Assembly: GCF_054482595.1 (NCBI RefSeq) | Contig: NZ_CM137008.1 | Reading direction: 5' to 3' (one strand) | Length of the DNA: 64,000 nt | Shown here: positions 1-64,000 of the stretch, one piece after another | How the letters are laid out: every line of letters begins with the position of its first letter | Numbering within the stretch: the first letter of the stretch is position 1 | Made by a program: the position numbers and the translations under genes | Notes under the pieces: model-generated | What the model saw: the letters and a program-made list of their open reading frames with translations, nothing else | What the model was told of the DNA's origin: nothing | Database searches by the model: none

Positions 1-431
1 AACTGGCTCGTAAAGAAGATATGCAACTGAGTGCTCATATTAACCCAGAGACATTTGACGTTGAGTTAATTGATGAGAAGGGATCTGTCATTAATCGTAA
101 GTTACTATCTGCCGGTGAAAAGCAGATTTATGCCATTGCTATTCTTGAGGCGCTAGCAAAAACTTCTGGTCGTGATTTGCCGGTGATTATTGATACGCCA
201 TTAGGACGTCTGGATTCACAACATCGGGATAAACTAATTAACCATTATTTCCCATTTGCCAGCCATCAAGTGGTGCTATTGTCTACCGATACGGAAGTGG
301 ATGAACGTTATTTTGTTGACCAATTACGTGATGATATTTCTCATGCTTACGAGATAGTATTTAACACGCATACTAAATCATCAGCGTTGAAGCCCGGTTA
401 TTTCTGGGAATTAACTAAGGAGGCTATCTGA
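1..431 (+). CDS. dndD: DNA phosphorothioation protein DndD, C-terminal part (gene starts upstream of window)
   Basis: Frame is open from position 1; translation contains SMC/ABC-type signature LSAGEKQ followed by D-loop-like IIDTPLGRLD, as remembered for DndD C-termini. Stop TGA at 429-431 overlaps the dndE ATG (TGATG). Confidence 0.75.
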   Translation, partial: LARKEDMQLSAHINPETFDVELIDEKGSVINRKLLSAGEKQIYAIAILEALAKTSGRDLPVIIDTPLGRLDSQHRDKLINHYFPFASHQVVLLSTDTEVDERYFVDQLRDDISHAYEIVFNTHTKSSALKPGYFWELTKEAI

Positions 432-787
432 TGCTCCCGAATCGAATGGTGCTGAATCGTCAGACTGAAGAGCAGCTTAAAAGATTGAAAGGGTATACAG
501 GGATCACACCTAATGTCGCTGCCCGATTGGCATTTTTCCGCTCGGTGGAGAGTGAGTTTCGCTATTCATCAGAACGGGATAATCGGAAACTAGATGGTTC
601 GCTGGTGTTGGATAAGATTACGTGGCTGGGGGAGACATTACAGACTACGGAATTGGTATTGAAGATGCTTTATCCGCAGTTAGCTCAGAAGGATATGGTT
701 AAAGCATGGGCTGCGCATGTGGAGGATGGGATTGCGGCGTTAAGGAATCATAAGAGTCTATTAAACTTTATTAAATCAATAGATTAA
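431..787 (+). CDS. dndE: DNA phosphorothioation protein DndE (118 aa)
   Basis: Small protein directly coupled to dndD; motif GITPNVAARLAFFRS resembles the DndE family; size and position are typical for dndE as last gene of dndBCDE. Confidence 0.7.
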   Translation: MLPNRMVLNRQTEEQLKRLKGYTGITPNVAARLAFFRSVESEFRYSSERDNRKLDGSLVLDKITWLGETLQTTELVLKMLYPQLAQKDMVKAWAAHVEDGIAALRNHKSLLNFIKSID

Positions 788-795
788 GAATTTTT

Positions 796-826
796 AGGCC
801 ATCCAAATTAACAATATGGATGGCCT
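796..826. terminator. Perfect 10-bp inverted repeat (aggccatcca / tggatggcct, 11-nt loop) between convergent dndE and DGQHR genes; possible bidirectional terminator or RNA-stabilising hairpin
   Basis: Inverted repeat read directly from sequence; no clean U-run on either side, so terminator function is uncertain. Confidence 0.35.
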
Positions 827-845
827 GAACAAAATTTAGTCAATT

Positions 846-2006
846 TTAAAAATCTGTTTTGACATTTTCGTTTAAATAATCATATATTTTTCGCTGACCC
901 ACAGTTGTTGATGTATACTCTGTATTTTTTGTAAACTCCTCAGGATTCACAGTTTTCAATGCAGAGCACAGCTTTTCAATATTTTCTTTGTTAATTTTAG
1001 GCATGTCCATCAATTTTTTACGTAGAAACTGAAATAATGCAGAAATACCGACAGATCTAACTAACACTGTGCCTTTCTCAATACATACATTAGCCCAAAA
1101 ATGATCTTTTATCGCTGAAAAATAAATTTTCAATATTTGCTCTATCGCCTTATCATTGCCTTTTATATAAAACCATCGCAATGGGCTTTTATCCTTGCTG
1201 TTTTTATTATCAAGCCTGCCCCTTCCTTTTTCTTTTTCATCCGAATCAATTGCATTGATGGTATATCTATCAGCACGAGGGTTTTTAGATATTAGTGATA
1301 ATACACCATCAATAAATACAGACGATGATATAGACCAGTCATTTTCAGTAATTTCATTCAATACTCTATTTTTTAATCGTCTGTAGAAAGGATATTCATC
1401 TGTTTTATTAAATTTCTCACTAAAATATACAGCAAGCAAATCAGGAGGCCAATACTCTCTGGATATATCATCAAGAGAGTATCCAAAGAGTCTATATGCT
1501 AAACTTTTAGGAACTTTTTGTTGGTTAAAATTAATTGTTGAAAATATAGTTGCTTGATTGGATGGTGGTAATGAGTTATAAATTGAACAAGGTAATTGAA
1601 TATCTTTATTCTTAGCATACTTAAATCCTAATAATCTGTGCTGTCCATCGATAATAGAACATAATCTTAGATTTATATTCGGTATTATTATCTTATATAA
1701 TCAATTCTCACTTTTTTTAAACTCCCATTTGTCATCTTCCTTTGCAGGTGTACCATCTTCATTATGATTGACAGAGAGTATGATTGAGTTTGGAAATGCA
1801 GCCTCATCGGAGTCTATGAATTTTGCTATGTCTAAGGCTCTTGGCATAGACTCTTTCCTCTGCACACCTGATATTTCCCCATCATCCATTTCCGCCTGAT
1901 TCACATAAATACATTTCAATAAATCTTCGGCAGACATAACCGTCTGAAAGAATTCGCCGTATGGTTGGGTGACCTTAATTGCATGGATCTCAATAGAATT
2001 AGACAT
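846..2006 (-). pseudogene. DndB-like DGQHR-domain protein interrupted by an in-frame TGA (codon 102, plus-strand 1701-1703); possibly pseudogene, readthrough gene or sequencing error
   Basis: Minus-strand frame is continuous from ATG at 2006 to stop at 846-848 except for one TGA; N-terminal part has DndB-like AIKVTQPYGEFFQTVM and GVQR motifs, and the region just after the stop reads CSIIDGQHRLLGF (DGQHR signature). Very AT-rich. Confidence 0.65.
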
Positions 2007-2525
2007 TTATAGCCCCTCACCTGGCTCATCATTAGAACTCATATTCCTTAATTCATCAGACACTAATGAATCTGGAGTTACAGGGATTTTAAAATCAGGC
2101 TTAACAACGGTAATGGAAAACCATAATATTATAGTTATAATAAGTGATGAAATTAACATGAAATTGACGTCATTTTTTAATCCAAAAAATAAAAAAACAA
2201 ATGATATGAACCATAAAAATATTGAACAAGATATTCTAACTTGTTTACGGTGCCTTTCAGATAAAGAAATAGGATTTTCGTTCTCGTCATCTCTGGATAA
2301 ACACTCCGCGGCTAATACGCCCAATGTGGTAATAATAAATGAAAAAATAGAAAAACCCAACTGCGTATTATCTTTTAAAAATAATGGGCCAATCCATATT
2401 CCGCAGGTTGATACAAATAATGTCACCAAAGATATAAAAATAAATTTTGGCTGAATAATTCTTGGATATAATCCTAAGATATCTTTCCACAAGTTCACCC
2501 AATGTATCATATCATTTCTCGACAT
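2007..2525 (-). CDS. Small hydrophobic protein with about 4 predicted transmembrane helices (172 aa), function unknown
   Basis: ORF with four long hydrophobic stretches; its TAA stop (2007-2009) directly abuts the ATG of the DGQHR gene (translational coupling); AGGG Shine-Dalgarno-like sequence upstream; 37 bp downstream of the dptH stop on the same strand. Confidence 0.5.
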   Translation of the reverse strand: MSRNDMIHWVNLWKDILGLYPRIIQPKFIFISLVTLFVSTCGIWIGPLFLKDNTQLGFSIFSFIITTLGVLAAECLSRDDENENPISLSERHRKQVRISCSIFLWFISFVFLFFGLKNDVNFMLISSLIITIILWFSITVVKPDFKIPVTPDSLVSDELRNMSSNDEPGEGL

Positions 2526-2562
2526 GCTTTTTACCCTAACCTTGTACTATCTACAAAAATAA

Positions 2563-5500
2563 TCAAAAAACAAGCTCCCAAAACGCTCTATCTCGCATCT
2601 TGCTAACCCGCTTATCCCCATCAACATACAGACTGAAATGTTTTTCAAGCTGCCGAATCTGCCCCATTAACGACTCCTGTTCGCCCTTATCATCCACGTT
2701 GAATACAGCCTTGATATCCGCATTTTTAATTTCGGACACACGATGAATAACCCAGGTTAGAATATATGAAGCGTAATTGTTCTCTCCAGTTTTGAAGTGG
2801 GTAATTTCCTGCGTTGACAGGATCGCTCCAACACCATATTCACGACCTTCCTTAAGGATCTTCCTCAGACTGGAAAAGTCCTGGCGCATAAAGTTATCTG
2901 CCTCATCCACCAGAATCATCTTGGTGAGCTGACGATAATCCCCCTGAATCACTGGCTTGCCGCGTTTTTGCATTTGTGCATAAAACAGATCCAGGGTTAG
3001 CGCAACCACCAGGTTTTGAATCTCTGATGAGTAGCCAGCCAATTCGATAACTGTGACACCATCCACCAGATCATACAGACTCGTCATTTTCTCTGGGTCT
3101 GTTTCAAATATCTGAAACCCAGCTAAGTTATAAAGCGCGGCGTACAATGAGTCTTCTTCTACTTTTTCCTGAGCCAGATATCGCTGCCACACATCTTCTA
3201 TGGTCGGTGCAACACGGTTCCAGGTTGAGCGATCATGAGGCACTATTCCTGCTAATTCATAGCACTCCATGATTAGCGTAACCAGTTTCATACGCTGTTT
3301 CACACCCAGGTTATAGGCTTTCCCCATTGTTTCAGAAAATGCGATTGCGGTATGTCTGGGTAACATGGGCATATCACCAAACAGTGACAAAGGGTTATAA
3401 GGTAGTAACGATAATTGATATTTCTTACCGCCAGTAGCCTTCAGAAAAGCCTCGTCCACATAGTCAGATTTATAATCAAAGATCAGTAAACCAATCGATT
3501 TTCCATCAACGTTACAGGATTGGTTACGCATTAATTGTGTCACCAGCGATTTGGTAAATTGCGTTTTCCCGGTCCCCATCGTACCGATGATGCCTGTGTT
3601 GGTATTCATAAACTTCGTGGTGTTGGTCGGTTCCCAGAATAACGGGGTTTGCCGTGTAGCGTCATGACCAAATAATACTTGTAAGGGTACAGTGCTGACC
3701 TCTGGTGTCGGCTTTGGAATATCAGGTCGTGTGTCTGGCGGTGTCGTTACCTGCACTCCCGATGCTGATGGAGATGGGTGCTCATCACTCTCTGGCTTCA
3801 GACGGTATTTATCTGGTACCCGGTAGCGTTCAGCCAATGGCAATTTACCTTCACGGGTAGTGATTAACGAGGATAGTAATGAATAAGGAATTTCGATCTG
3901 TAAGATATTCGCTGTCGTCTCTTTATAGGAGAGATCGAAGCAAGATCCGCTGTCTACATGTGCAACAACAAAGCCATTAGCATAGTCTTTTAACTCACCC
4001 AACTGATAGTCACCGGTCAACCACCATTCGCGGCGATCCAACAGGGGAGCCAGCTTATCACTGTCCAGCACACCGTACAGCTGAAGTTTCTCTACCTGCA
4101 TCAGCACCTGTCGAATAAAGAGCGCGCGATAAAGTTGCGATGCCAGTGTATGCGGCTCCAGAATATCCTGCTGTAAATAACGTTTAAGCTCAGCAGCCTG
4201 CTGGCCCGCATAGTTGTAATCTGGTCGAGCGCCGGTTTTGACTTCCAGCGGCAGTAAATAGAGACGGTTTTCTTTAAAACCAACAAAGAGCACATCATCA
4301 GAGATTGCGCCTTTACGGTACCCCTGTAGATTTCTTGATAAATCGCTTTCCTTCATCTTTAGCCCGACGTTACCAGATACGCGAATCATTTCGGCTACAG
4401 ATAGCGGTACCCAGCAGATATCAGACTCACTCAGCATGGACTGTACAAATTTATACGCGCCAATGATGCCATATTTCTCTTTGCGCTCTTTTTCACTGGA
4501 GCGCAACATCTTCAGCAACCACTCACCGTTAAAAGCATTAAATTCGGCAAGTAGATGCTGGCTATCAACGGCAGATTGCCCGGACTGGCTTTCGGTCTGG
4601 AGCAGGCGGAGGAATAGATCGACCTGCTTCGTTACCGTCACTGCATCGTAGCCTGCACAACTAGTGTACTGATCGGAATAGTGGATCAGCACAACATCTT
4701 TCTGGCTAGTAAAGAAGTCAAGAGTAACTTTAGGGTCAATAATGGTGGTCCAGAGTGCACTGTTGTAAGAATAATTGAGTAGCTGTTTAAAATTGCCGCT
4801 TACGGCCAATCCAATCCCTTGTCCGTGGTATTGACTGTTGCTCTGACGCGCTGGCTGCCACAGGCAGCCCACTAACCGGGCAAGTCGTAGAGCGCAGTAA
4901 GATTCAGTATCAACATTCCGCAGGCCAAACGCGGTAAAGTAAGCATCCCCCTGTGTTTCAGCTCCTTCTCCGGAAATCAGCCCATGACACAGTACACCGC
5001 TGGCAGCATCCTCAATGCGGATCTGGCGGCAATCCACCGGAGCTGTATTGGTGAAAAACGCCAAATGTGCATAGGCCAATTTGTCGCTTTCTGACGGCAG
5101 GACAAATTTGCTGAACGTTAACCGACTGCGTAACAGGTCAATCAGCATATCGGCCTCAGCTCGCCACGCACCGCGGTTCAGGTCAAGGTCGTTTTTAAGC
5201 TGTTCATAGCTGCCACTCTCGGCAAAGCGATCAAACATATTTGGCAGCAGGCGTTCATCGTAGCAATTTACATGCACCGAAATAGCATGCTCTTTTTCCT
5301 GCTTAAAATATTCCACTAACCCCAGAAACAGTTCTTTCGCTGTTCCCTGATTAATAGCATTAATAATCAATGCATTGTTTCCGGGACTCTGAAATAGCCG
5401 GGCGTAGGCTTCGGTAAATTCATTGAGCTTGTCTTTTACCAAACGTTTTACGTAATCGTGGCTCACCTGGCGCTGGGGAACGACATCGATCCAGAAGCGA

Positions 5501-7638
5501 TTTTCTTCCACCGGCTGCAACTGTGCGTATTCGTGTTCACTGTGGTAAACGAATGGCATCAAGCCGGACACCACCAGACGATCAAGCGTAATGGTCGGTA
5601 GTGTGGCAAATGACGCTGAGTCGTATTGTTCCTGCTCTGCGCAGATAGTTTGTACCAGTTGTAAATGGTAGGCCAACACTAGGGGATGCAACGGGGAGAG
5701 ACGTTCATGACTGTCGACATTACAAATACCCAGATGCAGCAGGCGCTTTTCCTGCGCTGTTAACGCTCTGCTCAACTCGATTTGTTGAAGCGCCTGTTCA
5801 AAGGTCGTCACTATATGGCTTACCAGCGCGCAGTATTCTGCTGACCACGATACTAGGCTAGGTAAAGTACCGCAGCGCTGGTAGTAGAGGAATAATTGGT
5901 CGTAGGCGTTATAGAGATCGGGGTGGATGGCAACGAGTTCATCCAGCGCAAACGCGCTATCGTCATCTCCTGTCCCCAAAAGACGTTGATCAACTAATGA
6001 GGCTTCCAGCGCCAGTAACTGCTGGCGAACACCGACAACCTTGTGTTCGGTATTATCAAGAATGATACGACCCTTCAATCGGTTCCAGGACGCATTCCCG
6101 TCTTCTTTGAACAGTTTATTGAAACGACTCTGGTCAAAAAGTAGCGGTAAGGTTAACCCTTCTTCGGCTCCCGGCCCTTCGATATTGAATGCCAGACAAG
6201 AATCACCTGAAACAAGCTTAAATTGGATCAGATCGCTTTGATTTGCCAGTGTTTCAAAATTCACCAATGCATAATGCTGGCAGTCAATATCACCATTTTC
6301 TTCATCCAGTATACAGACTTGGCTACCCGACTCAGCGATTCGTAGTTCGTTGTCTTCGCGTTGGAGTGTGATTTGTGGTTTACCTGGCTCGATACGGAAA
6401 CAATGCTGAATATCGTCTAGCCAGAATTGTCCTTGTCTGACCAGTAACAGGCGGAACTTGTACTCTTCGGCTGAATTATTGCGATTAGTCAGTTCGAGGC
6501 TAAAGAAGCAGGGATTCCCATCGAAAGGAACCGACGCCATAATACGGGAGCTTTTACCCCCTGCACGACTAATTCGCCAGAAACGCTCTTTTTTTAACTG
6601 ACGATGATGCGCAATTTTTATCTGGTTATCCTGAAGATCGTTGCCCTGAAAGCAAAACTCCAGCTCAGTTTGCGATTGTTCGGGTGGTACCTGTACCAGT
6701 AGGCTGATATCGCGCTTGCCTGCTTTACTTGCGCTTTTCGCCCGTTGCCAAATCACGCCATTTTCGACCGTGATATCATCCAGTACCAGTTTTTGTTCGC
6801 GGTTCTGTTCTTTTTCGTTTAGATAAACAGCGAAATCAAGCTCGCGCCAGTCGTCTTTATCATTGAAATGTTCCTGAATAAATTTGGCGCTGAATTCAGT
6901 TAATACGTTCTCCAGTTGCCCACTGTAGCGTTCAACGCTGTCCTCGATTTGACGAAATAACTTCCTGTTTTCATTCAGTCGGGTATGGAGCTGTTTCTGG
7001 CTAAAATTCAGTAGTTCATCATCTTTAAACAGCGATAGCTCGGAGAAATCCAGATTGCCGTCATCCAGCAGGCGATACAACGACGAGAAGCCAAATACGG
7101 TCGCACCTTCATCCAGTACCGTTGTTCGTTGATCCTTTAATAAGCAACGCGACAACTCTGAACGGTTGTTGTCCGTCGTGATCAACTTTTCCAATTCATG
7201 ACTGAAGGTTTCGGGGTGCCAGATAGCTCCCGGTGCCGCGACGTCTTTTGTGCTGTTAATCAGGGTGTCCAGCATGCTGTTATGAATAATCAGCAGTGCA
7301 GTTTTGGCAAACACCCCGCTGCGGCCAGCAACTTCATCGCGTAAATGGGATATGTAGTTTTCCGTGAATGCTGGCGCTGCGGCTCCGTGCAGCACCGGAA
7401 TAAGCTGAATACCATTACAGGAGAGACAGGCAAGGCGCTGCTCTGGCGCAATTTCCAGATGATTGTCACCTGCCAGGTCAACAAAAGCCTGCCAGAGTTG
7501 TAGAGCATTGTCAGGGTCAGGAGATTTAAACTGGTAACGCTCACCAGGTTGAATAATGCCACTAACCCATTCAATAAAGGTTTCCGCCAGATAGGTTTCA
7601 TACTGTTTTACGGACATACACGGCGTCTCCACTGTCAC
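2563..7638 (-). CDS. dptH: DptH/DndH-like large ATPase/helicase-type protein of the phosphorothioate-dependent restriction module (1691 aa)
   Basis: 5076-bp ORF with Walker A (GIIGTMGTGKTQF) and Walker B-like (ILVDEADNF) motifs; third gene of a three-gene operon adjacent to dndDE; gene sizes match what I recall for dptFGH of Salmonella/E. coli dnd islands. Start may be the downstream ATG at 7617. Confidence 0.75.
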   Translation of the reverse strand: MTVETPCMSVKQYETYLAETFIEWVSGIIQPGERYQFKSPDPDNALQLWQAFVDLAGDNHLEIAPEQRLACLSCNGIQLIPVLHGAAAPAFTENYISHLRDEVAGRSGVFAKTALLIIHNSMLDTLINSTKDVAAPGAIWHPETFSHELEKLITTDNNRSELSRCLLKDQRTTVLDEGATVFGFSSLYRLLDDGNLDFSELSLFKDDELLNFSQKQLHTRLNENRKLFRQIEDSVERYSGQLENVLTEFSAKFIQEHFNDKDDWRELDFAVYLNEKEQNREQKLVLDDITVENGVIWQRAKSASKAGKRDISLLVQVPPEQSQTELEFCFQGNDLQDNQIKIAHHRQLKKERFWRISRAGGKSSRIMASVPFDGNPCFFSLELTNRNNSAEEYKFRLLLVRQGQFWLDDIQHCFRIEPGKPQITLQREDNELRIAESGSQVCILDEENGDIDCQHYALVNFETLANQSDLIQFKLVSGDSCLAFNIEGPGAEEGLTLPLLFDQSRFNKLFKEDGNASWNRLKGRIILDNTEHKVVGVRQQLLALEASLVDQRLLGTGDDDSAFALDELVAIHPDLYNAYDQLFLYYQRCGTLPSLVSWSAEYCALVSHIVTTFEQALQQIELSRALTAQEKRLLHLGICNVDSHERLSPLHPLVLAYHLQLVQTICAEQEQYDSASFATLPTITLDRLVVSGLMPFVYHSEHEYAQLQPVEENRFWIDVVPQRQVSHDYVKRLVKDKLNEFTEAYARLFQSPGNNALIINAINQGTAKELFLGLVEYFKQEKEHAISVHVNCYDERLLPNMFDRFAESGSYEQLKNDLDLNRGAWRAEADMLIDLLRSRLTFSKFVLPSESDKLAYAHLAFFTNTAPVDCRQIRIEDAASGVLCHGLISGEGAETQGDAYFTAFGLRNVDTESYCALRLARLVGCLWQPARQSNSQYHGQGIGLAVSGNFKQLLNYSYNSALWTTIIDPKVTLDFFTSQKDVVLIHYSDQYTSCAGYDAVTVTKQVDLFLRLLQTESQSGQSAVDSQHLLAEFNAFNGEWLLKMLRSSEKERKEKYGIIGAYKFVQSMLSESDICWVPLSVAEMIRVSGNVGLKMKESDLSRNLQGYRKGAISDDVLFVGFKENRLYLLPLEVKTGARPDYNYAGQQAAELKRYLQQDILEPHTLASQLYRALFIRQVLMQVEKLQLYGVLDSDKLAPLLDRREWWLTGDYQLGELKDYANGFVVAHVDSGSCFDLSYKETTANILQIEIPYSLLSSLITTREGKLPLAERYRVPDKYRLKPESDEHPSPSASGVQVTTPPDTRPDIPKPTPEVSTVPLQVLFGHDATRQTPLFWEPTNTTKFMNTNTGIIGTMGTGKTQFTKSLVTQLMRNQSCNVDGKSIGLLIFDYKSDYVDEAFLKATGGKKYQLSLLPYNPLSLFGDMPMLPRHTAIAFSETMGKAYNLGVKQRMKLVTLIMECYELAGIVPHDRSTWNRVAPTIEDVWQRYLAQEKVEEDSLYAALYNLAGFQIFETDPEKMTSLYDLVDGVTVIELAGYSSEIQNLVVALTLDLFYAQMQKRGKPVIQGDYRQLTKMILVDEADNFMRQDFSSLRKILKEGREYGVGAILSTQEITHFKTGENNYASYILTWVIHRVSEIKNADIKAVFNVDDKGEQESLMGQIRQLEKHFSLYVDGDKRVSKMRDRAFWELVF

Positions 7639-8923
7639 TCATTCGCTCCACATTTCCCATACGTTCATAAAACGCTACCAGCGTTTGTGCCGACTGGTTA
7701 TCCAGATAAAATCCGCGCTGTTCAAAGCCGCGCAGCAACTCATGCAGGCGTAGTTTGTCATTTTTACCCACAGTGAGATTGGTCAGCAGCAGCAGACGAT
7801 CCTGATTCAGTACCAGTACTTTTCCCGCCCGACCACGTACCTGAATGAAATCGGTGCAGATCTGGGTTTCAAGCTCGTTGATGTATTTCCGGTTAACTGT
7901 CGCACGATCAGATTTCTTATCCTGAAACTGTTCAACAGCAACGGTTAATAATTGTTTAAAAGCTTCTTCCAGCGTAACGGCTTGCGTATACTTCGATGCC
8001 GAAAGCTCGCGTTTTTCGATAAACTCCTGCAAATAATTATTGAGATCTTGCAGTAATTGAGATGAGTTATCAGAAAAATTTAAGCAATCCTGATAGACCT
8101 GCCAGAGTGGACGCTTCTTATCTCCTTTTATTTGTAGAACTTCCAGCGCGGAGAGTATTGGGAAAAGTTTTTCACTTTGACGAGCGAACCACTTATAACC
8201 AAAGCGTTTTATTTGATCCCGTTCAGAACTGGCTTTTTCAGTGTCGAGAATAAAGAAAAGCGACTTACTTTGTGGCTCGCCGTCCTGCCAGTTGTCCAGA
8301 TTGAGCGCTAGCTGGGCACACCAGCTAAAGGCATATAAACGCAGAGTATTAGTCAGTTCTTGTAACAAATATTGAGGGTGTTCTGCCAAAAACGCCAGAT
8401 CAGACTGAAAACAAGTCACCAGATAGGGAAGGTAGGGTTGTTCTTCAGAGAATGGGCCTTTTCCCAATAACTTTATTTTTTCATTGAGCTTATTTAGCAT
8501 TTGCTGCTCAATGAAGTTCAGCTTATCCTGGATAGGATATTCCAAGCTGAAATCTCCCATTAGATTAGCAAACAGAGTGCCAAGGCGTTTATCGGCCATT
8601 GAAGCGCCACTTATTTTTTCGCCATCAAACTGAGCATGAAATAGTAAAAAAAGCGGAGATACACGAAAGATATCTTCACTGGAAAAATACATCCGTTCCA
8701 GTACAGTCCAGAATGCTGGTTCATCAAGCAATTCTTGCAAATGAGCCTTGCAATCATCGCGAAATTGACTGGGAGTATAGGCATCAATTTTACGCTTCAG
8801 GGCGTAACTAAGCACCAATCCGGTGACAAATTGCCAGTTAATATCATTGTTTTTGTTACGTATCGGCAGATAACTATCCAGTTGATTATTACCTACTTTT
8901 AACGTCGTTGCGATAGGGTACAT
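7598..8923 (-). CDS. dptG: DptG/DndG-like protein (441 aa)
   Basis: 1326-bp ORF between dptF and dptH on the same strand, 4-nt gap from dptF stop; size and context match dptG. Confidence 0.7.
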   Translation of the reverse strand: MYPIATTLKVGNNQLDSYLPIRNKNNDINWQFVTGLVLSYALKRKIDAYTPSQFRDDCKAHLQELLDEPAFWTVLERMYFSSEDIFRVSPLFLLFHAQFDGEKISGASMADKRLGTLFANLMGDFSLEYPIQDKLNFIEQQMLNKLNEKIKLLGKGPFSEEQPYLPYLVTCFQSDLAFLAEHPQYLLQELTNTLRLYAFSWCAQLALNLDNWQDGEPQSKSLFFILDTEKASSERDQIKRFGYKWFARQSEKLFPILSALEVLQIKGDKKRPLWQVYQDCLNFSDNSSQLLQDLNNYLQEFIEKRELSASKYTQAVTLEEAFKQLLTVAVEQFQDKKSDRATVNRKYINELETQICTDFIQVRGRAGKVLVLNQDRLLLLTNLTVGKNDKLRLHELLRGFEQRGFYLDNQSAQTLVAFYERMGNVERMSDSGDAVYVRKTV

Positions 8924-8927
8924 TCCA

Positions 8928-10577
8928 CTAACCCTCCATACCGCTAATGGTGATCATGTCGTCGTCCGCTTTAGCGCGATAAACTCGCCGCCCACCAGCA
9001 TAAAACTTGATTTCGCTGCTGGATTTGGCCTGTTCAGTAATCAAATCAACGATTTCGTCCAGTAGAACAATGGCATTTTTATCGTATTTATTGGGGCGAT
9101 AGCCATTGTTTAATTTGTTCAAAAGTTCAAATAAATTAAGTCCGATACGAACTGGTAACAGAGAGTTTTGCCCAACTTTTAAATGCACGTCGAAGCCAGT
9201 AGGGTGGGCCGTATTTTTATTGCGGATGGCCTCCCAGTCAGGTTTCAATTCGACTGGCGCGGTTATTTTTACCCCACCATATTCACCTAAAAAGAACTCT
9301 TCTTTTTGCATACTCAATTCCGGCGCTTTGCGGTTTGCATAGCGCTGAATACCAGCAATAAGTTCGGATGTATAAAACCGGTTCAGTGCTTTTTTCTGCT
9401 CTGAGTCAGCGATGTAATTTTTGTGCAGATGCCAGATTTCTGAATAATGCTCAAATAAAGATTCATTGAAGAATACGGAAAATTTCTGATGATAATTATT
9501 CCCCAGAGATTCATCCTGCAGCAACCAGAAGAGCCGAATTAATGAAGCCGCATCACCCGGATTAACGCACTGGCGATCAAATCTAATGTGTAATGGCGCG
9601 AGTGCAGCTAAAAAATCATCCAGTTCAGGGTCAACCAGGCCCAATTCGTAGCGCAAAATAAACTGATCGATTTCATAGGTGTGCAGCCTAGCAGGATCAA
9701 AATCAGAAACTTTTTTAATCAGGTCGTTTTCTGCCCCAGTGAAAAGATTATCAAATAAATACCCCGGCCCCATAAGCAAATGATGCAGAAAATCCAATAG
9801 AGTTCGGGTTGTCACAAACTGATCTTTAATCAGGCGGGCCTTAAAGAGCTGAGTGATGAGAACATCCTGAACACCCGGCAGACAAAGTAATTTATAGTTA
9901 GCAACTTCTTTCAGCTCAGGGTTAACGGTCTCATCATGTCGAAAAATAAACTGAAACAAATTACTATCATCATTACGGGTTAAATTATCCAGTAATGTTT
10001 TAATAAACGATGAATACTGTTTTTTTTCATTAAACTGGAATTTAGGGTAATGCTCAAAGTCAAAAAAAGAACAATGCCCACTGCGGTATGGGCGGCTTTC
10101 TTCCTGATCTGCTGACAAGAAAGAATCGATCGCAGTGCGGATCGCCAGATGGCATTCAGCACCTTCTCTGGCAAAATTGGCGAGCATCCCGGTATTGATG
10201 CCTATAAGCAAAGGAGATGAGTATTGGTGATGATTGCTAAATAAATCATTTAAAGCATCAATAGCTGATTGCCGGGGAGCAAAGCTGTGTGTTGCATCCA
10301 GATGAAAACTAAAGCGCTGCTGATAACGAGGGTTTGACTTACAACGGGTCAAAATTTCGGACTTTCCATCACCACTACTGCCACACAAAAAGATGATTTC
10401 ACCGGGCTTAGCAACATCCAGATAACGTTGCAGCTCAGTTTCAATTTCTTGTTTAACAAAGAGTTGTTCTTTTAACTGATCGAACTCATCCTTTTGACGA
10501 TGCGTTACCGTGGTTACGGAAAACGAAGATGACTTCGCAAGTACACCCAACGCTTTACGTAATGTGATTGCGCTCAT
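8928..10577 (-). CDS. dptF: DptF/DndF-like P-loop ATPase (549 aa)
   Basis: 1650-bp ORF with Walker A-like motif FLCGSSGDGKSEI; first gene of the operon, preceded by an AT-rich 5' region. Confidence 0.7.
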   Translation of the reverse strand: MSAITLRKALGVLAKSSSFSVTTVTHRQKDEFDQLKEQLFVKQEIETELQRYLDVAKPGEIIFLCGSSGDGKSEILTRCKSNPRYQQRFSFHLDATHSFAPRQSAIDALNDLFSNHHQYSSPLLIGINTGMLANFAREGAECHLAIRTAIDSFLSADQEESRPYRSGHCSFFDFEHYPKFQFNEKKQYSSFIKTLLDNLTRNDDSNLFQFIFRHDETVNPELKEVANYKLLCLPGVQDVLITQLFKARLIKDQFVTTRTLLDFLHHLLMGPGYLFDNLFTGAENDLIKKVSDFDPARLHTYEIDQFILRYELGLVDPELDDFLAALAPLHIRFDRQCVNPGDAASLIRLFWLLQDESLGNNYHQKFSVFFNESLFEHYSEIWHLHKNYIADSEQKKALNRFYTSELIAGIQRYANRKAPELSMQKEEFFLGEYGGVKITAPVELKPDWEAIRNKNTAHPTGFDVHLKVGQNSLLPVRIGLNLFELLNKLNNGYRPNKYDKNAIVLLDEIVDLITEQAKSSSEIKFYAGGRRVYRAKADDDMITISGMEG

Positions 10578-10794
10578 AACTTCATGTTCTCAAAAGTAGG
10601 ATTATACCTATTCTATAAAAGCTATCCGCTGATATCTATAGGCACTTTGAGACATTTATTACGGGCAATTTTAAAATTGTATCTTTTCCATCCGTACACA
10701 AAACACATCCAGAGATGGCGGGGAAAATCCATCTATCAACCAGTTCCACTTTGGAAATTGCTTGATTAGTAGTATCTTAATCAAACACATACGC

Positions 10795-10975
10795 TAAATA
10801 TTACCCCCGATTGATTTTCGCATAGTCAAACAGCGTAATCGATCTCTCCCTATTCGCATCCAGAAAATCAGCCCACCATACTGCAAATCAGCTCGCGCTC
10901 ATCCAGATGTTCTGCCTTATGGATATACGCCCCCTTACCGATGTGACTCATCTGACGTTCAGCCGCTTTATCTCA
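10795..10975 (-). pseudogene. Decayed 3' fragment of a P4-type integrase gene (remnant of a second int copy)
   Basis: About 180 bp with roughly 75-80 percent identity (by eye) to the 3' end of the intact integrase gene at about 13930-14110 (for example gcatccagaaaatc...ttatggatatacgc...ctcatctgacgttca shared); same orientation; 5' two-thirds of the gene absent. Confidence 0.6.
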
Positions 10976-11072
10976 TGTTGTTCTGGTCTCAATACTTCCA
11001 TGCCGTTGCAATTACCTCTTAAACCAGCCCTTACCATTTTTATGGGTACGATAAGAAAACTTTATCGGGCAC

Positions 11073-11103
11073 GATCGATTTTATCGATCGATTCGATCGA
11101 AAA
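11073..11103 (+). promoter_or_regulatory. Cluster of three GATC sites inside tandem tcgatcgat-like repeats, about 90-115 bp upstream of the outer-membrane protein gene
   Basis: GATC at 11073-11076, 11086-11089 and 11095-11098, each inside CGATCG; read directly from sequence. Regulatory role is hypothetical. Confidence 0.3.
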
Positions 11104-11189
11104 CATTCCTTTTACCTTATCTTTTTCATGGTCTTAGAATGAGCAACCCCATTTATCGTTCGGGGAAAGTGATAGCGGAGATGATTGAA

Positions 11190-11930
11190 ATGAATAAGGT
11201 TATTGCGGTTTCAGCGCTTGCCATGGCAGGCATGTTTTCGACCCAGGCTCTGGCTGATGAAAGCAAAACAGGCTTTTATGTGACCGGTAAAGCAGGTGCT
11301 TCTGTTATGTCACTTGCAGACCAGCGTTTCCTGTCGGGGGATGGAGAGGAAACATCAAAATATAAAGGCGGTGATGGCCATGATACGGTATTCAGTGGCG
11401 GTATCGCGGCCGGTTATGATTTTTACCCGCAGTTCAGTATTCCGGTTCGTACGGAACTGGAGTTTTACGCTCGTGGAAAAGCTGATTCGAAGTATAACGT
11501 AGATAAAGACAGCTGGTCAGGCGGTTACTGGCGTGATGACCTGAAGAATGAGGTGTCAGTCAACACACTGATGCTGAATGCGTACTATGACTTCCGGAAT
11601 GACAGTGCATTCACACCATGGGTATCTGCAGGGATTGGCTACGCCAGAATTCACCAGAAAACAACCGGTATCAGTACCTGGGATTATGGGTACGGAAGCA
11701 GTGGTCGCGAATCGTTGTCACGTTCAGGCTCTGCTGACAACTTCGCATGGAGCCTTGGCGCGGGTGTCCGCTATGACGTAACCCCGGATATCGCTCTGGA
11801 CCTCAGCTATCGCTATCTTGATGCAGGTGATAGCAGTGTGAGTTACAAGGACGAGTGGGGCGATAAATATAAGTCAGAAGTTGATGTTAAAAGTCATGAC
11901 ATCCTGCTTGGTGTGACTTATAACTTCTGA
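11190..11930 (+). CDS. Outer-membrane beta-barrel protein, Hek/Tia/Hra-like adhesin/invasin family suspected (about 246 aa precursor)
   Basis: Start chosen at internal ATG 11190 preceded by GGAG at -12; typical signal peptide MNKVIAVSALAMAGMFSTQALA then DESK; alternating aromatic/glycine-rich beta-strand pattern; C-terminal YNF with terminal Phe typical of OMP beta-barrels. Family name is from memory only. Confidence 0.65.
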   Translation: MNKVIAVSALAMAGMFSTQALADESKTGFYVTGKAGASVMSLADQRFLSGDGEETSKYKGGDGHDTVFSGGIAAGYDFYPQFSIPVRTELEFYARGKADSKYNVDKDSWSGGYWRDDLKNEVSVNTLMLNAYYDFRNDSAFTPWVSAGIGYARIHQKTTGISTWDYGYGSSGRESLSRSGSADNFAWSLGAGVRYDVTPDIALDLSYRYLDAGDSSVSYKDEWGDKYKSEVDVKSHDILLGVTYNF

Positions 11931-12103
11931 CGACACTGCTCCTGAACGATAATACGTATATTTAGCAATTAAGATAATTGCGTATCTTCTGCAATTAAAC
12001 AGAAATACCCTGCAGTCTATTACTGCAGGGTTATCTGTTTCACAGATAATTTCTGATTTTTATTATCCTGTTCTCTTCATCATAATGTTGTCGATATACT
12101 CCG

Positions 12104-13603
12104 ATGAATATCAGAAAACTGTTTTGTCCGGGAAACACACCCCGGATTTTATTGTTTTTATTCTTTTTTGTTGTTTCTGCAATAACCACAATTGCATGCG
12201 GATACACTGAGAAGAATGCCACAGGAAATGTGCTGCTTCTGTTTCTCCTTCTTCTCCTTGCACACAGAAATACCCTCACATCCATTACAGCGCTGTTATT
12301 TCTGTTCTGTTGTGCACTGTATGCGCCTGCGGGTATGACGTACGGTAAAATCAACAACAGTTTTATTGTCGCGTTGCTGCAGACCACGGCTGATGAGGCT
12401 GCAGAGTTTACCGGGATGATTCCTGTTTATCATTTTCTGGTCAGTGCCGCGATTCTGGTATTCATGGTGATTTTCTGGCGGACACACCACCGCGGTCACC
12501 GTAACTGGCTGGCACTGCTGCTATTCGTATTATGCTCTGTAAACAGCTGGCCGTTGCGGATGGTTAAAGGAACTGTTGTGGGGACAACTGACACATTGCG
12601 TGAAATGCAGCGTTATAAACAACTGAGTCAGCACGGGGCTGATAACTGGAAAATCCTGCCGGGTGTGCCGTTGTATGACACGATTGTTATCGTTACTGGT
12701 GAGAGTGTGCGCAGGGATTATATGTCGGTATATGGCTATCCCGTGCCAACCACGCCGTGGCTGAATACTGCTCCCGGTTTATTTATTGACGGCTATACAT
12801 CGACAGCAGCCAGTACCGTACCTTCCCTGAGCCGGACACTGATTTATGACTATGAGCAGAACCCTGACTCCGGCAACAACGTGGTGGCGCTGGCAGCAAA
12901 AGCAGGATACAGCACATGGTGGATATCCAATCAGGGAAAACTGGGAGAGCATGACACACGCATCTCTGTTATTGCTTCTGATGCGGAGCATACCGTTTTC
13001 CTCAAGAAAGGCAGCTTCGCTTCCCGTAAAACGGATGACATGTTGTTGTTACAGGAAACAGAACGTGCGCTGGCGGATAAATCCTCGCCGAAGGTGATTT
13101 TCCTGCACATGATTGGCTCTCATCCGAATCCGTGTGACCGACTTAACTCCTGGCCGAATTATTACCTGGAGCAGTATCCCCGAAAGATTGCCTGTTACCT
13201 CGCCAGCATCAGTAAACTGGATAACTTTCTCGGTCAGCTTGATGGTATCCTTCGCCGGCATTCCCGTCACTTTGCAATGCTTTACTTTTCTGACCATGGG
13301 CTGTCGGTCAGCGACAGTGCTAATCCTGTTCATCATGATGGTCATGTGCAGGGGGGCTACAGCGTTCCCCTGATTATTACCGCCAGTGACATCACGTCTC
13401 ATCAGTCCGTCAGCAGGAAAATCAGTGCCCGTAATTTCGCAGGCATTTTTCAGTGGCTGACCGGTATTCGTACCGAAAATATAACGCCATTCAATCCGCT
13501 GACAGACGAAGATAATGAACCCGTTATGGTTTTTAACGGAGAGAAAAATGTGCCGGCAGACAGTCTGAAACCGCAGCCACTTATTCTTCCGGACCACAGG
13601 TAA
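12104..13603 (+). CDS. Inner-membrane sulfatase-family / phosphoethanolamine transferase-like protein (YhbX/YjgX-like, 499 aa)
   Basis: N-terminal hydrophobic helices followed by a periplasmic domain with motifs IVTGESVRRDY, HMIGSHPNP and LYFSDHG, typical of the alkaline-phosphatase-superfamily PEA transferases; position next to the leuX integrase matches the K-12 yjgX locus. Confidence 0.6.
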   Translation: MNIRKLFCPGNTPRILLFLFFFVVSAITTIACGYTEKNATGNVLLLFLLLLLAHRNTLTSITALLFLFCCALYAPAGMTYGKINNSFIVALLQTTADEAAEFTGMIPVYHFLVSAAILVFMVIFWRTHHRGHRNWLALLLFVLCSVNSWPLRMVKGTVVGTTDTLREMQRYKQLSQHGADNWKILPGVPLYDTIVIVTGESVRRDYMSVYGYPVPTTPWLNTAPGLFIDGYTSTAASTVPSLSRTLIYDYEQNPDSGNNVVALAAKAGYSTWWISNQGKLGEHDTRISVIASDAEHTVFLKKGSFASRKTDDMLLLQETERALADKSSPKVIFLHMIGSHPNPCDRLNSWPNYYLEQYPRKIACYLASISKLDNFLGQLDGILRRHSRHFAMLYFSDHGLSVSDSANPVHHDGHVQGGYSVPLIITASDITSHQSVSRKISARNFAGIFQWLTGIRTENITPFNPLTDEDNEPVMVFNGEKNVPADSLKPQPLILPDHR

Positions 13604-13926
13604 TCATATATGGCAAACTGTAATACAGTCTCTTGTACTGAAAAGGATTCTGTATAGAATAGAACCTGTATTCATATCAGCACAAGGGACCACCAAATCC
13701 CGGCAACATTCCTTACGTCAGTTATCCCGCATCACCCTGTGGGTGCGGGATTTTTTATGATGTTTCTTTTTATTGAATATATATAAATAACGAATAACTG
13801 CGGATTCTGATAATCCACCTGCAGGGAGCAATCCGGTAAACATTTAATACATCAGTTAATATCGTTTTGCCTTTTTAACAAAGAAAATATTCATGGAGTA
13901 AGTTCCCGGGCATTTGCCCGGGATGA

Positions 13927-15192
13927 TTACTGTTTTAATGGATTATTAATCTTTGCATATTCAAATGGACTGATAAATTTTTCTCTGTTTGCATCCAGAA
14001 AATCGGCCCACCATTGTAGCATCAAGCGGCGTTCTTCCAGATGCTCTGCTTTATGGATATACGCGGCCCTCACTGAATTTCGCTCCATGTGGCTCATCTG
14101 ACGTTCAACAGCATCACGAGACCACAAACCTGATTCGACCAATGAACTACAGGCCATTGTTCGAAAGCCATGACCACAAACCTCTACTTTTGTATCATAC
14201 CCCATGACCCGTAACGCACTATTTACCGTATTCTCACTCATGGGTTTGTGCGAATCGTGATCACCAATAAATATCAAGTCATGGGCCCCACAAAACTGTT
14301 TTATCTGCTTTAAAATTGCAAGAGCTTGCGTTGAAAGAGGCACTAGATGCGTTGTACGCATTTTTGAGCCTCTATGGGAATGTTTCACTCCAGGAATAGG
14401 CTCCCGCTCCGGTGGGATAGTCCATATAGACGCTTCGAAATCGATCTCTGACCAACGAGCAAAACGCAGCTCACTGGACCGAATAAAGATCAGCAAAGAG
14501 AGTTCTGTCGCCCATCGGGTTAGCGGCCTACCAGTATAGCTATCTATTTTTGTAAGCAACTCAGGGATGCGCTTTAATTCAAGCGCGGGACGATGTTGTC
14601 GATTACAGGAAGCAACCGCCCCAGCCATCTCTTGTGCCGGGTTATAATCAATTAACCCACTTTGCACTGCATAGCGCATGATGGCTGTAGTGCGCTGCTG
14701 AAGACGAGCGGCCACTTCAAGACGTCCAGACATTTCTACGGCCTTAATGGGTGCTAATAAATCTCGAGTTTTTAACTCAGCGATATTACGTTCACCAAGC
14801 GCTGCAAAAAGATTATCTTCCAGACTTTTTAGCACACGATGGGCGTGATCTTCAGACCACTTTTTATTGGTGCCATGCCACTCAATCGCGACTTCTTTAA
14901 AGGTTCGTGCTTTACTCTGTTCAACCTTATCATTTTTCTTTTTGTCTCCCGGATCGACGCCATTCGCAAGCAGCTTACGCGCCTCGTCACGACGTACTCT
15001 GGCATCCGCTAGTGTGATTTCAGGATAAACCCCAAGTGCCAGCATTTTTTGCTTTCCCTCATAACGGTACTGCAAACGCCAGTACTTAGAACCATTTGGA
15101 TGGACAAGCAGATGCATACCGCCACCATCAGTCAGCTTATATTGCTTATCCGTTGGCTTGGCTGCTCTGACTTTGATATCTGTTAATGCCAT
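13927..15192 (-). CDS. intB: P4-type tyrosine recombinase/integrase (IntB-like, 421 aa)
   Basis: Translation MALTDIKVRAAKPTDKQYKLTDGGGMHLLVHPNGSKYWRLQYRY... is a typical P4-family integrase N-terminus, with C-terminal catalytic region motifs (HGFR, Y near the C-terminus); start is adjacent to the 3' end of tRNA-Leu. Confidence 0.85.
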   Translation of the reverse strand: MALTDIKVRAAKPTDKQYKLTDGGGMHLLVHPNGSKYWRLQYRYEGKQKMLALGVYPEITLADARVRRDEARKLLANGVDPGDKKKNDKVEQSKARTFKEVAIEWHGTNKKWSEDHAHRVLKSLEDNLFAALGERNIAELKTRDLLAPIKAVEMSGRLEVAARLQQRTTAIMRYAVQSGLIDYNPAQEMAGAVASCNRQHRPALELKRIPELLTKIDSYTGRPLTRWATELSLLIFIRSSELRFARWSEIDFEASIWTIPPEREPIPGVKHSHRGSKMRTTHLVPLSTQALAILKQIKQFCGAHDLIFIGDHDSHKPMSENTVNSALRVMGYDTKVEVCGHGFRTMACSSLVESGLWSRDAVERQMSHMERNSVRAAYIHKAEHLEERRLMLQWWADFLDANREKFISPFEYAKINNPLKQ

Positions 15193-15207
15193 GCGTATTC
15201 CCTCCCT

Positions 15208-15265
15208 GTTGGTACAAGCATTATCGAACCGGAAATACCATCATCTGTACCAACATATGTTGGTA
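15208..15265 (-). promoter_or_regulatory. Repeated TGTTGGTA motif: perfect 18-bp palindrome taccaacatatgttggta (15248-15265) plus a third copy (15208-15217) upstream of int; candidate integrase/regulator binding sites in the int promoter-att region
   Basis: Motifs read directly from sequence between the int start codon (15192) and the leuX terminator. Confidence 0.3.
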
Positions 15266-15341
15266 GATGTACGTTGATATCGGTTGACCTTGAGAGAGTT
15301 AATATAGCGGGAAAGGTAGATAAACACTGGATTTCAGGCAT

Positions 15342-15366
15342 AAAAAAAGACCTCAGTTGAGGTCTA
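15342..15366 (-). terminator. Rho-independent terminator of leuX
   Basis: Hairpin agacctcagttgaggtct followed on the minus strand by a U-run (plus-strand A7 at 15342-15348), immediately 3' of the tRNA. Confidence 0.6.
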
Positions 15367-15378
15367 TTTACATACTTT

Positions 15379-15463
15379 TGGTGCCGAAGGCCGGACTCGA
15401 ACCGGCACGTATTTCTACGGTTGATTTTGAATCAACTGCGTCTACCGATTTCGCCACTTCGGC
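15379..15463 (-). tRNA. leuX: tRNA-Leu (anticodon CAA), leuX
   Basis: Minus-strand 85-nt sequence GCCGAAGTGGCGAAATCGGTAGACGCAGTTGATTCAAAATCAACCGTAGAAATACGTGCCGGTTCGAGTCCGGCCTTCGGCACCA, recognised as leuX with encoded CCA; P4-type integrase immediately 3'. Confidence 0.9.
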
Positions 15464-15658
15464 ACTGAAGAGGTATGCGGAAAACGTTGTGGATTATACC
15501 TGTCGCACGCCACCATGCAAGCGCCAGCTTGCTCGCACCTCGCTAAGTGCTGAAATTTTCAGCATTGCATACAGCGATGTGTAACCTTTGTCACACTCCA
15601 GGCACCCCGCCCTGCCATGCTCTACACTTCCCAGACAACACCAGAGAAGGACCAAAAA

Positions 15659-16678
15659 ATGTCGATGATAAAAAGCTATGCCGCAAAAGAAGCAGGCGGC
15701 GAATTGGAAGTTTATGAGTACGATCCCGGTGAACTGAAGCCATAAGATGTTGAAGTGCAGGTGGATTACTGCGGGATCTGCCATTCCGATCTGTCGATGA
15801 TCGATAACGAATGGGGATTTTCACAATATCCGCTGGTTGCCGGGCATGAGGTGATTGGGCGCGTGGTGGCACTCGGGAGCGCCGCGCAGGATAAAGGTTT
15901 GCAGGTCGGTCAGCGTGTCGGGATTGGCTGGACGGCGCGTAGCTGTGGTCACTGCGACGCCTGTATTAGCGGTAATCAGATCAACTGCGAGCAAGGTGCG
16001 GTGCCGACGATTATGAATCGCGGTGGCTTTGCCGAGAAGTTACGTGCGGACTGGCAATGGGTGATTCCACTGCCAGAAAATATTGATATCGAGTCCGCCG
16101 GGCCGCTGTTGTGCGGCGGTATCACGGTCTTTAAACCACTGTTGATGCACCATATCACTGCTACCAGCCGCGTTGGGGTAATTGGTATTGGCGGGCTGGG
16201 GCATATCGCTATAAAACTTCTGCACGCAATGGGATGCGAGGTGACGGCCTTTAGTTCTAATCCGGCGAAAGAGCAGGAAGTACTGGCGATGGGTGCCGAT
16301 AAAGTGGTGAATAGCCGCGATCCGCAGGCACTGAAAGCCCTGTCGGGGCAGTTTGATCTCATTATCAATACTGTGAACGTCAGCCTCGACTGGCAGCCTT
16401 ATTTTGAGGCGCTGACCTATGGCGGTAATTTCCATACAGTCGGTGCGGTTCTCACGCCGTTGCCGGTTCCGGCCTTTACGCTGATTGCGGGCGATCGCAG
16501 TGTCTCTGGCTCTGCTACCGGTACACCTTATGAGTTGCGTAAGCTGATGCGCTTTGCCGCCCGCAGCAAGGTTGCGCCGACTACCGAACTGTTCCCGATG
16601 TCGAAAATTAACGACGCCATCCAGCATGTGCGCGACGGTAAGGCGCGTTACCGCGTGGTTCTGAAAGCTGACTTCTGA
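15659..16678 (+). pseudogene. ahr: Zinc-dependent aldehyde reductase Ahr (YjgB) with in-frame TAA at codon 29 (15743-15745)
   Basis: ATG at 15659 gives [28 protein letters not shown] then TAA, then the frame continues [16 protein letters not shown]... through the full MDR-family alcohol dehydrogenase to 16678; the ORF track only picks up from GTG 15755. Confidence 0.65.
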
Positions 16679-16807
16679 TCTCTTTGCCGGGTGCCTGTCG
16701 CCCGGCACTTAAATCTCTTTGGAAGGCGTCTCGCAATCTGCTGAATTTAGCGGTGAAGAGTGCGCAGCCGTTGCCTATACTCCAGGCAGGAAACTGGAGG
16801 AAATCTC

Positions 16808-18310
16808 ATGAGCGAACCCCTGTTAATTGCCCGTACGCCGGACACAGAACTGTTTTTACTACCCGCTATGGCTAACCGTCACGGACTGATTACTGGCGCA
16901 ACGGGGACGGGTAAAACCGTTACGCTGCAAAAACTGGCAGAGTCATTGTCGGAAATCGGCGTGCCGGTGTTTATGGCTGATGTGAAAGGCGATCTGACCG
17001 GTATCGCGCAGGCAGGAACGGCGTCGGAAAAACTGCTCACAAGGCTTAAAAATATCGGCGTCAATGACTGGCAACCGCATGCCAATCCGGTGGTGGTGTG
17101 GGATATCTTTGGCGAGAAAGGCCATCCGGTGCGGGCGACGGTCTCGGATCTGGGGCCGCTGTTGCTGGCGCGGCTGTTGAATCTCAACGATGTGCAATCT
17201 GGCGTGCTGAATATCATTTTCCGCATTGCTGACGATCAGGGGCTGTTACTGCTCGACTTTAAAGATCTACGGGCAATTACCCAGTACATCGGCGATAACG
17301 CCAAATCTTTCCAGAATCAGTACGGTAATATCAGTAGCGCATCGGTTGGTGCCATCCAGCGCGGGCTGTTGTCGCTGGAACAGCAAGGCGCAGCACACTT
17401 CTTTGGTGAGCCGATGCTGGATATCAAAGACTGGATGCGCACCGATGCCAACGGTAAAGGCGTTATTAATATCCTCAGCGCCGAGAAGCTTTATCAGATG
17501 CCGAAACTGTACGCCGCCAGCCTGCTGTGGATGATTTCAGAGTTGTATGAACAATTGCCGGAAGCGGGCGATCTGGAGAAGCCAAAACTGGTGTTTTTCT
17601 TCGACGAAGCACATCTGCTGTTTAACGATGCACCGCAGGTACTGCTGGATAAGATTGAGCAGGTGATAAGGCTTATTCGCTCAAAAGGCGTGGGCGTCTG
17701 GTTCGTTTCGCAAAACCCGTCTGATATTCCAGATAATGTGCTCGGCCAGCTCGGTAATCGCGTTCAGCACGCTTTGCGGGCTTTTACGCCAAAAGATCAG
17801 AAAGCAGTGAAGGCAGCGGCGCAAACCATGCGGGCTAATCCGGCGTTTGATATCGAAAAGGCAATCCAGGAACTGGGGACGGGCGAAGCGTTGATCTCGT
17901 TTCTCGATGCAAAAGGAAGTCCTTCTGTGGTGGAACGGGCGATGGTGATTGCGCCTTGTTCGCGGATGGGACCGGTGACGGAAGATGAGCGCAATGGCTT
18001 GATTAATCACTCTCCGGTGTATGGCAAGTACGAGGATGACGTGGACCGGGAATCCGCCTATGAGATGTTGCAAAAAGGCTTTCAGGCCAGTACCGAGCAG
18101 CAAAATAATCCCCCCGCGAAAGGGAAAGAGGTAGCGGTAGATGACGGCATTCTTGGTGGATTGAAGGATATTTTGTTCGGCACTACCGGACCACGCGGCG
18201 GGAAGAAAGATGGTGTGGTGCAAACAATGGCCAAAAGCGCCGCTCGCCAAGTGACGAATCAGATTGTACGCGGGATGTTGGGGAGTTTGCTGGGGGGGAG
18301 AAGAAGGTAA
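16808..18310 (+). CDS. yjgR: P-loop NTPase YjgR (DUF853 family, 500 aa)
   Basis: Translation [37 protein letters not shown]... with Walker A; real start at internal ATG 16808. Confidence 0.85.
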
Positions 18311-18311
18311 G

Positions 18312-18362
18312 TCAGGCGAGATTTGTCTTTGCCTGATGCGACGCTGGCGCGTCTTATCATGC
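18312..18362. repeat. REP (repetitive extragenic palindromic) element
   Basis: gcctgatgcgacgctggcgcgtcttatcatgcc-type palindromic unit after yjgR. Confidence 0.5.
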
Positions 18363-18470
18363 CCACCCCACTGCAATATATTGAATTTTAATTATTTTTC
18401 AGGAATGAACGAAGCACACTTTGCTAACAATAATAAAGGGAGCTTTCGCTCCCTTTATTCGTTCATTTGG

Positions 18471-19553
18471 TTACGATTTTCTCATTAACAGCCACAGGCT
18501 GATTAAGAAGAAGCTGGCGCTTGGCAACAGTGCGCCAATGATCGGCGGGATGCCGTAAACCAACGTCAGCGGACCGAAGATCTGGTCCAGTACGTAGAAG
18601 ACAAAACCGAAGCTGATACCGGTGACCACACGCACGCCCATCGGTACGCTACGCAGTGGGCCAAAGATGAACGACAGCGCCATCAGCATCATCACCGCCA
18701 CGGATAGCGGCTGGAAGATTTTGCTCCACATGTTGAGCTGATAACGTCCGGCATCCTGACCGCTCGACTTCAGATACTTCACGTAGTTGTGCAAACCACT
18801 GATGGAGAGTGCATCCGGGTCCAGCGCCACCACGCCCAGTTTGTCCGGTGTGAGGTTGGTTTTCCAGGTGCCGCTCACCGTCTGCGAACCGGTAATCTGT
18901 TTCGGATTGGTCAGATCAGATTCATCAACCTGCGACAGACGCCAGACTTTATGTTCCGGGTCAAACTTCGCAGTAGCGGCATAGCGTACGGATTGCAGAC
19001 GACGATTCTCGTTAAAGGCATAAATGCTGATGCCACCTAACTCTTCGTCACCTTTAACCCGCTCAATGTAGACGAAGTTGTTGCCATCTTTCGCCCATAA
19101 GCCTTGCTGGGTAGAGAGCAACGAGCCGCCGTACATCGCCTGCGCACGGTAGTTACGCGCCATCTGTTCGCCCTGCGGCGCAACCCATTCGCCAATCGCC
19201 ATCGTCAGCAAGACCAGCGGAATGGCGGTTTTCATCACCGACAGCGCCACCTGCATACGGGTAAAACCAGAAGCCTGCATCACCACCAGTTCGCTGCGCT
19301 GCGCCAGCATCCCAAGACCAAGCAACGCCCCAAGCAGAGCCGCCATCGGGAAGAATATTTGCACATCTTTCGGCACGCTCAGCAAGGTATACATTCCTGC
19401 GCCTAACGCGTCGTAACTCCCCTGCCCGGCTTTTTTCAACTGATCGACAAACTTGATAATGCCCGACAGCGACACCAGCATGAACAGCGTCATCATGATG
19501 GTTGTGAAAATAGTTTTACCGATATAGCGGTCAAGTACGCCAAAAGGTTGCAT
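18471..19553 (-). CDS. lptG: LPS export ABC permease LptG
   Basis: Translation MQPFGVLDRYIGKTIF... recognised as LptG (360 aa); overlaps lptF stop. Confidence 0.9.
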   Translation of the reverse strand: MQPFGVLDRYIGKTIFTTIMMTLFMLVSLSGIIKFVDQLKKAGQGSYDALGAGMYTLLSVPKDVQIFFPMAALLGALLGLGMLAQRSELVVMQASGFTRMQVALSVMKTAIPLVLLTMAIGEWVAPQGEQMARNYRAQAMYGGSLLSTQQGLWAKDGNNFVYIERVKGDEELGGISIYAFNENRRLQSVRYAATAKFDPEHKVWRLSQVDESDLTNPKQITGSQTVSGTWKTNLTPDKLGVVALDPDALSISGLHNYVKYLKSSGQDAGRYQLNMWSKIFQPLSVAVMMLMALSFIFGPLRSVPMGVRVVTGISFGFVFYVLDQIFGPLTLVYGIPPIIGALLPSASFFLISLWLLMRKS

Positions 19554-20653
19554 CACACCGCTCCTTTACGCGAAAAACTGGCGCGCAGGCGGCGGACCGG
19601 CACGGTGTCCCAAAGGTTGAGAACAATCGCCAAAGCCAGATAAATCAGGTTAACGGTCCACATCCACAGCGTCGGGTCCAGCTTACCTTTACCGCCGTTC
19701 GATTTCAGGGAGGTCTGGATCAGGAAGAAAAGTAGATACAGCAGCATGGCTGGCAGCATCGACAGTACGCGTCCCTGACGTGGGTTAACCACGCTCAGCG
19801 GTACGACCATAAGTGCCATCATAAACACGGTGAATACCAACGTGATACGCCAGTTCAGTTCTGCGCGAGCACGATCGGTGTCAGTGTTCCACAATGTGCG
19901 CATGTCCATCTGGTCGGTATCGTTCGGGTCGAGCGCCACCGCCTGGTGACCAATGATCGCCTGATAATCCTGGAAGTCCGTAATGCGGAAATCACGTAAC
20001 AATGCAGTGCCTTCGAAGCGCGTTCCCTGGTTGAGAGTGACGACCTGGGAGCCGTCGCGCAGCTGGGTTAAATGTCCGGAATCGGCCACCACCACAGAAG
20101 GACGTGCATTACCTTTTGGTCGAATTTGTGCGAGGAACACATCTTTGAAATCGCTGCCGTCAACGCTTTCGATGAACAGCACCGAGCTGCCATTAGTCGC
20201 TTGCTGGAATTGCCCTTGCGCCAGCGCCGCCATGCCAGGGTTCGCTTTCGCTTCTGCTAACACTTCATCCTGATGACGCGATGACCACGGTCCCGCCCAC
20301 ATCACGTTAACCGCCGCGACGATTGCCGTGAATACCGCAAGGATCATTGCCGCTTTCACCAGAACCGCTTTGCTCAGGCCGCAGGCATGCATTACCGTAA
20401 TTTCACTTTCGGTATACAGTTTGCCCAGCGTCATCAGCAGCCCGAGGAACAGGCTTAATGGCAGGATAAGCTGCGCCATTTCCGGCACGCCCAACCCGAG
20501 AAGGGAGAGCACCAGATTCGCCGGAATATCGCCGTCAACCGCTGCGCCGAGGATCCTCACTAACTTTTGACAGAAGAAGATCAAAAGCAAGATGAAGAGT
20601 ATCGCCAGCTGGCTTTTGAGCGTCTCCCGCACCAGATATCTTATGATTATCAC
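19553..20653 (-). CDS. lptF: LPS export ABC permease LptF
   Basis: Translation MIIIRYLVRETLKSQLAILFILLLIFF... recognised as LptF (366 aa). Confidence 0.9.
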   Translation of the reverse strand: MIIIRYLVRETLKSQLAILFILLLIFFCQKLVRILGAAVDGDIPANLVLSLLGLGVPEMAQLILPLSLFLGLLMTLGKLYTESEITVMHACGLSKAVLVKAAMILAVFTAIVAAVNVMWAGPWSSRHQDEVLAEAKANPGMAALAQGQFQQATNGSSVLFIESVDGSDFKDVFLAQIRPKGNARPSVVVADSGHLTQLRDGSQVVTLNQGTRFEGTALLRDFRITDFQDYQAIIGHQAVALDPNDTDQMDMRTLWNTDTDRARAELNWRITLVFTVFMMALMVVPLSVVNPRQGRVLSMLPAMLLYLLFFLIQTSLKSNGGKGKLDPTLWMWTVNLIYLALAIVLNLWDTVPVRRLRASFSRKGAV

Positions 20654-20916
20654 TTTAAATACGCCCGTAAAAACTCGTCTTTTGCAGGATTTTAGCTTGT
20701 TTCATGGCTTAAACGTCATTTATTCTCTTGAGTCGTCGAAATCGTCGCTAAGATAATTATACTCAACGGATTCACCTCTCAGATTTTGTTCTGACGTGCC
20801 AATGCCGTAATAACGTTAAGATTAACACGAAGTCATCGCAACAGCGGACATGAGTTACGAAAGCTTGCAATTCTATCTGTAGCCACCGCCGTTGTCTTTA
20901 AGATTCAGGAGCGTAG

Positions 20917-22431
<1,515 letters not shown>

Positions 22432-22439
22432 TTGCGTCA

Positions 22440-22735
<296 letters not shown>

Positions 22736-22783
22736 CGGTGTATACCTGATGCGTATTTAAATCCACCACAAGAAGCCCCATAT

Positions 22784-23227
22784 ATGAAAAACGCAACGTT
22801 CTACCTTCTGGACAATGACACCACCGTCGATGGCTTAAGCGCCGTTGAGCAGCTGGTGTGTGAAATTGCCGCAGAACGTTGGCGCAGCGGTAAGCGCGTG
22901 CTCATCGCCTGTGAAGATGAAAAGCAGGCTTACCGGCTGGATGAAGCCCTGTGGGCGCGTCCGGCAGAAAGCTTTGTTCCGCATAATTTAGCGGGAGAAG
23001 GACCGCGCGGCGGTGCGCCGGTGGAGATCGCCTGGCCGCAAAAGCGCAGCAGCAGCCCGCGCGATATATTGATTAGTCTGCGAACAAGCTTTGCAGATTT
23101 TGCCACCGCTTTCACAGAAGTGGTAGACTTCGTCCCTTATGAAGATTCTCTGAAACAACTGGCGCGCGAACGCTATAAAGCCTACCGCGTGGCTGGTTTC
23201 AACCTGAATACGGCAACCTGGAAATAA
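22784..23227 (+). CDS. holC: DNA polymerase III chi subunit HolC
   Basis: 147-aa translation [57 protein letters not shown]...; stop overlaps the valS start. Confidence 0.9.
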
Positions 23228-26082
23228 TGGAAAAGACATATAACCCACAAGATATCGAACAGCCGCTTTACGAGCACTGGGAAAAGCAGGGCTACTTTAA
23301 GCCTAATGGCGATGAAAGCCAGGAAAGTTTCTGCATCATGATCCCGCCGCCGAACGTCACCGGCAGTTTGCATATGGGTCACGCCTTCCAGCAAACCATC
23401 ATGGATACCATGATCCGCTATCAGCGCATGCAGGGCAAAAACACCCTGTGGCAGGTCGGTACTGACCACGCCGGGATCGCTACCCAGATGGTCGTTGAGC
23501 GCAAGATTGCCGCAGAAGAAGGTAAAACCCGTCACGACTACGGCCGCGAAGCTTTCATCGACAAAATTTGGGAATGGAAAGCGGAATCCGGCGGCACGAT
23601 TACCCGTCAGATGCGCCGTCTCGGCAACTCCGTCGACTGGGAGCGTGAACGCTTCACGATGGACGAAGGCCTGTCCAATGCGGTGAAAGAAGTTTTCGTT
23701 CGTCTGTATAAAGAAGACCTGATTTACCGTGGCAAACGCCTGGTAAACTGGGATCCGAAACTGCGCACCGCTATCTCTGACCTGGAAGTGGAAAACCGCG
23801 AATCGAAAGGTTCGATGTGGCACATCCGCTATCCGCTGGCTGACGGCGCGAAAACCGCAGACGGTAAAGATTATCTGGTGGTTGCGACTACCCGTCCGGA
23901 AACCCTGTTGGGCGATACCGGCGTGGCCGTTAACCCGGAAGATCCGCGTTACAAAGACCTGATTGGCAAATATGTCATTCTACCGCTGGTTAACCGTCGT
24001 ATTCCGATCGTTGGCGACGAACACGCCGACATGGAAAAAGGCACCGGCTGCGTGAAAATCACTCCGGCGCACGACTTTAACGACTATGAAGTGGGTAAAC
24101 GTCACGCGCTGCCGATGATCAACATCCTGACCTTTGACGGCGATATCCGTGAAAGCGCCCAGGTGTTCGATACCAAAGGTAACGAATCTGACGTTTATTC
24201 CAGCGAAATCCCGGCAGAATTCCAGAAACTGGAGCGTTTTGCTGCACGTAAAGCAGTCGTTGCTGCGGTTGACGCACTCGGCCTGCTGGAAGAAATTAAA
24301 CCGCACGACCTGACCGTTCCTTACGGCGACCGTGGCGGCGTAGTTATCGAACCAATGCTGACCGACCAGTGGTACGTGCGTGCCGATGTACTGGCGAAAC
24401 CGGCGGTTGAAGCGGTTGAGAACGGCGACATTCAGTTCGTACCGAAGCAGTACGAAAACATGTATTTCTCCTGGATGCGCGATATTCAGGACTGGTGTAT
24501 CTCTCGTCAGCTGTGGTGGGGTCACCGTATCCCGGCATGGTATGACGAAGCGGGTAATGTTTATGTTGGCCGCAACGAAGAAGAAGTGCGCAAGGAAAAT
24601 AACCTCGGTGCCGACGTTGCCCTGCGTCAGGACGAAGACGTTCTCGACACCTGGTTCTCTTCTGCGCTGTGGACCTTCTCTACCCTTGGCTGGCCGGAAA
24701 ACACCGACGCCCTGCGTCAGTTCCACCCAACCAGCGTGATGGTATCCGGCTTCGACATCATCTTCTTCTGGATTGCCCGCATGATCATGATGACCATGCA
24801 CTTCATCAAAGATGAAAATGGCAAACCGCAGGTGCCGTTCCACACTGTTTACATGACAGGTCTGATTCGTGACGACGAAGGCCAGAAGATGTCCAAATCC
24901 AAGGGTAACGTTATCGACCCGCTGGATATGGTTGACGGTATTTCGCTGCCAGAACTGCTGGAAAAACGTACCGGCAATATGATGCAGCCGCAGCTGGCGG
25001 ACAAAATCCGTAAGCGCACCGAGAAGCAGTTCCCGAACGGTATTGAGCCGCACGGTACTGACGCGCTGCGCTTCACCCTGGCGGCGCTGGCGTCTACCGG
25101 TCGTGACATCAACTGGGATATGAAGCGTCTGGAAGGCTACCGTAACTTCTGTAACAAGCTGTGGAACGCCAGCCGCTTTGTGCTGATGAACACGGAAGGT
25201 CAGGATTGCGGCTTCAACGGCGGTGAAATGACGCTGTCGCTGGCGGACCGCTGGATTCTGGCGGAGTTCAACCAGACCATCAAAGCGTACCGCGAAGCGC
25301 TGGACAGCTTCCGCTTCGATATCGCCGCTGGCATTCTGTATGAATTCACCTGGAACCAGTTCTGTGACTGGTATCTGGAGCTGACCAAGCCGGTAATGAA
25401 CGGTGGCACCGAAGCCGAACTGCGTGGTACTCGCCATACGCTGGTGACTGTACTGGAAGGTCTGCTGCGCCTCGCGCATCCGATCATTCCGTTCATCACC
25501 GAAACCATCTGGCAGCGTGTGAAGGTACTTTGCGGTATCACCGCCGACACCATCATGCTGCAGCCGTTCCCGCAGTATGATGCGTCTCAGGTTGATGAAG
25601 CGGCGCTGGCCGACACCGAGTGGCTGAAACAGGCGATCGTTGCCGTACGTAACATCCGTGCAGAAATGAATATCGCGCCGGGCAAACCGCTGGAGCTGCT
25701 GCTGCGTGGTTGCAGCGCGGATGCAGAACGTCGCGTAAATGAAAACCGTGGCTTCCTGCAAACCCTGGCGCGTCTGGAAAGCATCACCGTGCTGCCTGCC
25801 GATGACAAAGGTCCGGTTTCCGTTACGAAGATCATCGACGGCGCAGAGCTGCTGATCCCGATGGCTGGCCTCATCAACAAAGAAGATGAGCTGGCGCGTC
25901 TGGCGAAAGAAGTGGCGAAGATCGAAGGCGAAATCAGCCGTATCGAGAACAAGCTGGCGAATGAAGGCTTTGTCGCCCGCGCACCGGAAGCGGTCATCGC
26001 GAAAGAGCGTGAGAAGCTGGAAGGCTATGCAGAAGCGAAAGCTAAGCTGATTGAACAGCAGGCTGTTATCGCCGCGCTGTAA
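23227..26082 (+). CDS. valS: Valine--tRNA ligase ValS
   Basis: 951-aa translation with class I HIGH ([15 protein letters not shown]) and KMSKS motifs and a C-terminal coiled coil. Confidence 0.95.
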
Positions 26083-26106
26083 TCAAAACACAGTGATGAA
26101 AACGAA

Positions 26107-26132
26107 GGCCGGAGCATGCTCCGGCCTTTTTT
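26107..26132 (+). terminator. Rho-independent terminator downstream of valS
   Basis: Palindrome ggccggagcatgctccggcc followed by a T6 run. Confidence 0.6.
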
Positions 26133-26137
26133 ATCTC

Positions 26138-27334
26138 TTACAGAAATGGTAAAGAAGGCATGATTCCCCGTGAAATACTGGCTAAGAAGCCTTTATCTGG
26201 TTGTTCTTCTTTATTGATTAAAGGAAGGTCATCCAAATCGCCCAGCAAATACGTATTTTTTGCCTGCCAGTCAATCATCCATATTTTCAGCAGTGGATAA
26301 GCCAGACCGCCCGTAATCCCGGATATCACCACCAACGCACACATGCGATAAAGCATACCGTGGTATGTTAAAGTTGAGCGAAAACGAATACGCCCATCAT
26401 TCAGTGACAGGTTGCTCATAAAATGATTTCGCAACGACACCGTTAAATAACTGGTGCTAACAGCAATCCCAAAATAATAGATTAACTGCGCGATTATCAT
26501 TTTACGCTGCATTTCCATAAATTGCTGTAAATTCTCAATATCATCATTTGCATACACAGAACTATCATACGCATTTAATATTTGATCGAAGATAATATAA
26601 CCAGCAACAGCGAGAAAAGGTAATAAAGCTAAAAATGCGAGGATGGCATATTTTATACAATACGCAGTATCTAATTTCACCTTGAAACGATGTATACCGA
26701 AACTGGTATTGCTCCAGAGAAAACTCATTACCAGGCTATATAAAGTACCATTAAAAATACCAATGGAAACAATACCAACTATTGCCATCAGAACCACAGA
26801 TATAATAACACTACTTGAACTATTGGCATGTAGCATCTTTGTCGAGATAAAGAAAACAGTCCCCATCCCAATGGCCATTAAAATCGGCAAGAAAAAGGTT
26901 ACCCACCAGAACCCTTTCATAGAGCAATTAAAACTAAATCTTACGCCGTTGAGACTAGTCATCAAGGCCTGATAACGCAGTCCTTTTACTGCCATAAATA
27001 TAAGCAAAACCAACAGTGACAAAGTCAAAACACAGCCAACAAGCGGCATATCTGCTGACACTGTCATTAAGATTGCGAAATAGAAAAAAACAAAAACAAG
27101 ACAACTAAAAAAAACATTCCCACCAGTAATTCCATAAGAAAATCGTTGTCCGTTAACTTCCATATTAGCATAGAGATAACGCCTACATTTCATTAATGCC
27201 CATGGTAAATAGATACCTAGCGTTATAATCGTTAACAACACATTCACCACACAAATAAGAAAATATCTCTCACCTGTACCATGAAAAACAAACGAATGGG
27301 ACGGAACATCCATTTCATTAATAACTTGAGCCAT
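26138..27334 (-). CDS. yjgN: Inner membrane protein YjgN (DUF898)
   Basis: Polytopic membrane protein at the K-12 yjgN position; start probably at internal ATG (MAQVINEMDV...). Confidence 0.8.
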   Translation of the reverse strand: MAQVINEMDVPSHSFVFHGTGERYFLICVVNVLLTIITLGIYLPWALMKCRRYLYANMEVNGQRFSYGITGGNVFFSCLVFVFFYFAILMTVSADMPLVGCVLTLSLLVLLIFMAVKGLRYQALMTSLNGVRFSFNCSMKGFWWVTFFLPILMAIGMGTVFFISTKMLHANSSSSVIISVVLMAIVGIVSIGIFNGTLYSLVMSFLWSNTSFGIHRFKVKLDTAYCIKYAILAFLALLPFLAVAGYIIFDQILNAYDSSVYANDDIENLQQFMEMQRKMIIAQLIYYFGIAVSTSYLTVSLRNHFMSNLSLNDGRIRFRSTLTYHGMLYRMCALVVISGITGGLAYPLLKIWMIDWQAKNTYLLGDLDDLPLINKEEQPDKGFLASISRGIMPSLPFL

Positions 27335-27526
27335 AAAAATTCCCTGAATTAAAAAATCCATTGATATAATTTATAGATACAGACAGTAAAATGTTCTGCC
27401 ACGTTACAATACTCTTATCAGTAATAGGCTGGCAAAAACTTTATTGCTTTATAAGATGCTTGCGCACGTAAGAAGAGAGTGGTATTAAACAAATGTATAA
27501 TTACTTTATTTTTATTGGGTTAAACT

Positions 27527-28030
27527 ATGAATAACATTGCGCCGCAATCACCTGTAATGCGTCGCCTGACGTTGCAGGATAATCCTGCTATCGCCCGCGT
27601 CATTCGTCAGGTATCCGCCGAATACGGTCTTACCGCTGATAAAGGCTACACCGTCGCCGATCCGAATCTTGACGAGCTGTATCAAGTGTATAGTCAGCCT
27701 GGTCATGCATATTGGGTGGTTGAGTACGAGGGTGAAGTGGTCGGCGGCGGTGGGATTGCGCCATTAGCAGGTAGTGAATCGGACATTTGCGAACTGCAAA
27801 AGATGTATTTTCTTCCGGCTATTCGCGGCAAAGGGCTGGCAAAAAAACTGGCCTTAAAGGCGATGGAGGAGGCAAGAGAAATGGGCTTCAAACGCTGCTA
27901 TCTGGAAACGACCGCTTTTTTGAAAGAAGCGATTGGTTTGTATGAACATTTAGGTTTTCAACATATCGACTATGCACTTGGCTGCACGGGCCATGTTGAT
28001 TGTGAAGTGCGGATGTTGCGCGAACTCTAA
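27527..28030 (+). CDS. yjgM: GNAT-family N-acetyltransferase YjgM
   Basis: 167-aa translation with acetyl-CoA binding region ([18 protein letters not shown]); position matches K-12. Confidence 0.8.
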
Positions 28031-28075
28031 AAAAATGCCCGCTAGTGTGTGCTATCGGGCATTTTAATCAATTAA

Positions 28076-28492
28076 TTAGTGGCGAACACCGTCATCGTCT
28101 TCATCGACAAAATCTTCATCGTCGCCGTCTTCGCCGTTGGGATCTTCAAAGTAAGTGCCCCAACCGTCGTACTCAACGTCAAATTTCTCCGCCAGCGTCA
28201 TCAGTTGTTCAACCTGGGCATCGATCAGATCGGCATTCAACGCGCACTCGCTGAGGATGTCGCAGCAAATCACGATATCACCATCTTCAACTTCCAGCTC
28301 TTCTGGATCGGTCACTTCGTAACCGAGTTTAAACGCTTCAACTGCCGCTTTTTCCAGAGTTTCCAGATCGTCTGCGGAAAGATGGTGTTCGATGGTATAC
28401 AGCGCGTCCGGATCGCTGCCATCTTCCAGTAATTCTTCAATAATCAAACGTGTTTCTTCACGCTGTTCTTCCAGTTGTTCCGGGTTTGCCAT
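28076..28492 (-). CDS. rraB: RNase E inhibitor RraB (YjgD)
   Basis: 138-aa highly acidic protein [39 protein letters not shown]... Confidence 0.85.
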
Positions 28493-28653
28493 GGCTCATT
28501 CCTCTTAATGTCCTGCCGATACTCTTATTGTCACACACCACTGACATTGCCTCCACCTTTGTGACAAAGATTTATGCTTTAGACTTGCAAATGAATAATC
28601 ATCCATATAAATTGAATTTTAATTCATTGAGGCGTTAGCCACAGGAGGGATCT

Positions 28654-29658
28654 ATGTCCGGGTTTTATCATAAGCATTTCCTGAAATTACTCGATTTCAC
28701 GCCAGCTGAACTCAACAGCCTGCTGCAGTTAGGCGCGAAGCTGAAAGCCGATAAGAAAAGCGGCAAAGAAGAAGCCAAACTCACTGGTAAAAACATCGCG
28801 CTCATCTTCGAAAAAGACTCGACCCGTACCCGATGCTCTTTCGAAGTTGCCGCATATGACCAGGGTGCTCGCGTTACTTATCTCGGCCCAAGCGGCAGCC
28901 AGATTGGTCATAAAGAGTCGATTAAAGACACTGCCCGCGTGCTGGGTCGCATGTATGACGGTATTCAGTATCGCGGCTATGGTCAGGAGATTGTCGAAAC
29001 ACTGGCGGATTACGCTGGCGTGCCGGTATGGAACGGCCTGACCAATGAGTTTCACCCCACGCAGTTGCTGGCGGATCTCCTCACCATGCAGGAGCATTTA
29101 CCCGGTAAAGCATTCAACGAAATGACGCTGGTCTATGCAGGTGACGCACGTAACAACATGGGCAATTCGATGCTCGAAGCTGCGGCGCTTACCGGTCTGG
29201 ATTTGCGTCTGGTCGCGCCACAGGCATGCTGGCCGGAAGCTGCGCTGGTTACGGAATGCCGCGCCCTGGCACAGCAAAATGGCGGGAATATTACGCTGAC
29301 GGAAGATGTAGCCAAAGGAGTTGAAGGTGCTGACTTTATCTATACCGATGTGTGGGTGTCGATGGGGGAAGCAAAAGAGAAATGGGCAGAACGGATTGCA
29401 TTACTGCGTGATTATCAGGTGAACAGCAAGATGATGCAGTTGACCGGTAACCCGGAGGTCAAATTCCTCCACTGCCTGCCCGCGTTTCATGACGACCAGA
29501 CGACGCTTGGTAAGAAAATGGCGGAAGAGTTTGGCCTACATGGCGGAATGGAAGTGACTGATGAGGTCTTCGAATCTGCCGCCAGCATTGTTTTTGATCA
29601 GGCGGAAAACCGTATGCATACCATCAAAGCAGTGATGGTCGCGACGCTCAGTAACTAA
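28654..29658 (+). CDS. argI: Ornithine carbamoyltransferase ArgI
   Basis: 334-aa translation with STRTR and HCLP motifs; genomic context (rraB, yjgL) favours argI over argF. Confidence 0.9.
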
Positions 29659-29674
29659 TTGATATCGCTATAAA

Positions 29675-29706
29675 GATGCCGGGAAATACAAAACTATCCC
29701 GGCATC
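29675..29706. terminator. Bidirectional hairpin terminator between convergent argI and yjgL
   Basis: 10-bp stem gatgccggga / tcccggcatc with a 12-nt loop, T-rich flanks on both sides. Confidence 0.5.
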
Positions 29707-29714
29707 ACATTATT

Positions 29715-40767: not shown

Positions 40768-42189
40768 ATGATGAGCAAAATAAACCAAACGGATATCGAT
40801 CGGTTGATTGAACTAGTCGGCGGGCGCGGCAATATTGCGACGGTGAGCCACTGTATTACTCGCCTGCGCTTTGTCCTCAACCAACCGGCCAATGCCAGAC
40901 CGAAAGAAATTGAGCAACTCCCCATGGTGAAAGGCTGTTTCACCAATGCCGGGCAATTTCAGGTGGTGATTGGCACCAATGTGGGTGATTACTATCAAGC
41001 ACTAATAGCGTCAACCGGACAGGCGCAGGTTGATAAAGAGCAGGTAAAAAAAGCCGCCCGGCAGAATATGAAATGGCATGAGCAGTTGATCTCTCATTTC
41101 GCGGAGATCTTCTTCCCGTTGCTGCCCGCGTTGATTAGCGGCGGTTTGATCCTCGGTTTTCGCAATGTGATCGGCGATTTGCCCATGAGCAACGGTCAGA
41201 CGCTGGCGCAAATGTACCCTTCCCTGCAAACGATCTACGATTTTCTGTGGTTGATCGGTGAAGCGATCTTCTTCTACCTGCCGGTCGGTATTTGCTGGTC
41301 AGCGGTGAAAAAAATGGGCGGCACGCCGATCCTTGGTATCGTGCTTGGCGTGACACTGGTTTCCCCCCAGCTGATGAACGCTTATCTGCTCGGGCAGCAG
41401 CTGCCGGAAGTGTGGGACTTTGGCATGTTCAGCATCGCCAAAGTGGGCTATCAGGCGCAGGTGATCCCGGCACTGTTAGCCGGGCTGGCGCTGGGCGTTA
41501 TTGAAACTCGCCTTAAACGCATCGTACCGGATTACCTCTATCTGGTGGTGGTGCCCGTCTGTTCGCTGATCCTCGCGGTGTTCCTCGCCCATGCGCTGAT
41601 TGGTCCGTTTGGTCGCATGATTGGCGATGGCGTTGCCTTTGCGGTACGTCACCTGATGACCGGCAGCTTTGCTCCGATTGGTGCGGCATTGTTTGGCTTC
41701 CTGTACGCGCCGCTGGTGATCACCGGCGTACACCAGACCACCCTTGCTATTGATTTGCAGATGATTCAAAGCATGGGTGGCACGCCAGTGTGGCCGCTGA
41801 TTGCGCTGTCGAATATCGCTCAGGGCTCCGCCGTGATAGGCATTATCATTTCCAGCCGCAAGCACAATGAACGCGAGATCTCCGTGCCTGCCGCTATCTC
41901 CGCCTGGCTTGGGGTCACTGAGCCTGCAATGTACGGCATCAACCTGAAATATCGCTTCCCGATGCTGTGCGCGATGATTGGTTCTGGTCTGGCAGGATTG
42001 CTATGCGGCCTGAACGGCGTTATGGCGAATGGTATCGGCGTAGGGGGCCTGCCGGGAATTCTCTCGATTCAACCGAGCTACTGGCAGGTATTTGCGCTGG
42101 CAATGGCTATCGCCATCATCATCCCGATTGTACTCACCTCGTTTATCTACCAGCGGAAATACCGCCTGGGCACGCTGGACATTGTTTAA
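40768..42189 (+). CDS. treB: PTS trehalose-specific EIIBC component TreB
   Basis: 473-aa translation with EIIB cysteine motif (VSHCITRLRF) and polytopic EIIC domain. Confidence 0.9.
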   Translation: MMSKINQTDIDRLIELVGGRGNIATVSHCITRLRFVLNQPANARPKEIEQLPMVKGCFTNAGQFQVVIGTNVGDYYQALIASTGQAQVDKEQVKKAARQNMKWHEQLISHFAEIFFPLLPALISGGLILGFRNVIGDLPMSNGQTLAQMYPSLQTIYDFLWLIGEAIFFYLPVGICWSAVKKMGGTPILGIVLGVTLVSPQLMNAYLLGQQLPEVWDFGMFSIAKVGYQAQVIPALLAGLALGVIETRLKRIVPDYLYLVVVPVCSLILAVFLAHALIGPFGRMIGDGVAFAVRHLMTGSFAPIGAALFGFLYAPLVITGVHQTTLAIDLQMIQSMGGTPVWPLIALSNIAQGSAVIGIIISSRKHNEREISVPAAISAWLGVTEPAMYGINLKYRFPMLCAMIGSGLAGLLCGLNGVMANGIGVGGLPGILSIQPSYWQVFALAMAIAIIIPIVLTSFIYQRKYRLGTLDIV

Positions 42190-42238
42190 TTTTCTTCGGG
42201 GCGCAATTGCGCCCCCTCGCATTTGCAGGAATAACGTA

Positions 42239-43894
42239 ATGACTAATCTTCCCCACTGGTGGCAAAACGGCGTTATCTACCAGATTTATCCAAAGAGTTT
42301 TCAGGACACCACGGGTAGCGGCACCGGCGATTTACGTGGCGTTATCCAACGCCTGGACTATCTGCATAAACTGGGCGTTGATGCCATCTGGCTAACCCCC
42401 TTTTATGTCTCTCCCCAGGTCGATAACGGTTACGATGTAGCGAACTATACGGCGATTGATCCCACCTACGGCACGCTGGACGATTTTGACGAACTGGTGA
42501 CGCAGGCAAAATCGCGCGGGATTCGTATCATTCTCGATATGGTGTTTAACCATACCTCTACCCAACATGCCTGGTTTCGCGAGGCGCTGAACAAAGAAAG
42601 CCCTTACCGCCAGTTTTATATCTGGCGCGATGGCGAACCAGAAACGCCACCGAACAACTGGCGTTCAAAATTTGGCGGTAGTGCGTGGCGCTGGCATGCG
42701 GAAAGCGAACAGTACTATTTGCATCTCTTTGCACCAGAACAGGCGGATCTCAACTGGGAGAATCCAGCGGTACGCGCAGAGCTGAAAAAAGTCTGTGAAT
42801 TCTGGGCCGATCGTGGGGTCGACGGGTTGCGCCTGGATGTGGTGAATCTGATCTCCAAAGACCCGCGTTTCCCTGAAGACCTGGATGGCGACGGGCGTCG
42901 CTTTTACACCGACGGGCCACGAGCACACGAGTTTTTGCACGAGATGAACCGCGATGTGTTTACGCCACGCGGGTTAATGACCGTAGGTGAAATGTCCTCC
43001 ACCAGCCTTGAGCATTGCCAGCGATACGCGGCACTGACAGGCAGTGAATTGTCGATGACCTTTAATTTTCATCACCTGAAGGTCGATTATCCCGGTGGTG
43101 AAAAATGGACGCTGGCTAAACCTGACTTTGTGGCGTTGAAAACATTGTTCCGCCACTGGCAACAAGGAATGCACAACGTGGCATGGAATGCCTTGTTCTG
43201 GTGTAACCACGATCAGCCGCGCATTATTTCTCGCTTTGGTGATGAAGGTGAATACCGCGTGCCTGCGGCAAAAATGCTGGCGATGGTGCTGCATGGCATG
43301 CAGGGAACGCCGTATATCTACCAGGGCGAAGAGATTGGCATGACCAACCCGCATTTCACGCGCATTACTGACTATCGCGACGTGGAGAGCCTCAATATGT
43401 TTGCCGAGCTGCGCAACGATGGTCGTGATGCCGACGAGTTATTGGCAATCCTCGCCAGTAAATCCCGTGACAACAGCCGCACGCCCATGCAATGGAGCAA
43501 CGGCGATAATGCCGGGTTTACGGCTGGCGAACCGTGGATTGGCCTGGGCGATAACTATCAACAAATCAACGTAGAAGCCGCGCTGGCCGATGAGTCCTCG
43601 GTGTTTTACACCTACCAAAAGTTAATCGCACTGCGTAAGCAAGAAGCCATCCTGACATGGGGCAATTACCAGGATCTGCTGCCAAACAGCCCTGTATTGT
43701 GGTGCTATCGCCGTGAATGGAAGGGGCAAACCTTGCTGGTCATTGCCAACCTTAGCCGTGAGATCCAACCCTGGCAGCCAGGGCAAATGCGCGGCAACTG
43801 GCAGCTTGTGATGCATAACTACGAAGAAGCCTCACCACAACCCTGTGCCATGAATTTACGGCCTTTTGAGGCTGTCTGGTGGTTACAGAAGTAA
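42239..43894 (+). CDS. treC: Trehalose-6-phosphate hydrolase TreC (GH13)
   Basis: Start at internal ATG 42239 (MTNLPHWWQNGVIYQIYPKSF...); GH13 alpha-amylase family motifs (GVDAIWLTP, GLRLDVVN). Confidence 0.9.
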   Translation: MTNLPHWWQNGVIYQIYPKSFQDTTGSGTGDLRGVIQRLDYLHKLGVDAIWLTPFYVSPQVDNGYDVANYTAIDPTYGTLDDFDELVTQAKSRGIRIILDMVFNHTSTQHAWFREALNKESPYRQFYIWRDGEPETPPNNWRSKFGGSAWRWHAESEQYYLHLFAPEQADLNWENPAVRAELKKVCEFWADRGVDGLRLDVVNLISKDPRFPEDLDGDGRRFYTDGPRAHEFLHEMNRDVFTPRGLMTVGEMSSTSLEHCQRYAALTGSELSMTFNFHHLKVDYPGGEKWTLAKPDFVALKTLFRHWQQGMHNVAWNALFWCNHDQPRIISRFGDEGEYRVPAAKMLAMVLHGMQGTPYIYQGEEIGMTNPHFTRITDYRDVESLNMFAELRNDGRDADELLAILASKSRDNSRTPMQWSNGDNAGFTAGEPWIGLGDNYQQINVEAALADESSVFYTYQKLIALRKQEAILTWGNYQDLLPNSPVLWCYRREWKGQTLLVIANLSREIQPWQPGQMRGNWQLVMHNYEEASPQPCAMNLRPFEAVWWLQK

Positions 43895-44287
43895 ATCTTC
43901 CCTAAGCCCCGGTAATGCCGGTCATTCCGGGGTTTTGTCTGTCAGCATGTTGTTTTTGTTGATTTTTCAACCAGCAAATTCATTAAAAAATTTACATAAC
44001 GCTGTAGCGCCCGTCATCCGTACGCTCTGCTTTTTACTTTGAGCTACATCAAAAAAAGTTAAAACATCCTTGATGCAAAGCACTATATATAGACTTTAAA
44101 ATGCGTCCCAACCCAATATGTTGTATTAATCGACTATAATTGCTACTACAGCTCCCCACGAAAAAGGTGCGGCGTTGTGGATAAGCGGATGGCGATTGCG
44201 GAAAGCACCGGAAAACGAAACGAAAAAACCGGAAAACGCCTTTCCCAATTTCTGTGGATAACCTGTTCTTAAAAATATGGAGCGATC

Positions 44288-46426
44288 ATGACACCGCATG
44301 TGATGAAACGAGACGGCTGCAAAGTGCCGTTTAAATCAGAGCGCATCAAAGAAGCGATTCTGCGTGCAGCTAAAGCAGCGGAAGTCGATGATGCCGATTA
44401 TTGCGCCACTGTTGCCGCGGTTGTCAGCGAGCAGATGCAGGGCCGCAACCAGGTGGATATCAACGAGATCCAGACCGCAGTTGAAAACCAGCTGATGTCG
44501 GGTCCATACAAACAACTGGCTCGTGCTTACATCGAGTACCGTCACGATCGCGACATTGAACGTGAAAAACGCGGTCGCCTGAACCAGGAGATCCGTGGTC
44601 TGGTCGAGCAGACCAACGCCTCGTTACTCAACGAAAACGCCAACAAAGACAGCAAGGTGATTCCAACCCAGCGCGACCTGCTGGCCGGGATCGTGGCTAA
44701 ACACTATGCACGCCAGCACCTGCTGCCGCGTGACGTGGTGCAGGCACATGAGCGTGGCGATATTCACTATCACGATCTCGATTACTCGCCGTTCTTCCCG
44801 ATGTTCAACTGCATGTTGATCGACCTGAAAGGCATGCTGACCCAGGGCTTTAAAATGGGGAACGCCGAGATTGAACCGCCGAAGTCGATCTCTACGGCAA
44901 CCGCGGTAACTGCGCAGATTATTGCTCAGGTCGCCAGCCATATTTATGGCGGCACCACCATTAACCGTATCGATGAAGTGCTGGCACCGTTTGTCACCGC
45001 CAGCTACAACAAACATCGCAAGACCGCAGAAGAGTGGAACATCCCGGACGCCGAAGGCTACGCTAACTCTCGTACCATTAAAGAGTGCTACGATGCCTTC
45101 CAGTCGCTGGAGTACGAAGTAAACACCCTGCACACCGCCAACGGTCAGACGCCGTTTGTAACCTTTGGTTTTGGCCTGGGCACCAGCTGGGAATCGCGCC
45201 TGATTCAGGAATCGATCCTGCGTAACCGTATCGCAGGCCTCGGTAAAAACCGTAAAACTGCGGTGTTCCCGAAACTGGTGTTTGCGATTCGCGATGGCCT
45301 GAACCATAAAAAAGGCGATCCGAACTACGACATCAAACAGCTGGCGCTGGAGTGCGCAAGCAAGCGCATGTATCCGGATATCCTGAACTACGATCAGGTA
45401 GTGAAAGTCACCGGTTCGTTTAAAACCCCGATGGGCTGCCGCAGCTTCCTCGGCGTGTGGGAAAATGAAAACGGCGAGCAGATCCACGATGGTCGTAACA
45501 ACCTCGGCGTGATCAGCCTGAACCTGCCGCGTATTGCTCTGGAAGCAAAAGGCGATGAAGCCACCTTCTGGAAGCTGCTGGATGAACGTCTGGTGCTGGC
45601 ACGTAAGGCGCTGATGACCCGTATCGCTCGTCTCGAAGGCGTGAAAGCGCGCGTGGCCCCGATCCTCTATATGGAAGGTGCTTGTGGCGTGCGTCTGAAT
45701 GCTGACGATGATGTTTCTGAAATCTTCAAAAACGGTCGTGCGTCTATTTCGCTGGGTTACATCGGCATCCACGAAACCATTAACGCGCTGTTCGGCGGCG
45801 AGCATGTATATGACAACGAGCAGCTTCGCGCGAAAGGTATCGCCATTGTTGAACGTCTGCGTCAGGCAGTGGATCAGTGGAAAGAAGAAACGGGTTATGG
45901 TTTCAGTCTCTACAGCACGCCGAGTGAAAACCTGTGCGACCGCTTCTGCCGTCTCGATACTGCTGAGTTTGGCGTGGTGCCGGGCGTGACCGATAAAGGT
46001 TACTACACCAACAGTTTCCACCTCGATGTGGAGAAGAAGGTGAACCCGTACGACAAGATCGACTTTGAAGCGCCTTACCCGCCGCTGGCGAACGGTGGTT
46101 TCATTTGCTACGGCGAGTATCCAAACATTCAGCACAACCTGAAGGCGCTGGAAGATGTCTGGGATTACAGCTATCAGCATGTACCGTATTACGGCACCAA
46201 TACACCGATTGATGAGTGCTACGAGTGTGGCTTTACCGGTGAGTTCGAGTGCACCAGCAAAGGCTTCACTTGCCCGAAATGTGGTAACCATGACGCCTCC
46301 CGTGTGTCGGTAACTCGCCGCGTGTGCGGATATTTAGGTAGCCCGGATGCACGTCCGTTTAACGCTGGTAAGCAGGAAGAAGTTAAGCGCCGCGTTAAAC
46401 ATTTGGGGAATGGGCAGATAGGTTAA
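44288..46426 (+). CDS. nrdD: Anaerobic ribonucleoside-triphosphate reductase NrdD
   Basis: 712-aa translation with C-terminal glycyl-radical region and zinc-ribbon cysteines (CYECGFTGEFECTSKGFTCPKCG). Confidence 0.95.
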   Translation: MTPHVMKRDGCKVPFKSERIKEAILRAAKAAEVDDADYCATVAAVVSEQMQGRNQVDINEIQTAVENQLMSGPYKQLARAYIEYRHDRDIEREKRGRLNQEIRGLVEQTNASLLNENANKDSKVIPTQRDLLAGIVAKHYARQHLLPRDVVQAHERGDIHYHDLDYSPFFPMFNCMLIDLKGMLTQGFKMGNAEIEPPKSISTATAVTAQIIAQVASHIYGGTTINRIDEVLAPFVTASYNKHRKTAEEWNIPDAEGYANSRTIKECYDAFQSLEYEVNTLHTANGQTPFVTFGFGLGTSWESRLIQESILRNRIAGLGKNRKTAVFPKLVFAIRDGLNHKKGDPNYDIKQLALECASKRMYPDILNYDQVVKVTGSFKTPMGCRSFLGVWENENGEQIHDGRNNLGVISLNLPRIALEAKGDEATFWKLLDERLVLARKALMTRIARLEGVKARVAPILYMEGACGVRLNADDDVSEIFKNGRASISLGYIGIHETINALFGGEHVYDNEQLRAKGIAIVERLRQAVDQWKEETGYGFSLYSTPSENLCDRFCRLDTAEFGVVPGVTDKGYYTNSFHLDVEKKVNPYDKIDFEAPYPPLANGGFICYGEYPNIQHNLKALEDVWDYSYQHVPYYGTNTPIDECYECGFTGEFECTSKGFTCPKCGNHDASRVSVTRRVCGYLGSPDARPFNAGKQEEVKRRVKHLGNGQIG

Positions 46427-46447
46427 TCTTCACTCTGCGCTAAGCAA

Positions 46448-46575
<128 letters not shown>

Positions 46576-46583
46576 GCGAAATA

Positions 46584-47048
46584 ATGAATTATCATCAGTA
46601 CTATCCTGTCGACATCGTCAACGGCCCCGGCACTCGCTGCACCCTGTTTGTCTCCGGGTGTGTTCATGAATGCCCCGGTTGCTATAACAAAAGCACATGG
46701 CGGGTAAATTCTGGTCAGCCATTTACCAAAGCAATGGAAGACCAGATCATTAACGATCTGAATGACACTCGTATCAAACGCCAGGGGATTTCCCTCTCCG
46801 GCGGCGATCCGCTGCATCCGCAAAACGTGCCGGATATTCTGAAACTGGTACAACGCATCCGCGCCGAGTGTCCGGGTAAAGACATCTGGGTGTGGACAGG
46901 CTATAAACTCGACGAACTCAACGCTGCGCAAATGCAGGTTGTTGATTTGATTAACGTGCTGGTCGACGGCAAATTTGTGCAGGATTTAAAAGACCCTTCC
47001 CTGATCTGGCGCGGCAGCAGCAATCAGGTGGTGCATCATTTGCGATGA
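46584..47048 (+). CDS. nrdG: Anaerobic ribonucleotide reductase activating protein NrdG (radical SAM)
   Basis: 154-aa translation with cysteine cluster CVHECPGCYN. Confidence 0.9.
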   Translation: MNYHQYYPVDIVNGPGTRCTLFVSGCVHECPGCYNKSTWRVNSGQPFTKAMEDQIINDLNDTRIKRQGISLSGGDPLHPQNVPDILKLVQRIRAECPGKDIWVWTGYKLDELNAAQMQVVDLINVLVDGKFVQDLKDPSLIWRGSSNQVVHHLR

Positions 47049-47092
47049 TAAGTTCCCTGTTACCTGAGTGCAGGCAACAGGGAAATAAGGAA

Positions 47093-47482
<390 letters not shown>

Positions 47483-47662
47483 TCACTTCCTTTTTTATTT
47501 ACACTTCATCCTTCACACTGCCTCATCGACGACTACGCTCATTCGACCGGATCACGTACTGCGAGTACGCTCCCCGGCCCTCATTCACTTTCCGTCTCGA
47601 TGCAGTGCGAATGATTTTGTGTAATTTTTTAGTTTATAGCGCGGCAGGTCGCGCCAGTTTTT

Positions 47663-49015
47663 TTACTGTCCGGCGATTTTCATCTCCGGCAACAGCACAG
47701 AACCACACTGTATATTACTGCGTGTTTCAATATCGTTACCGACGGTGACAATATTGCGCCACATATCTTTTAAATTACCTGCGATGGTGATTTCGCTAAC
47801 CGGATACTGAATTTCGCCGTTTTCTACCCAGAAGCCCGCCGCACCACGGGAATAATCACCGGTAATTGCACTCACGCCCTGGCCCATCAATTCCGTCACC
47901 ACCAGCCCGGTGCCCATCTCTTTGAGCATCTGCTCGAAGCTTAGACCTTGTCCGGCAATCCGCCAGTTGTGAATACCGCCCGCATGTCCGGTGCTTTTCA
48001 GCCCCAGTTTTCGCGCCGAATAGCTGGTCAGCAGCCACTGAGTCAGGATGCCATCTTTAATAATATCGCGACGCTCGGTGCGCACACCTTCGCTGTCGAA
48101 TGGCGTCGACGCCAGCCCTTTCAGCAGATGCGGATGCTCTTCAATGGTCAGCCAGTCCGGCAGAATTTGTTTACCCAGCGAATCCAGCAGGAAGGTAGAT
48201 TTACGGTAAACCGATCCACCCGCTATCGCCCCCACCAGATGGCCAAAAAGCCCGGTTGCCACTTCATTGGCAAAAATGACCGGCGCTTTCATGGTGGAGA
48301 GTTTACGCGGTGACAGGCGCGATAAAGTACGGCGAGCACAGTCGGCCCCAACCCACTCTGGCGTTTGCAGATCGCTCATCGCACGACCAATGGTGTAGGC
48401 GTAATCACGCTCCATATCGCCATTTTCTTCGGCAATTACACAGCTGGAGAGCGAATGACGCGTTGAGCAGTAACCCTGCAACATGCCGTGGCTGTTGCCA
48501 AAAACTTTGACACCGTAGTGGCTGTTAAAGCTGCCACCTTCGGTATTGGTGATGCGTTTGTCCGCCTGCAATGCCGCCTGTTCTGCGCGGGCCGCCAGTT
48601 CAATGGCTTCATCCGGGGAAACTTCCGCAGGGTGGAACAAGTCGAGATCTGGTGCGTCAAAGGCCAGCAGCTCTTTGTCTGCCACGCCGGCACAGGGATC
48701 TGGCGAGGTATAACGGGCAATATCCAGCGCCGCCTGTACAGTACGGGCAATGGCCTGCGGGCTTAAATCGGTGGATGATGCGCTACCTTTGCGGTTCTGG
48801 TGATAAACAGTGATCCCCAGCGCGCCATCGCTATTGAATTCAACATTCTCCACTTCACCATAACGCGTGCTTACGCTAATGCCGGTGGTCTTGCTGACGG
48901 CAACTTCCGCACCGTCCGATTTGCCTGAGGCCAACTCCAGCGCAGTGGAAACTGCTTCTTCCAGAATCTTGCGCTGCGCTTCAACTTGAGAGATTACTTT
49001 CATTGCAAGTGCCAT
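47663..49015 (-). CDS. pmbA: Metalloprotease PmbA (TldE)
   Basis: 450-aa translation at the K-12 pmbA position. Confidence 0.9.
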
Positions 49016-49108
49016 AATGTAGAGAGTTTCTCTGAAGTCTAACAGAGAACCGTTTTTCAGTGCGCATCTTAACTGGTAACATTAGCCTCTTTTTTTAAGG
49101 AGCCTGAG

Positions 49109-49660
49109 ATGACTAAGCAGCCCGAAGACTGGCTCGACGACGTTCCCGGTGATGACATCGAAGACGAAGACGATGAAATTATCTGGGTCAGTAAAAGTGA
49201 AATTAAACGTGATGCCGAGGAGCTAAAACGCCTTGGCGCGGAAATTGTTGATCTGGGGAAAAACGCGCTGGATAAGATCCCGTTAGATGCGGATCTGCGC
49301 GCGGCTATTGAGCTCGCCCAGCGTATTAAGATGGAAGGTCGCCGCCGCCAGTTGCAGCTCATCGGTAAGATGCTGCGCCAGCGCGACGTAGAGCCTATTC
49401 GTCAGGCGCTGGATAAGCTGAAAAACCGTCACAACCAGCAGGTGGTGCTGTTCCATAAACTGGAAAACCTGCGCGATCGTCTGATCGATCAAGGTGATGA
49501 CGCCATCGCTGAGGTATTAAATCTGTGGCCCGATGCCGATCGTCAGCAACTGCGTACTCTGATCCGCAACGCGAAGAAAGAGAAAGAAGGGAATAAGCCG
49601 CCGAAATCCGCACGCCAGATTTTCCAGTATCTGCGCGAACTGGCGGAGAATGAAGGGTAA
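49109..49660 (+). CDS. yjgA: Ribosome-associated protein YjgA (DarP, DUF615)
   Basis: 183-aa translation with acidic N-terminus and basic C-terminus. Confidence 0.85.
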
Positions 49661-49684
49661 TTTTCGTTGTTGATGTGAGTATGG

Positions 49685-49800
49685 TTTGCCGGATGCGGTG
49701 CACCTGTAGGCCTGATAAGACGCATCAAGCGTCGCATCAGGCACTATGCTCAAATGCCGGATGCGGCGTGAACGCCTTATCCGGCCTACGCACACTATAT
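49685..49800. repeat. REP elements downstream of yjgA
   Basis: gccggatgcggtgcacctgtaggcctgataagacgcatcaagcgtcgcatcaggc and gccggatgcggcgtgaacgccttatccggcctac units. Confidence 0.5.
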
Positions 49801-49815
49801 CAGGCTAAGGCCGAA

Positions 49816-51189
49816 TTACTGCGCGGCTTCCGCTTTCTTCGCCAGACCATCCAGCAGTTTCTGATGGATCCCACCAAAACCGCCGTTGCTCATCACCAGA
49901 ATATGGTCGCCAGGCTGAGCGGTTTTCACCACCATATCTGCCAGCGTATCCACATCGCCACTCCAGTGTGCAGGCTGAACGCAGGCTTCTGCCACTTCTG
50001 CCACCTGCCACGGAATATGCGCCGGTTGCAGCAGGAAGACTTCATCGGCACGACCTAAAGAAGGTGCCAAATCGTCTTTGCAGATCCCCATTTTCATGGT
50101 ATTCGAGCGCGGTTCCAGCACAGCAATAATGCGCGCCGTACCACCAACTTTGCCACGCAGCGCCGCCAGCGTTGCCAGAATCGCCGTCGGGTGATGGGCA
50201 AAATCGTCATATACCGTGACGCCATTCGCTTCACCACGCAACTCCAGACGGCGACGAGCATTAATAAACGAACCCAGCGCGTTAGCGGCATCTGCCGGCG
50301 CTACACCAACATGGCGAGCCGCTGCAATCGCCATCAGGCCATTGTGCATATTATGTTCGCCTACCAGCGACCATTTCACTTCGCCCACTTTTTCGCCATC
50401 CAGCAAAACTTCCCATTCGGAAGCATCGGTGGTCAGCTTTTTCGCCTGCCAGTGACCCTGCTCACCCACCAGCTCCTGCTCGCTCCAGCAGCCCATCGCC
50501 ATGGTCTGTTTCAGGTTGATGTCGTTTTCTGGCCAGATAATACGGCCCTGCCCCGGAACGATACGCACCAGATGGTGGAACTGTTTCTGGATCGCTTTCA
50601 GGTCGTCAAAGATATCGGCGTGATCGAACTCAAGGTTGTTGAGGATCAGCGTACGCGGGCAGTAATGGACAAATTTAGAGCGTTTGTCGAAGAAGGCGCA
50701 GTCGTACTCATCCGCTTCGATAACAAAGAAGTCGCTTTCGCCCAGACGCGCCGAAACCTCAAAGTTCCCCGGCACACCGCCGATTACAAAGCCCGGTTTG
50801 TAACCACACTGTTCCAGAATCCAGGTCGCCATTCCCGCGGTGGTGGTTTTGCCGTGTGTACCGGCAACGGCCAGCACCCAGCGGTCGCGCAGCACAAAAT
50901 CGTGCAGCCACTGTGGACCTGACATATAAGGGATGTTTTTTTCCAGTACCGCTTCCACACACGGATTTCCACGGGTCATGGCGTTGCCAATAATCACCAG
51001 ATCCGGCTGCGGATCGAGCTGGCTGGCATCGTAACCCTGAATCAGTTCAATGCCTTGCTTCTCAAGTAAGGTGCTCATCGGCGGATACACATTGGCGTCC
51101 GAACCCGTTACTTCATGGCCTAACTGGCGCGCCAGCATCGCCAGACCGCCCATAAACGTGCCACAAATTCCTAAAATATGAATGCGCAT
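49816..51189 (-). CDS. mpl: UDP-N-acetylmuramate:L-alanyl-gamma-D-glutamyl-meso-diaminopimelate ligase Mpl
   Basis: 457-aa Mur ligase family translation ([31 protein letters not shown]...). Confidence 0.9.
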
Positions 51190-51364
51190 ACGTCACTATC
51201 CTTTTTTAATCTGCCGCTCATTTTACGCATATGTCGGGCAAGTGAGAAACGCATTTCAGGATAATCCGCAATTTGCTGGCGCGATTCACCTGAGCGCAAC
51301 ATTGAGATTATTTGTTAAGATTGTTGCGGTCGCTTTACTCCATAAACATTGCAGGGAAAGTTTT

Positions 51365-52363
51365 ATGAAAACGTTAGGTGAATTTATTGTCGAAAAGCAG
51401 CACGAGTTTTCTCATGCTACCGGTGAGCTCACTGCTTTGCTGTCGGCAATAAAACTGGGCGCCAAGATTATCCATCGTGATATCAACAAAGCAGGACTGG
51501 TTGATATCCTGGGTGCCAGCGGTGCTGAGAACGTGCAGGGCGAGGTTCAACAGAAACTCGACTTGTTCGCTAATGAAAAACTGAAAGCCGCACTGAAAGC
51601 ACGCGATATCGTTGCGGGCATTGCCTCTGAAGAAGAAGATGAGATTGTCGTCTTTGAAGGCTGTGAACACGCAAAATACGTGGTGCTGATGGACCCCCTG
51701 GATGGCTCGTCCAACATCGATGTTAACGTCTCTGTCGGTACCATTTTCTCCATCTACCGCCGCGTTACGCCTGTTGGCACGCCGGTAACGGAAGAAGATT
51801 TCCTCCAGCCTGGTAACAAACAGGTTGCGGCAGGTTACGTGGTATACGGCTCCTCTACCATGCTGGTTTACACCACCGGATGCGGTGTTCACGCCTTTAC
51901 TTACGATCCTTCGCTCGGCGTTTTCTGCCTGTGCCAGGAACGGATGCGCTTCCCGGAGAAAGGCAAAACCTACTCCATCAACGAAGGAAACTACATTAAG
52001 TTTCCGAACGGGGTGAAGAAGTACATTAAATTCTGCCAGGAAGAAGATAAATCCACCAACCGCCCGTATACCTCACGTTATATCGGCTCACTGGTTGCGG
52101 ATTTCCACCGTAACCTACTGAAAGGCGGTATTTATCTCTACCCAAGCACCGCCAGCCACCCGGACGGCAAACTGCGTTTGCTGTATGAGTGCAACCCGAT
52201 GGCATTCCTGGCGGAACAAGCGGGCGGTAAAGCGAGCGATGGCAAAGAGCGTATTCTGGATATTATCCCGGAAACCCTGCACCAGCGCCGTTCGTTCTTT
52301 GTCGGCAACGACCATATGGTTGAAGATGTCGAACGCTTTATCCGTGAGTTCCCGGACGCGTAA
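51365..52363 (+). CDS. fbp: Fructose-1,6-bisphosphatase class 1 Fbp
   Basis: Start at internal ATG 51365 ([15 protein letters not shown]...); 332 aa. Confidence 0.9.
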
Positions 52364-52370
52364 TCTCCTG

Positions 52371-52397
52371 CGCCTCTCCACACGGAGAGGCGTTTTT
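52371..52397 (+). terminator. Rho-independent terminator downstream of fbp
   Basis: Stem cgcctctcc / ggagaggcg with a 4-nt loop, followed by T5. Confidence 0.55.
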
Positions 52398-53391
52398 ATT
52401 GCTGCGCAATGTTGACTCTTGTCACTGGCGAACTCTGACGATTCTCCCACAGCACCGTTAACCCACGCTGTAATGCTATAAAAATAAACAACAAAATACC
52501 GATGGCGATTTTCGTCCACCATGAGCTCAGCGTGCCATCAAAGTTTATGTAAGTCTGAATCAGTCCCTGAATCGCCACGCCAAAAAGCGTCCCTAATACC
52601 GTTCCAACGCCACCGCTCAAAAGCGTACCGCCAATCACCACTGAGGCGATAGCGTCCAGTTCCACACCTACGCCCGCCAGCGCATATCCGGCCTGGGTAT
52701 AAATCGAGAAGACAATCCCCGCCAGCGTTGCCAGTCCGGTGGAGAGCATATAAATGCGAATAGTAGTGCTACGGGTAGAAATCCCCATCAGGTTTGCCGA
52801 CGTCGCATTGCCGCCAATGGCGTATACCTGATTACCAAAACGGGTACGATGCGCGAGGAATATGCCGATAACCACCACCGCCAGCATCAGCAGCCCCATC
52901 GCACTTAAGCGACCGCCGCCAGGGATTTTCCATACAAGGCTTGAGAGCGTGTCATAAACAGGATGGTTTATCGGGATCGACTCTTCTGAGATGAGATAGC
53001 TGACACCGCGCAAAAAGAACATCCCTGCAAGGGTAATGATAAATGCCGGGATCTTCAGGGCGTCGATCAAAAGCCCCATAAATGCGCCGAAGGCACAGCC
53101 CATCACCAGCACCAGCGGAAACGCCAGCAGCGGTGAGAGACCGAAATCTCCAATCACTTTTGCCAGAAACACGCCGGTAAAGGCGATCACCGAACCGACG
53201 GAGAGATCGATCCCACCGGAGAGGATCACAAAGGTCATGCCAACGGCAATGATCCCAAGAAAGGCGTTATCGGTCAGGATATTGCAGATCACTCTTGTGG
53301 AAGCAAAACCGGGAAACTGGGTCAGGCAGTAAAGATAACCCAACACAAAGACGCCGATGGTGATCATCAGTGGCAAATTACGTTTTATCAC
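52396..53391 (-). CDS. yjfF: Galactofuranose ABC transporter permease YjfF
   Basis: 331-aa polytopic permease; overlaps the ytfT stop. Confidence 0.85.
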   Translation of the reverse strand: MIKRNLPLMITIGVFVLGYLYCLTQFPGFASTRVICNILTDNAFLGIIAVGMTFVILSGGIDLSVGSVIAFTGVFLAKVIGDFGLSPLLAFPLVLVMGCAFGAFMGLLIDALKIPAFIITLAGMFFLRGVSYLISEESIPINHPVYDTLSSLVWKIPGGGRLSAMGLLMLAVVVIGIFLAHRTRFGNQVYAIGGNATSANLMGISTRSTTIRIYMLSTGLATLAGIVFSIYTQAGYALAGVGVELDAIASVVIGGTLLSGGVGTVLGTLFGVAIQGLIQTYINFDGTLSSWWTKIAIGILLFIFIALQRGLTVLWENRQSSPVTRVNIAQQ

Positions 53392-54400
53392 GGCTACGTA
53401 CTCCTTTAATCAGACTGATAAAGCGTTGCGACTGGACAATCAGCACGCAAAGAACCACCACCGCTTTTACAACCTGGTTCATCTCTGGCGGAAAGCCCGA
53501 AAGCAAAATTCCGGTGTTCATCCCCTGAATAATCAGCGCCCCCACCACCGAAAGTAGCAGGTTAAAGCGCCCGCCCATCAGCGATCCGCCGCCAATCACC
53601 ACCGCGAGAATGGCGTCCAGCTCCAGCCATAACCCGGCGTTATTGGCATCGGCACCGCGAATATCCGCCGCCACGATAATGCCCGCAATCGCCGCACACA
53701 GCCCGCTCAACACGTAGGTAAGCATGACGATGATCCGCGTGTTTACCCCGGCATTTTTTGCCGCCCGAATGTTGATACCAACGGCTTCGATAAACATCCC
53801 CAGCGCCGTTTTGCGGGTCAACAGCCAGAACAGGATAAGCGTCAGCACCGCGATAATGACCGGCGTTGGCAGGAACAACAGCGATCCACTGCCGAACCAT
53901 GAGAGATCCGGCGAGTTAAACGTGACGATCTGCCCGGCGGTGATCAGTTGCGCCACGCCGCGCCCGGCGACCATCAGGATCAGAGTGGCGACAAACGGCT
54001 GAATTTTGAGGATCGCTACCAGTATGCCGTTCCACAATCCCGCCAGGATGCCGGTGCCCAGGGCGCTTAACAAAACAATCGGCAGGCTGAATCCCGCGAC
54101 CGTCATCGCAGCCGTTGTGGCTCCGGCGATAGCCATCACCGCCCCTACGGAGAGATCAATCCCACCGGTGGCGATCACCAGCGTCATGCCAATCGCCAGT
54201 AACGCAACGGGAGCTGCACGGTTAAGAATGTCTATGGGGCTACCGAACAAACGCCCATCCTGAAGCACCACCTGCCAGAAATGCGGGGCTACCAGGCTAT
54301 CGACCAGCAGCACCAGCAATAGTGCTACCAGCTGCGGCATCCCCGTCGGCCAGCGAAAGCGCCTTTTTGGCGTAGTGGTGTCCGGAAGAGATTGAGGCAT
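53378..54400 (-). CDS. ytfT: Galactofuranose ABC transporter permease YtfT
   Basis: Polytopic permease; start uncertain (GTG/ATG near 54400-54403). Confidence 0.85.
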   Translation of the reverse strand: MPQSLPDTTTPKRRFRWPTGMPQLVALLLVLLVDSLVAPHFWQVVLQDGRLFGSPIDILNRAAPVALLAIGMTLVIATGGIDLSVGAVMAIAGATTAAMTVAGFSLPIVLLSALGTGILAGLWNGILVAILKIQPFVATLILMVAGRGVAQLITAGQIVTFNSPDLSWFGSGSLLFLPTPVIIAVLTLILFWLLTRKTALGMFIEAVGINIRAAKNAGVNTRIIVMLTYVLSGLCAAIAGIIVAADIRGADANNAGLWLELDAILAVVIGGGSLMGGRFNLLLSVVGALIIQGMNTGILLSGFPPEMNQVVKAVVVLCVLIVQSQRFISLIKGVRSRDKT

Positions 54401-54413
54401 CACACTGTTCTCC

Positions 54414-55916
54414 TTACGCCGCAATGGCGTTCATGATCGCCGGAACGGAAAGCTCTGCCAGCGGGATCTCCGCCACCTGTTTGCGATCGCGCATGATGAT
54501 CACCCGGTCGGCATAGCCCACCAGTTCTTCCAGTTCGGAGGAGATCACCAGCAGCGCCAGACCATCGGCGCATAGCATTTCAATCAGGCGGATGATCTCG
54601 GCGTGCGCACCAACGTCAATTCCACGCGTTGGCTCGTCGAGGATCAGAAATTGCGGACGAGTCAGCAGCCAGCGAGAGAGCAGCACTTTTTGCTGATTGC
54701 CGCCGGAGAGAAATTCAATCGGTTGTTCAGTGGAAGGGGTGCGAATGCCAAGCTGGCGGATAAAGCGTTCGGCAATCTCTTGCTGTTCTTTGCGGGAGAT
54801 CGGTCGCAGCCAGCCGCGCTGGGCCTGTAGCGCGAGGATGATATTTTCCCGCACCGAGGCAGCGGCGATGATGCCATCGGTTTTCCTGTCTTCCGGGCAG
54901 AAGCCGATACCCAGTACCGACGCCTGATGTGGCGATCGCAGGGTTTGCGGTTTGCCTTTGATCAACGCAGTGCCGCTGTCAGCAGGTTTGATACCGAAGA
55001 TCACTTCGGCGGTTTCGGTACGTCCTGATCCCAGCAAGCCAGCCAGACCGACGATCTCGCCGGGGCGTACTTCGAGATCAAACGGTGCGATCGTTCCTTT
55101 TTTGCCGTAATTTTTGAACGCGGCAACGGGTTTGTCGCTCAACAATGTTCGCCCGGCACGCTGTAGCGCGTGGGTATCCAGCTCGCGCCCCAGCATCATT
55201 TTTACCAGTTCGATCTGCGGTAGCTCGCACGTTTCCCGACAGCCTACGAAACTGCCGTTGCGTAAGACGGTGATCCGATCGCTGACCTGATAGACCTGAT
55301 CGAGAAAGTGAGTGACAAAAATCAGGCTGACGCCGCGATCGCGCAACTGACGCATCAGGTCAAACAGTAACTCCACTTCCTGGGTGTCGAGACTGGCGGT
55401 GGGTTCATCGAGGATCAGCACTTTGGCAGAGAGATCGATAGCCCGGCAAATAGCGACGATTTGCTGCATCGCCACCGAAAAACGGTTGAGCGGTTCGCGC
55501 ACGTCGAGGGAGAAACCGTAAGATGCCATCAGTTCGGTGGCGCGCTTTTCCATCTCTTTGCGGCGTAGAAGGCCGAAGCGTTTGGGTTCGCGGCCTATAA
55601 ATAGATTATCAGCGACCGACATATTGGGTAGCAGGTTGACTTCCTGATAGACGGTGCCAATGCCGAGTTGTTGCGCGTGGGCGGTATTTTTCGGTGAGAT
55701 AGCCTGGCCTTCCAGCCAGATGGTGCCGCGATCGGCGTGGTATACACCAGTTAATGCTTTGATTAGCGTTGATTTTCCTGCCCCGTTTTCACCGAGCAGC
55801 GCCATGATTTCGCCACGGCGCAGGCTGAAATCAACGTTGTCTAACGCTTTGACGCCGGGGAAAAATTTACTTAATCCTTCGGTGCGGAGGATCTCCTGGT
55901 GTTGGTCGGTCGTCAT
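54414..55916 (-). CDS. ytfR: Galactofuranose ABC transporter ATP-binding protein YtfR (tandem ABC domains)
   Basis: 500-aa translation with two Walker A motifs (GENGAGKST, GLLGSGRTE) and two ABC signatures. Confidence 0.85.
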   Translation of the reverse strand: MTTDQHQEILRTEGLSKFFPGVKALDNVDFSLRRGEIMALLGENGAGKSTLIKALTGVYHADRGTIWLEGQAISPKNTAHAQQLGIGTVYQEVNLLPNMSVADNLFIGREPKRFGLLRRKEMEKRATELMASYGFSLDVREPLNRFSVAMQQIVAICRAIDLSAKVLILDEPTASLDTQEVELLFDLMRQLRDRGVSLIFVTHFLDQVYQVSDRITVLRNGSFVGCRETCELPQIELVKMMLGRELDTHALQRAGRTLLSDKPVAAFKNYGKKGTIAPFDLEVRPGEIVGLAGLLGSGRTETAEVIFGIKPADSGTALIKGKPQTLRSPHQASVLGIGFCPEDRKTDGIIAAASVRENIILALQAQRGWLRPISRKEQQEIAERFIRQLGIRTPSTEQPIEFLSGGNQQKVLLSRWLLTRPQFLILDEPTRGIDVGAHAEIIRLIEMLCADGLALLVISSELEELVGYADRVIIMRDRKQVAEIPLAELSVPAIMNAIAA

Positions 55917-55944
55917 GGTTTCCCCCGGTGTAAAGCGTGCTCCC

Positions 55945-56050
55945 AGTAGGCATGATAAGACGCGGTAAGCGTCGCATCAGGCTTCAGTGCACCATCGCCG
56001 GATGCGGCGCGAGCGCCTTATCCGGCCTACGAATCGGCATCAGGCATAGC
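55945..56050. repeat. REP elements between ytfR and ytfQ
   Basis: gcgtcgcatcaggc and gccggatgcggcgcgagcgccttatccggcctac units. Confidence 0.5.
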
Positions 56051-56055
56051 AACCC

Positions 56056-57012
56056 TCAATACCCCATATTTTTCTTCTTCTCTAACTCTTCTTTTGCGGT
56101 ATCAGGCAGGTAAAGGGTGGATTTGGTTAACGTCAGCTTTTCAGGCATGGTGCCGTCTTTTTTGTATTTCTCCAGCGCGTCGAAGGCGGGACCTGCCATA
56201 TTCGGCGTCAGTTCAACGCTGGCGTTCGCCTCGCCATCAATCATCGCTTTGTAGATGTCCGGTACACCGTCAATGGAACCCGTGAGGATATCTTTGCCCG
56301 GTTTCAGGCCCGCTTCTTTAATTGCCTGAATTGCACCAATCACCATGTCGTCGTTATGGGCGTAAACCATGCAGATGTTTTTGCCGTTGTTTTCCGCTTT
56401 GATAAAGCTCTCCATGACTTCTTTGCCTTTACTGCGGGTGAAGTCACCTGACTGCGAGCGGATGATTTTGATATTTGGCGCATTCTTAATGGCTTCGGCA
56501 AAGCCTTTCTTACGGTCAATGGCGACGCTGGCCCCAACGGTGCCCTGCAGCTCCACCACGTTGCATGGTTTGCCATTCACTTCTTTTACCAGCCAGTCAC
56601 CGATCAACTTACCTTCGAGGATGTTGTCGGCAGTAACGGTGGTCATATAGAGAGATTTGTCTTTCACATCGATGGAACGGTCGAGCAAGAAGACCGGGAT
56701 TTCGGCATCTTTCGCCTCTTTTAATACCGGTTCCCAACCTGTCGCGACCACCGGAGCGATAAAGATCGCATCCACCCCTTGCGCGACGAAGGAACGTACC
56801 GCTTTAATCTGGTTTTCCTGCTTTTGCTGACCATCGGCAATTTTCAGCGTAATTCCGCGTTTTTCGGCCTCACTTTTCGCCACATTGGTTTCTGCAGCGC
56901 GCCAGCCGGATTCCGATCCGACCTGCGAAAATCCTACGGTTAATGGAGCGGCCAACGCCATAGACGACATGGCTGCCGAGACTGCAGAGACTACAAGTAA
57001 GCGTTTCCACAT
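56056..57012 (-). CDS. ytfQ: Periplasmic galactofuranose-binding protein YtfQ
   Basis: 318-aa periplasmic binding protein with signal peptide MWKRLLVVSAVSAAMSSMALA. Confidence 0.85.
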   Translation of the reverse strand: MWKRLLVVSAVSAAMSSMALAAPLTVGFSQVGSESGWRAAETNVAKSEAEKRGITLKIADGQQKQENQIKAVRSFVAQGVDAIFIAPVVATGWEPVLKEAKDAEIPVFLLDRSIDVKDKSLYMTTVTADNILEGKLIGDWLVKEVNGKPCNVVELQGTVGASVAIDRKKGFAEAIKNAPNIKIIRSQSGDFTRSKGKEVMESFIKAENNGKNICMVYAHNDDMVIGAIQAIKEAGLKPGKDILTGSIDGVPDIYKAMIDGEANASVELTPNMAGPAFDALEKYKKDGTMPEKLTLTKSTLYLPDTAKEELEKKKNMGY

Positions 57013-57321
57013 AGGGTTGTCCTCGTCGGGGTAATTATTATTGGTGAAAAGATGTTCGCGGAAAAACTATAGACAATTCGTTATGTAACGGATTGCGTTA
57101 CATCACACTTCATAAAAGTAAATAAAACGTTAATCACAAGTTTGTAATCGCTTTCATCTCACTATGAAAAATGCGGCTACGGTTATGGATTTTCCTGCTC
57201 TGTATACCGTCTTAAAACTGGCGAAAAAGGAAAATGAAGACGAAAACAAGCGAAGACATTCGGCGCGAGTTGGCTATAATACTCGGCACTTGTTTGCCAC
57301 ATATTTTTAAAGGAAACAGAC

Positions 57322-57852
57322 ATGAGCTTACTCAACGTCCCTGCGGGTAAAGATCTGCCGGAAGACATCTACGTTGTTATTGAGATCCCGGCTAACGCAG
57401 ATCCGATCAAATACGAAATCGACAAAGAGAGCGGCGCACTGTTCGTTGACCGCTTCATGTCCACCGCGATGTTCTATCCGTGCAACTACGGCTATATCAA
57501 CCACACTCTGTCTCTGGACGGTGACCCGGTTGACGTACTGGTCCCGACTCCGTACCCGCTGCAGCCGGGTTCTGTGATCCGTTGCCGTCCGGTTGGCGTT
57601 CTGAAAATGACCGACGAAGCCGGTGAAGATGCGAAACTGATTGCTGTTCCGCACACCAAGCTGAGCAAAGAATACGATCACATTAAAGACGTTAACGATC
57701 TGCCAGAGCTGCTGAAAGCGCAGATCGCTCACTTCTTCGAGCACTACAAAGACCTCGAAAAAGGCAAGTGGGTGAAAGTTGAAGGTTGGGAAAACGCAGA
57801 AGCCGCTAAAGCTGAAATCGTTGCCTCCTTCGAGCGCGCAAAGAATAAATAA
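57322..57852 (+). CDS. ppa: Inorganic pyrophosphatase Ppa
   Basis: 176-aa translation [45 protein letters not shown]... Confidence 0.95.
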
Positions 57853-57931
57853 GTTCTTATAGCGCAATAACCCTGAACACCGGGCTTCGGTTAGTAAGGG
57901 TTTTTTTATGCCCGCGATAAATAAACACACC

Positions 57932-58282
57932 TTATTCCACCACCGCCTGCAAGCGTAATAACGCCTCTTCCACCACCTCATCCGCAGCCAGACCAATACG
58001 CTTTGCCAGCCGGGCGCGTAGATCCATCATCCGCACCTGATTCACCAGCACCACGCCGTGCACATCGCCTTCTTCGCAATGTAAAGGAACGCTAAATCCG
58101 GCATAACGGGCAAAATTTCCGCCCTGCGTAATGGGGGCCACCAGCGTCATTCCCAGTTGATTAAAGGCTTGAACGGAGAGCACAAGCGCAGGTCGACCAG
58201 CACCTTGCTGTTCATGGCCGCTTGCTGGATCAAAGCCAACCAGCACAATGTCTCCCCGTTCAAATTCACTTTTCTTTACCAT
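57932..58282 (-). CDS. chpB: Type II toxin ChpB (ChpBK, MazF-like endoribonuclease)
   Basis: 116-aa translation MVKKSEFERGDIVLVGFDPASGHEQQGAGRPALVLS...; overlaps the upstream antitoxin gene. Confidence 0.85.
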   Translation of the reverse strand: MVKKSEFERGDIVLVGFDPASGHEQQGAGRPALVLSVQAFNQLGMTLVAPITQGGNFARYAGFSVPLHCEEGDVHGVVLVNQVRMMDLRARLAKRIGLAADEVVEEALLRLQAVVE

Positions 58283-58527
58283 ATTTCGTCACCCGCAGGG
58301 GTGGATTTACCCCAGACATCCTGCTCGCTAAGTTCCGCGGCGTTCATGTCACACTGTGCCAGCAGTTCATCAAGCGAGTAGCGCCTGGAGATGGGTGTCA
58401 GAATCAGTTGGTTGTTGCTCACCTGCGCTTCCACGCTCTGCCCCGGCTGTAAGTTAAGTTCTTTCATTACGATATTGGGAATGACCATACCTGCACTGTT
58501 CCCCCATCTTTTTATGGTAATACGCAT
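58276..58527 (-). CDS. chpS: Antitoxin ChpS (ChpBI, AbrB/MazE-like)
   Basis: 83-aa translation MRITIKRWGNSAGMVIPNIVMKELNLQPGQ...; immediately upstream of chpB. Confidence 0.85.
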   Translation of the reverse strand: MRITIKRWGNSAGMVIPNIVMKELNLQPGQSVEAQVSNNQLILTPISRRYSLDELLAQCDMNAAELSEQDVWGKSTPAGDEIW

Positions 58528-58739
58528 CTGCACCTCCTTAAGTTATACAAAGTATAACTCACGGTGCTACAGGAAACGTTTTACCCCTGCACATTTGTGA
58601 ACGCCAGCAGAGTTTTTTATGCGATTGCAGATATGGAAAGCGGCTCGGAGAGAAAAGCAAAAGATGGAAAAGTTACAAAAAAAAATCGCGAGATACATCG
58701 CATAAAACAACGCCACCCGAAGGTGGCGTGCTTTTATTA

Positions 58740-59081
58740 TTACTTATCCCTGTCTAACCAGTCGCCGCTTTCAATTAGCTTTAATCCATCGACGGGTCGT
58801 TGATAAACGTACATCCATGCACTCCCGTACGGCGTCTGAATCAACTGGCGCGCGTATTCACCGCCCCTGGTGCGCAAGGCATCAAGTTCGGCCAGCGTGG
58901 CGTTGTCAATACGATAAACTTCACCGTGTACTGTTCCGTTCCCCGGAACTGCGCCTGGATAGTGGCCCAGGCTATACAACTGGTAGTTATCGATACTGAA
59001 ATCGCCCAGTAACTGGGCATTGGTCATCCAGTGACTGTTGCCTTGTTTGTGGCGTAAACTGCCGTAGACAAATATTCGCAT
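58740..59081 (-). CDS. ytfP: Gamma-glutamylcyclotransferase-family protein YtfP
   Basis: 113-aa translation MRIFVYGSLRHKQGNSHWM... (GGCT-like fold motif YGSL). Confidence 0.8.
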   Translation of the reverse strand: MRIFVYGSLRHKQGNSHWMTNAQLLGDFSIDNYQLYSLGHYPGAVPGNGTVHGEVYRIDNATLAELDALRTRGGEYARQLIQTPYGSAWMYVYQRPVDGLKLIESGDWLDRDK

Positions 59082-59083
59082 TG

Positions 59084-64000
<4,917 letters not shown>

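Follow-up and report, generated by a model that had tools for sequence, protein, structure and literature searches.

In the phosphorothioate (PT) defence systems described up to now, DndC, DndD and DndE are reported to swap a non-bridging oxygen of the DNA backbone for sulfur, which would be supplied by the chromosomal IscS, with DndB said to act as a repressor; E. coli IscS can reportedly stand in for DndA (PMC3519819). DptF, DptG and DptH reportedly assemble into a 2:2:1 complex which binds DNA without PT, translocates along it and nicks it, incoming phage and plasmid DNA being destroyed in this way (for the mechanism and earlier descriptions, see PMC2978375, PMC4373003, PMC10470545, PMC11662687, PMC3226654). 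The islands coding for these proteins have a leu-tRNA as insertion site, and one to three hypothetical genes separate dptFGH from dndBCDE (PMC4373003, PMC2978375). In Salmonella enterica Cerro 87 the separating gene is ORF5/dndI (1,971 bp, a DUF262 protein with DGQQR motif and HNH nuclease; PDB 9JFL), located between dptE and dptH and transcribed together with dndFGH, the gene order being implied by published text and constructs (PMC2978375, PMC4198939, PMC11662687). The DndBCDE-DndFGH system of E. coli B7A has been characterised biochemically and structurally, the structure 7EXX being its DptG (PMC10470545), and the island of E. coli 55989 ('dndI_I EC 55989') was catalogued in 2010 (Xu et al., Fig. 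4) and in 2015 (Ho et al.) (PMC2978375, PMC4373003). The dndB-E genes of B7A and 55989 share 80-90% nucleotide identity (Ho et al., PMC4373003).

The window analysed here, 64,000 nucleotides in full, opens with a further member of this group: we hold with high confidence that positions 1-10577 are an E. coli DNA-phosphorothioation restriction-modification island (dndBCDE plus dptFGH), a PT defence system in its usual layout. Its core genes within the window are the following.

1..431 (frame 3-431), plus strand: 3' end of dndD, the last 142 codons of the SMC/ABC-type ATPase of the phosphorothioation machinery
431..787, plus strand: dndE, 118 aa, family TIGR03184
2563..7617, minus strand: dptH/dndH, 1684 aa, large restriction subunit with C-terminal HerA/FtsK-type ATPase
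7598..8923, minus strand: dptG/dndG, 441 aa, DNA-binding winged-helix subunit
8928..10577, minus strand: dptF/dndF, 549 aa, P-loop (kinase-like) subunit, first gene of the restriction operon

The identification rests on two model collections which agree with each other. The NCBIfam equivalog models place DptF, DptG, DptH and DndE above their curated cut-offs, the three Dpt proteins by far, and align the DndD C-terminus with the end of its model, while PADLOC calls DndD, DndE, DndF, DndG and DndH; HMM E-values from 1e-92 down to 0 rule out chance. For the DndD fragment, the match to TIGR03185 (E 3.3e-58) covers model positions 518-650 of 650 and misses the full-length cut-off for no other reason than the truncation of the gene by the window; in an identical genome the gene is 2001 nt long. 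The same fragment also matches many PADLOC PbeC models (best E 2.5e-69), as would be seen if the locus belonged to a different PT-linked system of the Pbe or Ssp type. Such cross-matches are expected, since PbeC and DndD are paralogous ABC ATPases, and the PADLOC DndD models score higher (E 7.9e-85); with the DndE, DptF, DptG and DptH equivalogs present and dndB and dndC lying upstream, the chance of a Pbe- or Ssp-type system is close to nil, and the Pbe type was rejected on the NCBIfam and PADLOC results. The Dnd/Dpt assignment is further borne out by DndE, which exceeds the TIGR03184 cut-off (77.9 bits against 71.85) and matches the solved DndE structures 4LRV and 5WTU (E 2e-60). The dndD stop and the dndE start overlap in a TGATG at 429-433, preceded by the Shine-Dalgarno sequence AGGAGG at 418-423; dndE is translationally coupled to dndD through this overlap.

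The genes dndB, dndC and most of dndD lie outside the window, and their presence is taken from identical genomes: many E. coli chromosomes match the 11-kb stretch at 100% identity, and in the two near-identical ones inspected (one of them 100% over the 11-kb query) dndB, dndC and a full-length dndD follow directly upstream, all three annotated as intact by RefSeq in the identical genome. No dndA (cysteine desulfurase) was found in the region. The sequence holds nothing that contradicts a Dnd/Dpt reading.

Among the restriction proteins, DptF reaches 453.9 bits against TIGR03238 (cut-off 50) with residues 32-544 covered, matches the PADLOC DndF model with E 9e-237 and has an intact Walker A motif (GSSGDGKS at residue 66); promoter-like hexamers stand upstream of its gene at 10638-10610. 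DptG scores 309.2 bits against TIGR03236 (cut-off 20) and aligns over its full length with the solved DptG structure 7EXX at about 85% identity, counted from the alignment. DptH scores 1206 bits against TIGR03237 (cut-off 620.65) and 2854 bits against PADLOC DndH, its C-terminal domain matches PDB 7ES4 (E 3e-235), and its residues 1311-1657, with a Walker A motif GTMGTGKT at residue 1345, match HerA, VirB4 and CedB, that is, an ATPase of the HerA/FtsK/VirB4 type. The 3' end of dptG overlaps the start of dptH by 20 nt. As start of dptH, the ATG at 7617 (1684 aa) is most likely, not the GTG at 7638 (1691 aa), since a GGAG lies 8-11 nt upstream of it, the HMMs align with the longer ORF from residue 8-11 onwards, and the RefSeq annotation has the same start. 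The HMM matches of dndE, dptF, dptG and dptH show all four to be full-length.

An earlier sequence-only reading of this DNA had already recognised the dndD 3' end and dndE with their TGATG overlap, placed dndB, dndC and most of dndD beyond the window and proposed the three large minus-strand genes to be DptF/G/H, and the ORFs at these positions, the three Dpt scores above the equivalog cut-offs and the genes that immediately precede the stretch in the two near-identical E. coli genomes all bear this out. The sizes it gave (549, 441 and 1691 aa) are those of the ORFs, with the one correction that DptH most likely has 1684 residues; of the P-loop and helicase-like motifs, the former are present as Walker A in DptF and DptH, but the ATPases that the DptH C-terminus matches are translocases and not classical helicases.

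Where that reading needs revision is in the architecture. It described a three-gene operon convergent with dndE and overlooked two further minus-strand genes.

846..2006, minus strand: gene of 386 codons for 'DNA phosphorothioation-associated DGQHR protein 1', DndB/ParB-like, family TIGR04172
2007..2525, minus strand: membrane-protein gene, 172 aa, four membrane helices predicted from hydropathy, conserved C-terminal DEPGxGL tail

Since these two genes occupy 846-2525 between dptH and dndE, the minus-strand unit probably comprises five genes rather than three (dptF, dptG, dptH, the membrane-protein gene and the DGQHR gene), and the dptFGH transcript probably extends into the last two. The same reading took the convergence of the restriction genes with dndE as a departure from Salmonella, and this claim of an unusual gene order does not hold. 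The position of ORF5/dndI between dptE and dptH, together with its cotranscription with dndFGH, implies the convergent order for Cerro 87, in line with its published text and constructs, and the order dptF-G-H, small ORF, DGQHR gene facing dndE-D-C-B can be read directly from loci of another Salmonella, a Vibrio and a Marinobacter, and every near-full-length E. coli match has the convergent order too.

Comparison with the described islands leads to the same picture. E. coli 55989 shows no difference of substance, its dndE-dptH cassette (window 800-2560) being 99.8% identical and its gene order inferred from one continuous match and the papers. E. coli B7A has the same gene families, with DptG and the strong matches to 7ES4 and 4LRV as evidence, but represents a different allele; the PT motif of the window island is assumed to be that of B7A (GAAC/GTTC) and may thus read GpsAAC/GpsTTC, as in the characterised B7A and Salmonella relatives. 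With Cerro 87 the locus has the convergent layout (there implied) in common, as well as an accessory ParB-superfamily gene between dndE and dptH, in Cerro 87 cotranscribed with dptFGH; unlike in Cerro 87, the slot here is taken by a four-helix membrane protein and a 386-aa DGQHR protein without nuclease domain, the latter probably inactivated. In different E. coli islands, this slot contains varied nuclease or ParB-like genes.

Such variety would fit exchangeable effectors and could be taken to mean that the two modules adjoin without being coupled, DndBCDE marking DNA for other ends (an epigenetic or antioxidant role, other nuclease partners) and DndFGH being a stand-alone anti-invader machine with a cue other than the absence of PT. 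One comparative-genomic study (PMC10853773) argues likewise that DndFGH may be stand-alone and not a strict PT reader. Genetic work on Salmonella Cerro 87 and E. coli B7A speaks against this view: PT-free DNA is restricted about 100-fold in a manner requiring dptF, dptG and dptH, and PT protects (PMC2978375), loss of dndBCDE leads to self-damage (PMC4198939), and the tight convergent linkage is kept across Gammaproteobacteria. We therefore regard uncoupled modules as unlikely and retain the coupled restriction-modification reading.

The accessory pair deserves closer description. The membrane-protein gene begins 37 nt past the dptH stop, and its own TAA stop immediately precedes the ATG of the DGQHR gene. 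The 172-aa protein gives a weak match to Pfam AgrB (E 3.6e-5) and matched no NCBIfam or PADLOC family; genes of similar size at the same position in Salmonella, Vibrio and Marinobacter encode proteins with 80%, 22% and 28% identity, respectively. In the DGQHR gene, an in-frame TGA at 1701-1703 takes the place of codon 102, a Gly codon in the intact allele, and splits the gene into two halves, which both match TIGR04172 (model 1-97, E 2e-33, 115.8 bits; model 189-381, E 1e-54, 186.1 bits; full-length cut-off 450 bits). The intact allele, to which PGAP assigns the TIGR04172 family name, is found in strain NDM6, its protein differing at codon 102 only. Frameshift or sequencing error can be ruled out as the source of the TGA, as it is a single in-frame codon at the position of the intact-allele Gly and 106 of the 124 E. 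coli genomes carrying the cassette share the same 61 bases around it. From its reading frame, the gene is probably a pseudogene in this genome and not functional.

As for the protein family, Pfam detects the DndB N-terminal region only, and the AF2 model has a ParB-like N-terminal domain and a helical C-terminal domain with no nuclease match. Comparison with the sequences of solved structures, 9JFL included, gave no match save a weak spurious one. The DGQHR protein was considered as a homologue of DndI (about 650 aa, DUF262 with DGQQR plus HNH/DUF1524) and rejected as such on its 386 aa, its missing HNH and the lack of a sequence match to a solved structure; a recent duplication of the island's own DndB was rejected likewise, BLASTP showing the DGQHR motif alone in common. 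ProPhylo noted the TIGR04172 family beside dptH (PMC3226654), and the literature searched for DGQHR yielded no functional study of the family.

A tentative and rather doubtful proposal, made by analogy with DndI or SspE, is that the membrane protein and the DGQHR/ParB-like protein form a PT-linked effector module, in which the partner governed by a ParB-like nucleotide or PT sensor would be a membrane protein and not an HNH nuclease; a back-up by abortive infection is one conceivable role. If so, the prevalence of the TGA allele in E. coli could stem from counter-selection of a costly effector, and in this window the module would be inactive.

The nonsense codon also raises the question whether the island as a whole is a decaying remnant, its system inactive in the strain and persisting as hitch-hiking DNA. 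The flanks of the locus have to be considered here.

10801..10966, minus strand: integrase remnant just upstream of dptF, annotated by RefSeq on the identical sequence as 'integrase, frameshifted, incomplete' (22801-22966 there, which is window + 12000)
13927-15192, minus strand: tyrosine integrase (NF007246 integrase domain, E 2e-77; RefSeq annotation)
15379-15463, minus strand: tRNA-Leu(CAA), leuX (ARAGORN, RefSeq), which with the adjoining integrase forms the island end (13927..15463)

The island sits at tRNA-Leu (leuX) in the two E. coli genomes inspected, and the GC content is 0.32-0.49 within it and about 0.54 beyond. The integrase remnant by dptF, the IS and pseudogene debris upstream of dndB in the identical genome and the IS1 or IS66 insertions in the cassette of some E. 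coli copies would all suit decay. Against it stand the full-length dndE, dptF, dptG and dptH, the intact annotation of dndB, dndC and dndD and the maintenance of the block at >=99% identity (at least that) in 116 genomes; moreover, loss of the accessory gene need not disable the core, because ORF5/dndI is dispensable for restriction in Salmonella (PMC2978375). Decay of the whole system is in our view very improbable. The DNA of a strain carrying this island would probably degrade during pulsed-field electrophoresis in Tris buffer, and the strain would probably restrict plasmids and phages that lack the modification.

Dnd/Dpt being a textbook defence system, the discovery value of the locus is small, and both island type and layout are already known from the literature and the RefSeq annotation. 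Of mild interest is the uncharacterised accessory pair: the dndE-dptH gap is a slot in which ParB-like or nuclease accessory genes are swapped, and as DndI is the sole one of these studied, the membrane-protein and DGQHR genes make a reasonable small target for defence-system work.

One minor element lies in the 58-nt gap between the convergent stop codons.

797..825, no strand assigned: hairpin with a perfect 9-10 bp GC-rich stem

The terminator scan between the operons called no canonical terminator; only this hairpin, which has no canonical U-tract, is present. Its minimum free energy is -21 kcal/mol on the plus strand (z -5.4) and -19.6 kcal/mol on the minus strand (z -4.3), and it possibly serves as a bidirectional terminator or as a stabiliser of transcript ends.

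Investigating the genes at window positions 1-10577, we assigned them by their family models to a dndD fragment, dndE, dptF, dptG and dptH (the dpt genes are also named dndF, dndG and dndH), which makes the segment a known phosphorothioate (PT) system in its normal arrangement.

Features of the island and its surroundings (window coordinates, strand, description; scores from NCBIfam)
window edge to 431, plus: dndD 3' end, frame open from the edge in the ORF list, gene truncated by the edge; TIGR03185, E 3.3e-58, model positions 518-650 of 650
431-787, plus: dndE, 118-codon ORF; TIGR03184, 77.9 bits, cut-off 71.85
797-825: perfect GC-rich hairpin GGCCATCCA...TGGATGGCC, lying between convergent stop codons (gap 58 nt)
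846-2006, minus: DGQHR gene, 386-codon frame, TIGR04172 in two pieces; ATG directly after the membrane protein TAA
2007-2525, minus (dptFGH strand): membrane protein gene, 172 aa; starts 37 nt past the dptH stop
2563-7638, minus: dptH as ORF (1691 aa); TIGR03237, 1206 bits, cut-off 620.65
7598-8923, minus: dptG, 441-aa ORF; TIGR03236, 309.2 bits, cut-off 20
8928-10577, minus: dptF, 549-aa ORF; TIGR03238, 453.9 bits, cut-off 50
10801-10966, minus: integrase remnant, immediately upstream of dptF
11139-11930, plus: outer-membrane protein gene, weak Adr adhesin family match
12104-13603, plus: phosphoethanolamine-transferase-like gene, 499 aa, distant kin of CptA, EptA and MCR
15379-15463: tRNA-Leu(CAA), by ARAGORN

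Our ORF list reproduced the coordinates and sizes of the sequence-only reading (549, 441 and 1691 aa, and dndE), and its naming of the three large proteins as DptF, DptG and DptH was borne out, all three scoring above the NCBIfam cut-offs and PADLOC agreeing in the names of the dnd/dpt genes. The reading frames of dndE, dptF, dptG and dptH are intact in the window; the dndD stop and the dndE start overlap as TGATG (429-433), preceded by AGGAGG at 418-423. Of the P-loop and helicase-like motifs proposed for the large proteins, Walker A is present in the dptF product (GSSGDGKS, residue 66) and close to the C-terminus of DptH (GTMGTGKT, residue 1345), but the 'helicase-like' region is a HerA/FtsK-type translocase domain, since HerA, VirB4 and CedB-type ATPases also match the C-terminal 370 residues of DptH. 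The 1691-aa ORF likewise exists, but translation probably starts further in: HMM alignments set in only at residue 8-11, a GGAG stands 8-11 nt ahead of an ATG at 7617 and RefSeq places the start at that ATG, so that DptH most likely is a protein of 1684 aa, its start overlapping the dptG end by 20 nt. Among close relatives, solved structures exist for DptG (7EXX, ~85% identity counted on the alignment), for the C-terminal domain of DptH (7ES4) and for DndE (4LRV, 5WTU), but for no relative of DptF.

Many complete E. coli chromosomes carry window 1-11000 at 100% identity, and 1-10577 was matched in 227 of 5426 genomes (at least 80% covered in 177). One identical genome carries dndB, dndC and a 2001-nt dndD immediately upstream of the window start point; with DptFGH identified and dndBC upstream in identical genomes, both objections to a PT island, dissimilar large proteins and absence of dndBC, therefore fall away. 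Downstream in that genome follow the integrase remnant, the outer-membrane protein gene, the phosphoethanolamine-transferase-like gene, a tyrosine integrase and tRNA-Leu. GC content is 0.32-0.49 over the island and ~0.54 beyond it. Judging by the integrase remnant, the dnd-dpt block may formerly have had an integrase of its own at its edge before coming to lie inside a larger leuX island. The 499-aa phosphoethanolamine-transferase-like protein scores far under all CptA, EptA and MCR cut-offs. Upstream of dndB, the identical genome (locus L001) carries an autotransporter gene and, at L001 1524-3032, a group II intron reverse transcriptase (ltrA) inside an IS3 element, parts of a mosaic island outside the window.

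In the published descriptions, PT is installed by IscS, DndC, DndD and DndE, with DndB as operon repressor (PMC6435447), and DndF, DndG and DndH assemble at 2:2:1 into a complex that binds PT-free DNA, translocates along it and nicks it; the B7A system bars phages T1, T4, T5, T7 and lambda (PMC10470545). Restriction of PT-free plasmids is about 100-fold in Salmonella and B7A (PMC2978375). By analogy, the window island would install PT via IscS, DndC, DndD and DndE, presumably at GAAC/GTTC, and DndFGH would nick PT-free DNA. The hairpin at 797-825 folds well on either strand (z -5.4 and -4.3), has no U-tract and may act as terminator.

The convergent order had been taken to differ from that of Salmonella, a view that we reject. 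The eight ORFs of Salmonella Cerro 87 are dptB-E, ORF5, dptF, dptG and dptH (Xu et al. 2010, PMC2978375); to delete ORF5, a modification fragment was fused with a restriction fragment, so that ORF5 must sit between the two modules (PMC2978375). ORF5, later renamed dndI (PMC4198939), adjoins dndBCDE and is cotranscribed with dndFGH (PMC11662687), which points to dndB-C-D-E facing dndI-H-G-F; the published text, rather than the figures, thus implies the arrangement of the window. E. coli 55989 is among the 20 clusters of Figure 4 in the former study (Xu et al. 2010, PMC2978375), its island lying at leu-tRNA with 1-3 hypothetical genes between dptFGH and the dnd operon (Ho et al. 2015, PMC4373003), and in Serratia consecutive gene identifiers run DptF, DptG, DptH, DGQHR protein, DptE, DptD, DptC, DptB (2011 profiling paper, PMC3226654). 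Directly, three loci chosen for their DGQHR gene homologs, from another Salmonella enterica (L003), Vibrio panuliri (L004) and Marinobacter guineae (L005), carry dptF, dptG, dptH, a small ORF and DGQHR on one strand, faced by dndE, dndD, dndC and dndB on the other.

The Dnd/Dpt island being already known, its only loose end is the pair of dptFGH-strand genes between dptH and dndE, which the three-gene picture had missed. This segment is a variable slot between the convergent operons: in other E. coli islands (genome matches H72-H81) the flanking dndDE and dptFGH match the window, whereas the slot holds, depending on the strain, an AIPR-family protein, an ATP-dependent nuclease with a DUF262 protein, a restriction endonuclease (SE11) or a divergent DGQHR protein. 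Such variety is in line with the 'diverse ORFs' reported in 2010 (PMC2978375) and 2015 (PMC4373003), and with the proposal (PMC10853773) that Dnd neighbourhoods take up nucleases of various kinds.

The pair, probably cotranscribed with dptFGH, is uncharacterised and is inactivated in the window genome. The 172-aa protein has four predicted hydrophobic helices (hydropathy analysis), only a weak AgrB match in Pfam and no family in NCBIfam or PADLOC. A small membrane protein gene stands directly 5' of DGQHR in all four gammaproteobacterial loci examined (E. coli, Salmonella, Vibrio, Marinobacter), the counterparts being of comparable size (L003 9481-9999, L004 9425-9997, L005 9444-10004) and sharing the C-terminal DEPGxGL tail. 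Its neighbour matches 'DNA phosphorothioation-associated DGQHR protein 1' (TIGR04172) in two pieces; codon 102 is an in-frame TGA (1701-1703), and RefSeq treats the halves as separate proteins, the one named for a DndB or ParB N-terminal domain and the other for a DGQHR domain. A sequencing error was rejected, because 106 of the 124 E. coli genomes with the cassette share the 61 bases around the TGA without a difference, which makes the nonsense allele the common one; in E. coli NDM6 the gene is intact, the protein differing only by Gly at codon 102.

The slot position is that of Salmonella DndI, but the DGQHR protein is a different one: its sequence matches neither DndI (9JFL) nor any other protein of solved structure, and Foldseek matched no nuclease fold to its model, so that identity with DndI was rejected. 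The AlphaFold model of the intact protein (mean pLDDT 84.8, 34 homologs in the build) resembles CTP-bound ParB in its N-terminal half (best match 7BM8, E 2.7e-3, target TM 0.53), with SspE and sulfiredoxin further down the list, and is helical beyond. With the island DndB it shares the DGQHR motif only. Its 627 relatives (E <1e-5) span Enterobacterales, Vibrio, Shewanella, Marinobacter, one deltaproteobacterium and Spirosoma.

In V. panuliri, an extra gene between dptH and the small ORF (L004 8449-9318) encodes a ScoMcrA-type sulfur-binding domain with HNH, suggesting a putative PT-reading nuclease alongside DptFGH. In Spirosoma knui (L006 294-11230), a same-strand cluster of dndC, two SMC/ABC ATPases, DndE, an SNF2 helicase and a 'dnd_assoc_4' protein, without dptFGH, ends in a small ORF followed by a DGQHR homolog; the pair is thus not bound to DptFGH.

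Follow-up and report, generated by a model that had tools for sequence, protein, structure and literature searches.

The leuX target and the adjacent integrase

The window, as we call the whole stretch of 64,000 nt analysed here, contains a single tRNA gene according to ARAGORN, tRNA-Leu(CAA) or leuX, at 15379–15463 on the minus strand (Rfam tRNA, 59.4 bits). The gene is intact and is the integration target. No tRNA fragment besides leuX was detected in the window by Rfam. ARAGORN and Rfam agree on a leuX 3' end at 15379, where the original prediction had placed it, and comparison with the empty site described below shows that accessory DNA begins right at this 3' end, leaving the tRNA gene whole. 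The proximal copy of a 24-nt attachment core, TGGTGCCGAAGGCCGGACTCGAAC, occupies 15379–15402 (no strand assigned) and corresponds to the final 24 nt of leuX in the plus-strand reading. Its first 20 nt are the annotated attP core of phage P4, and 23 of its 24 nt are repeated in E. coli SM107. The proximal end of the island is the leuX 3' end, with the ambiguity confined to the 24-nt repeat.

A second copy of the leuX 3' end was sought in the window in three ways. Mismatch searches (30-mer and 16-mer, each with up to three mismatches) returned only leuX itself, as did indel-tolerant searches (18-mer with up to two errors, 24-mer with up to four). When positions 15330–15470 were used as the query, blastn-short found within 1–15378 only same-strand matches of 9–10 nt with E values of at least 16. 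The expectation that the distal repeat is absent from the window is borne out by all three.

The first gene beyond leuX encodes an intact P4-family tyrosine integrase of 421 residues (13927–15192, minus strand) with the Pfam domains Arm-DNA-bind_3, Phage_int_M, and Phage_integrase. It lies 186 bp from the leuX 3' end. The protein shares 59.5% identity with phage P4 Int over 97% of its length, and the R, HxxR, and Y motifs can be recognised in its translation. Its K-12 ortholog is the pseudogene intB; at the DNA level, the K-12 intB–leuX–ahr region is 97% identical. The integrase gene is separated from leuX by an arm that belongs to the island (15193–15378, minus strand). A terminator scan shows in it a terminator-like hairpin (15365–15348) followed by a T run, which now lies 3' of leuX. 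Alignments recover a homologous arm in K-12, 1916D18, and EC24, the EC24 hairpin having compensatory changes, and the corresponding position in XH990, where the site is empty, holds a different sequence.

Head cargo and integrase remnant

Two cargo genes follow the integrase gene. The first encodes a phosphoethanolamine transferase (12104–13603, plus strand; Pfam Sulfatase and EptA_B_N), whose K-12 ortholog is the pseudogene yjgX (91% DNA identity) and which is named peaX in strain NADC 6564 (PMC6408774). The second encodes a beta-barrel outer membrane protein (11190–11930, plus strand; Pfam OMP_b-brl), which has been described as an adhesin (PMC6408774) and some of whose relatives in other genomes are annotated tia/Tia. 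Part of this int/ept/omp head region is matched in 4291 genomes; K-12 shares just positions 12417–15378 of the island part of the window.

Next to the head lies what remains of a second P4-type integrase, a decayed C-terminal piece (10801–10966, minus strand) annotated in SM107 as a frameshifted integrase fragment. The translation of these 166 bp reads AAERQMSH..AYIHKAEHLDER, with stops. The remnant shares 72% identity with the integrase of the window itself. Its identity to the full-length integrase at leuX in strain EC24 is 82%, and this match is contiguous with dptF; the gene order in EC24 is leuX, full-length int, dptF. The remnant marks the joint between the head and the dpt–dnd module and reveals a composite structure: the island is a fusion of an int/ept/omp head with a dpt–dnd island that formerly possessed a leuX integrase of its own. 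The joint probably goes back to a deletion by which two islands, tandem or recombined, became fused. Because the joint has no repeat, it does not shorten the island. The remnant had been overlooked in the original prediction.

The dpt–dnd module

The genes dptF (8928–10577), dptG (7598–8923), and dptH (2563–7617) together span 2563–10577 on the minus strand and match the NCBIfam equivalogs TIGR03238, TIGR03236, and TIGR03237, respectively, each over its cut-off; they are phosphorothioation-dependent restriction genes. On the plus strand, dndE (431–787; Pfam DndE) is preceded by the 3' end of dndD (1–431), assigned from the SM107 annotation of dndBCDE. The genes dndB and dndC and the remainder of dndD lie beyond the window and are annotated in SM107, completing the combination of dndBCDE with dptFGH.

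The slot between dndE and dptH (788–2562, minus strand) has a low G+C content of 0.32. It contains a split gene for DGQHR protein 1 (846–1691 and 1701–2006) and an AgrB-like ORF (2007–2525). The TIGR04172 match to the split gene covers profile positions 103–381 only and scores under the cut-off; in strain NDM5 the gene is intact, with 1161 nt. Other genomes hold different genes in this slot. The dnd/dpt part is found in 227 of 5426 complete E. coli genomes.

The base composition of the accessory part is atypical, with a G+C content of 0.436 in 1–15378 versus 0.515 in 15464–64000 (0.471 for the whole SM107 island). By Pfam, NCBIfam, and the SM107 annotation, the gene content left of leuX (integrase, cargo, dpt, and dnd) agrees with the list in the original prediction. 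No transposase domains were found in the ten main ORFs of 1–15378, and this part of the window shows no similarity to the IS-rich upstream SM107 DNA or to the rest of the window. The observation that no transposase or IS element is visible thus holds for 1–15378 only; the 62 kb off-window carry about 20 transposase genes or fragments.

Distal end of the island

The window differs from E. coli SM107 (NZ_CP130667.1) by four SNPs over all 64,000 bases, and SM107 upstream DNA can therefore serve as a close proxy for the missing sequence. Upstream extension through SM107 shows that the island continues past window position 1. The distal repeat of SM107, TGGTG-CGAAGGCCGGACTCGAAC (L002:15871-15893), has the orientation of leuX and agrees with the core at 23 of 24 nt, a single base being deleted. 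Apart from this repeat and leuX itself, SM107 contains no copy of the leuX 3' end. The repeat is situated 62,107 bp to the left of window position 1; no matches of this kind are expected by chance. Measured between the starts of the two repeats, the span is 77,508 bp. The original prediction, that the island is longer than 15.4 kb and that a leuX 3'-end repeat would be found outside rather than inside the window, is thereby supported. Direct repeats of the tRNA 3' end bound the SM107 island on both sides, and NADC 6564 shares the core. As read from the near-identical SM107, the distal end lies outside the window and the predicted length is about 77.5 kb. The true length could differ, since the distal end is that of SM107 and related strains carry a 39-kb form.

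The one-nucleotide deletion in the distal core is kept in all five distal copies examined, which have two different outer flanks. This conservation could mean that strand exchange does not extend beyond the last 5–6 nt of leuX, host DNA then supplying the rebuilt part of the tRNA every time. The deletion might also reduce or block further excision.

The off-window part of the SM107 island includes an IS-rich block of cargo genes (~38.2 kb), located at proQ, and a CP4-like tail. Genes for an AlpA-family protein, a GTPase, and RadC, antirestriction genes, and the cbtA/cbeA toxin–antitoxin pair are found in this tail. Autotransporters, sodC, dicarboxylate metabolism genes, and many IS elements also belong to the content of the full island. 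A putative excision kit is visible at the level of genes only, as the intact int and the off-window AlpA-family gene. The approximately 20 IS-related genes off-window show heavy later rearrangement, and the present island need not move as a unit. For annotation, the dnd/dpt genes of the window belong to the 77.5-kb leuX island, whose complete gene list is better taken from SM107 or a comparable genome than from the window alone.

Empty site

We rebuilt the empty site by joining the SM107 distal flank straight to leuX and ahr. A total of 36 E. coli genomes contain the rebuilt junction at 99.9% identity. Of these, XH990 has no mismatch over 3 kb of the left flank and one mismatch over 3 kb of the right flank, at window position 15743. 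The comparison with an island-free strain that had been proposed as a check thus yields the predicted junction with near-identical flanks, and the break points of the unoccupied site in these related strains fall at the repeat. The locus offers a clean example of island boundaries that are fixed to the base by a rebuilt empty site in near-isogenic genomes.

Origin of the island

Positions 1–15378 very probably represent the leuX-proximal fifth of a composite P4/CP4-type genomic island of about 77.5 kb, and the source of the window probably shares the SM107 arrangement. According to this explanation, a P4-family integrase would have carried out recombination between the 3' end of the chromosomal leuX and a core on the element that mimics the final 24 nt of this gene. 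The strand exchange probably took place within the last few nucleotides of leuX. The tRNA gene would have been kept intact, followed now by an island-supplied terminator and then by the integrase gene, and the island would have retained a 23-nt copy of the core at its far end, 62.1 kb past window position 1 in SM107. The head comprises int, the phosphoethanolamine transferase gene, and the outer membrane protein gene, the first two of which also occur in K-12 (intB and yjgX). The dptFGH–dndBCDE defence module would once have had its own leuX integrase, of which the 166-bp remnant survives.

The same remnant is also what would be expected if two separate elements lay in tandem, the leuX island being a 4.4-kb int/ept/omp islet (~10967–15378) and the dpt–dnd module an older, independent element with a decayed integrase. 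The island end would then lie inside the window. Such an arrangement fits the occurrence of the int–ept head in K-12 and numerous further genomes that lack dnd, the EC24 dpt module that is led directly by its own leuX integrase, and the unequal numbers of genomes with dnd/dpt and with a match to part of the head region (227 versus 4291). However, there is no leuX core, not even a degenerate one, at or near the joint. Moreover, in the comparison with the near-isogenic XH990, all 77.5 kb are present or absent as one block between the core repeats. In addition, the fused ept–omp–remnant–dpt–dnd block occurs at 99.5% identity in the 39-kb repeat-bounded element of NADC 6564, and its dnd/dpt part occurs at 98.6% identity behind a selC integrase in strain NDM5, indicating that the fusion is old and that the block travels as a unit. 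Two tandem elements are therefore very unlikely. As an account of the present boundary the proposal is largely refuted, but it is probably right about the history of the island.

It is highly improbable that no discrete element exists and that the leuX–nanS interval is merely hypervariable, remodelled by homologous recombination and IS elements, with the distal repeat as the fossil of an unrelated earlier event, because the XH990 empty site is base-exact at both ends with near-identical flanks, the signature of site-specific gain or loss. The interval does vary widely in length (40 kb in K-12, ~15 kb with BREX in 1916D18, ~12 kb in XH990, and 89 kb in SM107), and there are many differing left break points among genomes and many IS elements. 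The distal junction with the same one-nucleotide deletion is common to diverged islands in E24377A, 042, and B4103-1, indicating that an old junction may persist while the interior is exchanged. However, in NADC 6564 the same island and distal core abut another outer flank, and the sole homology at the joint there is the 23–24-nt core, coincident with the annotated P4 attP core and probably too short for ordinary homologous recombination.

An EcoWI-type endonuclease gene near the island

The island neighbours a resident endonuclease gene of the sulfur-binding-domain and HNH type (EcoWI type). The gene lies off-window, ~10.5 kb from the distal end of the island in SM107 and ~1.5 kb from it in NADC 6564. 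It is intact in SM107, with the same protein accession as in the island-free XH990, and also in NADC 6564, whose DNA is experimentally PT-modified. EcoWI cuts GpsAAC/GpsTTC DNA and strongly restricts plasmids with the dnd genes of E. coli B7A (PMC7461809). If the enzyme is expressed and reads the motif that the Dnd system of this PT-writing island produces, the cell must evade self-restriction in an undescribed way. We regard this proposal, to which the confinement of strand exchange to the last 5–6 nt of leuX would add a smaller second point, as unlikely. If it is true, self-restriction could be avoided by silencing, by diverged specificity, or by protection through Dnd/Dpt proteins.

Comparison with known systems

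The attP core annotated in phage P4, TGGTGCCGAAGGCCGGACTC, is identical to the leuX 3' end. Its placement with respect to int is as in the island, int lying 150–190 bp from the core on the same side in both. P4 replicates and exploits its helper by means of alpha primase, sid, delta, psu, and cos. In contrast, the annotation of the 77.5-kb SM107 island names no P4 replication, capsid-size, or late-control gene, and by annotation names the island contains no P4 satellite genes. We considered and rejected an identity as a P4-like satellite phage on this basis; the island is a CP4-like cryptic element.

In the K-12 leuX region, leuX, intB, and yjgX correspond to window positions 12417–15378 with 91–97% identity. 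However, intB and yjgX are pseudogenes there, split by IS2, and the cargo consists of fec, sgc, yjh, and others, with neither dnd nor dpt among them. A distal repeat of leuX is absent from K-12 within 50 kb, indicating that a repeat-bounded structure is not universal at this locus. The K-12 region is annotated as 'cryptic prophage PR-Y', and the product line of insO names the 'KpLE2 phage-like element'.

The island PAI II536, from the uropathogenic E. coli strain 536, is known for a cargo of haemolysin and P-related fimbriae rather than a defence system. It has a leuX-specific P4-like integrase that restores a complete tRNA gene, and flanking direct repeats (PMC3202238). Its likeness to our island lies in the P4-like integrase at leuX and the flanking repeats.

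Islands with dnd genes at a leu tRNA gene are known from E. coli B7A, 55989, and UMEA 3176-1 (PMC4373003; dndDB, PMC2663466). They resemble the island described here in their integration at tRNA-Leu with the integrase as first gene, in the position of dptFGH upstream of dndBCDE with one to three small genes between, and in being mosaic islands (53–59 kb) with transposases. In contrast, the dnd/dpt DNA of B7A is just ~78% identical to the window, and the annotation of its dndE–dptH slot lists an ATP-dependent nuclease together with a DUF262 protein.

The closest known relative is the 39-kb element of NADC 6564 / 86-24 (O157:H7), which is 99.5% identical to window positions 1–20000 (94 differences in 20 kb) and for which a 56-bp direct repeat has been reported (PMC6408774). 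Its order is as here: leuX, int, peaX, adhesin/OMP, integrase remnant, dptFGH, dndEDCB, proQ, and the CP4-like tail. It also has the same 23-nt distal core as SM107, but the outer flank is a resident truncated integrase in NADC 6564 and an SNF2–methyltransferase–helicase cluster in SM107. The two islands differ in length (39.1 versus 77.5 kb), the SM107/window lineage having the additional ~38.2-kb IS-rich block at proQ. PT modification and Dpt restriction of unmodified DNA have been demonstrated experimentally for NADC 6564 (PMC6408774) and are predicted from the genes for the strain of the window. The island type, the target, the integrase family, and this very island in its 39-kb form are all already published.

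Boundaries of the island

The original prediction places the proximal end of the island at the leuX 3' end and its distal end beyond the window. The only tRNA gene in the window is leuX, a tRNA-Leu(CAA) gene (15379-15463, minus strand), also identified by Rfam, which detects no tRNA fragment elsewhere in the window. The ends of the block defined by the empty site described below fall in the last 24 nt of leuX (15379-15402), hereafter the core, which places the proximal end at the leuX 3' end.

Apart from leuX itself, the window contains no copy of the leuX 3' end, as predicted, in searches with a 30-mer and a 16-mer allowing up to 3 mismatches and in indel-tolerant searches with an 18-mer (up to 2 errors) and a 24-mer (up to 4 errors). 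Blastn-short of the leuX region against 1-15378 returns chance 9-10-mers only. A shorter island ending in a degenerate leuX repeat, notably at 10967-11138 beside an integrase remnant, is dismissed on these same searches. No transposase domains are found in 1-15378, and comparison with IS-rich upstream DNA and K-12 reveals no IS fragments there, again in line with the prediction.

To extend the sequence upstream, we use E. coli SM107 (NZ_CP130667.1), which is essentially 100% identical to window 1-20000. Base-by-base comparison over 64,000 positions gives 4 differences (9797, 10988, 15743, and 15746). Therefore, the upstream DNA of SM107 is a close proxy for the DNA beyond window position 1. 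All four differences are confined to 6 kb surrounding the island head and leuX, the remaining 58 kb being identical. In dptF, the difference at 9797 is silent (TTG versus CTG, Leu261). Those at 10988 and 15746 look SM107-specific: E. coli O157:H7 NADC 6564 has the window base at both positions, strain W2-5 at 10988, and strain XH990 at 15746. Over 10400-15378, W2-5 shows no difference from the window, and it shares the IS-rich upstream structure of SM107; a deletion in its ahr and its divergence right of leuX exclude it as the source of the window.

In the 78 kb upstream in SM107, the leuX region has one significant match, an exact 18-mer CGAAGGCCGGACTCGAAC in the same orientation (L002:15876-15893, in the SM107 locus). 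It extends to TGGTG-CGAAGGCCGGACTCGAAC, which comprises 23 of the 24 terminal leuX nucleotides with one C deleted. Shuffles of the SM107 distal locus yield no match of that kind. This distal copy terminates 62,107 bp to the left of window position 1, so the island indeed exceeds 15.4 kb and ends outside the window. Measured from one repeat start to the other, the distance is 77,508 bp in SM107, a genome 4 SNPs from the window and not the source itself. K-12 has no distal leuX repeat within 50 kb of its leuX region and is therefore unusable for defining the far end.

The empty site

To search for the empty site, we fused the 471 bp left of the SM107 distal repeat directly to leuX and 472 bp of the window and compared this query with all complete E. 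coli genomes. The junction is carried in one piece by 36 genomes, at least 16 of them at 99.9% among the matches listed. In XH990, the order is nanC, nanM, nanS', PT (phosphorothioate)-dependent endonuclease, helicase, methyltransferase, SNF2, leuX, ahr, and yjgR, and the locus proteins have the same accessions as in SM107. The left flank of XH990 is identical to the SM107 distal flank over 3 kb, and its right flank differs from the window solely at 15743. These matching flanks indicate that the 77.5 kb is present or absent as a single block with its ends in the 24-nt core, which bears out the predicted boundary. A further candidate empty site, 1916D18, is rejected: only 50 bp beside leuX match, and the site is occupied by a BREX island and another, truncated integrase.

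Just outside the island, the methyltransferase gene is split in SM107 (L002:9449-12569; 309 + 2760 nt) and is one intact 3120-nt gene in island-free XH990 (L011:10051-13170). Right of leuX, ahr (15659-16678, plus strand) has a TAA stop at codon 29, with T at 15743; this position is C (CAA, Gln) in SM107, XH990, and NADC 6564. The stop is absent from these three genomes, and therefore ahr is a pseudogene specific to the source of the window. Strain 368_BP0078 has the idnK-idnDOTR (GntII) genes between ahr and yjgR, idnK and idnD flank ahr in K-12, and the idn genes are absent from the ahr-yjgR gap of the window (16679-16807), indicating that this side of leuX is polymorphic too. Rfam matches right of leuX lie at 21478-21672, 22506-22676, 39417-39532, 49709-49786, and 55949-56027; the families are Ysr276 (181 bits), naRNA4 (four times), and the Mg riboswitch upstream of mgtA.

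Gene content

Left of leuX, Pfam, NCBIfam, and the SM107 annotation concur on the predicted accessory content. From leuX outward, it comprises an intact integrase of 421 aa (13927-15192, minus), a phosphoethanolamine transferase (12104-13603, plus), a beta-barrel outer membrane protein (11190-11930, plus), dptF, dptG, and dptH (2563-10577, minus), dndE (431-787, plus), and the end of dndD (1-431, plus). The dnd genes would write PT marks, and dptFGH are PT-dependent restriction genes. G+C content is 0.436 in 1-15378 versus 0.515 in the rest of the window, and Rfam finds no structured RNAs in the island part.

Between dndE and dptH, a slot (788-2562) with a G+C content of 0.32 holds a split DGQHR gene and an AgrB-like ORF. 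Its contents vary among dnd+ genomes; by annotation names, an ATP-dependent nuclease with DUF262, or an AIPR-family protein, takes this place elsewhere. The slot looks like a small cargo hotspot within the Dnd-Dpt system. The gene for DNA phosphorothioation-associated DGQHR protein 1 (846-2006, minus) is broken into two ORFs (846-1691 and 1701-2006) and is a single intact 1161-nt gene in strain NDM5.

An intact gene annotated as a phosphorothioated-DNA-binding endonuclease lies beside nanS in SM107 (L002:4532-5404), ~73.5 kb left of window position 1. It is also found at L009:3923-4774 (NADC 6564) and L011:5134-6006 (XH990), and thus in two dnd+ genomes and an island-free one. It has an HNH domain and an N-terminus matching the ScoMcrA sulfur-binding domain. 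A full-length copy of the gene is present in 1706 of 5426 genomes, and in K-12 a 247-bp remnant is left. A characterised enzyme of this SBD-HNH type, EcoWI, restricts GpsAAC/GpsTTC DNA (PMC7461809). Since this gene coexists with dnd, the locus pairs a PT writer with a possible reader of PT.

Proposed integration at the core

The integrase has a P4-type three-domain architecture and shares 59.5% identity with phage P4 Int across 97% of its length. The annotated 20-bp attP core of P4, TGGTGCCGAAGGCCGGACTC, is the leuX 3' end, and the distance from core to int is 151 bp in P4, on the same side, and 186 bp in the window. No P4 satellite gene appears among the annotation names of the island, and a P4-satellite identity is rejected on this gene content. 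The int-leuX arm contains a hairpin resembling a terminator (15365-15348) with a T run after it, and the hairpin is the predicted present terminator of leuX. Related islands have homologous arms, and the EC24 hairpin carries compensatory changes.

The favoured mechanism is recombination of the classical type between attP and attB inside the last 24 nt of leuX, regenerating the tRNA gene and leaving a partial core copy at the far end. All five distal copies examined share the 1-nt deletion (TGGTG-CG): SM107 (L002:15871-15893), NADC 6564 (L009:6262-6284), E24377A (L012:3372-3394), 042 (L013:3371-3393), and B4103-1 (L014:3372-3394). The last three also have G-to-A just past the annotated core, as in phage P4 (CTCAAAC). 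The shared deletion recurs next to two different outer flanks, so the distal copy is probably mostly element-derived; with this origin, strand exchange would fall in the final 5-6 nt of leuX. The island also carries an AlpA-family gene outside the window, and, with the intact integrase, excision is plausible.

A composite island

A decayed C-terminal integrase fragment lies at 10801-10966, as found by SM107 annotation, translation, and DNA comparison. Identity is 72% to the int of the window itself and 82% to EC24, in a match that is contiguous with dptF; in EC24, a full-length integrase lies between leuX and dptF. The dpt-dnd module was therefore formerly equipped with a leuX integrase of its own. 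In K-12, the shared part is limited to window 12417-15378, with intB, an IS2 insertion, and a yjgX pseudogene. Of 5426 genomes, 227 carry the dnd/dpt part; part of the head region has matches in 4291, paralogous integrases included.

At the selC locus of NDM5 (L007:19803-24668), ept, omp, the integrase remnant, dptFGH, and dndEDCB lie behind a selC-type integrase and a truncated intB-like integrase, and the dnd/dpt part is 98.6% identical to the window. The position behind a selC-type integrase indicates that the composite moved between tRNA-gene islands. No repeat marks the joint at the remnant and NDM5 has the same block; therefore, the fusion is old and not a present boundary.

Comparison with known islands

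NADC 6564 (86-24) is 99.5% identical to window 1-20000, with the same order from leuX to dndB. Beyond dndB, it has an intact proQ and then a CP4-like tail (Gp2-like, AlpA-like, GTPase, antirestriction, RadC, cbtA/antitoxin, and DUF957). In contrast, SM107 and W2-5 carry at proQ an additional IS-rich block of ~38.2 kb, whose cargo includes autotransporter genes, sodC, dcuC, a malic enzyme gene, and ugpB. A 195-bp proQ/FinO-like stretch is duplicated at both ends of this block (L002:34540-34734 and L001:22915-23109) and is too long for a target-site duplication.

After the tail, NADC 6564 has the same 23-nt core, 39,117 bp from the leuX end. The distal repeat TGGTGCGAAGGCCGGACTCGAAC would be expected ~62.1 kb (SM107 form) or ~23.7 kb (39-kb form) upstream of window position 1. 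Past the core, the outer flank is a resident truncated integrase in NADC 6564 and the SNF2 flank in SM107. One short core with different outer DNA in two backgrounds argues for site-specific integration over homologous replacement. The sequence directly outside the NADC 6564 core is identical to the arm beside leuX, and this arm copy plus the core end accounts for the 56-bp direct repeat of the 39-kb insertion element published in 2019 (PMC6408774), for which iodine-sensitive (PT-modified) DNA and Dpt-dependent restriction were shown.

Islands carrying dnd at a leu tRNA gene were described in E. coli and Salmonella in 2009 and 2015 (PMC2663466, PMC4373003), and P4-like integration specific to leuX was shown for PAI II536 (PMC3202238). 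With these and the 39-kb form published, the finding is correct and already known.

Follow-up and report, generated by a model that had tools for sequence, protein, structure and literature searches.

A conserved membrane protein-DGQHR gene pair accompanying Dnd phosphorothioate systems, and a copy of it interrupted by a stop codon

Two adjoining genes located between dndE and dptH in a 64,000-nucleotide stretch of DNA (RefSeq assembly GCF_054482595.1, contig NZ_CM137008.1; this whole stretch is here called the window) are well supported, on comparative sequence grounds, as a conserved accessory module of Dnd phosphorothioate (PT) systems. There is equally good support for its predicted composition, namely a small four-helix inner-membrane protein and a probably cytoplasmic protein of ParB/DndB fold whose nucleotide-binding site carries the invariant DGQHR motif. 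This two-gene module is widely conserved and has never been characterised: the literature on DGQHR, dndI, DndEi, DndB-like proteins and dndB in combination with transmembrane proteins yielded no description of the pair and no experiment on the family, and the pair is absent from PADLOC-DB v2 as a defence system. The initial annotation, in which such a pair was not counted among the described parts of Dnd/Dpt systems, was right that it is uncharacterised, but the DGQHR protein itself had already been named, as family TIGR04172, and a 'DGQHR domain protein' encoded between DptH and DptE in Serratia odorifera was described in 2011 as strictly dnd-linked in 7/7 genomes (PMC3226654). The DGQHR gene of the window is almost certainly a non-functional pseudogene, because an in-frame stop codon interrupts it, and the module is most likely dead in this genome, with the membrane-protein gene still intact.

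Layout of the locus and interruption of the DGQHR gene

Table 1. Positions in the window of the gene pair, its neighbours and associated sequence elements.
Feature	Position	Strand	Basis or remark
Membrane-protein gene, first gene of the pair	2007-2525	-	intact 172-aa ORF
DGQHR gene (TIGR04172 family, DndB paralog), 386 codons, pseudogene here	846-2006	-	translation and HMMs
Nonsense codon TGA, codon 102; GGA (Gly) in the intact allele	1701-1703	-	allele comparison
D-G-Q-H-R motif codons, residues 120-124, past the stop	1635-1649	-	translation, alignment
37-bp spacer from dptH stop to membrane-gene start, purine-rich before the ATG	2526-2562	-	
10-bp G+C-rich hairpin in the gap where the 3' ends of dndE and the DGQHR gene converge	796-826	none	RNA folding
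dptH, final gene of dptFGH, immediately upstream of the pair	2563-7638	-	PADLOC DndH, 2854 bits; RefSeq, identical locus
dndE, final gene of dndBCDE, convergent with the pair	431-787	+	TIGR03184, 77.9 bits; RefSeq

The initial annotation described a translationally coupled pair lying 37 bp downstream of dptH on the same strand, and both statements were confirmed, with the TAA of the membrane-protein gene (2009-2007) directly abutting the ATG of the DGQHR gene (2006-2004). A consensus terminator scan found no terminator-like site in 400-3000, and hence none in the spacer between dptH and the membrane-protein gene. Because of the short gap, the shared strand and the lack of such a site, co-transcription of the pair with dptFGH is plausible, and it would parallel the reported co-transcription with dndFGH of dndI, the Salmonella occupant of this slot (PMC11662687). 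At the other end of the pair, the hairpin at 796-826 (dG -19.6 and -21.0 kcal/mol, z = -4.3 and -5.4, with 0/200 shuffles as stable) is likely a bidirectional transcription stop; it has no canonical U-tract and was not called by the consensus terminator scan. Windowed GC content is 0.321 for the pair (846-2525), 0.472 for dptH, 0.421 for dndD/E and 0.496 for the whole window, which places the pair in the lowest 0.2% of 1680-bp windows. The earlier claim of an AT-rich pair between richer flanks is therefore correct for the pair (32%) and for dptH (47%), but the 47-50% given for dndE is wrong, dndD and dndE together standing at about 42%. Low GC relative to the neighbouring dnd/dpt genes recurs in 66 of 70 loci of the family and is thus a family-wide trait.

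The 386-codon gene of the initial annotation exists as a frame at 846-2006 with a DGQHR product, but this reading frame is not open: the ORF list gives only 1701-2006 (101 aa) and 846-1439, on either side of the in-frame TGA at codon 102. This stop precedes the DGQHR motif in the coding sequence, and the next standard in-frame start, a TTG at 1439, comes after the motif. TGA and GGA differ by one base (A vs C at window position 1703, + strand), and among the 124 complete E. coli genomes carrying the pair, 109 have TGA and 15 the intact GGA. Intact pairs occur, for instance, in E. coli RM8082 (NZ_CP043825, 4150554-4152233) and Enterobacter JUb54. Recoding or selenocysteine insertion at the TGA was considered and rejected, since Gly stands there in the intact allele and the position varies among homologs. 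Since the nonsense allele is present in this large majority while dptFGH and dndBCDE are intact, the module is dispensable in E. coli, and the membrane protein evidently lacks toxicity on its own. Disruption of the DGQHR gene is recurrent, comprising the E. coli TGA, later IS1 or IS66 insertions in the C-terminal fragment of some TGA-allele genomes, and split genes in five other species. It is very likely that the locus here is a decaying remnant, in which the TGA is a plain loss-of-function change and the pair contributes nothing to this genome. These additional insertions favour this, as do the replacement of Gly at a non-conserved position, so that no conserved recoding site is present, and the lack of a standard start codon from the stop to the catalytic motif. 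On the other hand, the membrane ORF and the 101-aa N-terminal fragment are intact in genomes matching at 99.8-100% identity, and low-level UGA read-through may occur. Decay of the local copy is compatible with the family-level explanations discussed below and is not their rival.

The two protein families

The DGQHR/DndB-like identity proposed for the second gene was borne out by HMM searches in which the stop codon of the window copy was read as W. TIGR04172 is matched at 472.3 bits (cutoff 450; residues 7-383 on model positions 1-381 of 381) and the DGQHR domain model TIGR03187 at 163 bits, above its cutoff and with the motif present, while PF14072 (E=2.8e-9) is the sole Pfam match of the intact allele. 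RefSeq names the intact E. coli allele 'DNA phosphorothioation-associated DGQHR protein 1' (hereafter DGQHR-1). The window copy thus has the score and the dnd association of TIGR04172, whereas its coding sequence is interrupted. TIGR04172 is itself named a 'hypothetical equivalog', and the membrane partner stands outside any family definition. The RefSeq names given to fragments ('DndB', 'ParB N-terminal domain', 'AgrB family') are misleading.

From its sequence, the DGQHR protein is a full-length distant paralog of DndB that forms a separate family. In a profile-profile comparison (HHalign), about 283 columns, nearly its whole length, aligned with DndB (probability 94.9%, E 4.8e-8, 21% identity), and both have a ParB-fold N-domain with a DGQHR motif followed by a helical C-domain (for DndB, TIGR03233/PF14072). 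The two families nevertheless separate cleanly, with jackhmmer cross-scores of at most 32 bits vs more than 350, and no DndB equivalog occurs among the NCBIfam matches of the DGQHR protein. They also differ in that DGQHR-1 always has a membrane partner and dndB has none, in that DGQHR-1 is encoded here with the restriction operon, and in that DGQHR-1 evolves independently of DndCDE, which DndB tracks. Invariant positions in the DGQHR-1 alignment are Q49-R50, N80, D120-G-Q-H-R124 and T157-I-N..Q162. The top fold matches, all weak, are ParB-CTP, ParB-CDP and sulfiredoxin-ATP, and the family profile had no match at E<=0.01 among PDB chains, the solved DndI and SspE included. DpdB was rejected as an identity, given an NCBIfam score of 77.1 bits over the N-terminal 212 residues only vs an equivalog cutoff of 300; PADLOC-DB v2 likewise returned weak DpdB matches only (E 2.4e-20). 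No nuclease or other effector domain is recognisable in the pair, DUF1524/HNH being absent in a Pfam search of the DGQHR protein. A HEPN-type C-terminal nuclease, reported for DndB (PMC3632139), appears not to be shared, the alignment of the DGQHR family having no invariant His in its C-terminal half.

The 172-aa protein with four hydrophobic helices in the initial annotation agrees with both the ORF and an AlphaFold2 model (mean pLDDT 79), which has an amphipathic N-terminal helix, four long hydrophobic helices (residues 26-50, 54-80, 88-117 and 122-140) and an acidic C-terminal tail holding a conserved Gly-Gly motif. The K+R-rich N-terminus and TM2-TM3 loop, together with outer loops of just 3-7 residues, fit a predicted N-in/C-in topology in the inner membrane. 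The protein has no Pfam, NCBIfam or PADLOC family match, three distant members of its family had no PADLOC-DB v2 match either, and a fold search of the model against the PDB gave nothing below E=1 and generic helical bundles only. A profile of the family recovers 831 cluster representatives (50% identity) at E<=1e-10. The most conserved position is a tail glycine (92%), and no polar residue is invariant, a pattern that speaks against enzymatic activity. AgrB (PF04647), a name used by RefSeq, was also rejected: the match (E 3.6e-5) covers model positions 80-182 of 185 only and is confined to close relatives, a match at E<=0.001 being found for just 3 of the 84 family members examined, beside scattered matches to unrelated membrane families, and the family has no invariant His or Cys, whereas the N-terminal half of AgrB carries the catalytic His/Cys. 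A 98-99% identical protein in an intact-allele strain is labelled 'hypothetical protein' in RefSeq.

Distribution, linkage to dnd and exchange of the pair

The pair is an ancient, phylum-spanning and regular companion of dnd genes and not a local 'insert'. DGQHR-1 loci of 80 species from more than ten phyla were surveyed, with neighbours taken within 10 kb. An abutting upstream ORF of 140-280 aa, mostly with four predicted transmembrane helices, was found in 77 of 78 testable loci, and four members of the membrane family picked by profile search alone all had a PF14072 gene immediately downstream (4/4). Nearby dndC/D genes occur in 72/80 loci, compared with dptH in 29/80 and dndB in 30/80, which links the pair to dnd rather than to dptFGH or dndB. 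DndB is absent within 10 kb in about 50 of the 80 loci, and 28 are dndC-dndD-(dndEi)-TM-DGQHR operons with neither dptH nor dndB. Such placement within dndC-dndD-dndEi operons without DndB is as compatible with a DndB-like role in regulation as with one in defence. The pair lies directly upstream of dndB on the same strand in four loci, and dnd genes are missing from two loci whose 10-kb flanks are complete. The distance matrices of the membrane and DGQHR proteins correlate at r=0.81 (partial r 0.76 when controlling for DndC; 0/999 permutations as high), the correlation with DndC being 0.46; the pair evolves as a unit.

Among islands whose Dnd/Dpt proteins are 75-97% identical, at least five pair lineages are found that are only 34-45% identical to each other, although DndB is 92-97% identical in these islands, and the DGQHR distance exceeds 0.5 in 21 of the 34 locus pairs whose DndC is near-identical. 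The same slot holds other genes elsewhere, namely dndI in Salmonella, a PT-sensing DUF262+HNH defence gene (PMC11662687), and an NsnA-like DUF262 protein with a GajA/OLD-like ATPase in other E. coli; in one locus a PIN_8 gene is inserted between dptH and the pair. These comparisons suggest that the pair behaves as an exchangeable defence cassette in a variable slot. Of the separate acquisition proposed initially, what stands is cassette exchange among near-identical islands; the idea of a local insert does not.

Possible functions and their implications

The reading that we favour, tentatively and as somewhat short of probable, is that of a membrane-anchored PT-reading accessory defence module. 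Like DndB, DndI and SspE, the DGQHR protein would act as a DNA-binding switch driven by NTP; it would read the PT status of DNA, and its partner would hold it at the inner membrane, probably via the cytoplasmic N-terminal helix, the TM2-TM3 loop or the C-terminal tail with its Gly-Gly motif. On DNA without PT, such as phage DNA entering at the membrane, the switch would stay engaged, and would then either stop this DNA itself or work by way of the membrane protein. Independently of DptFGH, the module would provide a second line of defence based on the DndBCDE mark, in parallel to Salmonella DndI, with a membrane protein replacing the HNH nuclease domain of the latter. AlphaFold2 on the fused chains (Gly-Ser linker, 26-row paired alignment) gave a pTM of 0.46, with a disordered membrane-protein tail, and lends no support to physical contact between the two proteins. 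DndI (Salmonella Cerro 87) and SspE are PT-sensing DUF262 NTPases with an HNH nickase; DndI shares the slot downstream of dptH/dndH and beside dndE, and both proteins share with the pair the ParB-like sensor superfamily, with DGQQR in place of DGQHR, and a distribution that depends on dnd and not on dptFGH. The pair differs from them in consisting of two genes, in having a membrane protein, and in lacking an HNH/DUF1524 or other nuclease domain. Kiwa (KwaA/KwaB) consists of a membrane protein with four helices and a DNA-binding effector in the cytoplasm. Noc, a CTP switch of the ParB family, links DNA binding to attachment at the membrane (cited in bioRxiv 10.1101/2025.10.10.680097). The likeness to both is one of architecture only, with no homology detected (PADLOC gave weak DpdB matches only).

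The cassette-like behaviour of the pair also bears on two other explanations. It is rather unlikely, but conceivable, that the pair is a membrane-tethered regulator of the DndB type that limits or tunes PT through dnd repression or through ATP use or sensing, with the membrane partner localising or gating it and the DGQHR protein standing in for DndB in many DndB-less dnd operons. DndB itself is an ATP-modulated repressor of dnd (PMC4507180), and the full-length homology to it, the one-strand operons lacking DndB and the four loci with the pair directly before dndB all point in this direction. However, canonical DndB is also present in the 30 loci noted above, this window among them, and strong divergence of the pair where DndB is nearly identical would be surprising in a regulator tied to the operon it sits in. 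Moreover, in Enterobacterales the pair joins the restriction operon rather than that for modification, genuine defence cassettes occupy its slot elsewhere (PMC11662687), and there are the two loci without dnd genes. An auxiliary ATPase of the modification machinery, helping DndCD(Ei) to insert sulfur, perhaps at a membrane-associated site, appears improbable. The DGQHR protein DpdB is reported to support DpdA in the 7-deazaguanine system, and the weak DpdB matches and the position after dndD/dndEi in DndB-less operons are in keeping with this idea; the DpdB equivalog cutoff is, however, far from reached. Furthermore, DndBCDE with IscS alone have been reported to suffice for PT modification in E. 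coli B7A and Salmonella-type systems (PMC6435447), the majority E. coli allele is nonsense with the dnd genes remaining intact, and the exchange of cassettes proceeds independently of DndC.

A restriction partner is said to be missing from about half of Dnd systems, and the role of such 'solitary' PT systems is a long-standing question. The pair is found both in solitary-type operons (28 of the 80 sampled species) and in the variable slot of DndI, and its membrane-protein family is sizeable (at least 831 clusters at 50% identity) and covered by no Pfam or NCBIfam model. As most pair-carrying E. coli have the nonsense allele, the function of the module would stay hidden in studies of these strains. 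That the pair represents a widespread, so far unrecognised PT-dependent defence arm acting at the membrane is possible, if doubtful; were this the case, many 'orphan' dndC-dndD-dndEi operons without DptFGH, DndI or Pbe would have a restriction or abortive-infection partner. The pair is thus a concrete candidate for the missing partner, or for a second regulator, of solitary PT systems.

Distribution of the gene pair and its linkage to dnd

The gene for a small four-helix membrane protein and the DGQHR gene that follows it constitute an ancient module tied to dnd. The initial annotation had regarded them as a local insert, a view that is not sustained because the pairing recurs in the loci of 80 species from many phyla. 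This set, obtained by a scan with one genome per species, includes Gamma-, Beta-, Delta- and Epsilonproteobacteria, Bacteroidota, Acidobacteria, Nitrospira, Deinococcus, Verrucomicrobia, Lentisphaerae, Chloroflexi, Gemmatimonadota and others. Upstream sequence is available for 78 loci, and in 77 of them an ORF of 140-280 aa, in most cases one with four predicted transmembrane helices, ends -16 to +36 bp from the DGQHR start; a PF14072 gene lies directly 3' of all four membrane-family members that were chosen from the profile search alone. Either dndC or dndD was found in the fetched flanks of 72/80 loci; among the other eight, contig ends cut the flanks of six, and two (L028 and L076) have full dnd-free flanks. 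This linkage to dnd is independent of dptFGH and dndB, with dptH in only 29 and dndB in only 30 of the 80 loci. The order on one strand is dndC-dndD-X-TM-DGQHR, TM being the membrane partner gene, or dndC-dndD-TM-DGQHR with X further on (as in L009), in 28 loci; X is DndEi, in which a HerA/VirB4-like ATPase is joined to a DndE domain, in the three examined (L015, L034 and L009). The analysis demonstrates the architecture, the conserved nucleotide-site residues and the obligate pairing of the two genes.

Toxin-antitoxin-like small gene pairs, recognized by eye only, were observed directly 3' of the pair in DndEi-type loci. GHKL-type ATPases occur near the pair in L028, L076 and L089/L090 (the same Sphingobacterium contig as the truncated L031, with longer flanks), one of them with a BbrUII/HgiDII-like N-terminus, and L076 also has an apparent HerA-type ATPase, seen by eye only. 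Such non-dnd copies hint at a possible use of the pair in other defence-like neighbourhoods.

Identity of the two proteins

With its stop codon read through, the 846-2006 product matches TIGR04172, 'DNA phosphorothioation-associated DGQHR protein 1', at 472 bits (cutoff 450), the DGQHR domain model at 163 bits and Pfam PF14072 (DndB family) at E 2.8e-9, in line with its initial description as DndB-like. Identity with DpdB was rejected at only 77 bits against a cutoff of 300. The profile built from 26 relatives can be aligned with that of DndB along some 283 columns (probability 94.9%, E 4.8e-8), and iterated searches keep the two families cleanly separate, by which DndB proper was rejected; the DGQHR protein is therefore a distant full-length DndB paralog, not DndB. 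Residues invariant in the family (Q49-R50, N80, D120-G-Q-H-R124 and T157-I-N..Q162) are those expected of an active ParB/Srx-type nucleotide site, and ParB-CTP, ParB-CDP and sulfiredoxin-ATP rank top, weakly, in fold searches.

The membrane protein was modelled by AlphaFold2 (pLDDT 79) with an N-terminal helix, the four transmembrane helices initially predicted and a C-terminal tail; its very short outer loops and the way its charges are distributed are consistent with an N-in/C-in topology. No NCBIfam or PADLOC family matched it, and no structural neighbour of the model was found below E=1. RefSeq calls it 'accessory gene regulator B family', a name that was rejected because the Pfam match behind it (E 3.6e-5) covers no more than model positions 80-182 and recurs in only 3/84 family members. 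The alignment is highly divergent (mean column identity 12%), with no invariant residue, weak motifs (G..G[IV]W.P in TM1, T-Y in TM2, W in TM4) and, in the tail, a glycine conserved at 92%. The membrane proteins nonetheless form a real family: after clustering at 50% identity, the representatives retrieved by its profile number 1069 at E<=1e-3, of which 831 reach E<=1e-10, and every one is a small, full-length protein. No effector chemistry is readable from the membrane protein.

Cassette exchange and decay of the E. coli copy

Cassette exchange is evident in Enterobacterales, where islands with DptF/G/H and DndB/C/D/E 75-97% identical to those of the window carry DGQHR proteins of only 34-45% and membrane proteins of 24% identity or below, representing at least five pair lineages. 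Between the distance matrices of the two proteins r is 0.81 (0.76 as a partial correlation given DndC; 0/999 permutations as high), and each correlates with DndC at only 0.46. Among 34 locus pairs with near-identical DndC, the DGQHR distance exceeds 0.5 in 21. The pair therefore behaves like an exchangeable cassette.

Its slot is shared with other genes. In Salmonella Cerro 87 it is occupied by dndI (DUF262+HNH), co-transcribed with dndFGH, and DndI forms with IscS-DndBCDE a PT-sensing defence (PMC11662687); like the pair, dndI is a cassette of this slot, of ParB/DUF262 type. A second E. coli dnd-dpt island type has an NsnA/PD-T4-2-like DUF262 protein (PADLOC NsnA E 1e-36, also PD-T4-2_A) and a GajA/OLD-like ATPase (HEC-04, NsnB, GajA-like) there; of 155 matching genomes, 31 had no more than a short match, at the dptH end, and two genomes were examined. 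A PIN_8 domain gene lies between dptH and the membrane gene in one gammaproteobacterial island (L091), a further variation in the slot, and IS elements were seen 3' of the DGQHR gene there.

The E. coli dnd island occupies the first 10.6 kb of the window (Table). As initially described, the two frames are coupled, the TAA of the membrane ORF abutting the ATG of the DGQHR frame close behind dptH. A hairpin lies between dndE and the pair, whose 3' ends converge there. The identical locus of E. coli W5-6 comprises dndBCDE, the pair and oppositely oriented dptHGF in an integrase-bounded island. Past dptF (10900-15192), an integrase remnant and Ail/OmpX-like, phosphoethanolamine transferase and tyrosine recombinase genes were observed, which probably mark the island border. 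At 0.321, the GC content of the pair falls in the lowest 0.2% of windows of the same size; dptH has 0.472, dndD/E 0.421 and the window as a whole 0.496. The AT-richness initially noted was therefore real; in 66/70 loci, too, the GC content of the pair is below that of the adjacent dnd/dpt genes (median difference 4.9 points), so that AT-richness characterizes the cassette family rather than this locus.

Features of the window and of compared loci
Feature	Locus	Coordinates	Strand	Remarks
dndD, 3' end	window	21-431	+	
dndE	window	431-787	+	
Hairpin, 10-bp, stable	window	796-826		dG about -20 kcal/mol; z -4.3 and -5.4
DGQHR frame	window	846-2006	-	in-frame TGA
Membrane ORF, 172 aa	window	2007-2525	-	starts 37 bp past dptH stop
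dptH	window	2563-7638	-	followed by the pair
dptG	window	7598-8923	-	
dptF	window	8928-10577	-	
Ail/OmpX-like outer-membrane protein gene	window	11139-11930		RefSeq name, identical locus L001
Phosphoethanolamine transferase gene	window	12104-13603		RefSeq name, L001
Tyrosine recombinase gene, full	window	13927-15192	-	RefSeq name, L001
DUF262 + ABC/OLD-type ATPase	L003; L004	9253-11983; 9250-11980		slot dptH-dndE; E. coli PK8566, CFSAN061770
PIN_8 domain gene	L091	6849-7991		
Pair beside GHKL/HATPase_c_3 ATPases	L028; L076; L089/L090	11343-15386; 6482-14872; 11652-16447		outside dnd loci, rare
Nucleotidyltransferase motif (apparent) + small partner ORF	L015	11245-11957		by eye
Two small ORFs	L009	11257-11887		by eye
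IS66 (ISEc23) or IS1 in DGQHR C-terminal remnant	L093; L094	1499-3915; 2268-2965		
Apparently split DGQHR genes	L072, L073, L075, L078, L079	near 10001		match regions

The open 386-codon DGQHR gene of the initial annotation is broken in the window by a TGA at codon 102 (1701-1703), because of which ORF lists show only 1701-2006 and 846-1439. The TGA precedes the DGQHR motif (residues 120-124), with no standard start codon in frame between them, so that the copy in the window is most readily interpreted as a pseudogene beside an intact membrane gene. In the 99.4% identical allele of E. coli RM8082, codon 102 is GGA (Gly) and a single 386-aa protein is annotated. Among 5426 complete E. coli genomes, allele-specific 41-mers identified 109 with the TGA and 15 with the intact allele, and some TGA-allele genomes also carry IS1 or IS66 in the C-terminal remnant, which fits decay following the nonsense mutation. 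Split DGQHR genes (two ORFs) in reference genomes of five other species suggest that disruption reaches beyond E. coli, sequencing error being possible in these five.

RefSeq annotation of 846-2525 (L001 12067-13746) is inconsistent between genomes. In TGA-allele loci the fragments are separate genes, a 101-aa N-terminal one named 'DndB' or 'ParB N-terminal domain-containing protein' and a C-terminal 'DGQHR domain-containing protein' with a non-standard start (ATA at 1691) or, alternatively, 268 aa with an Ile codon as its start; most genomes have the membrane protein as 'AgrB family' and intact-allele strains as 'hypothetical', and neither the fragments nor the membrane gene bear a pseudogene flag.

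Proposed function and significance

A 'DGQHR domain protein' between DptH and DptE, restricted to dnd genomes, was noted in 2011 (PMC3226654) and is already named (TIGR04172). The membrane partner and the pair have no mention in the 2024 comparative Dnd reappraisal (PMC10853773), a 2018 review or the DndI paper (PMC11662687), and neither a mention of them nor a functional study turned up in the literature searched, which takes in only part of the subscription papers, so that an earlier description is possible.

By analogy with DndB, DndI, SspE and ParB-family proteins, the DGQHR protein may be an NTP-driven DNA-binding switch, which would work at the membrane through its partner. We tentatively favour a PT-reading accessory role in defence, because the pair shares its slot with DndI and Nsn-like cassettes, diversifies decoupled from the Dnd enzymes, is recurrently lost and supplies the only non-modification genes of many 'orphan' dnd operons. 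The homology to DndB and the position of the pair in DndB-less operons would also suit the main rival, a DndB-like regulator of modification, which we consider rather doubtful. A direct part in modification is quite improbable, since most E. coli copies of the pair carry the nonsense codon although the dnd genes beside them have stayed intact. The pair is placed among the ParB-fold accessory modules of PT systems, and its significance lies at the level of the family, the window copy itself being a pseudogene.

Follow-up and report, generated by a model that had tools for sequence, protein, structure and literature searches.

A derived in-frame TGA codon probably inactivates the last gene of the dptFGH operon in a leuX-inserted phosphorothioation island of Escherichia coli

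DndB is a DGQHR-motif protein that regulates the dndBCDE genes (PMC4507180). In Salmonella enterica Cerro 87 a further gene, dndI, is co-transcribed after dndFGH (PMC4198939, PMC11662687); its 1971-bp open reading frame encodes a PT-sensing DUF262 NTPase joined to a DUF1524 HNH nickase, and the DndI protein harms cells that lack PT modification (PMC11662687). The NCBIfam family TIGR04172, "DNA phosphorothioation-associated DGQHR protein 1" (DGQHR_dnd_1), is defined as a hypothetical equivalog with a curated cut-off of 450 bits. No experimental function for this family was found in the searchable literature, and among the papers that mention 'DGQHR' none deals with its role. Here, we describe an E. 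coli locus that, on the sequence evidence, is a member gene of this family, referred to below as DGQHR-1, and at which the copy analysed is a broken member. We consider it likely (probability about 0.87) that an in-frame TGA at codon 102 is a genuine derived nonsense mutation, GGA (Gly102) to TGA, that inactivates this last gene of the dptFGH operon in a dnd/dpt island at leuX.

The window, by which we mean the whole 64,000-nucleotide stretch of DNA that was analysed, is E. coli chromosome and has 100% matches in many complete genomes. It contains a dnd/dpt phosphorothioation island, inserted at leuX, whose features are listed in Table 1. The dptF, dptG, dptH and dndE genes are full length and score above their family cut-offs. 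The operon runs dptF-dptG-dptH, then the gene for a small membrane protein (4-TM), and then DGQHR-1, whose ATG (2006-2004) directly abuts the TAA of the 4-TM gene. Because DGQHR-1 stands last, its interruption has no polar effect on dptFGH, and dptFGH and dndE are unaffected. In the interval 800-2600 the GC content of the 4-TM and DGQHR-1 genes is 30-35%, versus 45-50% for dptH, which suggests that these two genes form a cassette of separate origin, at the position that dndI occupies in Salmonella Cerro 87. Two more genes of the island, one for a 263-aa Adr-like protein and the other for a 499-aa phosphoethanolamine-transferase-like protein, separate dptF from the integrase gene. A 9-bp GC-rich inverted repeat (GGCCATCCA ... 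TGGATGGCC) with an 11-nt loop, located at 797-825 where DGQHR-1 and dndE converge, may be a shared terminator; it is without a T-run and was not scored by the terminator scan, which detected no canonical intrinsic terminator in 700-2700.

Table 1. Features of the island and of the interrupted DGQHR-1 gene, in window coordinates
Feature	Position	Strand	Basis or remark
dndD, 3' end	1-431	+	ORF/annotation
dndE, convergent with DGQHR-1	431..787	+	TIGR03184, 77.9 bits, cut-off 71.85
C-terminal remnant, same frame, 284 codons + stop 848-846	846..1700	-	TIGR04172 positions 100-381
First in-frame canonical start (TTG) past the stop	1437..1439	-	ORF 846..1439
DGQHR motif, GAT GGA CAG CAC AGA, residues 120-124	1635..1649	-	homologue alignment
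Premature stop TGA, codon 102 of DGQHR-1	1701..1703	-	translation; GGA in intact alleles
A7 homopolymer	1712..1718	-	sequence
N-terminal fragment ORF, 101 codons	1704..2006	-	TIGR04172 positions 1-97
4-TM upstream partner, 172 aa, about four predicted TM helices	2007..2525	-	ORF, TM prediction
dptH, intact, 1691 aa	2563..7638	-	TIGR03237, 1206 bits, cut-off 620.65
dptG, intact, 441 aa	7598..8923	-	TIGR03236, 309 bits
dptF, intact, 549 aa	8928..10577	-	TIGR03238, 454 bits
P4-type integrase gene	13927-15192		marks island end
tRNA-Leu(CAA)	15379-15463		marks island end at leuX

The minus-strand frame from 2006 to 846 comprises 387 codons with a single internal stop; between the ATG at 2006 and its closing stop it offers 386 positions for sense codons. 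The original prediction had placed a split at 1695-1709, and the TGA does lie within that interval, in the context ...DDKWEFKKSEN-stop-LYKIIIPNINLRLCSIIDGQHRLLGF... of the minus-strand translation. The break is a nonsense codon and not a frameshift, as had been proposed, with homologous sequence in the same frame on both sides and GGA at this codon in the intact allele. The last A of the A7 run falls 9 nt upstream of the T of the TGA, at the predicted spacing, and the absence of any in-frame ATG, GTG or TTG between the stop and 1439 is likewise borne out by the list of open reading frames. The stop precedes the DGQHR motif by 18 codons, so that the 101-aa product lacks the motif; a product started at the TTG, which lies downstream of the motif, would be 197 aa long and would lack it as well.

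Both pieces of the interrupted frame belong to one family model. Against TIGR04172 the 101-aa N-terminal piece scores 115.8 bits and the 284-aa C-terminal piece 343 bits (cut-off 450), and the two matches are contiguous, with no change of frame between them, so that chance resemblance does not account for the split. The intact allele of E. coli NDM3 aligns to positions 1-381 of the 381 in the model at 476.2 bits, above the cut-off. For the DGQHR domain model TIGR03187 (cut-off 58.85 bits), the intact protein scores 165.2, the C-terminal remnant 102.3 and the N-terminal fragment 56.9, below the cut-off. The DGQHR motif is invariant in all 114 aligned homologues. The dnd association that belongs to the definition of TIGR04172 is found as well, with DGQHR-1 located between dptFGH and dndE-D-C-B in E. 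coli, Raoultella, Salmonella and Vibrio; in Spirosoma it adjoins dndC-D-E.

The description of this gene as DndB-like stands at the level of the superfamily but not for DndB itself. The Pfam DndB match (PF14072) is confined to residues 8-171 and aligns the first half of the model, whereas the NCBIfam models of DndB do not match DGQHR-1, and a BLASTP comparison with the DndB of a related island gave a best E value of 0.024, not significant beyond the motif. An origin as a recent duplicate of dndB was considered and rejected, BLASTP yielding nothing significant. Location separates the two genes too: dndB belongs to dndBCDE, with the true dndB lying beyond dndC, whereas DGQHR-1 is part of the restriction operon. 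For these reasons the label 'DndB' that RefSeq gives to the 101-aa fragment is misleading.

DGQHR-1 has 386 aa, and its N-terminal domain is ParB/sulfiredoxin-like. In an AlphaFold2 model (65-sequence alignment, mean pLDDT 87), residue 102 is situated in a beta-turn between strands 95-98 and 104-108, and the following strand, 116-120, leads into the DGQHR loop; the break thus falls inside a single ParB-like domain. The 101-aa product keeps 7 of the 34 invariant residues of the family. In the mechanism that we propose, translation would end after 101 residues, partway through this domain and ahead of the DGQHR loop; the product would be without the conserved core, and the remaining 284 codons, having no canonical start, would be a decaying remnant. 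From this we infer a loss of DGQHR-1 function.

Comparison with DndI brings out both likeness and difference. The two genes share an operon position, after dptH and convergent with dndE, and both proteins possess a ParB-superfamily N-terminal domain. DndI, however, has a C-terminal HNH nuclease, while DGQHR-1, at 386 aa, has no nuclease domain detectable by Pfam or NCBIfam and is accompanied by a separate 4-TM protein. Identity with Salmonella DndI was rejected, the DUF262 and DUF1524 architecture of its 1971-bp frame marking a different gene, and DGQHR-1 with its membrane partner is a different cassette in the operon position of DndI. An SspE-type PT-sensing nuclease was also rejected (Foldseek match to SspE 6jiv, E = 2.9; nuclease domain absent). 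A weak likeness to DpdB of the 7-deazaguanine Dpd system covers the N-terminal ~210 residues (NF041060, 81.4 bits; PADLOC DpdB, E = 3.3e-21), but 81.4 bits is far under the 300-bit cut-off and no dpd genes are present nearby. This was the sole PADLOC similarity for DGQHR-1, and the 4-TM protein matched nothing in PADLOC or NCBIfam; a sequence search of the PDB gave a single, irrelevant match, the repeat protein Crov539 (E = 0.0017). By analogy with DndB, SspE and DndI, the two genes plausibly encode a component that senses DNA or PT in an NTP-dependent way and a membrane protein to which it is coupled.

At all the loci compared, those of Raoultella, Salmonella, Vibrio cholerae and Spirosoma included, a small multi-TM protein is encoded just ahead of DGQHR-1. 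In Vibrio cholerae (7293-9001 of that locus) an extra ScoMcrA-like SBD-HNH gene is found between dptH and the membrane-protein gene. At the Spirosoma locus (3440-8989), which lacks dptFGH, the two-gene module of membrane protein and DGQHR-1 comes after genes for an SNF2 helicase, a second SMC-like ATPase and dnd_assoc_4; it is thus not tied to DptFGH. The RefSeq name of the 4-TM protein, 'accessory gene regulator B family protein', derives from a weak Pfam AgrB match to the TM region alone (E = 3.6e-5, 23.6 bits), and a variant of it with Ser at residue 112 is named just 'hypothetical protein'.

Intact relatives establish the direction of the change. In E. coli NDM3 the 1161-bp gene is uninterrupted and is annotated by RefSeq as 'DNA phosphorothioation-associated DGQHR protein 1'. 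This intact allele is 99.6% identical to the window, with six differing positions over the 1680 bp of the 4-TM and DGQHR-1 genes, and its DGQHR protein differs solely at residue 102, where GGA (Gly) stands in place of TGA and allows the frame to read through. The orthologues of Raoultella terrigena (91% amino-acid identity, codon 102 GGA) and Salmonella enterica (81%, GAT) are likewise intact at 386 aa, and they occupy the same layout as in the window, dptFGH / 4-TM / DGQHR-1 converging on dndEDCB. The genes of two more divergent E. coli island types are also intact, at 404 and 383 aa. Lengths of 340-430 aa are found for 113 of the 120 best homologues from the protein database; at position 102 their alignment varies among the sense residues D, N, G, S, E and C, with a stop in none of the 113, and orthologues that end here as a stand-alone short gene occur nowhere outside this E. 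coli allele lineage. The sense codons in NDM3, Raoultella and Salmonella make TGA the derived state, a G to T change of the minus-strand base at window position 1703. These orthologous loci thus favour a recent inactivating mutation, the first of three explanations originally offered.

The second of those explanations, an error of sequencing or assembly in which a wrong base at 1703 conceals a sense codon, drew on the nearby A7 run, homopolymers being error-prone. The frequency of the allele speaks against it. Searching 5426 complete E. coli genomes with 61-mers centred on codon 102 identified an allele class in 124 of them, with TGA in 109 (88%) and GGA in 15. The exact TGA 61-mer occurred in 106 genomes, sequenced independently of one another, and TGA with a 1-nt deletion in another 3; all 15 GGA genomes held the exact GGA 61-mer. 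In a collection of 15 billion proteins, at least 1000 contigs encode exactly the 101-aa fragment and 705 exactly the intact 386-aa protein. Moreover, the change is a substitution and not an indel, and it is linked to a second derived SNP at 2191. An error is therefore, in practical terms, refuted. TGA carriers include O157:H7 86-24 and ATCC 43888, strain 55989 and an APEC O78:H4 strain, as well as isolates of human, pig, poultry, cattle, dog and water origin from several continents. Most E. coli strains bearing this island, among them O157:H7 86-24 and 55989, are accordingly without an intact DGQHR-1, which ST167-type and some other strains keep.

Sampled haplotypes were rooted with two outgroups, Raoultella and Salmonella. 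The intact alleles make up several haplotypes, of which RM8082 lies nearest the root, the EM03-18-08 type comes next and the NDM3 type after that. Two derived changes are common to all four TGA alleles sampled, the stop at Gly102 and a Ser112Leu substitution in the 4-TM protein (2191, C to T), for which the sampled intact alleles and both outgroups have TCA (Ser) and the TGA alleles TTA (Leu). This pattern fits a single origin of TGA, in which the codon and the linked Ser112Leu of the membrane partner would have appeared on one EM03-18-08-like haplotype; the TGA allele is now the predominant one among E. coli that carry this island. Identity of at least 99.7% across very different E. coli lineages points to horizontal spread of the island.

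Secondary lesions are found on the TGA background. A contraction of A7 to A6 at 1718 is present in BY68 and 537-20 (and, by deduction, in BY63), all of which have TGA; the A6 allele gives a 105-aa product, and the occurrence of this product on 108 contigs marks A6 as a real sub-allele. The two TGA haplotypes on which A6 is found, those of BY68 and 537-20, differ at 2457 and 2291, reflecting either recurrent slippage or recombination between alleles. In strain tcmA_3, which has the TGA allele, an IS1 insertion lies within the remnant. Second lesions thus occur on the TGA background alone, in 4 of 109 genomes versus 0 of 15, counts too small for significance; they are consistent with relaxed constraint but not statistically decisive. 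Against the reading of TGA as a null stands the C-terminal remnant, which is almost undamaged. The ingroup substitutions in the DGQHR-1 gene are synonymous (1803, 1644, 1410 and 1083), save T384I at 856 in RM8082, and within the sampled TGA clade the sole substitution in this gene is the synonymous one at 1410, carried by the window. An event of very recent date, or some remaining constraint, could account for so undamaged a remnant.

RefSeq (PGAP) presents the interval 846-2006 (3615-4775 in the RefSeq locus) as two coding sequences and does not flag a pseudogene. The 101-aa fragment is named 'DNA sulfur modification protein DndB' or 'ParB N-terminal domain-containing protein', and the remnant is a 281-aa 'DGQHR domain-containing protein' that begins at an ATA at 1691. 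Taken at face value, this annotation of a very common allele would describe a functional fission, in which the 101-aa piece acts as one subunit and the C-terminal piece, with translation resumed at a non-canonical codon, as another, and ATA, ATT and ATC codons are indeed available 9-50 nt past the stop. Nevertheless, the canonical starts ATG, GTG and TTG are absent before 1439, and inspection by eye of the AT-rich sequence near the ATA reveals no AGGAGG-type Shine-Dalgarno motif. The remnant products in various records are 281, 268, 255, 253, 251 or 241 aa long, and such disagreement indicates that no start is defined. In addition, the break lies inside one domain, the protein is a single polypeptide in all other sampled taxa, and the A6 frameshift and the IS1 insertion have accumulated on this allele. 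We therefore consider fission very unlikely. The two annotated genes are in reality a single one that a premature stop interrupts, and counts of DndB copies or of defence genes in E. coli that draw on the annotation are misled.

Full-length protein could also be made by design, were the UGA read as selenocysteine or bypassed by programmed readthrough; leaky readthrough was the third explanation originally offered. E. coli has selenocysteine machinery, the remnant frame is still open, and five distant homologues have Cys in aligned column 102. The nearest relatives, however, have Gly or Asp at this position, and no orthologue contains the stop. A selenocysteine insertion (SECIS) element was sought and rejected: the 88 nt at 1625-1712 of the minus strand fold at -10.1 kcal/mol, no better than shuffled sequences (z = 0.13), and an Rfam scan by E-value of 800-2700 gave no match. 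The base immediately after the TGA is U, and UGA-U reportedly ranks among the UGA contexts that terminate more efficiently in E. coli. Nor does a frameshift at the A7 run bypass the stop, since one alternative frame reads AAG-UGA and the other KKVRIDYIR-stop, both ending within 1-9 codons. Recoding by design is in our estimate extremely improbable. For leaky readthrough, too, no support was found; background near-cognate decoding of UGA by tRNA-Trp may yield a trace of full-length protein, for which nothing indicates programming, and because position 102 is variable, such a readthrough product might fold.

The prevalence of the inactivated allele raises the question of selection. A refinement of the nonsense reading, and not an alternative to it, is that the null and the Ser112Leu change in the membrane partner were selected as an adaptive loss, the 4-TM/DGQHR-1 module being costly or self-toxic in parallel with DndI. 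Consistent with this, the null is present in 88% of the complete genomes with the island, in very different serotypes and hosts; it is linked to a derived non-synonymous change in the partner gene; and DndI, whose gene takes this operon position in Salmonella, is toxic when PT modification is missing (PMC11662687). On the other hand, the frequency would be explained equally well by a founder effect, or by hitch-hiking on a variant of the island that was successful, and the intact allele is itself abundant, on 705 contigs. We regard adaptive loss as rather unlikely. A further proposal, distinctly improbable in our judgement, is that TGA and Ser112Leu together represent a selected down-tuning of a PT-associated sensor/membrane-effector module, by residual UGA readthrough or by complete loss; if it were true, natural pairs of TGA and GGA strains would be a ready-made test of the role of the module. 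As an inactivating mutation, the TGA is a nonsense polymorphism in an accessory gene, which is ordinary, and the main value of recognizing so widespread a pseudogene lies in annotation and in the choice of strains. TGA and GGA strains nonetheless offer natural, isogenic-like material for studying the 4-TM and DGQHR-1 module. A decay pattern opposite to that of the window is seen in E. coli 16843 (1-1226 of that locus), in which DGQHR-1 is intact and the IS4-like element ISVsa5, directly upstream of it, has replaced the 4-TM gene and dptH.

Follow-up and report, generated by a model that had tools for sequence, protein, structure and literature searches.

Position of the dptH start codon within the 3' end of dptG in an Escherichia coli phosphorothioation defence island

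The question raised by this locus is where the DptH protein begins, and whether its start inside dptG ties the translation of both genes together. In the window (the whole analysed stretch of 64,000 nucleotides) the longest dptH reading frame opens with a GTG (7636..7638, minus strand) directly behind an in-frame TGA (7641-7639) and runs from 7638 to 2563, which results in a 41-nt overlap with dptG (7598-7638). An in-frame ATG at 7617-7615, reading MSVKQYETYLAET..., shortens this overlap to 20 nt (7598-7617). The predicted N-terminus is (M)SVKQYETYLAETFIEWVSGIIQPGER for the ATG and (M/V)TVETPCMSVK for the GTG. Both candidates and both overlap lengths were given correctly in the preliminary description of this DNA, yet the GTG, which it presented as the annotated start, is merely the start of the longest reading frame: RefSeq/PGAP uses the ATG. 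The same description held that the true start is not determinable from sequence. This is right for a single sequence alone, because both candidates have a GGAG at workable distance in this allele, whereas a comparison of 81 plus 10 loci comes out strongly in favour of the ATG.

The dptFGH module in the window

Judged by their sequences, the genes belong to an E. coli DNA-phosphorothioation defence island, and the identities of dptF, dptG and dptH are solid: NCBIfam equivalog scores are 454 bits for DptF (TIGR03238, cut-off 50), 309 for DptG (TIGR03236, cut-off 20) and 1206 for DptH (TIGR03237, cut-off 621). The three genes are adjacent and co-oriented on the minus strand in the order F-G-H. 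The first gene of the operon is dptF (10577..8928, 549 aa), followed by dptG (8923..7598, 441 aa) and, counted from the conserved ATG, dptH (7617..2563, 1684 aa). A gap of 4 nt separates the TAG stop of dptF from the ATG of dptG, and a GGAGGG lies 9 nt upstream of the latter, inside dptF. The dptG gene ends with a TGA at 7600-7598, and its product aligns with TIGR03236 up to the very last residue. Furthermore, a DndE Pfam match is found at 431-787 of the window, and in the annotated matching record of strain 55989 dndE, dndD and dndC adjoin dptFGH. A dndB-like gene in the window has an in-frame stop.

In gene content, gene order and position beside dndB-E the module resembles DptFGH/DndFGH of Salmonella Cerro 87 and E. 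coli B7A (PMC2978375, PMC10853773, PMC10470545), from which it shows no difference in kind. Crystal structures from a close allele are available for DptG (PDB 7exx, the same protein) and for the C-terminal domain of DptH (7es4, residues 1311-1683); as the PDB has just these two, the solved structures are uninformative on the DptH N-terminus. Restriction of DNA without phosphorothioate has been reported for close alleles (PMC2978375, PMC10470545). A text search for overlap and related terms in Xu 2010 (PMC2978375), the 2024 NAR reappraisal (PMC10853773) and the mBio 2023 article (PMC10470545) found nothing on the overlap of dptG with dptH, on the choice of start codon or on an embedded Shine-Dalgarno sequence (SD). 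The NAR reappraisal lists ~1,700 DndG-DndH pairs.

Choice of the dptH start codon

We compared the junction across 81 loci (80 genome loci and the window), with DptH sequences that are 40-100% identical. An ATG occupies the dptH start position in all of them, and the dptG stop invariably follows 17-19 nt after it, so that every locus has the same 20-nt overlap. Five loci have no long upstream reading frame and represent dptG pseudogenes, frameshifts or contig ends; even here the DptG tail and the overlap are intact. Existing annotation agrees with this picture. In E. coli 55989, which matches the window at 100% identity over the queried 1.2 kb of the junction, RefSeq/PGAP places the start at the ATG with a 20-nt overlap, and the same codon is annotated by RefSeq in three diverged E. 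coli alleles (98%, 83% and 78% identical). The TIGR03237 profile starts some 2-3 residues past the ATG-encoded Met, its position 2 aligning with the fourth residue after the ATG. An alignment of DptH N-termini, proposed in the preliminary description as a check, points to the same position: 29 fragments of predicted DptH proteins, with 39-99% identity to the query, open with MS.[KR].. at the Met equivalent to ATG 7617. Behind this alignment is a word-index search of proteins that started from the DptH N-terminus; it yielded fragments only, which were used to seed the locus search. Finally, the length of 1,687 aa reported for B7A DndH equals that of the WEM25-type allele counted from its ATG.

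The alternative is that GTG 7638 acts as the real start, or as a second one, and adds the seven residues VTVETPC to DptH. It gives the longest reading frame, it is found in 74 of the 81 loci, and it looks plausible in this one sequence because of a lineage-specific GGAG (7646..7649, minus strand) located 7 nt upstream. However, a GGAG usable by the GTG occurs in just 6/81 loci; it is missing from the other 75, which include E. coli ET490 and close relatives among the Enterobacterales, most of whose loci read GTAGAG instead. The GTG itself is probably a by-product of the DptG codons Ser(AGT)-Asp(GAC), and is replaced by GCG in seven loci, namely whenever the Ser codon is AGC (a silent AGT/AGC change). 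Other upstream candidates behave in the same manner: GTG(-15) is present in 69/81 loci and ATG(-9) in 38/81, and both appear or vanish through synonymous dptG substitutions.

Variation upstream of the ATG argues in the same direction. From -60 to -1 all variable columns are third codon positions of dptG, which are second positions of the would-be dptH extension; the 7-codon extension is thus taken to be non-coding. It occurs in 39 different versions, and the changes are non-conservative. Its length is limited to seven codons by the TGA in the dptH frame (7639..7641, minus strand), which derives from DptG Met-Ser (ATG AGT) and is present in 81/81 loci. DptH begins at the Met and not at the GTG in RefSeq, in the curated HMM and in those predicted protein fragments that extend to the N-terminus. 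We consider a functional start at the GTG very unlikely, even though minor initiation may occur there in the window allele, given its own GGAG at a 7-nt spacing. On this comparative evidence dptH very probably starts at ATG 7617-7615, 20 nt before the end of dptG, and the GTG would be an accident of encoding DptG Ser-Asp. A start downstream of the dptG stop, with no overlap at all, has next to no probability and is effectively refuted: no support was found for it, the next in-frame ATG, GTG or TTG after 7617 is the GTG of codon 75 (7395), and DptH residues 1-74 hold the invariant or near-invariant S2, L10, G25, R27, Y28, F30, P33 and P74, of which a start at codon 75 would remove the invariant G25, R27, Y28, F30 and P33.

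Start signals inside the DptG C-terminal hairpin

The signals for this ATG lie within the codons for DptG M-S-D-S-G-D-A-V-Y-V (7613..7642, minus strand), which form a C-terminal beta-hairpin or 'wing'. The dptH SD, GGAG (7627..7630), is positioned 9 nt before the ATG and within Ser431-Gly432-Asp433, and the start codon (7615..7617) consists of positions 2-3 of Tyr436 (TAT) and position 1 of Val437 (GTC). From there the 20 nt of overlap (7598..7617) are read in two frames, as ...Y-V-R-K-T-V-stop in DptG and as M-S-V-K-Q-Y-E in DptH. DptG homologues down to 23% identity share the C-terminus SDSGDAxYV plus four residues. Among 91 DptG sequences (down to ~20% identity) S429, D430 and G432 are invariant, while S431, D433, A434, Y436 and V437 are at least 90% conserved. 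In the AlphaFold model of DptG (pLDDT 95) residues 425-427 form a strand, 428-434 a loop and 435-438 a second strand. By alignment, dptH has both its SD and its start codon written into the most conserved motif of DptG, with Gly-Asp giving the GGAG and TAT GTC giving the ATG.

In addition to protein constraint, the silent sites of dptG show a bias. The dptH SD reads GGAG in 71/81 loci and GGGG in 10/81. The SD glycine is encoded by GGA or GGG in 81/81 loci, whereas a control Gly located 27 nt upstream uses all four codons and is GGA or GGG in 38/81 (Fisher 1e-16, with shared ancestry ignored). Similarly, the Tyr that contributes to the start codon is TAT in 80 loci, replaced by AAT in one and never TAC, whereas a control Tyr located 51 nt upstream is TAT in 57 loci and TAC in 17. 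The control codons are clearly saturated in these same loci, though the Fisher tests disregard kinship. The codon counts indicate that silent sites of dptG are under additional selection that maintains the SD purine and the ATG; the start signals inside the upstream gene are kept by selection.

The hairpin-embedded arrangement appears to be common to DptGH homologues down to 23% DptG identity. For 10 sampled distant loci, the 20-nt overlap is found in five and a 17-nt overlap in a sixth, while the remaining four have lost the canonical ATG (TAC or ATT/ATC codons) and begin dptH from an ATG at -9 or, where the DptG tail is longer, from an ATGA behind it. The SD glycine is GGC in two of the four, compared to none of the 87 loci that keep the ATG; both constraints are relaxed where the start has moved. 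The fixed position of the dptG stop could, however, reflect merely the required length of the last beta-strand of DptG.

Coupling of dptH to dptG translation

Coupled overlapping gene pairs are known from bacterial operons, such as trpE-trpD and trpB-trpA in E. coli, and termination-reinitiation has been modelled for RNA-phage genes. Like these pairs, dptG and dptH show an overlap of stop and start on the same strand (20 nt, 81/81 loci), an SD in the upstream coding sequence, and products that form one complex. They differ from the usual pairs in that the overlap is 20 nt rather than 1 or 4 nt, and in that overlap and SD are fixed in an invariant protein motif, kept down to 23% DptG identity. 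Based on the conserved internal SD and the invariant distance between stop and start, translational coupling of dptG and dptH is plausible. Ribosomes that end dptG at the stop 17-19 nt downstream might be recaptured by the SD and ATG that they have only just passed, by termination-reinitiation; in addition or instead, the dptH SD might be bound by free 30S subunits when dptG traffic permits. As the dptG stop lies downstream of the dptH start, a reinitiating ribosome would have to go back a short distance. By both routes the synthesis of DptH would follow that of DptG without exceeding it, and the DndF:G:H complex ratio of 2:2:1 reported in PMC10470545 is in line with this.

A conserved RNA hairpin masking the dptH start was rejected as a component of the mechanism: the window sequence folds no more stably than its shuffled versions (z = -0.13), and the consensus fold of 33 sequences at the dptH start reaches -1.7 kcal/mol with 0 compensatory pairs. 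Any coupling would then proceed by reinitiation and not by unmasking, but it also follows that the SD of dptH may suffice for initiation, independently of dptG. This leads to a competing explanation, in which the ATG is the start but the overlap is a side effect of the DptG hairpin constraint without any coupling. The SD is indeed conserved and unstructured, and SDSGDAxYV is retained down to ~20% identity in what is modelled as a confident beta-hairpin. Moreover, variation in the overlap obeys the periodicity of dptG (entropy 0.53/0.21/0.94 at dptG codon positions 1/2/3). On the other hand, protein constraint alone leaves the GGR-only Gly and TAT-only Tyr codons unexplained, which indicates selection on the start signal in place, not coupling as such, and the likewise tight dptF-dptG junction fits a co-translated operon. 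We regard independent initiation as possible but lean against it. DptH residues 2-6 largely follow the codon choice of DptG; residue 3, for instance, is V, A or E for DptG Arg CGT, CGC or AGA.

Returning to coupling, a stronger version would be that the ribosome-binding site and start of dptH have been hard-wired in the DptG hairpin since the origin of DptGH and act as a coupler of fixed geometry, in which the terminating ribosome steps back from a stop 17-19 nt past the start and DptH is made sub-stoichiometrically to DptG, as in the 2:2:1 complex. We put this forward as a speculation that is rather doubtful at present. If true, the overlap would be a functional, family-defining regulatory element and not an annotation detail, and dptG and dptH could not be separated or reshuffled without destroying both.

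A different type of link, a +1 ribosomal frameshift that fuses DptG to DptH, was rejected as highly improbable. As in prfB, passing from the upstream to the downstream frame takes a +1 shift, and the upstream stop lies within the overlap; moreover, every locus has an open dptH frame from -21 on. This openness is uninformative, however, because the DptG motif leaves no room for a stop there. Unlike prfB, dptH has its own conserved ATG and SD, and the variable codons ahead of the dptG stop (GTA, GTT, ATT, ATA or CTT, followed by TGA, TAA or TAG) do not make up a conserved shift-prone site. The SD-like element is also wrongly spaced, at ~26 nt from the dptG stop against ~3 nt in prfB, and DndG has been crystallised on its own, as a protein of 441 aa.

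For practical use, the N-terminus of DptH can be set at ATG 7617 (1684 aa) for cloning, tagging and modelling, as calling the longest ORF appends seven spurious residues. Current views of the DptFGH restriction mechanism are not affected by this. As far as the compared loci tell, the dptG-dptH junction is mostly an ordinary gene overlap, but one conserved almost letter for letter across the gene family. It offers a worked example of a dual-coding junction, in which the DptG motif dictates most nucleotides and the remaining silent sites (GGR, TAT) betray selection on the start signal. These same sites supply silent mutations for probing coupling in a defence system with a reported subunit ratio of 2:2:1.

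The dptH start codon

Within the window, dptF (10577..8928), dptG (8923..7598, with its TGA stop at 7600-7598) and the longest dptH reading frame (7638..2563) all lie on the minus strand, and the identities of DptF, DptG and DptH are secure (NCBIfam equivalog matches well over cut-off). Read 5' to 3' in the dptG frame, the junction is ...CGA ATG AGT GAC AGT GGA GAC GCC GTG TAT GTC CGT AAA ACA GTA TGA, translated as R M S D S G D A V Y V R K T V and the stop. The +1 frame reads TGA GTG ACA GTG GAG ACG CCG TGT ATG TCC GTA AAA CAG TAT GAA, where the TGA directly 5' of GTG 7638 closes the dptH frame. Both frames bear out the overlaps given in the preliminary description, 41 nt with GTG 7638 and 20 nt with ATG 7617. 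That description also took GTG for the annotated start, and this does not hold: RefSeq uses the ATG (20-nt overlap) in E. coli 55989, one of many E. coli chromosomes 100% identical to a 1.2-kb junction query, and does the same for three alleles with 98%, 83% and 78% identity across the junction region. ATG 7617 is thus already the dptH start in public annotation, and GTG is the longest-ORF start only. The 121-nt junction keeps 96% identity among these alleles, including where overall gene identity falls to ~78%.

The start had further been called ambiguous. This one sequence does hold two candidates, and a GGAG 7 nt before GTG in this allele (7649-7646, minus strand) made GTG look plausible, but comparison of 81 loci settles the matter for ATG 7617. 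A search seeded with the DptH N-terminus yielded 80 loci from contigs, one genome per species (DptH identity 40-89%), with taxa including Gamma- and Betaproteobacteria, a Labilibaculum (Bacteroidota) MAG and a MAG labelled Micrococcales; together with the window these give 80 distinct junction sequences. Counted from ATG 7617 or its equivalent, the ATG at 0, the dptG stop at +17..+19 (TGA 73, TAA 7, TAG 1) and the TGA at -24 occur in 81/81 loci. GTG at -21 is present in 74 (GCG in the remaining 7), GTG at -15 in 69 and ATG at -9 in 38; both GTGs are gained or lost by a synonymous dptG change of Ser AGT/AGC, and ATG(-9) by one of Asp GAT/GAC. All variable columns from -60 to -1 are third codon positions of dptG, which are second positions of a hypothetical dptH extension. 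The 7-residue extension occurs in 39 versions, with non-conservative swaps (T/I, V/A, E/G, T/M, P/Q/R/L, C/Y/F/S). We read this variation as the mark of coding in the dptG frame only. The GGAG upstream of GTG is found in only 6/81 loci; E. coli ET490 and most Enterobacterales relatives no longer have it (GTAGAG). A downstream start is rejected, the next in-frame candidate in the window being codon 75, past several invariant residues. Taken together, the invariant ATG, the dptG-only variation upstream and the remoteness of the next candidate argue strongly for ATG 7617 as the dptH start.

Five loci that seemed exceptional at first look are dptG pseudogenes or contig ends with tail and overlap intact. 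In Pantoea sp. Eser (L021, a stink-bug symbiont), Vibrio metoecus (L063) and Psychrosphaera haliotis (L080) frameshifts or stops disrupt dptG and leave the tail/dptH-start junction intact, and the cause may be decay of the dptFGH module or faulty assembly.

Constraint on the overlap

The GGAG at 7630-7627 (minus strand), 9 nt before ATG, is encoded by DptG Gly432-Asp433. Its Shine-Dalgarno (SD) glycine codon is GGA in 71 loci, GGG in 10 and GGT/GGC in 0; a conserved glycine 27 nt upstream, taken as control, has GGA 25, GGT 24, GGC 19 and GGG 13 (Fisher 1e-16, with no correction for phylogeny). The DptG tyrosine codon that supplies the 'AT' of ATG is TAT in 80, AAT in 1 and TAC in 0, against TAT 57 and TAC 17 for a control tyrosine. 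Selection thus acts on silent dptG sites to keep the dptH start signals.

An exhaustive, profile-free DptG search gave 414 cluster representatives, in which SDSGDAxYV plus four residues ends full-length proteins down to 23% identity. S429, D430 and G432 are invariant, and Y436 and V437 at least 90% conserved. An AlphaFold model of DptG (91-sequence alignment, pLDDT 95) places a strand at 425-427, a loop at 428-434 (MSDSGDA) and a strand at 435-438 (VYVR). The C-terminus is thus predicted to be a beta-hairpin closing the winged helix-turn-helix region (residues 373-441, as cited in PMC10853773). Because this hairpin is conserved, protein constraint explains most nucleotide conservation at the junction, and the silent-site biases reveal an added constraint at the RNA level. 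Variability in the overlap tracks dptG codon phase (entropy 0.53/0.21/0.94 at positions 1/2/3), so DptH residues 2-6 are largely set by DptG codon choices.

DNA was fetched for ten distant DptGH loci. The ATG lies within TAT GTN, with a 20-nt overlap, in L085/L086, L092, L093, L094 and L095; in L087/L088 the DptG tail is one residue shorter and the overlap 17 nt. The canonical ATG is lost in L090 (TAC ATT), L091 (TAC ATC) and L096 (TAC GTC), each with ATG at -9 instead and a 29-nt overlap, and L089 (TAT ATT, longer DptG tail) starts dptH at ATGA with a 4-nt overlap. GGC is found at the SD glycine in 2/4 non-canonical loci versus 0/87 canonical ones (Fisher 0.0015), a small natural control that fits the SD reading. 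In L090, L091 and L096 the ATG(-9), the first in-frame ATG, is made by Asp/Asn-Ala (GAT GCN or AAT GCN) three codons upstream. A single one of these loci has it as the start chosen by gene callers; the other two called starts lie further upstream (53- and 56-nt overlaps) and, like GTG in the window, may extend dptH too far.

Neighbouring genes

The dnd/dpt cluster lies within a low-GC island (window ~1-15463; 33-49% GC versus 52-55% beyond 16 kb), bounded by tRNA-Leu(CAA) (15379-15463, minus), which is accompanied by a tyrosine integrase (13927-15192, minus). The island also holds genes for a phosphoethanolamine transferase (12104-13603, plus) and an outer-membrane protein (11139-11930, plus), with an integrase remnant between the latter and dptF. 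Between dptH and dndB, a 172-aa ORF (2007-2525, minus), annotated 'accessory gene regulator B family protein', has a weak AgrB-family Pfam match (24 bits, cut-off 23); in the Salmonella Cerro 87 cluster its counterpart is probably the non-essential ORF5. A single in-frame stop (1701-1703) interrupts the one 386-codon frame of the dndB-like gene (DGQHR protein; 846-2006, minus), which RefSeq consequently annotates as two, a 101-aa 'DndB' and a 268-aa 'DGQHR domain protein'. The split is annotated in most of 124 E. coli genomes with this allele, and a few (NDM4, CAVP814) have the gene annotated intact at 99.5% identity. Since DndB has been described as a regulator of phosphorothioation, modification levels may differ in strains with the split gene.

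Translation across the junction

Folding found no conserved RNA structure over the dptH start, so unmasking-type coupling is unsupported. The consensus scan listed no promoter-like site at the dptG/dptH junction and one weak terminator-like match nearby (7694-7677), total matches being no higher than in shuffled sequence. The dptF-dptG junction (8924-8945, minus) is likewise tight, with the dptF TAG stop, 4 nt and the dptG ATG, and GGAGGG within the last dptF codons 9 nt before that ATG.

Initiation of dptH would be SD-dependent, with ribosomes ending dptG 17-19 nt downstream being recaptured at the dptH start, free subunits binding, or both. The DndF:G:H ratio of 2:2:1 reported in PMC10470545 is compatible with partial reinitiation. 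From the arrangement of the two genes, translational coupling of dptG and dptH is a plausible inference. The junction is of an ordinary kind, in which two genes overlap and the SD of the second lies within the first, and is unusual only in the depth and exactness of its conservation.

Follow-up and report, generated by a model that had tools for sequence, protein, structure and literature searches.

A conserved candidate sigma-70 promoter in the AT-rich leader of the dptFGH restriction operon of the Escherichia coli leuX island

Introduction

The DptFGH complex damages unmodified DNA, and hosts of Dnd systems modify only a fraction of their GAAC/GTTC sites. The amount of the restriction complex therefore matters both for self-toxicity and for phage defence, and the locus raises the question of what drives transcription of dptFGH and whether the DNA in front of the operon silences it or couples it to modification. 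The E. coli leuX island that carries dpt has already been described (PMC4373003, PMC6408774), and no mapped promoter or transcription start site of dptF or dndF was found in the searchable literature. In this work, we analyzed the non-coding spacer upstream of dptF (the leader) within a window of 64 kb, which is the whole stretch of DNA under study (contig NZ_CM137008.1), and compared it with the corresponding DNA of other dptF loci. The original prediction, made from the sequence alone, had described this spacer as AT-rich and ORF-free, as the probable site of the dptFGH promoter, and as a possible H-NS-bound region.

Results

The setting of the window is the leuX island of E. coli, and the features around the leader are listed in Table 1. 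A 901-bp query around the leader was 100% identical in E. coli W2-5 and several other strains, and 99.9% identical in 55989 and the O157:H7 NADC 6564/86-24 lineage. The names dptF, dptG, and dptH, as first assigned, match NCBIfam equivalogs, and the start codon of dptF is backed by protein alignment and by the conserved context of its ATG. The 217-bp ORF-free gap that had been predicted upstream of this codon is real, but its proposed end at position 10794 is 6 bp short; because the TAA stop codon of the integrase remnant lies at 10803-10801, the true end of the gap is 10800. The integrase next to dptF is reduced to its last 166 bp, which share 76-89% identity with the 3′ end of the paralogous intact integrase. 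A leuX attachment-site repeat was sought near the leader and none was found. Beyond dptH, three minus-strand genes (846-2525) have a GC content of only 30-39%, and the stretch of the island that is richest in AT is made up of two of these genes. They are named by PGAP as a DGQHR-domain protein, a short "DndB", and an AgrB-family protein; the adjoining DGQHR and DndB calls resemble a single split DndB-like gene.

Table 1. Features of the dptF leader and its surroundings, with positions in the 64-kb window.
Feature	Position	Strand	Remarks
dptH	2563-7638	minus	NCBIfam equivalog DptH, 1206 bits
dptG	7598-8923	minus	NCBIfam equivalog DptG, 309 bits
dptF	8928-10577	minus	NCBIfam equivalog DptF, 454 bits; first gene of the dptFGH operon
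Leader (complete non-coding spacer)	10578-10800	minus	223 bp, dptF ATG to stop of integrase remnant
Predicted 5′ UTR	10578-10603	minus	~26 nt; putative start near 10603 (A), 7 nt past the -10
Perfect TATAAT	10606-10601	minus	Allele-specific, 4 nt downstream of the conserved -10; possible second -10, poor -35
Predicted -10 hexamer, TAGAAT	10615-10610	minus	Consensus scan; within conserved octamer TATAGAAT (10617-10610)
Predicted -35 hexamer, TAGATA	10638-10633	minus	Consensus scan; 4/6 to TTGACA
A/T tracts ATTTATTA and AATTTTAAAATT	10654-10678		15-40 bp upstream of the -35
Decayed hairpin	10735-10766	minus	~35 nt past the integrase stop; 11-13-bp stem in relatives
Integrase pseudogene, P4-type	10801-10966	minus	C-terminal remnant; PGAP "missing N-terminus" in identical W2-5 record; co-directional with dptF
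Outer-membrane protein gene (Tia/Hek-like; tia in some strains)	11190-11930	plus	PGAP, W2-5 record
Phosphoethanolamine transferase gene	12104-13603	plus	PGAP, W2-5 record
Intact integrase	13927-15192	minus	PGAP, W2-5 record; leuX next
tRNA-Leu(CAA), leuX	15379-15463	minus	

The AT-richness of the leader was borne out by a GC content of 35.5% for 10578-10794 and 34.5% for 10578-10800, vs. 51.5% in the backbone of the chromosome, 45.3% in dptFGH, and 43.6% in positions 1-15192, the portion of the window that belongs to the island. Equally AT-rich windows of 217 bp make up 6.4% of all such windows in the 64 kb and 12.6% of the island windows. In AT content, the leader is on a par with the remaining intergenic gaps of the island (34.7-39.8% GC), and eight 200-bp stretches of the island exceed it in AT, most of which cluster at 740-2567, downstream of dptH. 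Its AT-richness is real, yet ordinary for intergenic DNA of the island. Enrichment of the phosphorothioation motif GAAC/GTTC was considered and rejected: the two sites in the leader (10586-10589 and 10743-10746) reflect the density expected by chance, 1 per 136 bp, and the window as a whole contains 470 sites vs. 489 expected.

The 223 bp accompany dptF in ~180 of 5426 complete E. coli genomes. In genomes without dpt, homology to the window starts exactly at 10800, at the integrase stop, and extends into the gene for the outer-membrane protein. In Photorhabdus, Mixta, Enterobacter, Brenneria, Budvicia, and Pectobacterium, dptF is directly preceded by an integrase gene of this type, full-length and co-directional, with its stop codon 140-445 bp before the dptF ATG. 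This arrangement in six genera identifies the leader, on comparative grounds, as the ancestral integrase-dptF spacer of a mobile integrase-dptFGH-dnd island.

A consensus scan reported TAGATA and TAGAAT, separated by 17 bp and located 32 nt upstream of the dptF ATG, as the sole minus-strand promoter candidate in the gap. The scan alone is not significant, given three promoter-like sites in 1.1 kb vs. 2.9 expected by chance, and it is conservation that bears the promoter argument. To this end, 29 dptF loci were taken from a collection of species-representative genomes, and the 100 nt upstream of the ATG were compared in 27 leaders, 23 of them from taxa other than E. coli and the rest from E. 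coli variants. The DptF proteins of these loci share 55-100% identity with that of the window. The octamer TATAnnAT was present exactly once in 27/27 leaders, 30-32 nt before the ATG and with six of its eight positions invariant throughout, and the equivalents of the -10 hexamer were TAGAAT, TAAAAT, TACAAT, TAATAT, or TAAGAT. By simulation, a 100-nt sequence of 65% AT contains the octamer at some position with a probability of ~0.1. Because several of them are close relatives, the 27 leaders are not independent samples; with this relatedness allowed for, the fixed position of the octamer still lies far beyond chance.

Upstream of the octamer, a T-A/G-G-A-G-A/T block was found with a spacer of 17 bp in 24 leaders and 18 bp in the other three, and the homologous blocks score 3-4 out of 6 against TTGACA in all but one of the 27. 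The majority bases of its consensus, T-A-G-A-G-A-T, occur in 25, 19, 23, 21, 19, 19, and 25 leaders, respectively, and a conserved A (23/27) lies two positions past the block. Beyond the block, the DNA is unrelated in most taxa. The majority base has a mean frequency of 0.94 in the octamer and 0.78 in the -35 hexamer, compared to 0.61 in the spacer between them and 0.49 in the 25 nt further upstream. A -10 element with A2 and T6, preceded at 17 or 18 bp by a -35 element with the weak match that is seen in many natural promoters, and both more conserved than their flanks, has the characteristics of a sigma-70 promoter. The original claim that the leader holds the dptFGH promoter thus gained support from a -35/-10 pair that is conserved in position and in sequence in every leader compared. 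Downstream of this pair, the sequence GAGA-C-AT…GTTATG around the dptF start is conserved at ≥80%, and the window has a weak Shine-Dalgarno (SD)-like GAGAA at 10591-10587.

Several other elements of the dptF-proximal DNA deserve mention. The perfect TATAAT of the window is not conserved, since relatives carry GTAAT, GCATT, or GAATT at its position; in the window allele, it might add a start or shift it by ~9 nt. An extended -10 (TGn) was rejected, as the TG of relatives is one position out of register and is absent from the window. On the plus strand, a promoter-like match (GAGACA-17-TAAAAT, 10649-10677) faces the integrase remnant, away from dptF. Relatives have TTGACA at this site with a spacer that is too long, and the match may be a divergent promoter or a spurious antisense one. 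Finally, a mini-ORF of three codons (ATG AAG TTA TGA, 10574-10585, minus strand) has a stop codon that shares the sequence ATGA with the dptF start. Of the 27 leaders, 18, spanning many genera, contain this mini-ORF, and single base changes have removed it from the others; it may provide translational coupling or be a by-product of the conserved ribosome-binding sequence.

The core of the leader (-75 to -1 relative to dptF) is 81-93% identical between lineages, compared to 58-60% for third codon positions of dptF. E. coli strains provide a natural deletion series of the leader, which keeps 224 bp in ET490 (an integrase C-terminal remnant and IS5 upstream), 220 bp in SE11 (an integrase N-terminal remnant and tRNA-Leu), 189 bp in CFSAN061770 (unrelated DNA, then sodC), 73 bp in A37 (IS3 and IS30 remnants), and 70 bp in 33E (helix-turn-helix genes). 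In A37 and 33E, the leader is therefore reduced to the ~70 bp adjoining dptF. In 33E (locus L006, 3277-4193), three small helix-turn-helix genes replace the distal leader and are followed by an AbiEi/AbiEii pair; these genes could be regulators or just part of a neighbouring defence module. A plasmid collection searched with DptF yielded, beyond one identical E. coli record, distant matches (22-51% identity) that were of no use for footprinting.

The distal leader (10653-10800) is carried by E. coli, Enterobacter, Lelliottia, one Brenneria, and in part by Serratia microhaemolytica. In the comparisons made (loci L002, L003, L008, L010, and L030), it is 76-82% identical to the window. Because this identity exceeds that of dptF third codon positions (58-60%), the distal leader appears to be under some constraint, more than a plain spacer would show. 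Bacterial intergenic DNA is often under some constraint. The distal leader is missing or unrelated in other dptFGH loci that look functional, including A37, 33E, and those of most other genera, and hence is not essential to the operon.

Two features stand out within the distal leader. The hairpin at 10735-10766 is broken at two pairs in the window by G-G and A-C mismatches, and two of its pairs show compensatory changes in relatives. It was rejected as a rho-independent terminator, as it is followed by GAUGGAUUUG or GAUAGAUGGAUUUU rather than a U-tract and is not called by a terminator scan. The hairpin may have served the integrase transcript and have been decaying since the integrase was lost. 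The A/T tracts are kept within the lineage that carries the distal leader and are absent from A37, 33E, and most other genera; they could act as an UP-like element or bind nucleoid proteins.

No convincing ORF had been predicted in the leader, and this description held, as the candidates are unconserved and lack codon-position bias. A 61-aa ORF on the plus (antisense) strand (10584-10769) was rejected because its truncated counterparts in SE11 and Lelliottia measure just 29 and 26 aa, respectively, and CFSAN061770 lacks it. Five relatives keep a 33-aa sense ORF open, which is missing from SE11 and CFSAN061770 and frame-shifted in the window; with variable sites distributed 8/9/8 over codon positions 1/2/3, this ORF was discarded. 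A 39-aa sense ORF was among the candidates rejected on truncation or frame-shift in relatives and a flat codon-position pattern. The two longest ORFs (61 and 76 aa) had no match in NCBIfam. Rfam returned nothing at the gathering threshold for the leader, and nothing in 10400-11300 even at E ≤ 1, and folding z-scores were only -1.5 to -1.9. Elsewhere in the window, Rfam matched Ysr276 (181 bits), a Mg2+ riboswitch (126 bits), and four naRNA4/REP-type elements, with coordinates 21478-21672, 22506-22676, 39417-39532, 49709-49786, and 55949-56027; all are in the chromosomal backbone and unrelated to the leader.

We also looked for other sources of dptF transcription. The 5′ part of the integrase is missing from the remnant, and the genes carried by the next 3 kb are on the plus strand. 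Between the outer-membrane protein and phosphoethanolamine transferase genes lies a terminator-like hairpin (12007-12031) with a 10-bp stem and T-rich tails on both strands, which scores as a terminator in both directions. Given the integrase remnant without a 5′ end, the neighbours on the opposite strand, and this hairpin, the window offers no plausible same-strand source of transcription upstream of dptF. In the ancestral arrangement, some read-through from the integrase could contribute, because that gene is co-directional with dptF.

With regard to silencing, the H-NS nucleation motif TCGATAAATT had no match inside 10578-10800 with up to two mismatches. In the surrounding DNA (10400-11300), the sole match with one mismatch is at 11078-11087, within a TCGA-rich overlapping palindrome, TCGATTTTATCGATCGATTCGATCGA (11075-11100). 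The palindrome lies ~90 bp in front of the start that PGAP assigns to the outer-membrane protein gene, which it may help to regulate. With regard to modification, the DndB box TACG-N10-CGTA had no match anywhere in the 64-kb window. Moreover, dndCDE and dptFGH are convergent in the island and therefore share no control region, and a Salmonella dndB mutant had unchanged levels of the DndFGHI proteins (PMC4507180). In the sequences compared, we saw no sign that the leader itself couples restriction to modification.

Discussion

In the current analysis, the leader emerged as a probable site of the operon's own sigma-70 promoter, contained in the ~75 bp that adjoin dptF. According to the model we propose, the dptF-proximal part (10578-10652) carries the promoter, TAGATA and TAGAAT with a 17-bp spacer, and transcription would start near 10603 to give a short 5′ UTR with a weak ribosome-binding site. 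The non-consensus -35 and the weak SD would result in modest expression of the restriction complex. Since no sign of regulation was seen, we take dptFGH expression to be constitutive. The distal ~150 bp (10653-10800) would represent a leftover 3′ flank of the integrase that may modulate the promoter. A self-contained promoter is in line with published work on Salmonella enterica serovar Cerro 87 and E. coli NADC 6564. In Cerro 87, activity was observed for a lacZ fusion to the native PdndFGH (PMC12345140), the only homologue for which reporter activity was found in the literature, and cloning of the Cerro 87 cluster made E. coli DH5alpha restrict DNA (PMC2978375). Similarly, NADC 6564 (O157:H7) gave fewer transformants with unmodified pUC19 than EDL933, a comparison for which the authors note that a dptFGH deletion control is missing (PMC6408774).

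Other explanations of the leader can be weighed against a local promoter. One of them, binding of H-NS (with StpA or Hha) to the AT-rich leader, is compatible with such a promoter; repression of dptFGH until an anti-silencer or stress intervenes would then be what mainly determines expression. In E. coli, many horizontally acquired loci are silenced by H-NS, among them the cas operon of K-12. The leader has 65% AT vs. 48.5% in the backbone, its A/T tracts lie just upstream of the -35, and H-NS could bind here because the whole island is AT-richer than the backbone. However, the leader has no nucleation motif, its AT content is no higher than that of other island gaps and lower than that of the genes beyond dptH, and the A/T tracts are absent from many dptF leaders. 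The restriction reported for laboratory cultures of NADC 6564, which has a 99.9% identical locus, would also argue against strong silencing. Neither ChIP nor mutant data for dpt-positive strains, nor any other report of H-NS at dptF, were found in the literature searched. Nothing in the sequence data examined points specifically to H-NS at the leader, and strong silencing looks unlikely, as does a major role of H-NS in setting dptFGH expression. A role further removed from transcriptional control, as the coding DNA of a small protein or the source of a small or cis-acting RNA, is barely credible. The 33-aa ORF that is open in five relatives, the high identity of the distal leader relative to synonymous sites, and the two compensatory pairs of the hairpin could be read in its favour. 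Nonetheless, the variable sites of that ORF are spread evenly over the codon positions and the ORF is disrupted in the window and absent from two E. coli variants, the 61-aa ORF is cut short in relatives, known RNA families are absent, the folding z-scores are low in magnitude, and the distal leader is missing from many loci.

Read-through is a further alternative, whereby dptFGH would be transcribed mainly from upstream, i.e., from the ancestral integrase promoter or, in the window, from a distant one, and the conserved proximal block would serve translation or mRNA stability. The co-directional, full-length integrase upstream of dptF in six genera fits this scheme, as does the lack of a U-tract after the hairpin past the integrase stop, which is not a canonical terminator. 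Yet the window retains a 166-bp 3′ fragment of the integrase without a promoter, followed by 3 kb of plus-strand genes and a bidirectional terminator-like hairpin. Moreover, dptFGH is still intact in A37, 33E, and CFSAN061770, which have IS elements, helix-turn-helix genes, or sodC upstream, and the conserved elements show the sequence and spacing of -35 and -10 hexamers. We therefore regard dominant read-through as highly improbable. Slightly more room is left for an operator, in which the T(A/G)GAGAT-A block, alone or with a TATAGA repeat, would bind a regulator that couples restriction to modification or to phage infection, although this too is very unlikely. The block departs from the consensus in a specific and conserved way (T 25/27, G 23/27, T 25/27, A 23/27), with no drift toward TTGACA, and 33E has three helix-turn-helix genes directly upstream of its minimal leader. 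On the other hand, no regulator gene is consistently linked to the block, the DNA beyond it differs from taxon to taxon without any relationship, the Photorhabdus/Pectobacterium group lacks the TATAGA direct repeat, and the fixed 17-bp spacing to the -10 is a requirement of RNA polymerase itself; the absence of a DndB box and the unchanged DndFGHI levels without DndB likewise speak against it. The distal conservation, the specific non-consensus -35 block, and the mini-ORF in 18/27 leaders together suggest one more reading, namely that the leader is a control module in its own right, by which a DNA-binding factor, a nucleoid protein, or translational coupling would set or gate how much restriction complex is made. 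We consider this idea about as improbable as the operator. If true, it would be relevant to the question of how Dnd systems cope with a host genome that is modified only in part.

The preferred interpretation, a local sigma-70 promoter close to dptF, makes the leader an ordinary and expected promoter region, in front of a known operon in a described island (PMC4373003, PMC6408774). The predicted position of the promoter and the minimal conserved core of 75 bp provide a concrete target for reporter and mutational work. In addition, the restriction operon shares no control region with the modification operon, which is regulated by DndB.

The leader was also compared with known systems. The H-NS-silenced cas operon of K-12 is likewise a defence operon in an acquired island that is AT-richer than the backbone, with an AT-rich region upstream. 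In contrast to an operon of that type, the dptF leader has no nucleation motif, has an AT content that is average for its island, and belongs to a system for which restriction is reported in culture. Type II restriction-modification systems with C proteins face the same problem of keeping restriction in step with modification; unlike in those systems, no controller gene lies between the integrase remnant and dptF. Within the island, the partner of the dptFGH promoter in this defence system is the DndB-repressed dndBCDE promoter, which has two DndB-bound TACG-N10-CGTA boxes (PMC4507180), whereas the window has none. The closest counterpart is PdndFGH of Cerro 87, which drives an operon of the same family as dptFGH of the window; neither the limits of the fused fragment nor a start site were found in the available text of PMC12345140. 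In S. enterica subsp. diarizonae (locus L026), used as a stand-in for Cerro 87, the DNA upstream of the -35 is unrelated to the distal leader of the window, but TGGAGA and TAGAAT are found with a spacer of 17 bp, 32 nt before the ATG, followed by a 5′ UTR almost identical to that of the window.

What the first reader, a model, noticed from the sequence alone, without database searches (positions are those of the whole stretch)
10795..10975. Decayed integrase 3' remnant marks a composite, tandemly accreted leuX island
About 180 bp upstream of the outer-membrane gene is clearly homologous (by eye roughly 75-80 percent identical) to the 3' end of the intact P4-type integrase 3 kb away, in the same orientation, but the rest of the gene is missing. 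This fits an older leuX-integrated element (carrying dnd-dpt) that lost its integrase when a second element (int + PEA-transferase-like gene + OMP gene) inserted at leuX, followed by deletion. It implies the Dnd/Dpt module was itself once mobile.
Basis: seen in the sequence. Interest (0 to 1): 0.55.

Follow-up and report, generated by a model that had tools for sequence, protein, structure and literature searches.

The report
Shared integrase stub bordering swappable defence cargo
The roughly 170-bp integrase fragment is real, but it is an old stub found in about a fifth of complete E. coli genomes next to an adhesin-like gene, and different phage-defence gene sets (here Dnd/Dpt) have been joined to it by recombination.

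Summary
Window 10794-10966 (minus strand) is a frameshifted remnant of the last ~60 codons of a P4-type integrase. It is 72% identical (79% without gaps; E=1e-20) to the 3' end of the intact integrase 3 kb away, in the same orientation. RefSeq already annotates it as an integrase pseudogene.

- Supported: the stop-codon end of the remnant and the 216-bp spacer down to dptF are collinear with strains where a full-length integrase lies directly between leuX and dptF. The dnd/dpt module therefore once had its own integrase. Mosaic dnd islands at the Leu tRNA were already published in 2015.
- Not supported: the truncation did not arise in this island. The same junction (...CATCTGACGTTCA|GCCGCTTTATCTC...) next to the Tia/Hra-like outer-membrane gene matches about 1085 of 5426 complete E. 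coli genomes. It occurs at leuX, pheV, pheU and selC, with other cargo: Shango, Druantia and several restriction systems. One strain has the identical leuX integrase and head but Shango instead of dnd/dpt.
- No internal leuX att copy exists.

Homology breakpoints fall inside both integrase 3' ends. This indicates that homologous recombination, not local tandem integration plus deletion, joined the cargo to the head.

The feature itself is ordinary and already annotated. The recombination-joint pattern is modestly interesting.

The parts
10794..10966 (-). Integrase 3' remnant (pseudogene), equivalent to nt ~1086-1266 (aa ~362-421) of a P4-type integrase. It has one frameshift and a 12-bp deletion.
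   Evidence: BLASTN E=1e-20; TBLASTN; translations; PGAP pseudogene annotation.
10794..10905 (-). Cargo-linked tail of the remnant. It resembles the integrase type that sits directly next to defence cargo (EC24 and G3/10 type).
   Evidence: Identity to EC24 is 31/33 and 35/40, and to G3/10 30/33 and 36/40, but only 52-66% to the CRE1493 and STEC313 remnants. Diagnostic sites are given.
10925..10966 (-). Head-linked end of the remnant, up to the truncation junction shared by all islands that carry the outer-membrane gene.
   Evidence: Alignments of five to eleven loci show the same junction ...CATCTGACGTTCA|GCCGCTTTATCTC.... Over 10916-10962, identity is 39/46 to head-linked remnants against 31/47 to EC24.
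10578..10793 (.). Spacer between the remnant's stop codon and the dptF start. It travels with dnd/dpt and holds a promoter-like site for dptF at 10638-10610 (minus strand).
   Evidence: It is homologous only to YZMc3-1 (85-92%) and EC24 (77-81%), not to the other remnant-bearing islands or the G3/10 integrase locus compared. Promoter scan.
10967..11189 (+). Conserved upstream region of the outer-membrane gene. It includes three GATC sites at 11073-11098 and a promoter-like site at 11111-11140.
   Evidence: 46/48 identity to loci whose outer-membrane gene is only ~76-85% identical; GATC count; promoter scan.
11190..11930 (+). Outer-membrane protein gene of the Tia/Hra/Hek/Hes-like family.
   Evidence: RefSeq annotates it 'outer membrane protein', and ~76%-identical alleles are annotated 'tia'. 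The NCBIfam hit (adhesin Adr) is weak and below the cut-off.
12104..13603 (+). Phosphoethanolamine-transferase-family gene. It was paired with the outer-membrane gene in every head I inspected, truncated or IS-split in two of them.
   Evidence: RefSeq annotation. NCBIfam CptA/EptA-family hits are below the cut-offs.
13927..15192 (-). Intact P4-type tyrosine integrase (421 aa). Its last ~130 bp (13927-14058) belong to the shared head block, and the remainder is specific to leuX.
   Evidence: Pfam Arm-DNA-bind_3 + Phage_int_M + Phage_integrase. About 95% identical to the pheV integrase of CRE1493 up to 14058, then about 60%.
15379..15463 (-). tRNA-Leu(CAA) leuX, the island's attachment site.
   Evidence: ARAGORN.
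2563..10577 (-). dptH (2563-7638), dptG (7598-8923) and dptF (8928-10577): the phosphorothioate-dependent restriction genes that form the cargo next to the remnant.
   Evidence: RefSeq annotation of identical loci; PADLOC DndF match, E=9e-237.
431..787 (+). dndE. The 3' end of dndD lies at 21-431, and the rest of dndBCD is beyond the window's left edge.
   Evidence: ORF list; RefSeq annotation.

Best explanation
The fragment is a non-functional stub of a P4-type integrase 3' end. It is one fixed border of a widespread island 'head': tRNA, integrase, phosphoethanolamine-transferase gene, Tia/Hra-like outer-membrane gene, then the stub.

Shown:
- The truncation that made the stub happened once, long ago, because the junction sequence is the same in every island inspected.
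- The head is now found at leuX, pheV, pheU and selC.
- A variable slot follows the stub, and in the strains inspected it holds phage-defence systems: Dnd/Dpt here, and Shango, Druantia, type I and NotI-type restriction systems elsewhere.

Inferred:
- Cargo and head reassort by homologous recombination. The crossovers fall inside the ~170 bp of integrase 3' homology, around the conserved TATATCCATAAA stretch that encodes the catalytic-tyrosine motif YIHK.
- In this window, the stop-proximal tail and the spacer came with dnd/dpt from an island in which a full integrase abutted dptF. The truncated end came with the outer-membrane-gene head.

The stub itself does nothing enzymatic. Its likely role is passive, as a patch of portable homology.
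For: - The junction is identical in islands at four tRNA loci that carry six cargo types.
- The junction probe matches 1085 of 5426 genomes, and about 131 have the dnd-type tail.
- STEC313 has the same leuX integrase protein and head but Shango cargo. That cargo is 98% identical over 9.1 kb to the pheV cargo of CRE1493.
- Window and CRE1493 are 97-100% identical across the outer-membrane gene, yet only 52-66% identical in the remnant tail. The switch lies near 10905-10925.
- The complementary switch in the intact integrase is at 14058, the equivalent position.
- The tail and spacer are collinear with full-length integrase-dptF arrangements at leuX.
- The remnants carry different frameshifts and stop codons in different strains, so there is no coding constraint.
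- Promoter-like sites lie outside the remnant.
- The region just downstream of P4-type integrases is a published defence hotspot (bioRxiv 10.64898/2026.02.27.708500; PMC9122126, listed, abstract only).
Against: - Only about ten loci were examined by eye. The genome count comes from BLAST summaries, with 40 of 1086 rows seen.
- Strictly diagnostic sites for a head-type start of the remnant are few: one fixed site plus the CACATGG motif.
- No conserved distal flank that could serve as a second homology arm was found among the islands compared.
- The coincidence of the two breakpoints could simply reflect that the YIHK-coding stretch is the only well-conserved patch.
- The direction of each exchange is not resolved, that is, which state is ancestral.
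Confidence: 0.75

Rival explanations
1. A leuX-integrated dnd/dpt element was followed by site-specific insertion of a second element (integrase, transferase, outer-membrane gene) at leuX in this lineage. A local deletion then removed the inner att site and the 5' 85% of the older integrase.
For: The tail and spacer are of the type natively linked to dptF. Islands with a single integrase between leuX and dptF exist. The geometry (same orientation, remnant distal to the tRNA) is what tandem accretion predicts.
Against: The same truncation junction occurs with non-dnd cargo at leuX, pheV, pheU and selC. About 950 genomes have the junction without the dnd-type tail. There is no leuX 3'-end copy, even allowing 8 mismatches in 30. 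An event of this kind may still have created the junction in a remote ancestor, but not in this island and not necessarily with dnd/dpt.
Confidence: 0.1
2. Split-integrase (Campbell-type) model. A module made of integrase tail, transferase gene and outer-membrane gene, carrying ~170 bp of integrase 3' end, recombined as a circle by a single crossover into the 3' end of the resident integrase of a leuX-int-dptFGH island. Under this model the intact integrase is the dnd island's own 5' part fused to a module-borne 3' end. The remnant is the resident gene's displaced original tail. No second element ever integrated at leuX.
For: The block shared between islands runs from int-equivalent position ~14058 in the intact gene to the equivalent position (~10905-10925) in the remnant. 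Such complementary breakpoints are what one reciprocal crossover produces. In YZMc3-1 the 5' integrase remnant plus the attL region is 88% identical over 381 bp (including leuX) to the window's integrase 5' region. There it is fused to a dnd-type tail that is 89% identical.
Against: A synthetic 'pre-insertion' query (dnd tail joined to the window integrase 5' part) found no contiguous high-identity match among 5426 genomes. YZMc3-1 could equally be a 4.2-kb deletion derivative of a composite like the window. The module encodes no recombinase. At 72% identity between repeats, RecA-dependent exchange would be rare. Breakpoint coincidence may reflect the single conserved motif.
Confidence: 0.3
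3. The remnant is retained because it has a function of its own, such as a regulatory region for dptF or the outer-membrane gene, a small protein, or an RNA.
For: It has persisted, at constant length, through divergence of the outer-membrane gene down to about 76% identity. The region just beyond the junction is unusually conserved (46/48).
Against: Frameshifts and stop codons differ between alleles. The overlapping plus-strand ORF is not conserved. Promoter-like sites lie in the flanks, not in the remnant. The tail is only 52-66% identical between near-identical heads. No Rfam search or RNA fold was run on the remnant.
Confidence: 0.05

Closest known systems
RefSeq/PGAP pseudogene 'integrase; frameshifted; incomplete; missing N-terminus' (e.g. 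EC55989_RS29775 in E. coli 55989, D9V55_RS26090 in W2-5)
   Same: The same bases, the same call. The loci are 99.8-100% identical to the window.
   Different: The annotation says nothing about origin, the shared junction or the link to cargo.
dnd-encoding genomic islands at the Leu tRNA (dndI_I EC55989 and relatives; Ho et al. 2015, PMC4373003)
   Same: The same island. It was described as mosaic and modular. dnd+dpt was treated as a unit specific to dnd-positive strains, the flanking ORFs are shared with dnd-negative strains, and multiple integration or recombination events were inferred.
   Different: The paper's text has no occurrence of 'truncated', 'tandem', 'leuX' or 'direct repeat'. It appears not to describe the remnant, and I found no report of its presence at other tRNA loci or of breakpoints inside integrase 3' ends.
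Heads of Tia/Hra/Hes-bearing pathogenicity islands (LAA at pheV, Montero et al. 2017, PMC5539235; the tia island at selC and hek in PAI II at leuX, both from my own knowledge)
   Same: The arrangement is tRNA, P4-type integrase, ~3 kb, then an Hra-family outer-membrane gene. In LAA the integrase lies 3,342 bp and pheV 4,805 bp from the hes stop codon.
   Different: Those papers treat the adhesin as a virulence gene. They do not describe the integrase stub beyond it or the defence cargo that follows.
Defence hotspot downstream of the integrase in P4-like satellites (Rousset et al. 2022, PMC9122126; bioRxiv 10.64898/2026.02.27.708500) and 'integrase-only' defence islands at tRNA hotspots (Hochhauser et al. 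2023, PMC10121019)
   Same: Variable defence systems lie immediately 3' of a P4-type integrase at tRNA sites.
   Different: No psu, delta, sid or primase core genes are annotated in 46 kb of the 55989 island. Here the constant border is a truncated integrase stub behind an adhesin/transferase pair, not the working integrase.

Membership tests
P4-type tyrosine integrase (gene remnant) | Sequence homology to the C-terminal catalytic region, including the tyrosine motif (A-Y-I-H-K) | tested here: met
   BLASTN E=1e-20 and TBLASTN to aa 361-416. The remnant reads GAYIHKAEH.
P4-type tyrosine integrase (gene remnant) | Complete ORF with Arm-DNA-bind_3, central and catalytic domains | tested here: not met
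   Only the last ~60 codons remain, with a frameshift and a 12-bp deletion. The intact neighbour has all three Pfam domains. The fragment is therefore a pseudogene, not a working integrase.
Tandem (site-specific) accretion of two tRNA-integrated elements | An internal att site, i.e. a direct repeat of the tRNA 3' end between the two elements | tested here: not met
   No copy of the leuX 3' end at thresholds from 1 mismatch in 14 bases to 8 in 30, in the 64-kb window or in 46 kb of the 55989 island.
Tandem (site-specific) accretion of two tRNA-integrated elements | A junction created in, and specific to, this island lineage | tested here: not met
   The same junction occurs at leuX, pheV, pheU and selC with other cargo, and the probe matches 1085 genomes.
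Tandem (site-specific) accretion of two tRNA-integrated elements | Each cargo block has its own cognate integrase lineage | tested here: met
   The tail and spacer match integrases that directly abut dptF in EC24 and YZMc3-1; FORC_041 has the same int-dptF arrangement with a more divergent spacer.
P4-like satellite with a defence hotspot | Defence genes immediately downstream of the integrase | tested here: met
   dptFGH-dnd, Shango, Druantia and restriction systems lie next to the remnant or to intact integrases.
P4-like satellite with a defence hotspot | Satellite core genes (psu, delta, sid, alpha primase, cos) | tested here: not met
   None is annotated in 46 kb of the 55989 island. This was checked from annotation only, with no HMM search.
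Dnd/Dpt phosphorothioate modification-restriction system | dndBCDE plus dptFGH gene set | tested here: met
   RefSeq annotation of the 99.8-100% identical loci; PADLOC DndF, E=9e-237. Only dndE and the dndD 3' end lie inside the window.
Hra/Tia/Hek/Hes outer-membrane adhesin family | Sequence relatedness to named members | tested here: inconclusive
   About 76% nucleotide identity to genes that RefSeq names tia. The only NCBIfam hit (Adr adhesin) scores 97 bits against a cut-off of 210. No direct protein comparison with Tia, Hek or Hes was run.

The most novel reading that the evidence does not exclude
The last ~170 bp of P4-type integrase genes act as a portable homology arm. A transferase/adhesin module that carries its own copy of this segment spreads between islands at different tRNA genes by single-crossover insertion into resident integrase genes. 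Each insertion regenerates a working integrase and leaves a displaced stub. The stub then serves as the fixed border at which whole defence systems (Dnd/Dpt, Shango, Druantia, restriction systems) are exchanged. This would give a concrete mechanism for the 'integrase-only' defence islands whose mobility is described as unclear (PMC10121019).
Probability: 0.3. Interest if true: 0.55.

Novelty: already known. Interest (0 to 1): 0.3.

Why it matters
The feature itself, an integrase pseudogene in a mosaic tRNA island, is routine and already in RefSeq. That dnd/dpt rides on mosaic tRNA-Leu islands has been in print since 2015.

What is useful is the correction. The stub does not record how this particular island was built. 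It is a shared, ancient joint present in roughly 20% of complete E. coli genomes. Next to it, different anti-phage systems are found behind otherwise near-identical heads.

If the recombination-arm reading holds, it helps explain how defence systems move between tRNA islands that carry only an integrase and no other mobility genes. It also gives a simple sequence landmark for finding a variable defence slot.

Tried and rejected
- leuX 3'-end copies (att repeats). I scanned the window and 46 kb of the 55989 island at 14-30 nt with 1-8 mismatches and found only leuX itself.
- A conserved distal flank for the cargo slot. BLASTN of the 55989 island against six other islands found shared sequence only in the head.
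- The junction outside E. coli. An exact 35-mer gave 0 hits in species-representative genomes. A 20-mer gave one hit in a Ruminiclostridium MAG with no other similarity to the window or to six remnant-bearing loci, so it is a chance match.
- A synthetic 'pre-insertion' gene (dnd tail joined to the window integrase 5' part), searched against 5426 genomes. No contiguous high-identity match appeared; the 23 places that cover at least 80% of the query ranked below the listed rows, so they are of lower identity and were not inspected.
- The prediction that the window's integrase 5' part would resemble the integrase abutting dptF in EC24. It does not (60-77% throughout).
- A small gene over the remnant. 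The plus-strand ORF 10907-11137 is interrupted in homologous loci.
- A promoter or terminator role. Promoter-like sites lie in the flanks and the counts are near the shuffled expectation.
- A chance match is rejected (E=1e-20).

Full report
**1. The observation**

The window carries leuX (tRNA-Leu CAA) at 15379-15463 on the minus strand. Downstream of it on the same strand is an intact 421-aa integrase (13927-15192). The integrase has Pfam Arm-DNA-bind_3, Phage_int_M and Phage_integrase domains, which is the P4-type architecture.

BLASTN of 10600-11140 against 13800-15400 gives one significant alignment. It pairs 10810-10962 with 13945-14107 on the same strand: 119/165 identities, E=1e-20. TBLASTN with the integrase protein finds aa 361-416 at 10810-10966 in two frames, and nothing else in the 64 kb.

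The minus-strand translations show the integrase C-terminus, including the catalytic-tyrosine motif (GAYIHKAEH). They also show a frameshift and a 12-bp deletion.

RefSeq annotates the same bases as an incomplete, frameshifted integrase pseudogene in strains with 99.8-100% identical loci, for example 55989 and W2-5.

**2. Surroundings**

Right to left, the layout is:
- ahr and leuX
- integrase
- phosphoethanolamine-transferase-family gene (12104-13603, plus strand)
- outer-membrane protein gene (11190-11930, plus strand)
- the remnant
- a 216-bp spacer
- dptF, dptG and dptH (minus strand)
- a few small genes, then dndE and the end of dndD at the window edge

In 55989 the island continues with dndBCD, small regulatory genes, a Tn10-like tetracycline-resistance segment (tetR(B)/tet(B) flanked by IS4-family copies) and more.

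**3. The remnant is not peculiar to this island**

Searches of 5426 complete E. coli genomes show that the remnant together with the outer-membrane gene is widespread, at many levels of divergence. This includes alleles annotated tia. I inspected the following loci.

| Strain | tRNA site | Cargo beyond the remnant |
|---|---|---|
| window | leuX | Dnd/Dpt |
| CRE1493 | pheV | three-gene system matching PADLOC SngA/B/C (Shango) |
| STEC313 | leuX | the same Shango system |
| SCU-125 | pheU | NotI-family restriction-modification (tia allele) |
| TA8571 | site not determined | type I restriction-modification plus an AAA ATPase |
| KMi012 | pheV | the same type I system plus AAA ATPase |
| FDAARGOS_1058 | pheV | Druantia druABCDE |
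| strain 219 | selC | IS1, a RelB antitoxin and type I restriction-modification |

The first five rows show the full head (tRNA, integrase, transferase, outer-membrane gene, remnant), some with an extra TPR gene. In KMi012 the transferase is IS-truncated and a sugar-utilisation block lies between it and the integrase. In TA8571 no integrase or tRNA lay within the 12 kb inspected.

In STEC313 the integrase protein is identical to the window's (WP_001218930.1). The sequence is 100% identical from about 13376 to the end of the alignment just past leuX, and 95-100% across most of the head. Its Shango cargo is 98% identical over 9.1 kb to the pheV cargo of CRE1493.

Alignments show that the point where integrase homology stops is the same in all of these loci...CATCTGACGTTCA|GCCGCTTTATCTC[A/G]TG..., followed by a conserved upstream region of the outer-membrane gene. 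The Druantia locus has a more diverged version of the same junction.

A 120-bp probe centred on the junction matches 1085 of 5426 genomes. In 39 of 40 evenly sampled rows the alignment crosses the junction. Only about 131 genomes have the full window-type (dnd) remnant. The truncation was therefore a single, old event, unrelated to the arrival of dnd/dpt at leuX.

**4. What does travel with dnd/dpt**

The spacer and the stop-proximal part of the remnant (10578 to about 10830) are homologous only to other dnd/dpt islands.
- In EC24 an intact 1266-bp integrase lies directly between leuX and dptF.
- In FORC_041 there is a full-length but frameshifted integrase in that position.
- In YZMc3-1 the first 108 bp of an integrase are fused to the last ~40 bp, followed by the same spacer and dptF.

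Identity of the window spacer to YZMc3-1 is 85-92% and to EC24 77-81%. There is no real homology to the islands with other cargo. So the tail of the remnant does descend from an integrase that sat next to dptF.

**5. Breakpoints**

Window and CRE1493 are 97-100% identical over the outer-membrane gene and 91-100% over the transferase gene.

Going left into the remnant, identity falls from 88% (10963-11010) to 83% (10916-10962), then 66%, then 52-59%. The change is near 10905-10925.

Going right into the intact integrase, identity is about 95% from the stop codon to 14058 and about 60% beyond.

Positions 10917-10925 and 14050-14058 are the same motif in the two copies. It is TTTATGGAT on the plus strand, the reverse complement of the codons for Y-I-H-K. 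The block shared between islands is therefore bounded on both sides by integrase 3' sequence, at equivalent positions.

Because the junction has one origin but the tails are of at least three or four types, each continuous with its own cargo, recombination inside the remnant must have occurred.

**6. Mechanism**

Shown:
- one shared truncation
- reassortment of head, tRNA-specific integrase body and cargo
- breakpoints in both integrase 3' ends

Inferred: homologous recombination uses these ~130-170 bp as an arm.

Two variants fit the data. One is repeated double crossovers, for example after transduction or conjugation, with the second arm in flanking DNA. The other is a single Campbell-type crossover of a circular module (integrase tail, transferase, outer-membrane gene) into a resident integrase gene. 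The second variant predicts exactly the complementary breakpoints seen.

I could not find the predicted pre-insertion gene at high identity. The integrase that abuts dptF in EC24 is not close to the window's integrase. I therefore rate the Campbell-type variant at about 0.3.

The remnant has no sign of a function of its own:
- different remnants carry different disabling mutations
- the overlapping ORF is not conserved
- promoter-like sites lie outside it

**7. Comparison with what is known**

- Ho et al. 2015 (PMC4373003) already described dnd islands at the Leu tRNA in 55989, B7A and others. They called them mosaic and modular, with dnd+dpt as a unit and flanking genes shared with dnd-negative strains, and they inferred multiple integration or recombination events. 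Their text appears not to mention the remnant.
- Montero et al. 2017 (PMC5539235) describe the same head at pheV in the LAA island.
- The pheV-island study (PMC11537424) reports modular content with intP4 as the only conserved gene. Its text has no occurrence of 'truncated', 'phosphoethanolamine' or 'defense'.
- Work on defence hotspots places them just downstream of P4-type integrases. It also notes integrase-only defence islands of unclear mobility.

The present locus behaves like such a hotspot, but it lacks annotated satellite core genes. Its constant border is a stub rather than the working integrase.

**8. Verdict**

The tail belonged to a dnd/dpt-linked integrase, and the island is composite.
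- The proposed history is wrong. There was no local tandem insertion and deletion, and the joint is shared and old.
- Interest is low to moderate. The point worth keeping is the recombination-joint pattern next to a variable defence slot.

Noticed in passing
window 11073-11098: Three GATC sites fall within 26 bp (GATCGATTTTATCGATCGATTCGATCGA), about 100 bp upstream of the outer-membrane gene start. The GATC/CGATCG core is kept in all five loci aligned (minor substitutions between sites), including tia-type ones. The window average is 4.8 GATC per kb. This could be a Dam-methylation-sensitive regulatory site, as in pap or agn43 phase variation.
   Followed up: partly
window 15659-16678 (ahr), stop at 15743-15745: The aldehyde reductase gene ahr next to leuX has an in-frame stop at codon 29 (GELKP*DVEV), so it looks like a pseudogene in this strain. 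Other strains have ahr intact (55989, G3/10) or reduced to a fragment (W2-5, FORC_041).
   Followed up: partly
window 16679-16760: yjgR follows ahr directly. The idnK-idnDOTR genes that lie between them in 55989 are absent here, as in G3/10 and STEC313.
   Followed up: no
window 13927-14058 versus 14059-15192: The intact integrase is itself mosaic. Its last ~130 bp and downstream hairpin are about 95% identical to the pheV integrase of CRE1493, while the rest of the gene is only about 60% identical.
   Followed up: yes
window ~11876-12176: A divergent patch (73-79% identity) covers the 3' end of the outer-membrane gene, the intergenic region and the start of the transferase gene. The heads are otherwise 95-100% identical (window against STEC313, CRE1493 and FDAARGOS_1058). 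This suggests another recombination or diversifying patch.
   Followed up: no
window 846-2525: Between dndE and dptH lie a DGQHR-domain ORF (846-1439; shorter here than the 806-846 bp genes annotated in 55989 and W2-5), a 101-aa DndB-like ORF (1701-2006) and an AgrB-family ORF (2007-2525). The first two look like pieces of a disrupted dndB-like gene.
   Followed up: no
L003 (E. coli G3/10) 10912-13260: At leuX, an intact integrase whose 3' end is 90% identical to the remnant is followed directly by a frameshifted 'phosphorothioated DNA-binding restriction endonuclease' gene and a type I restriction subunit. This is a phosphorothioate-sensing nuclease in the same slot where other strains carry the phosphorothioate-making system.
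   Followed up: no
L009 (E. coli YZMc3-1) 9675-10304: The leuX integrase is reduced to its first 108 bp fused to its last ~40 bp, directly upstream of dptF. This is either an internal deletion of a single integrase or a 4.2-kb deletion of a composite head like the window's.
   Followed up: partly
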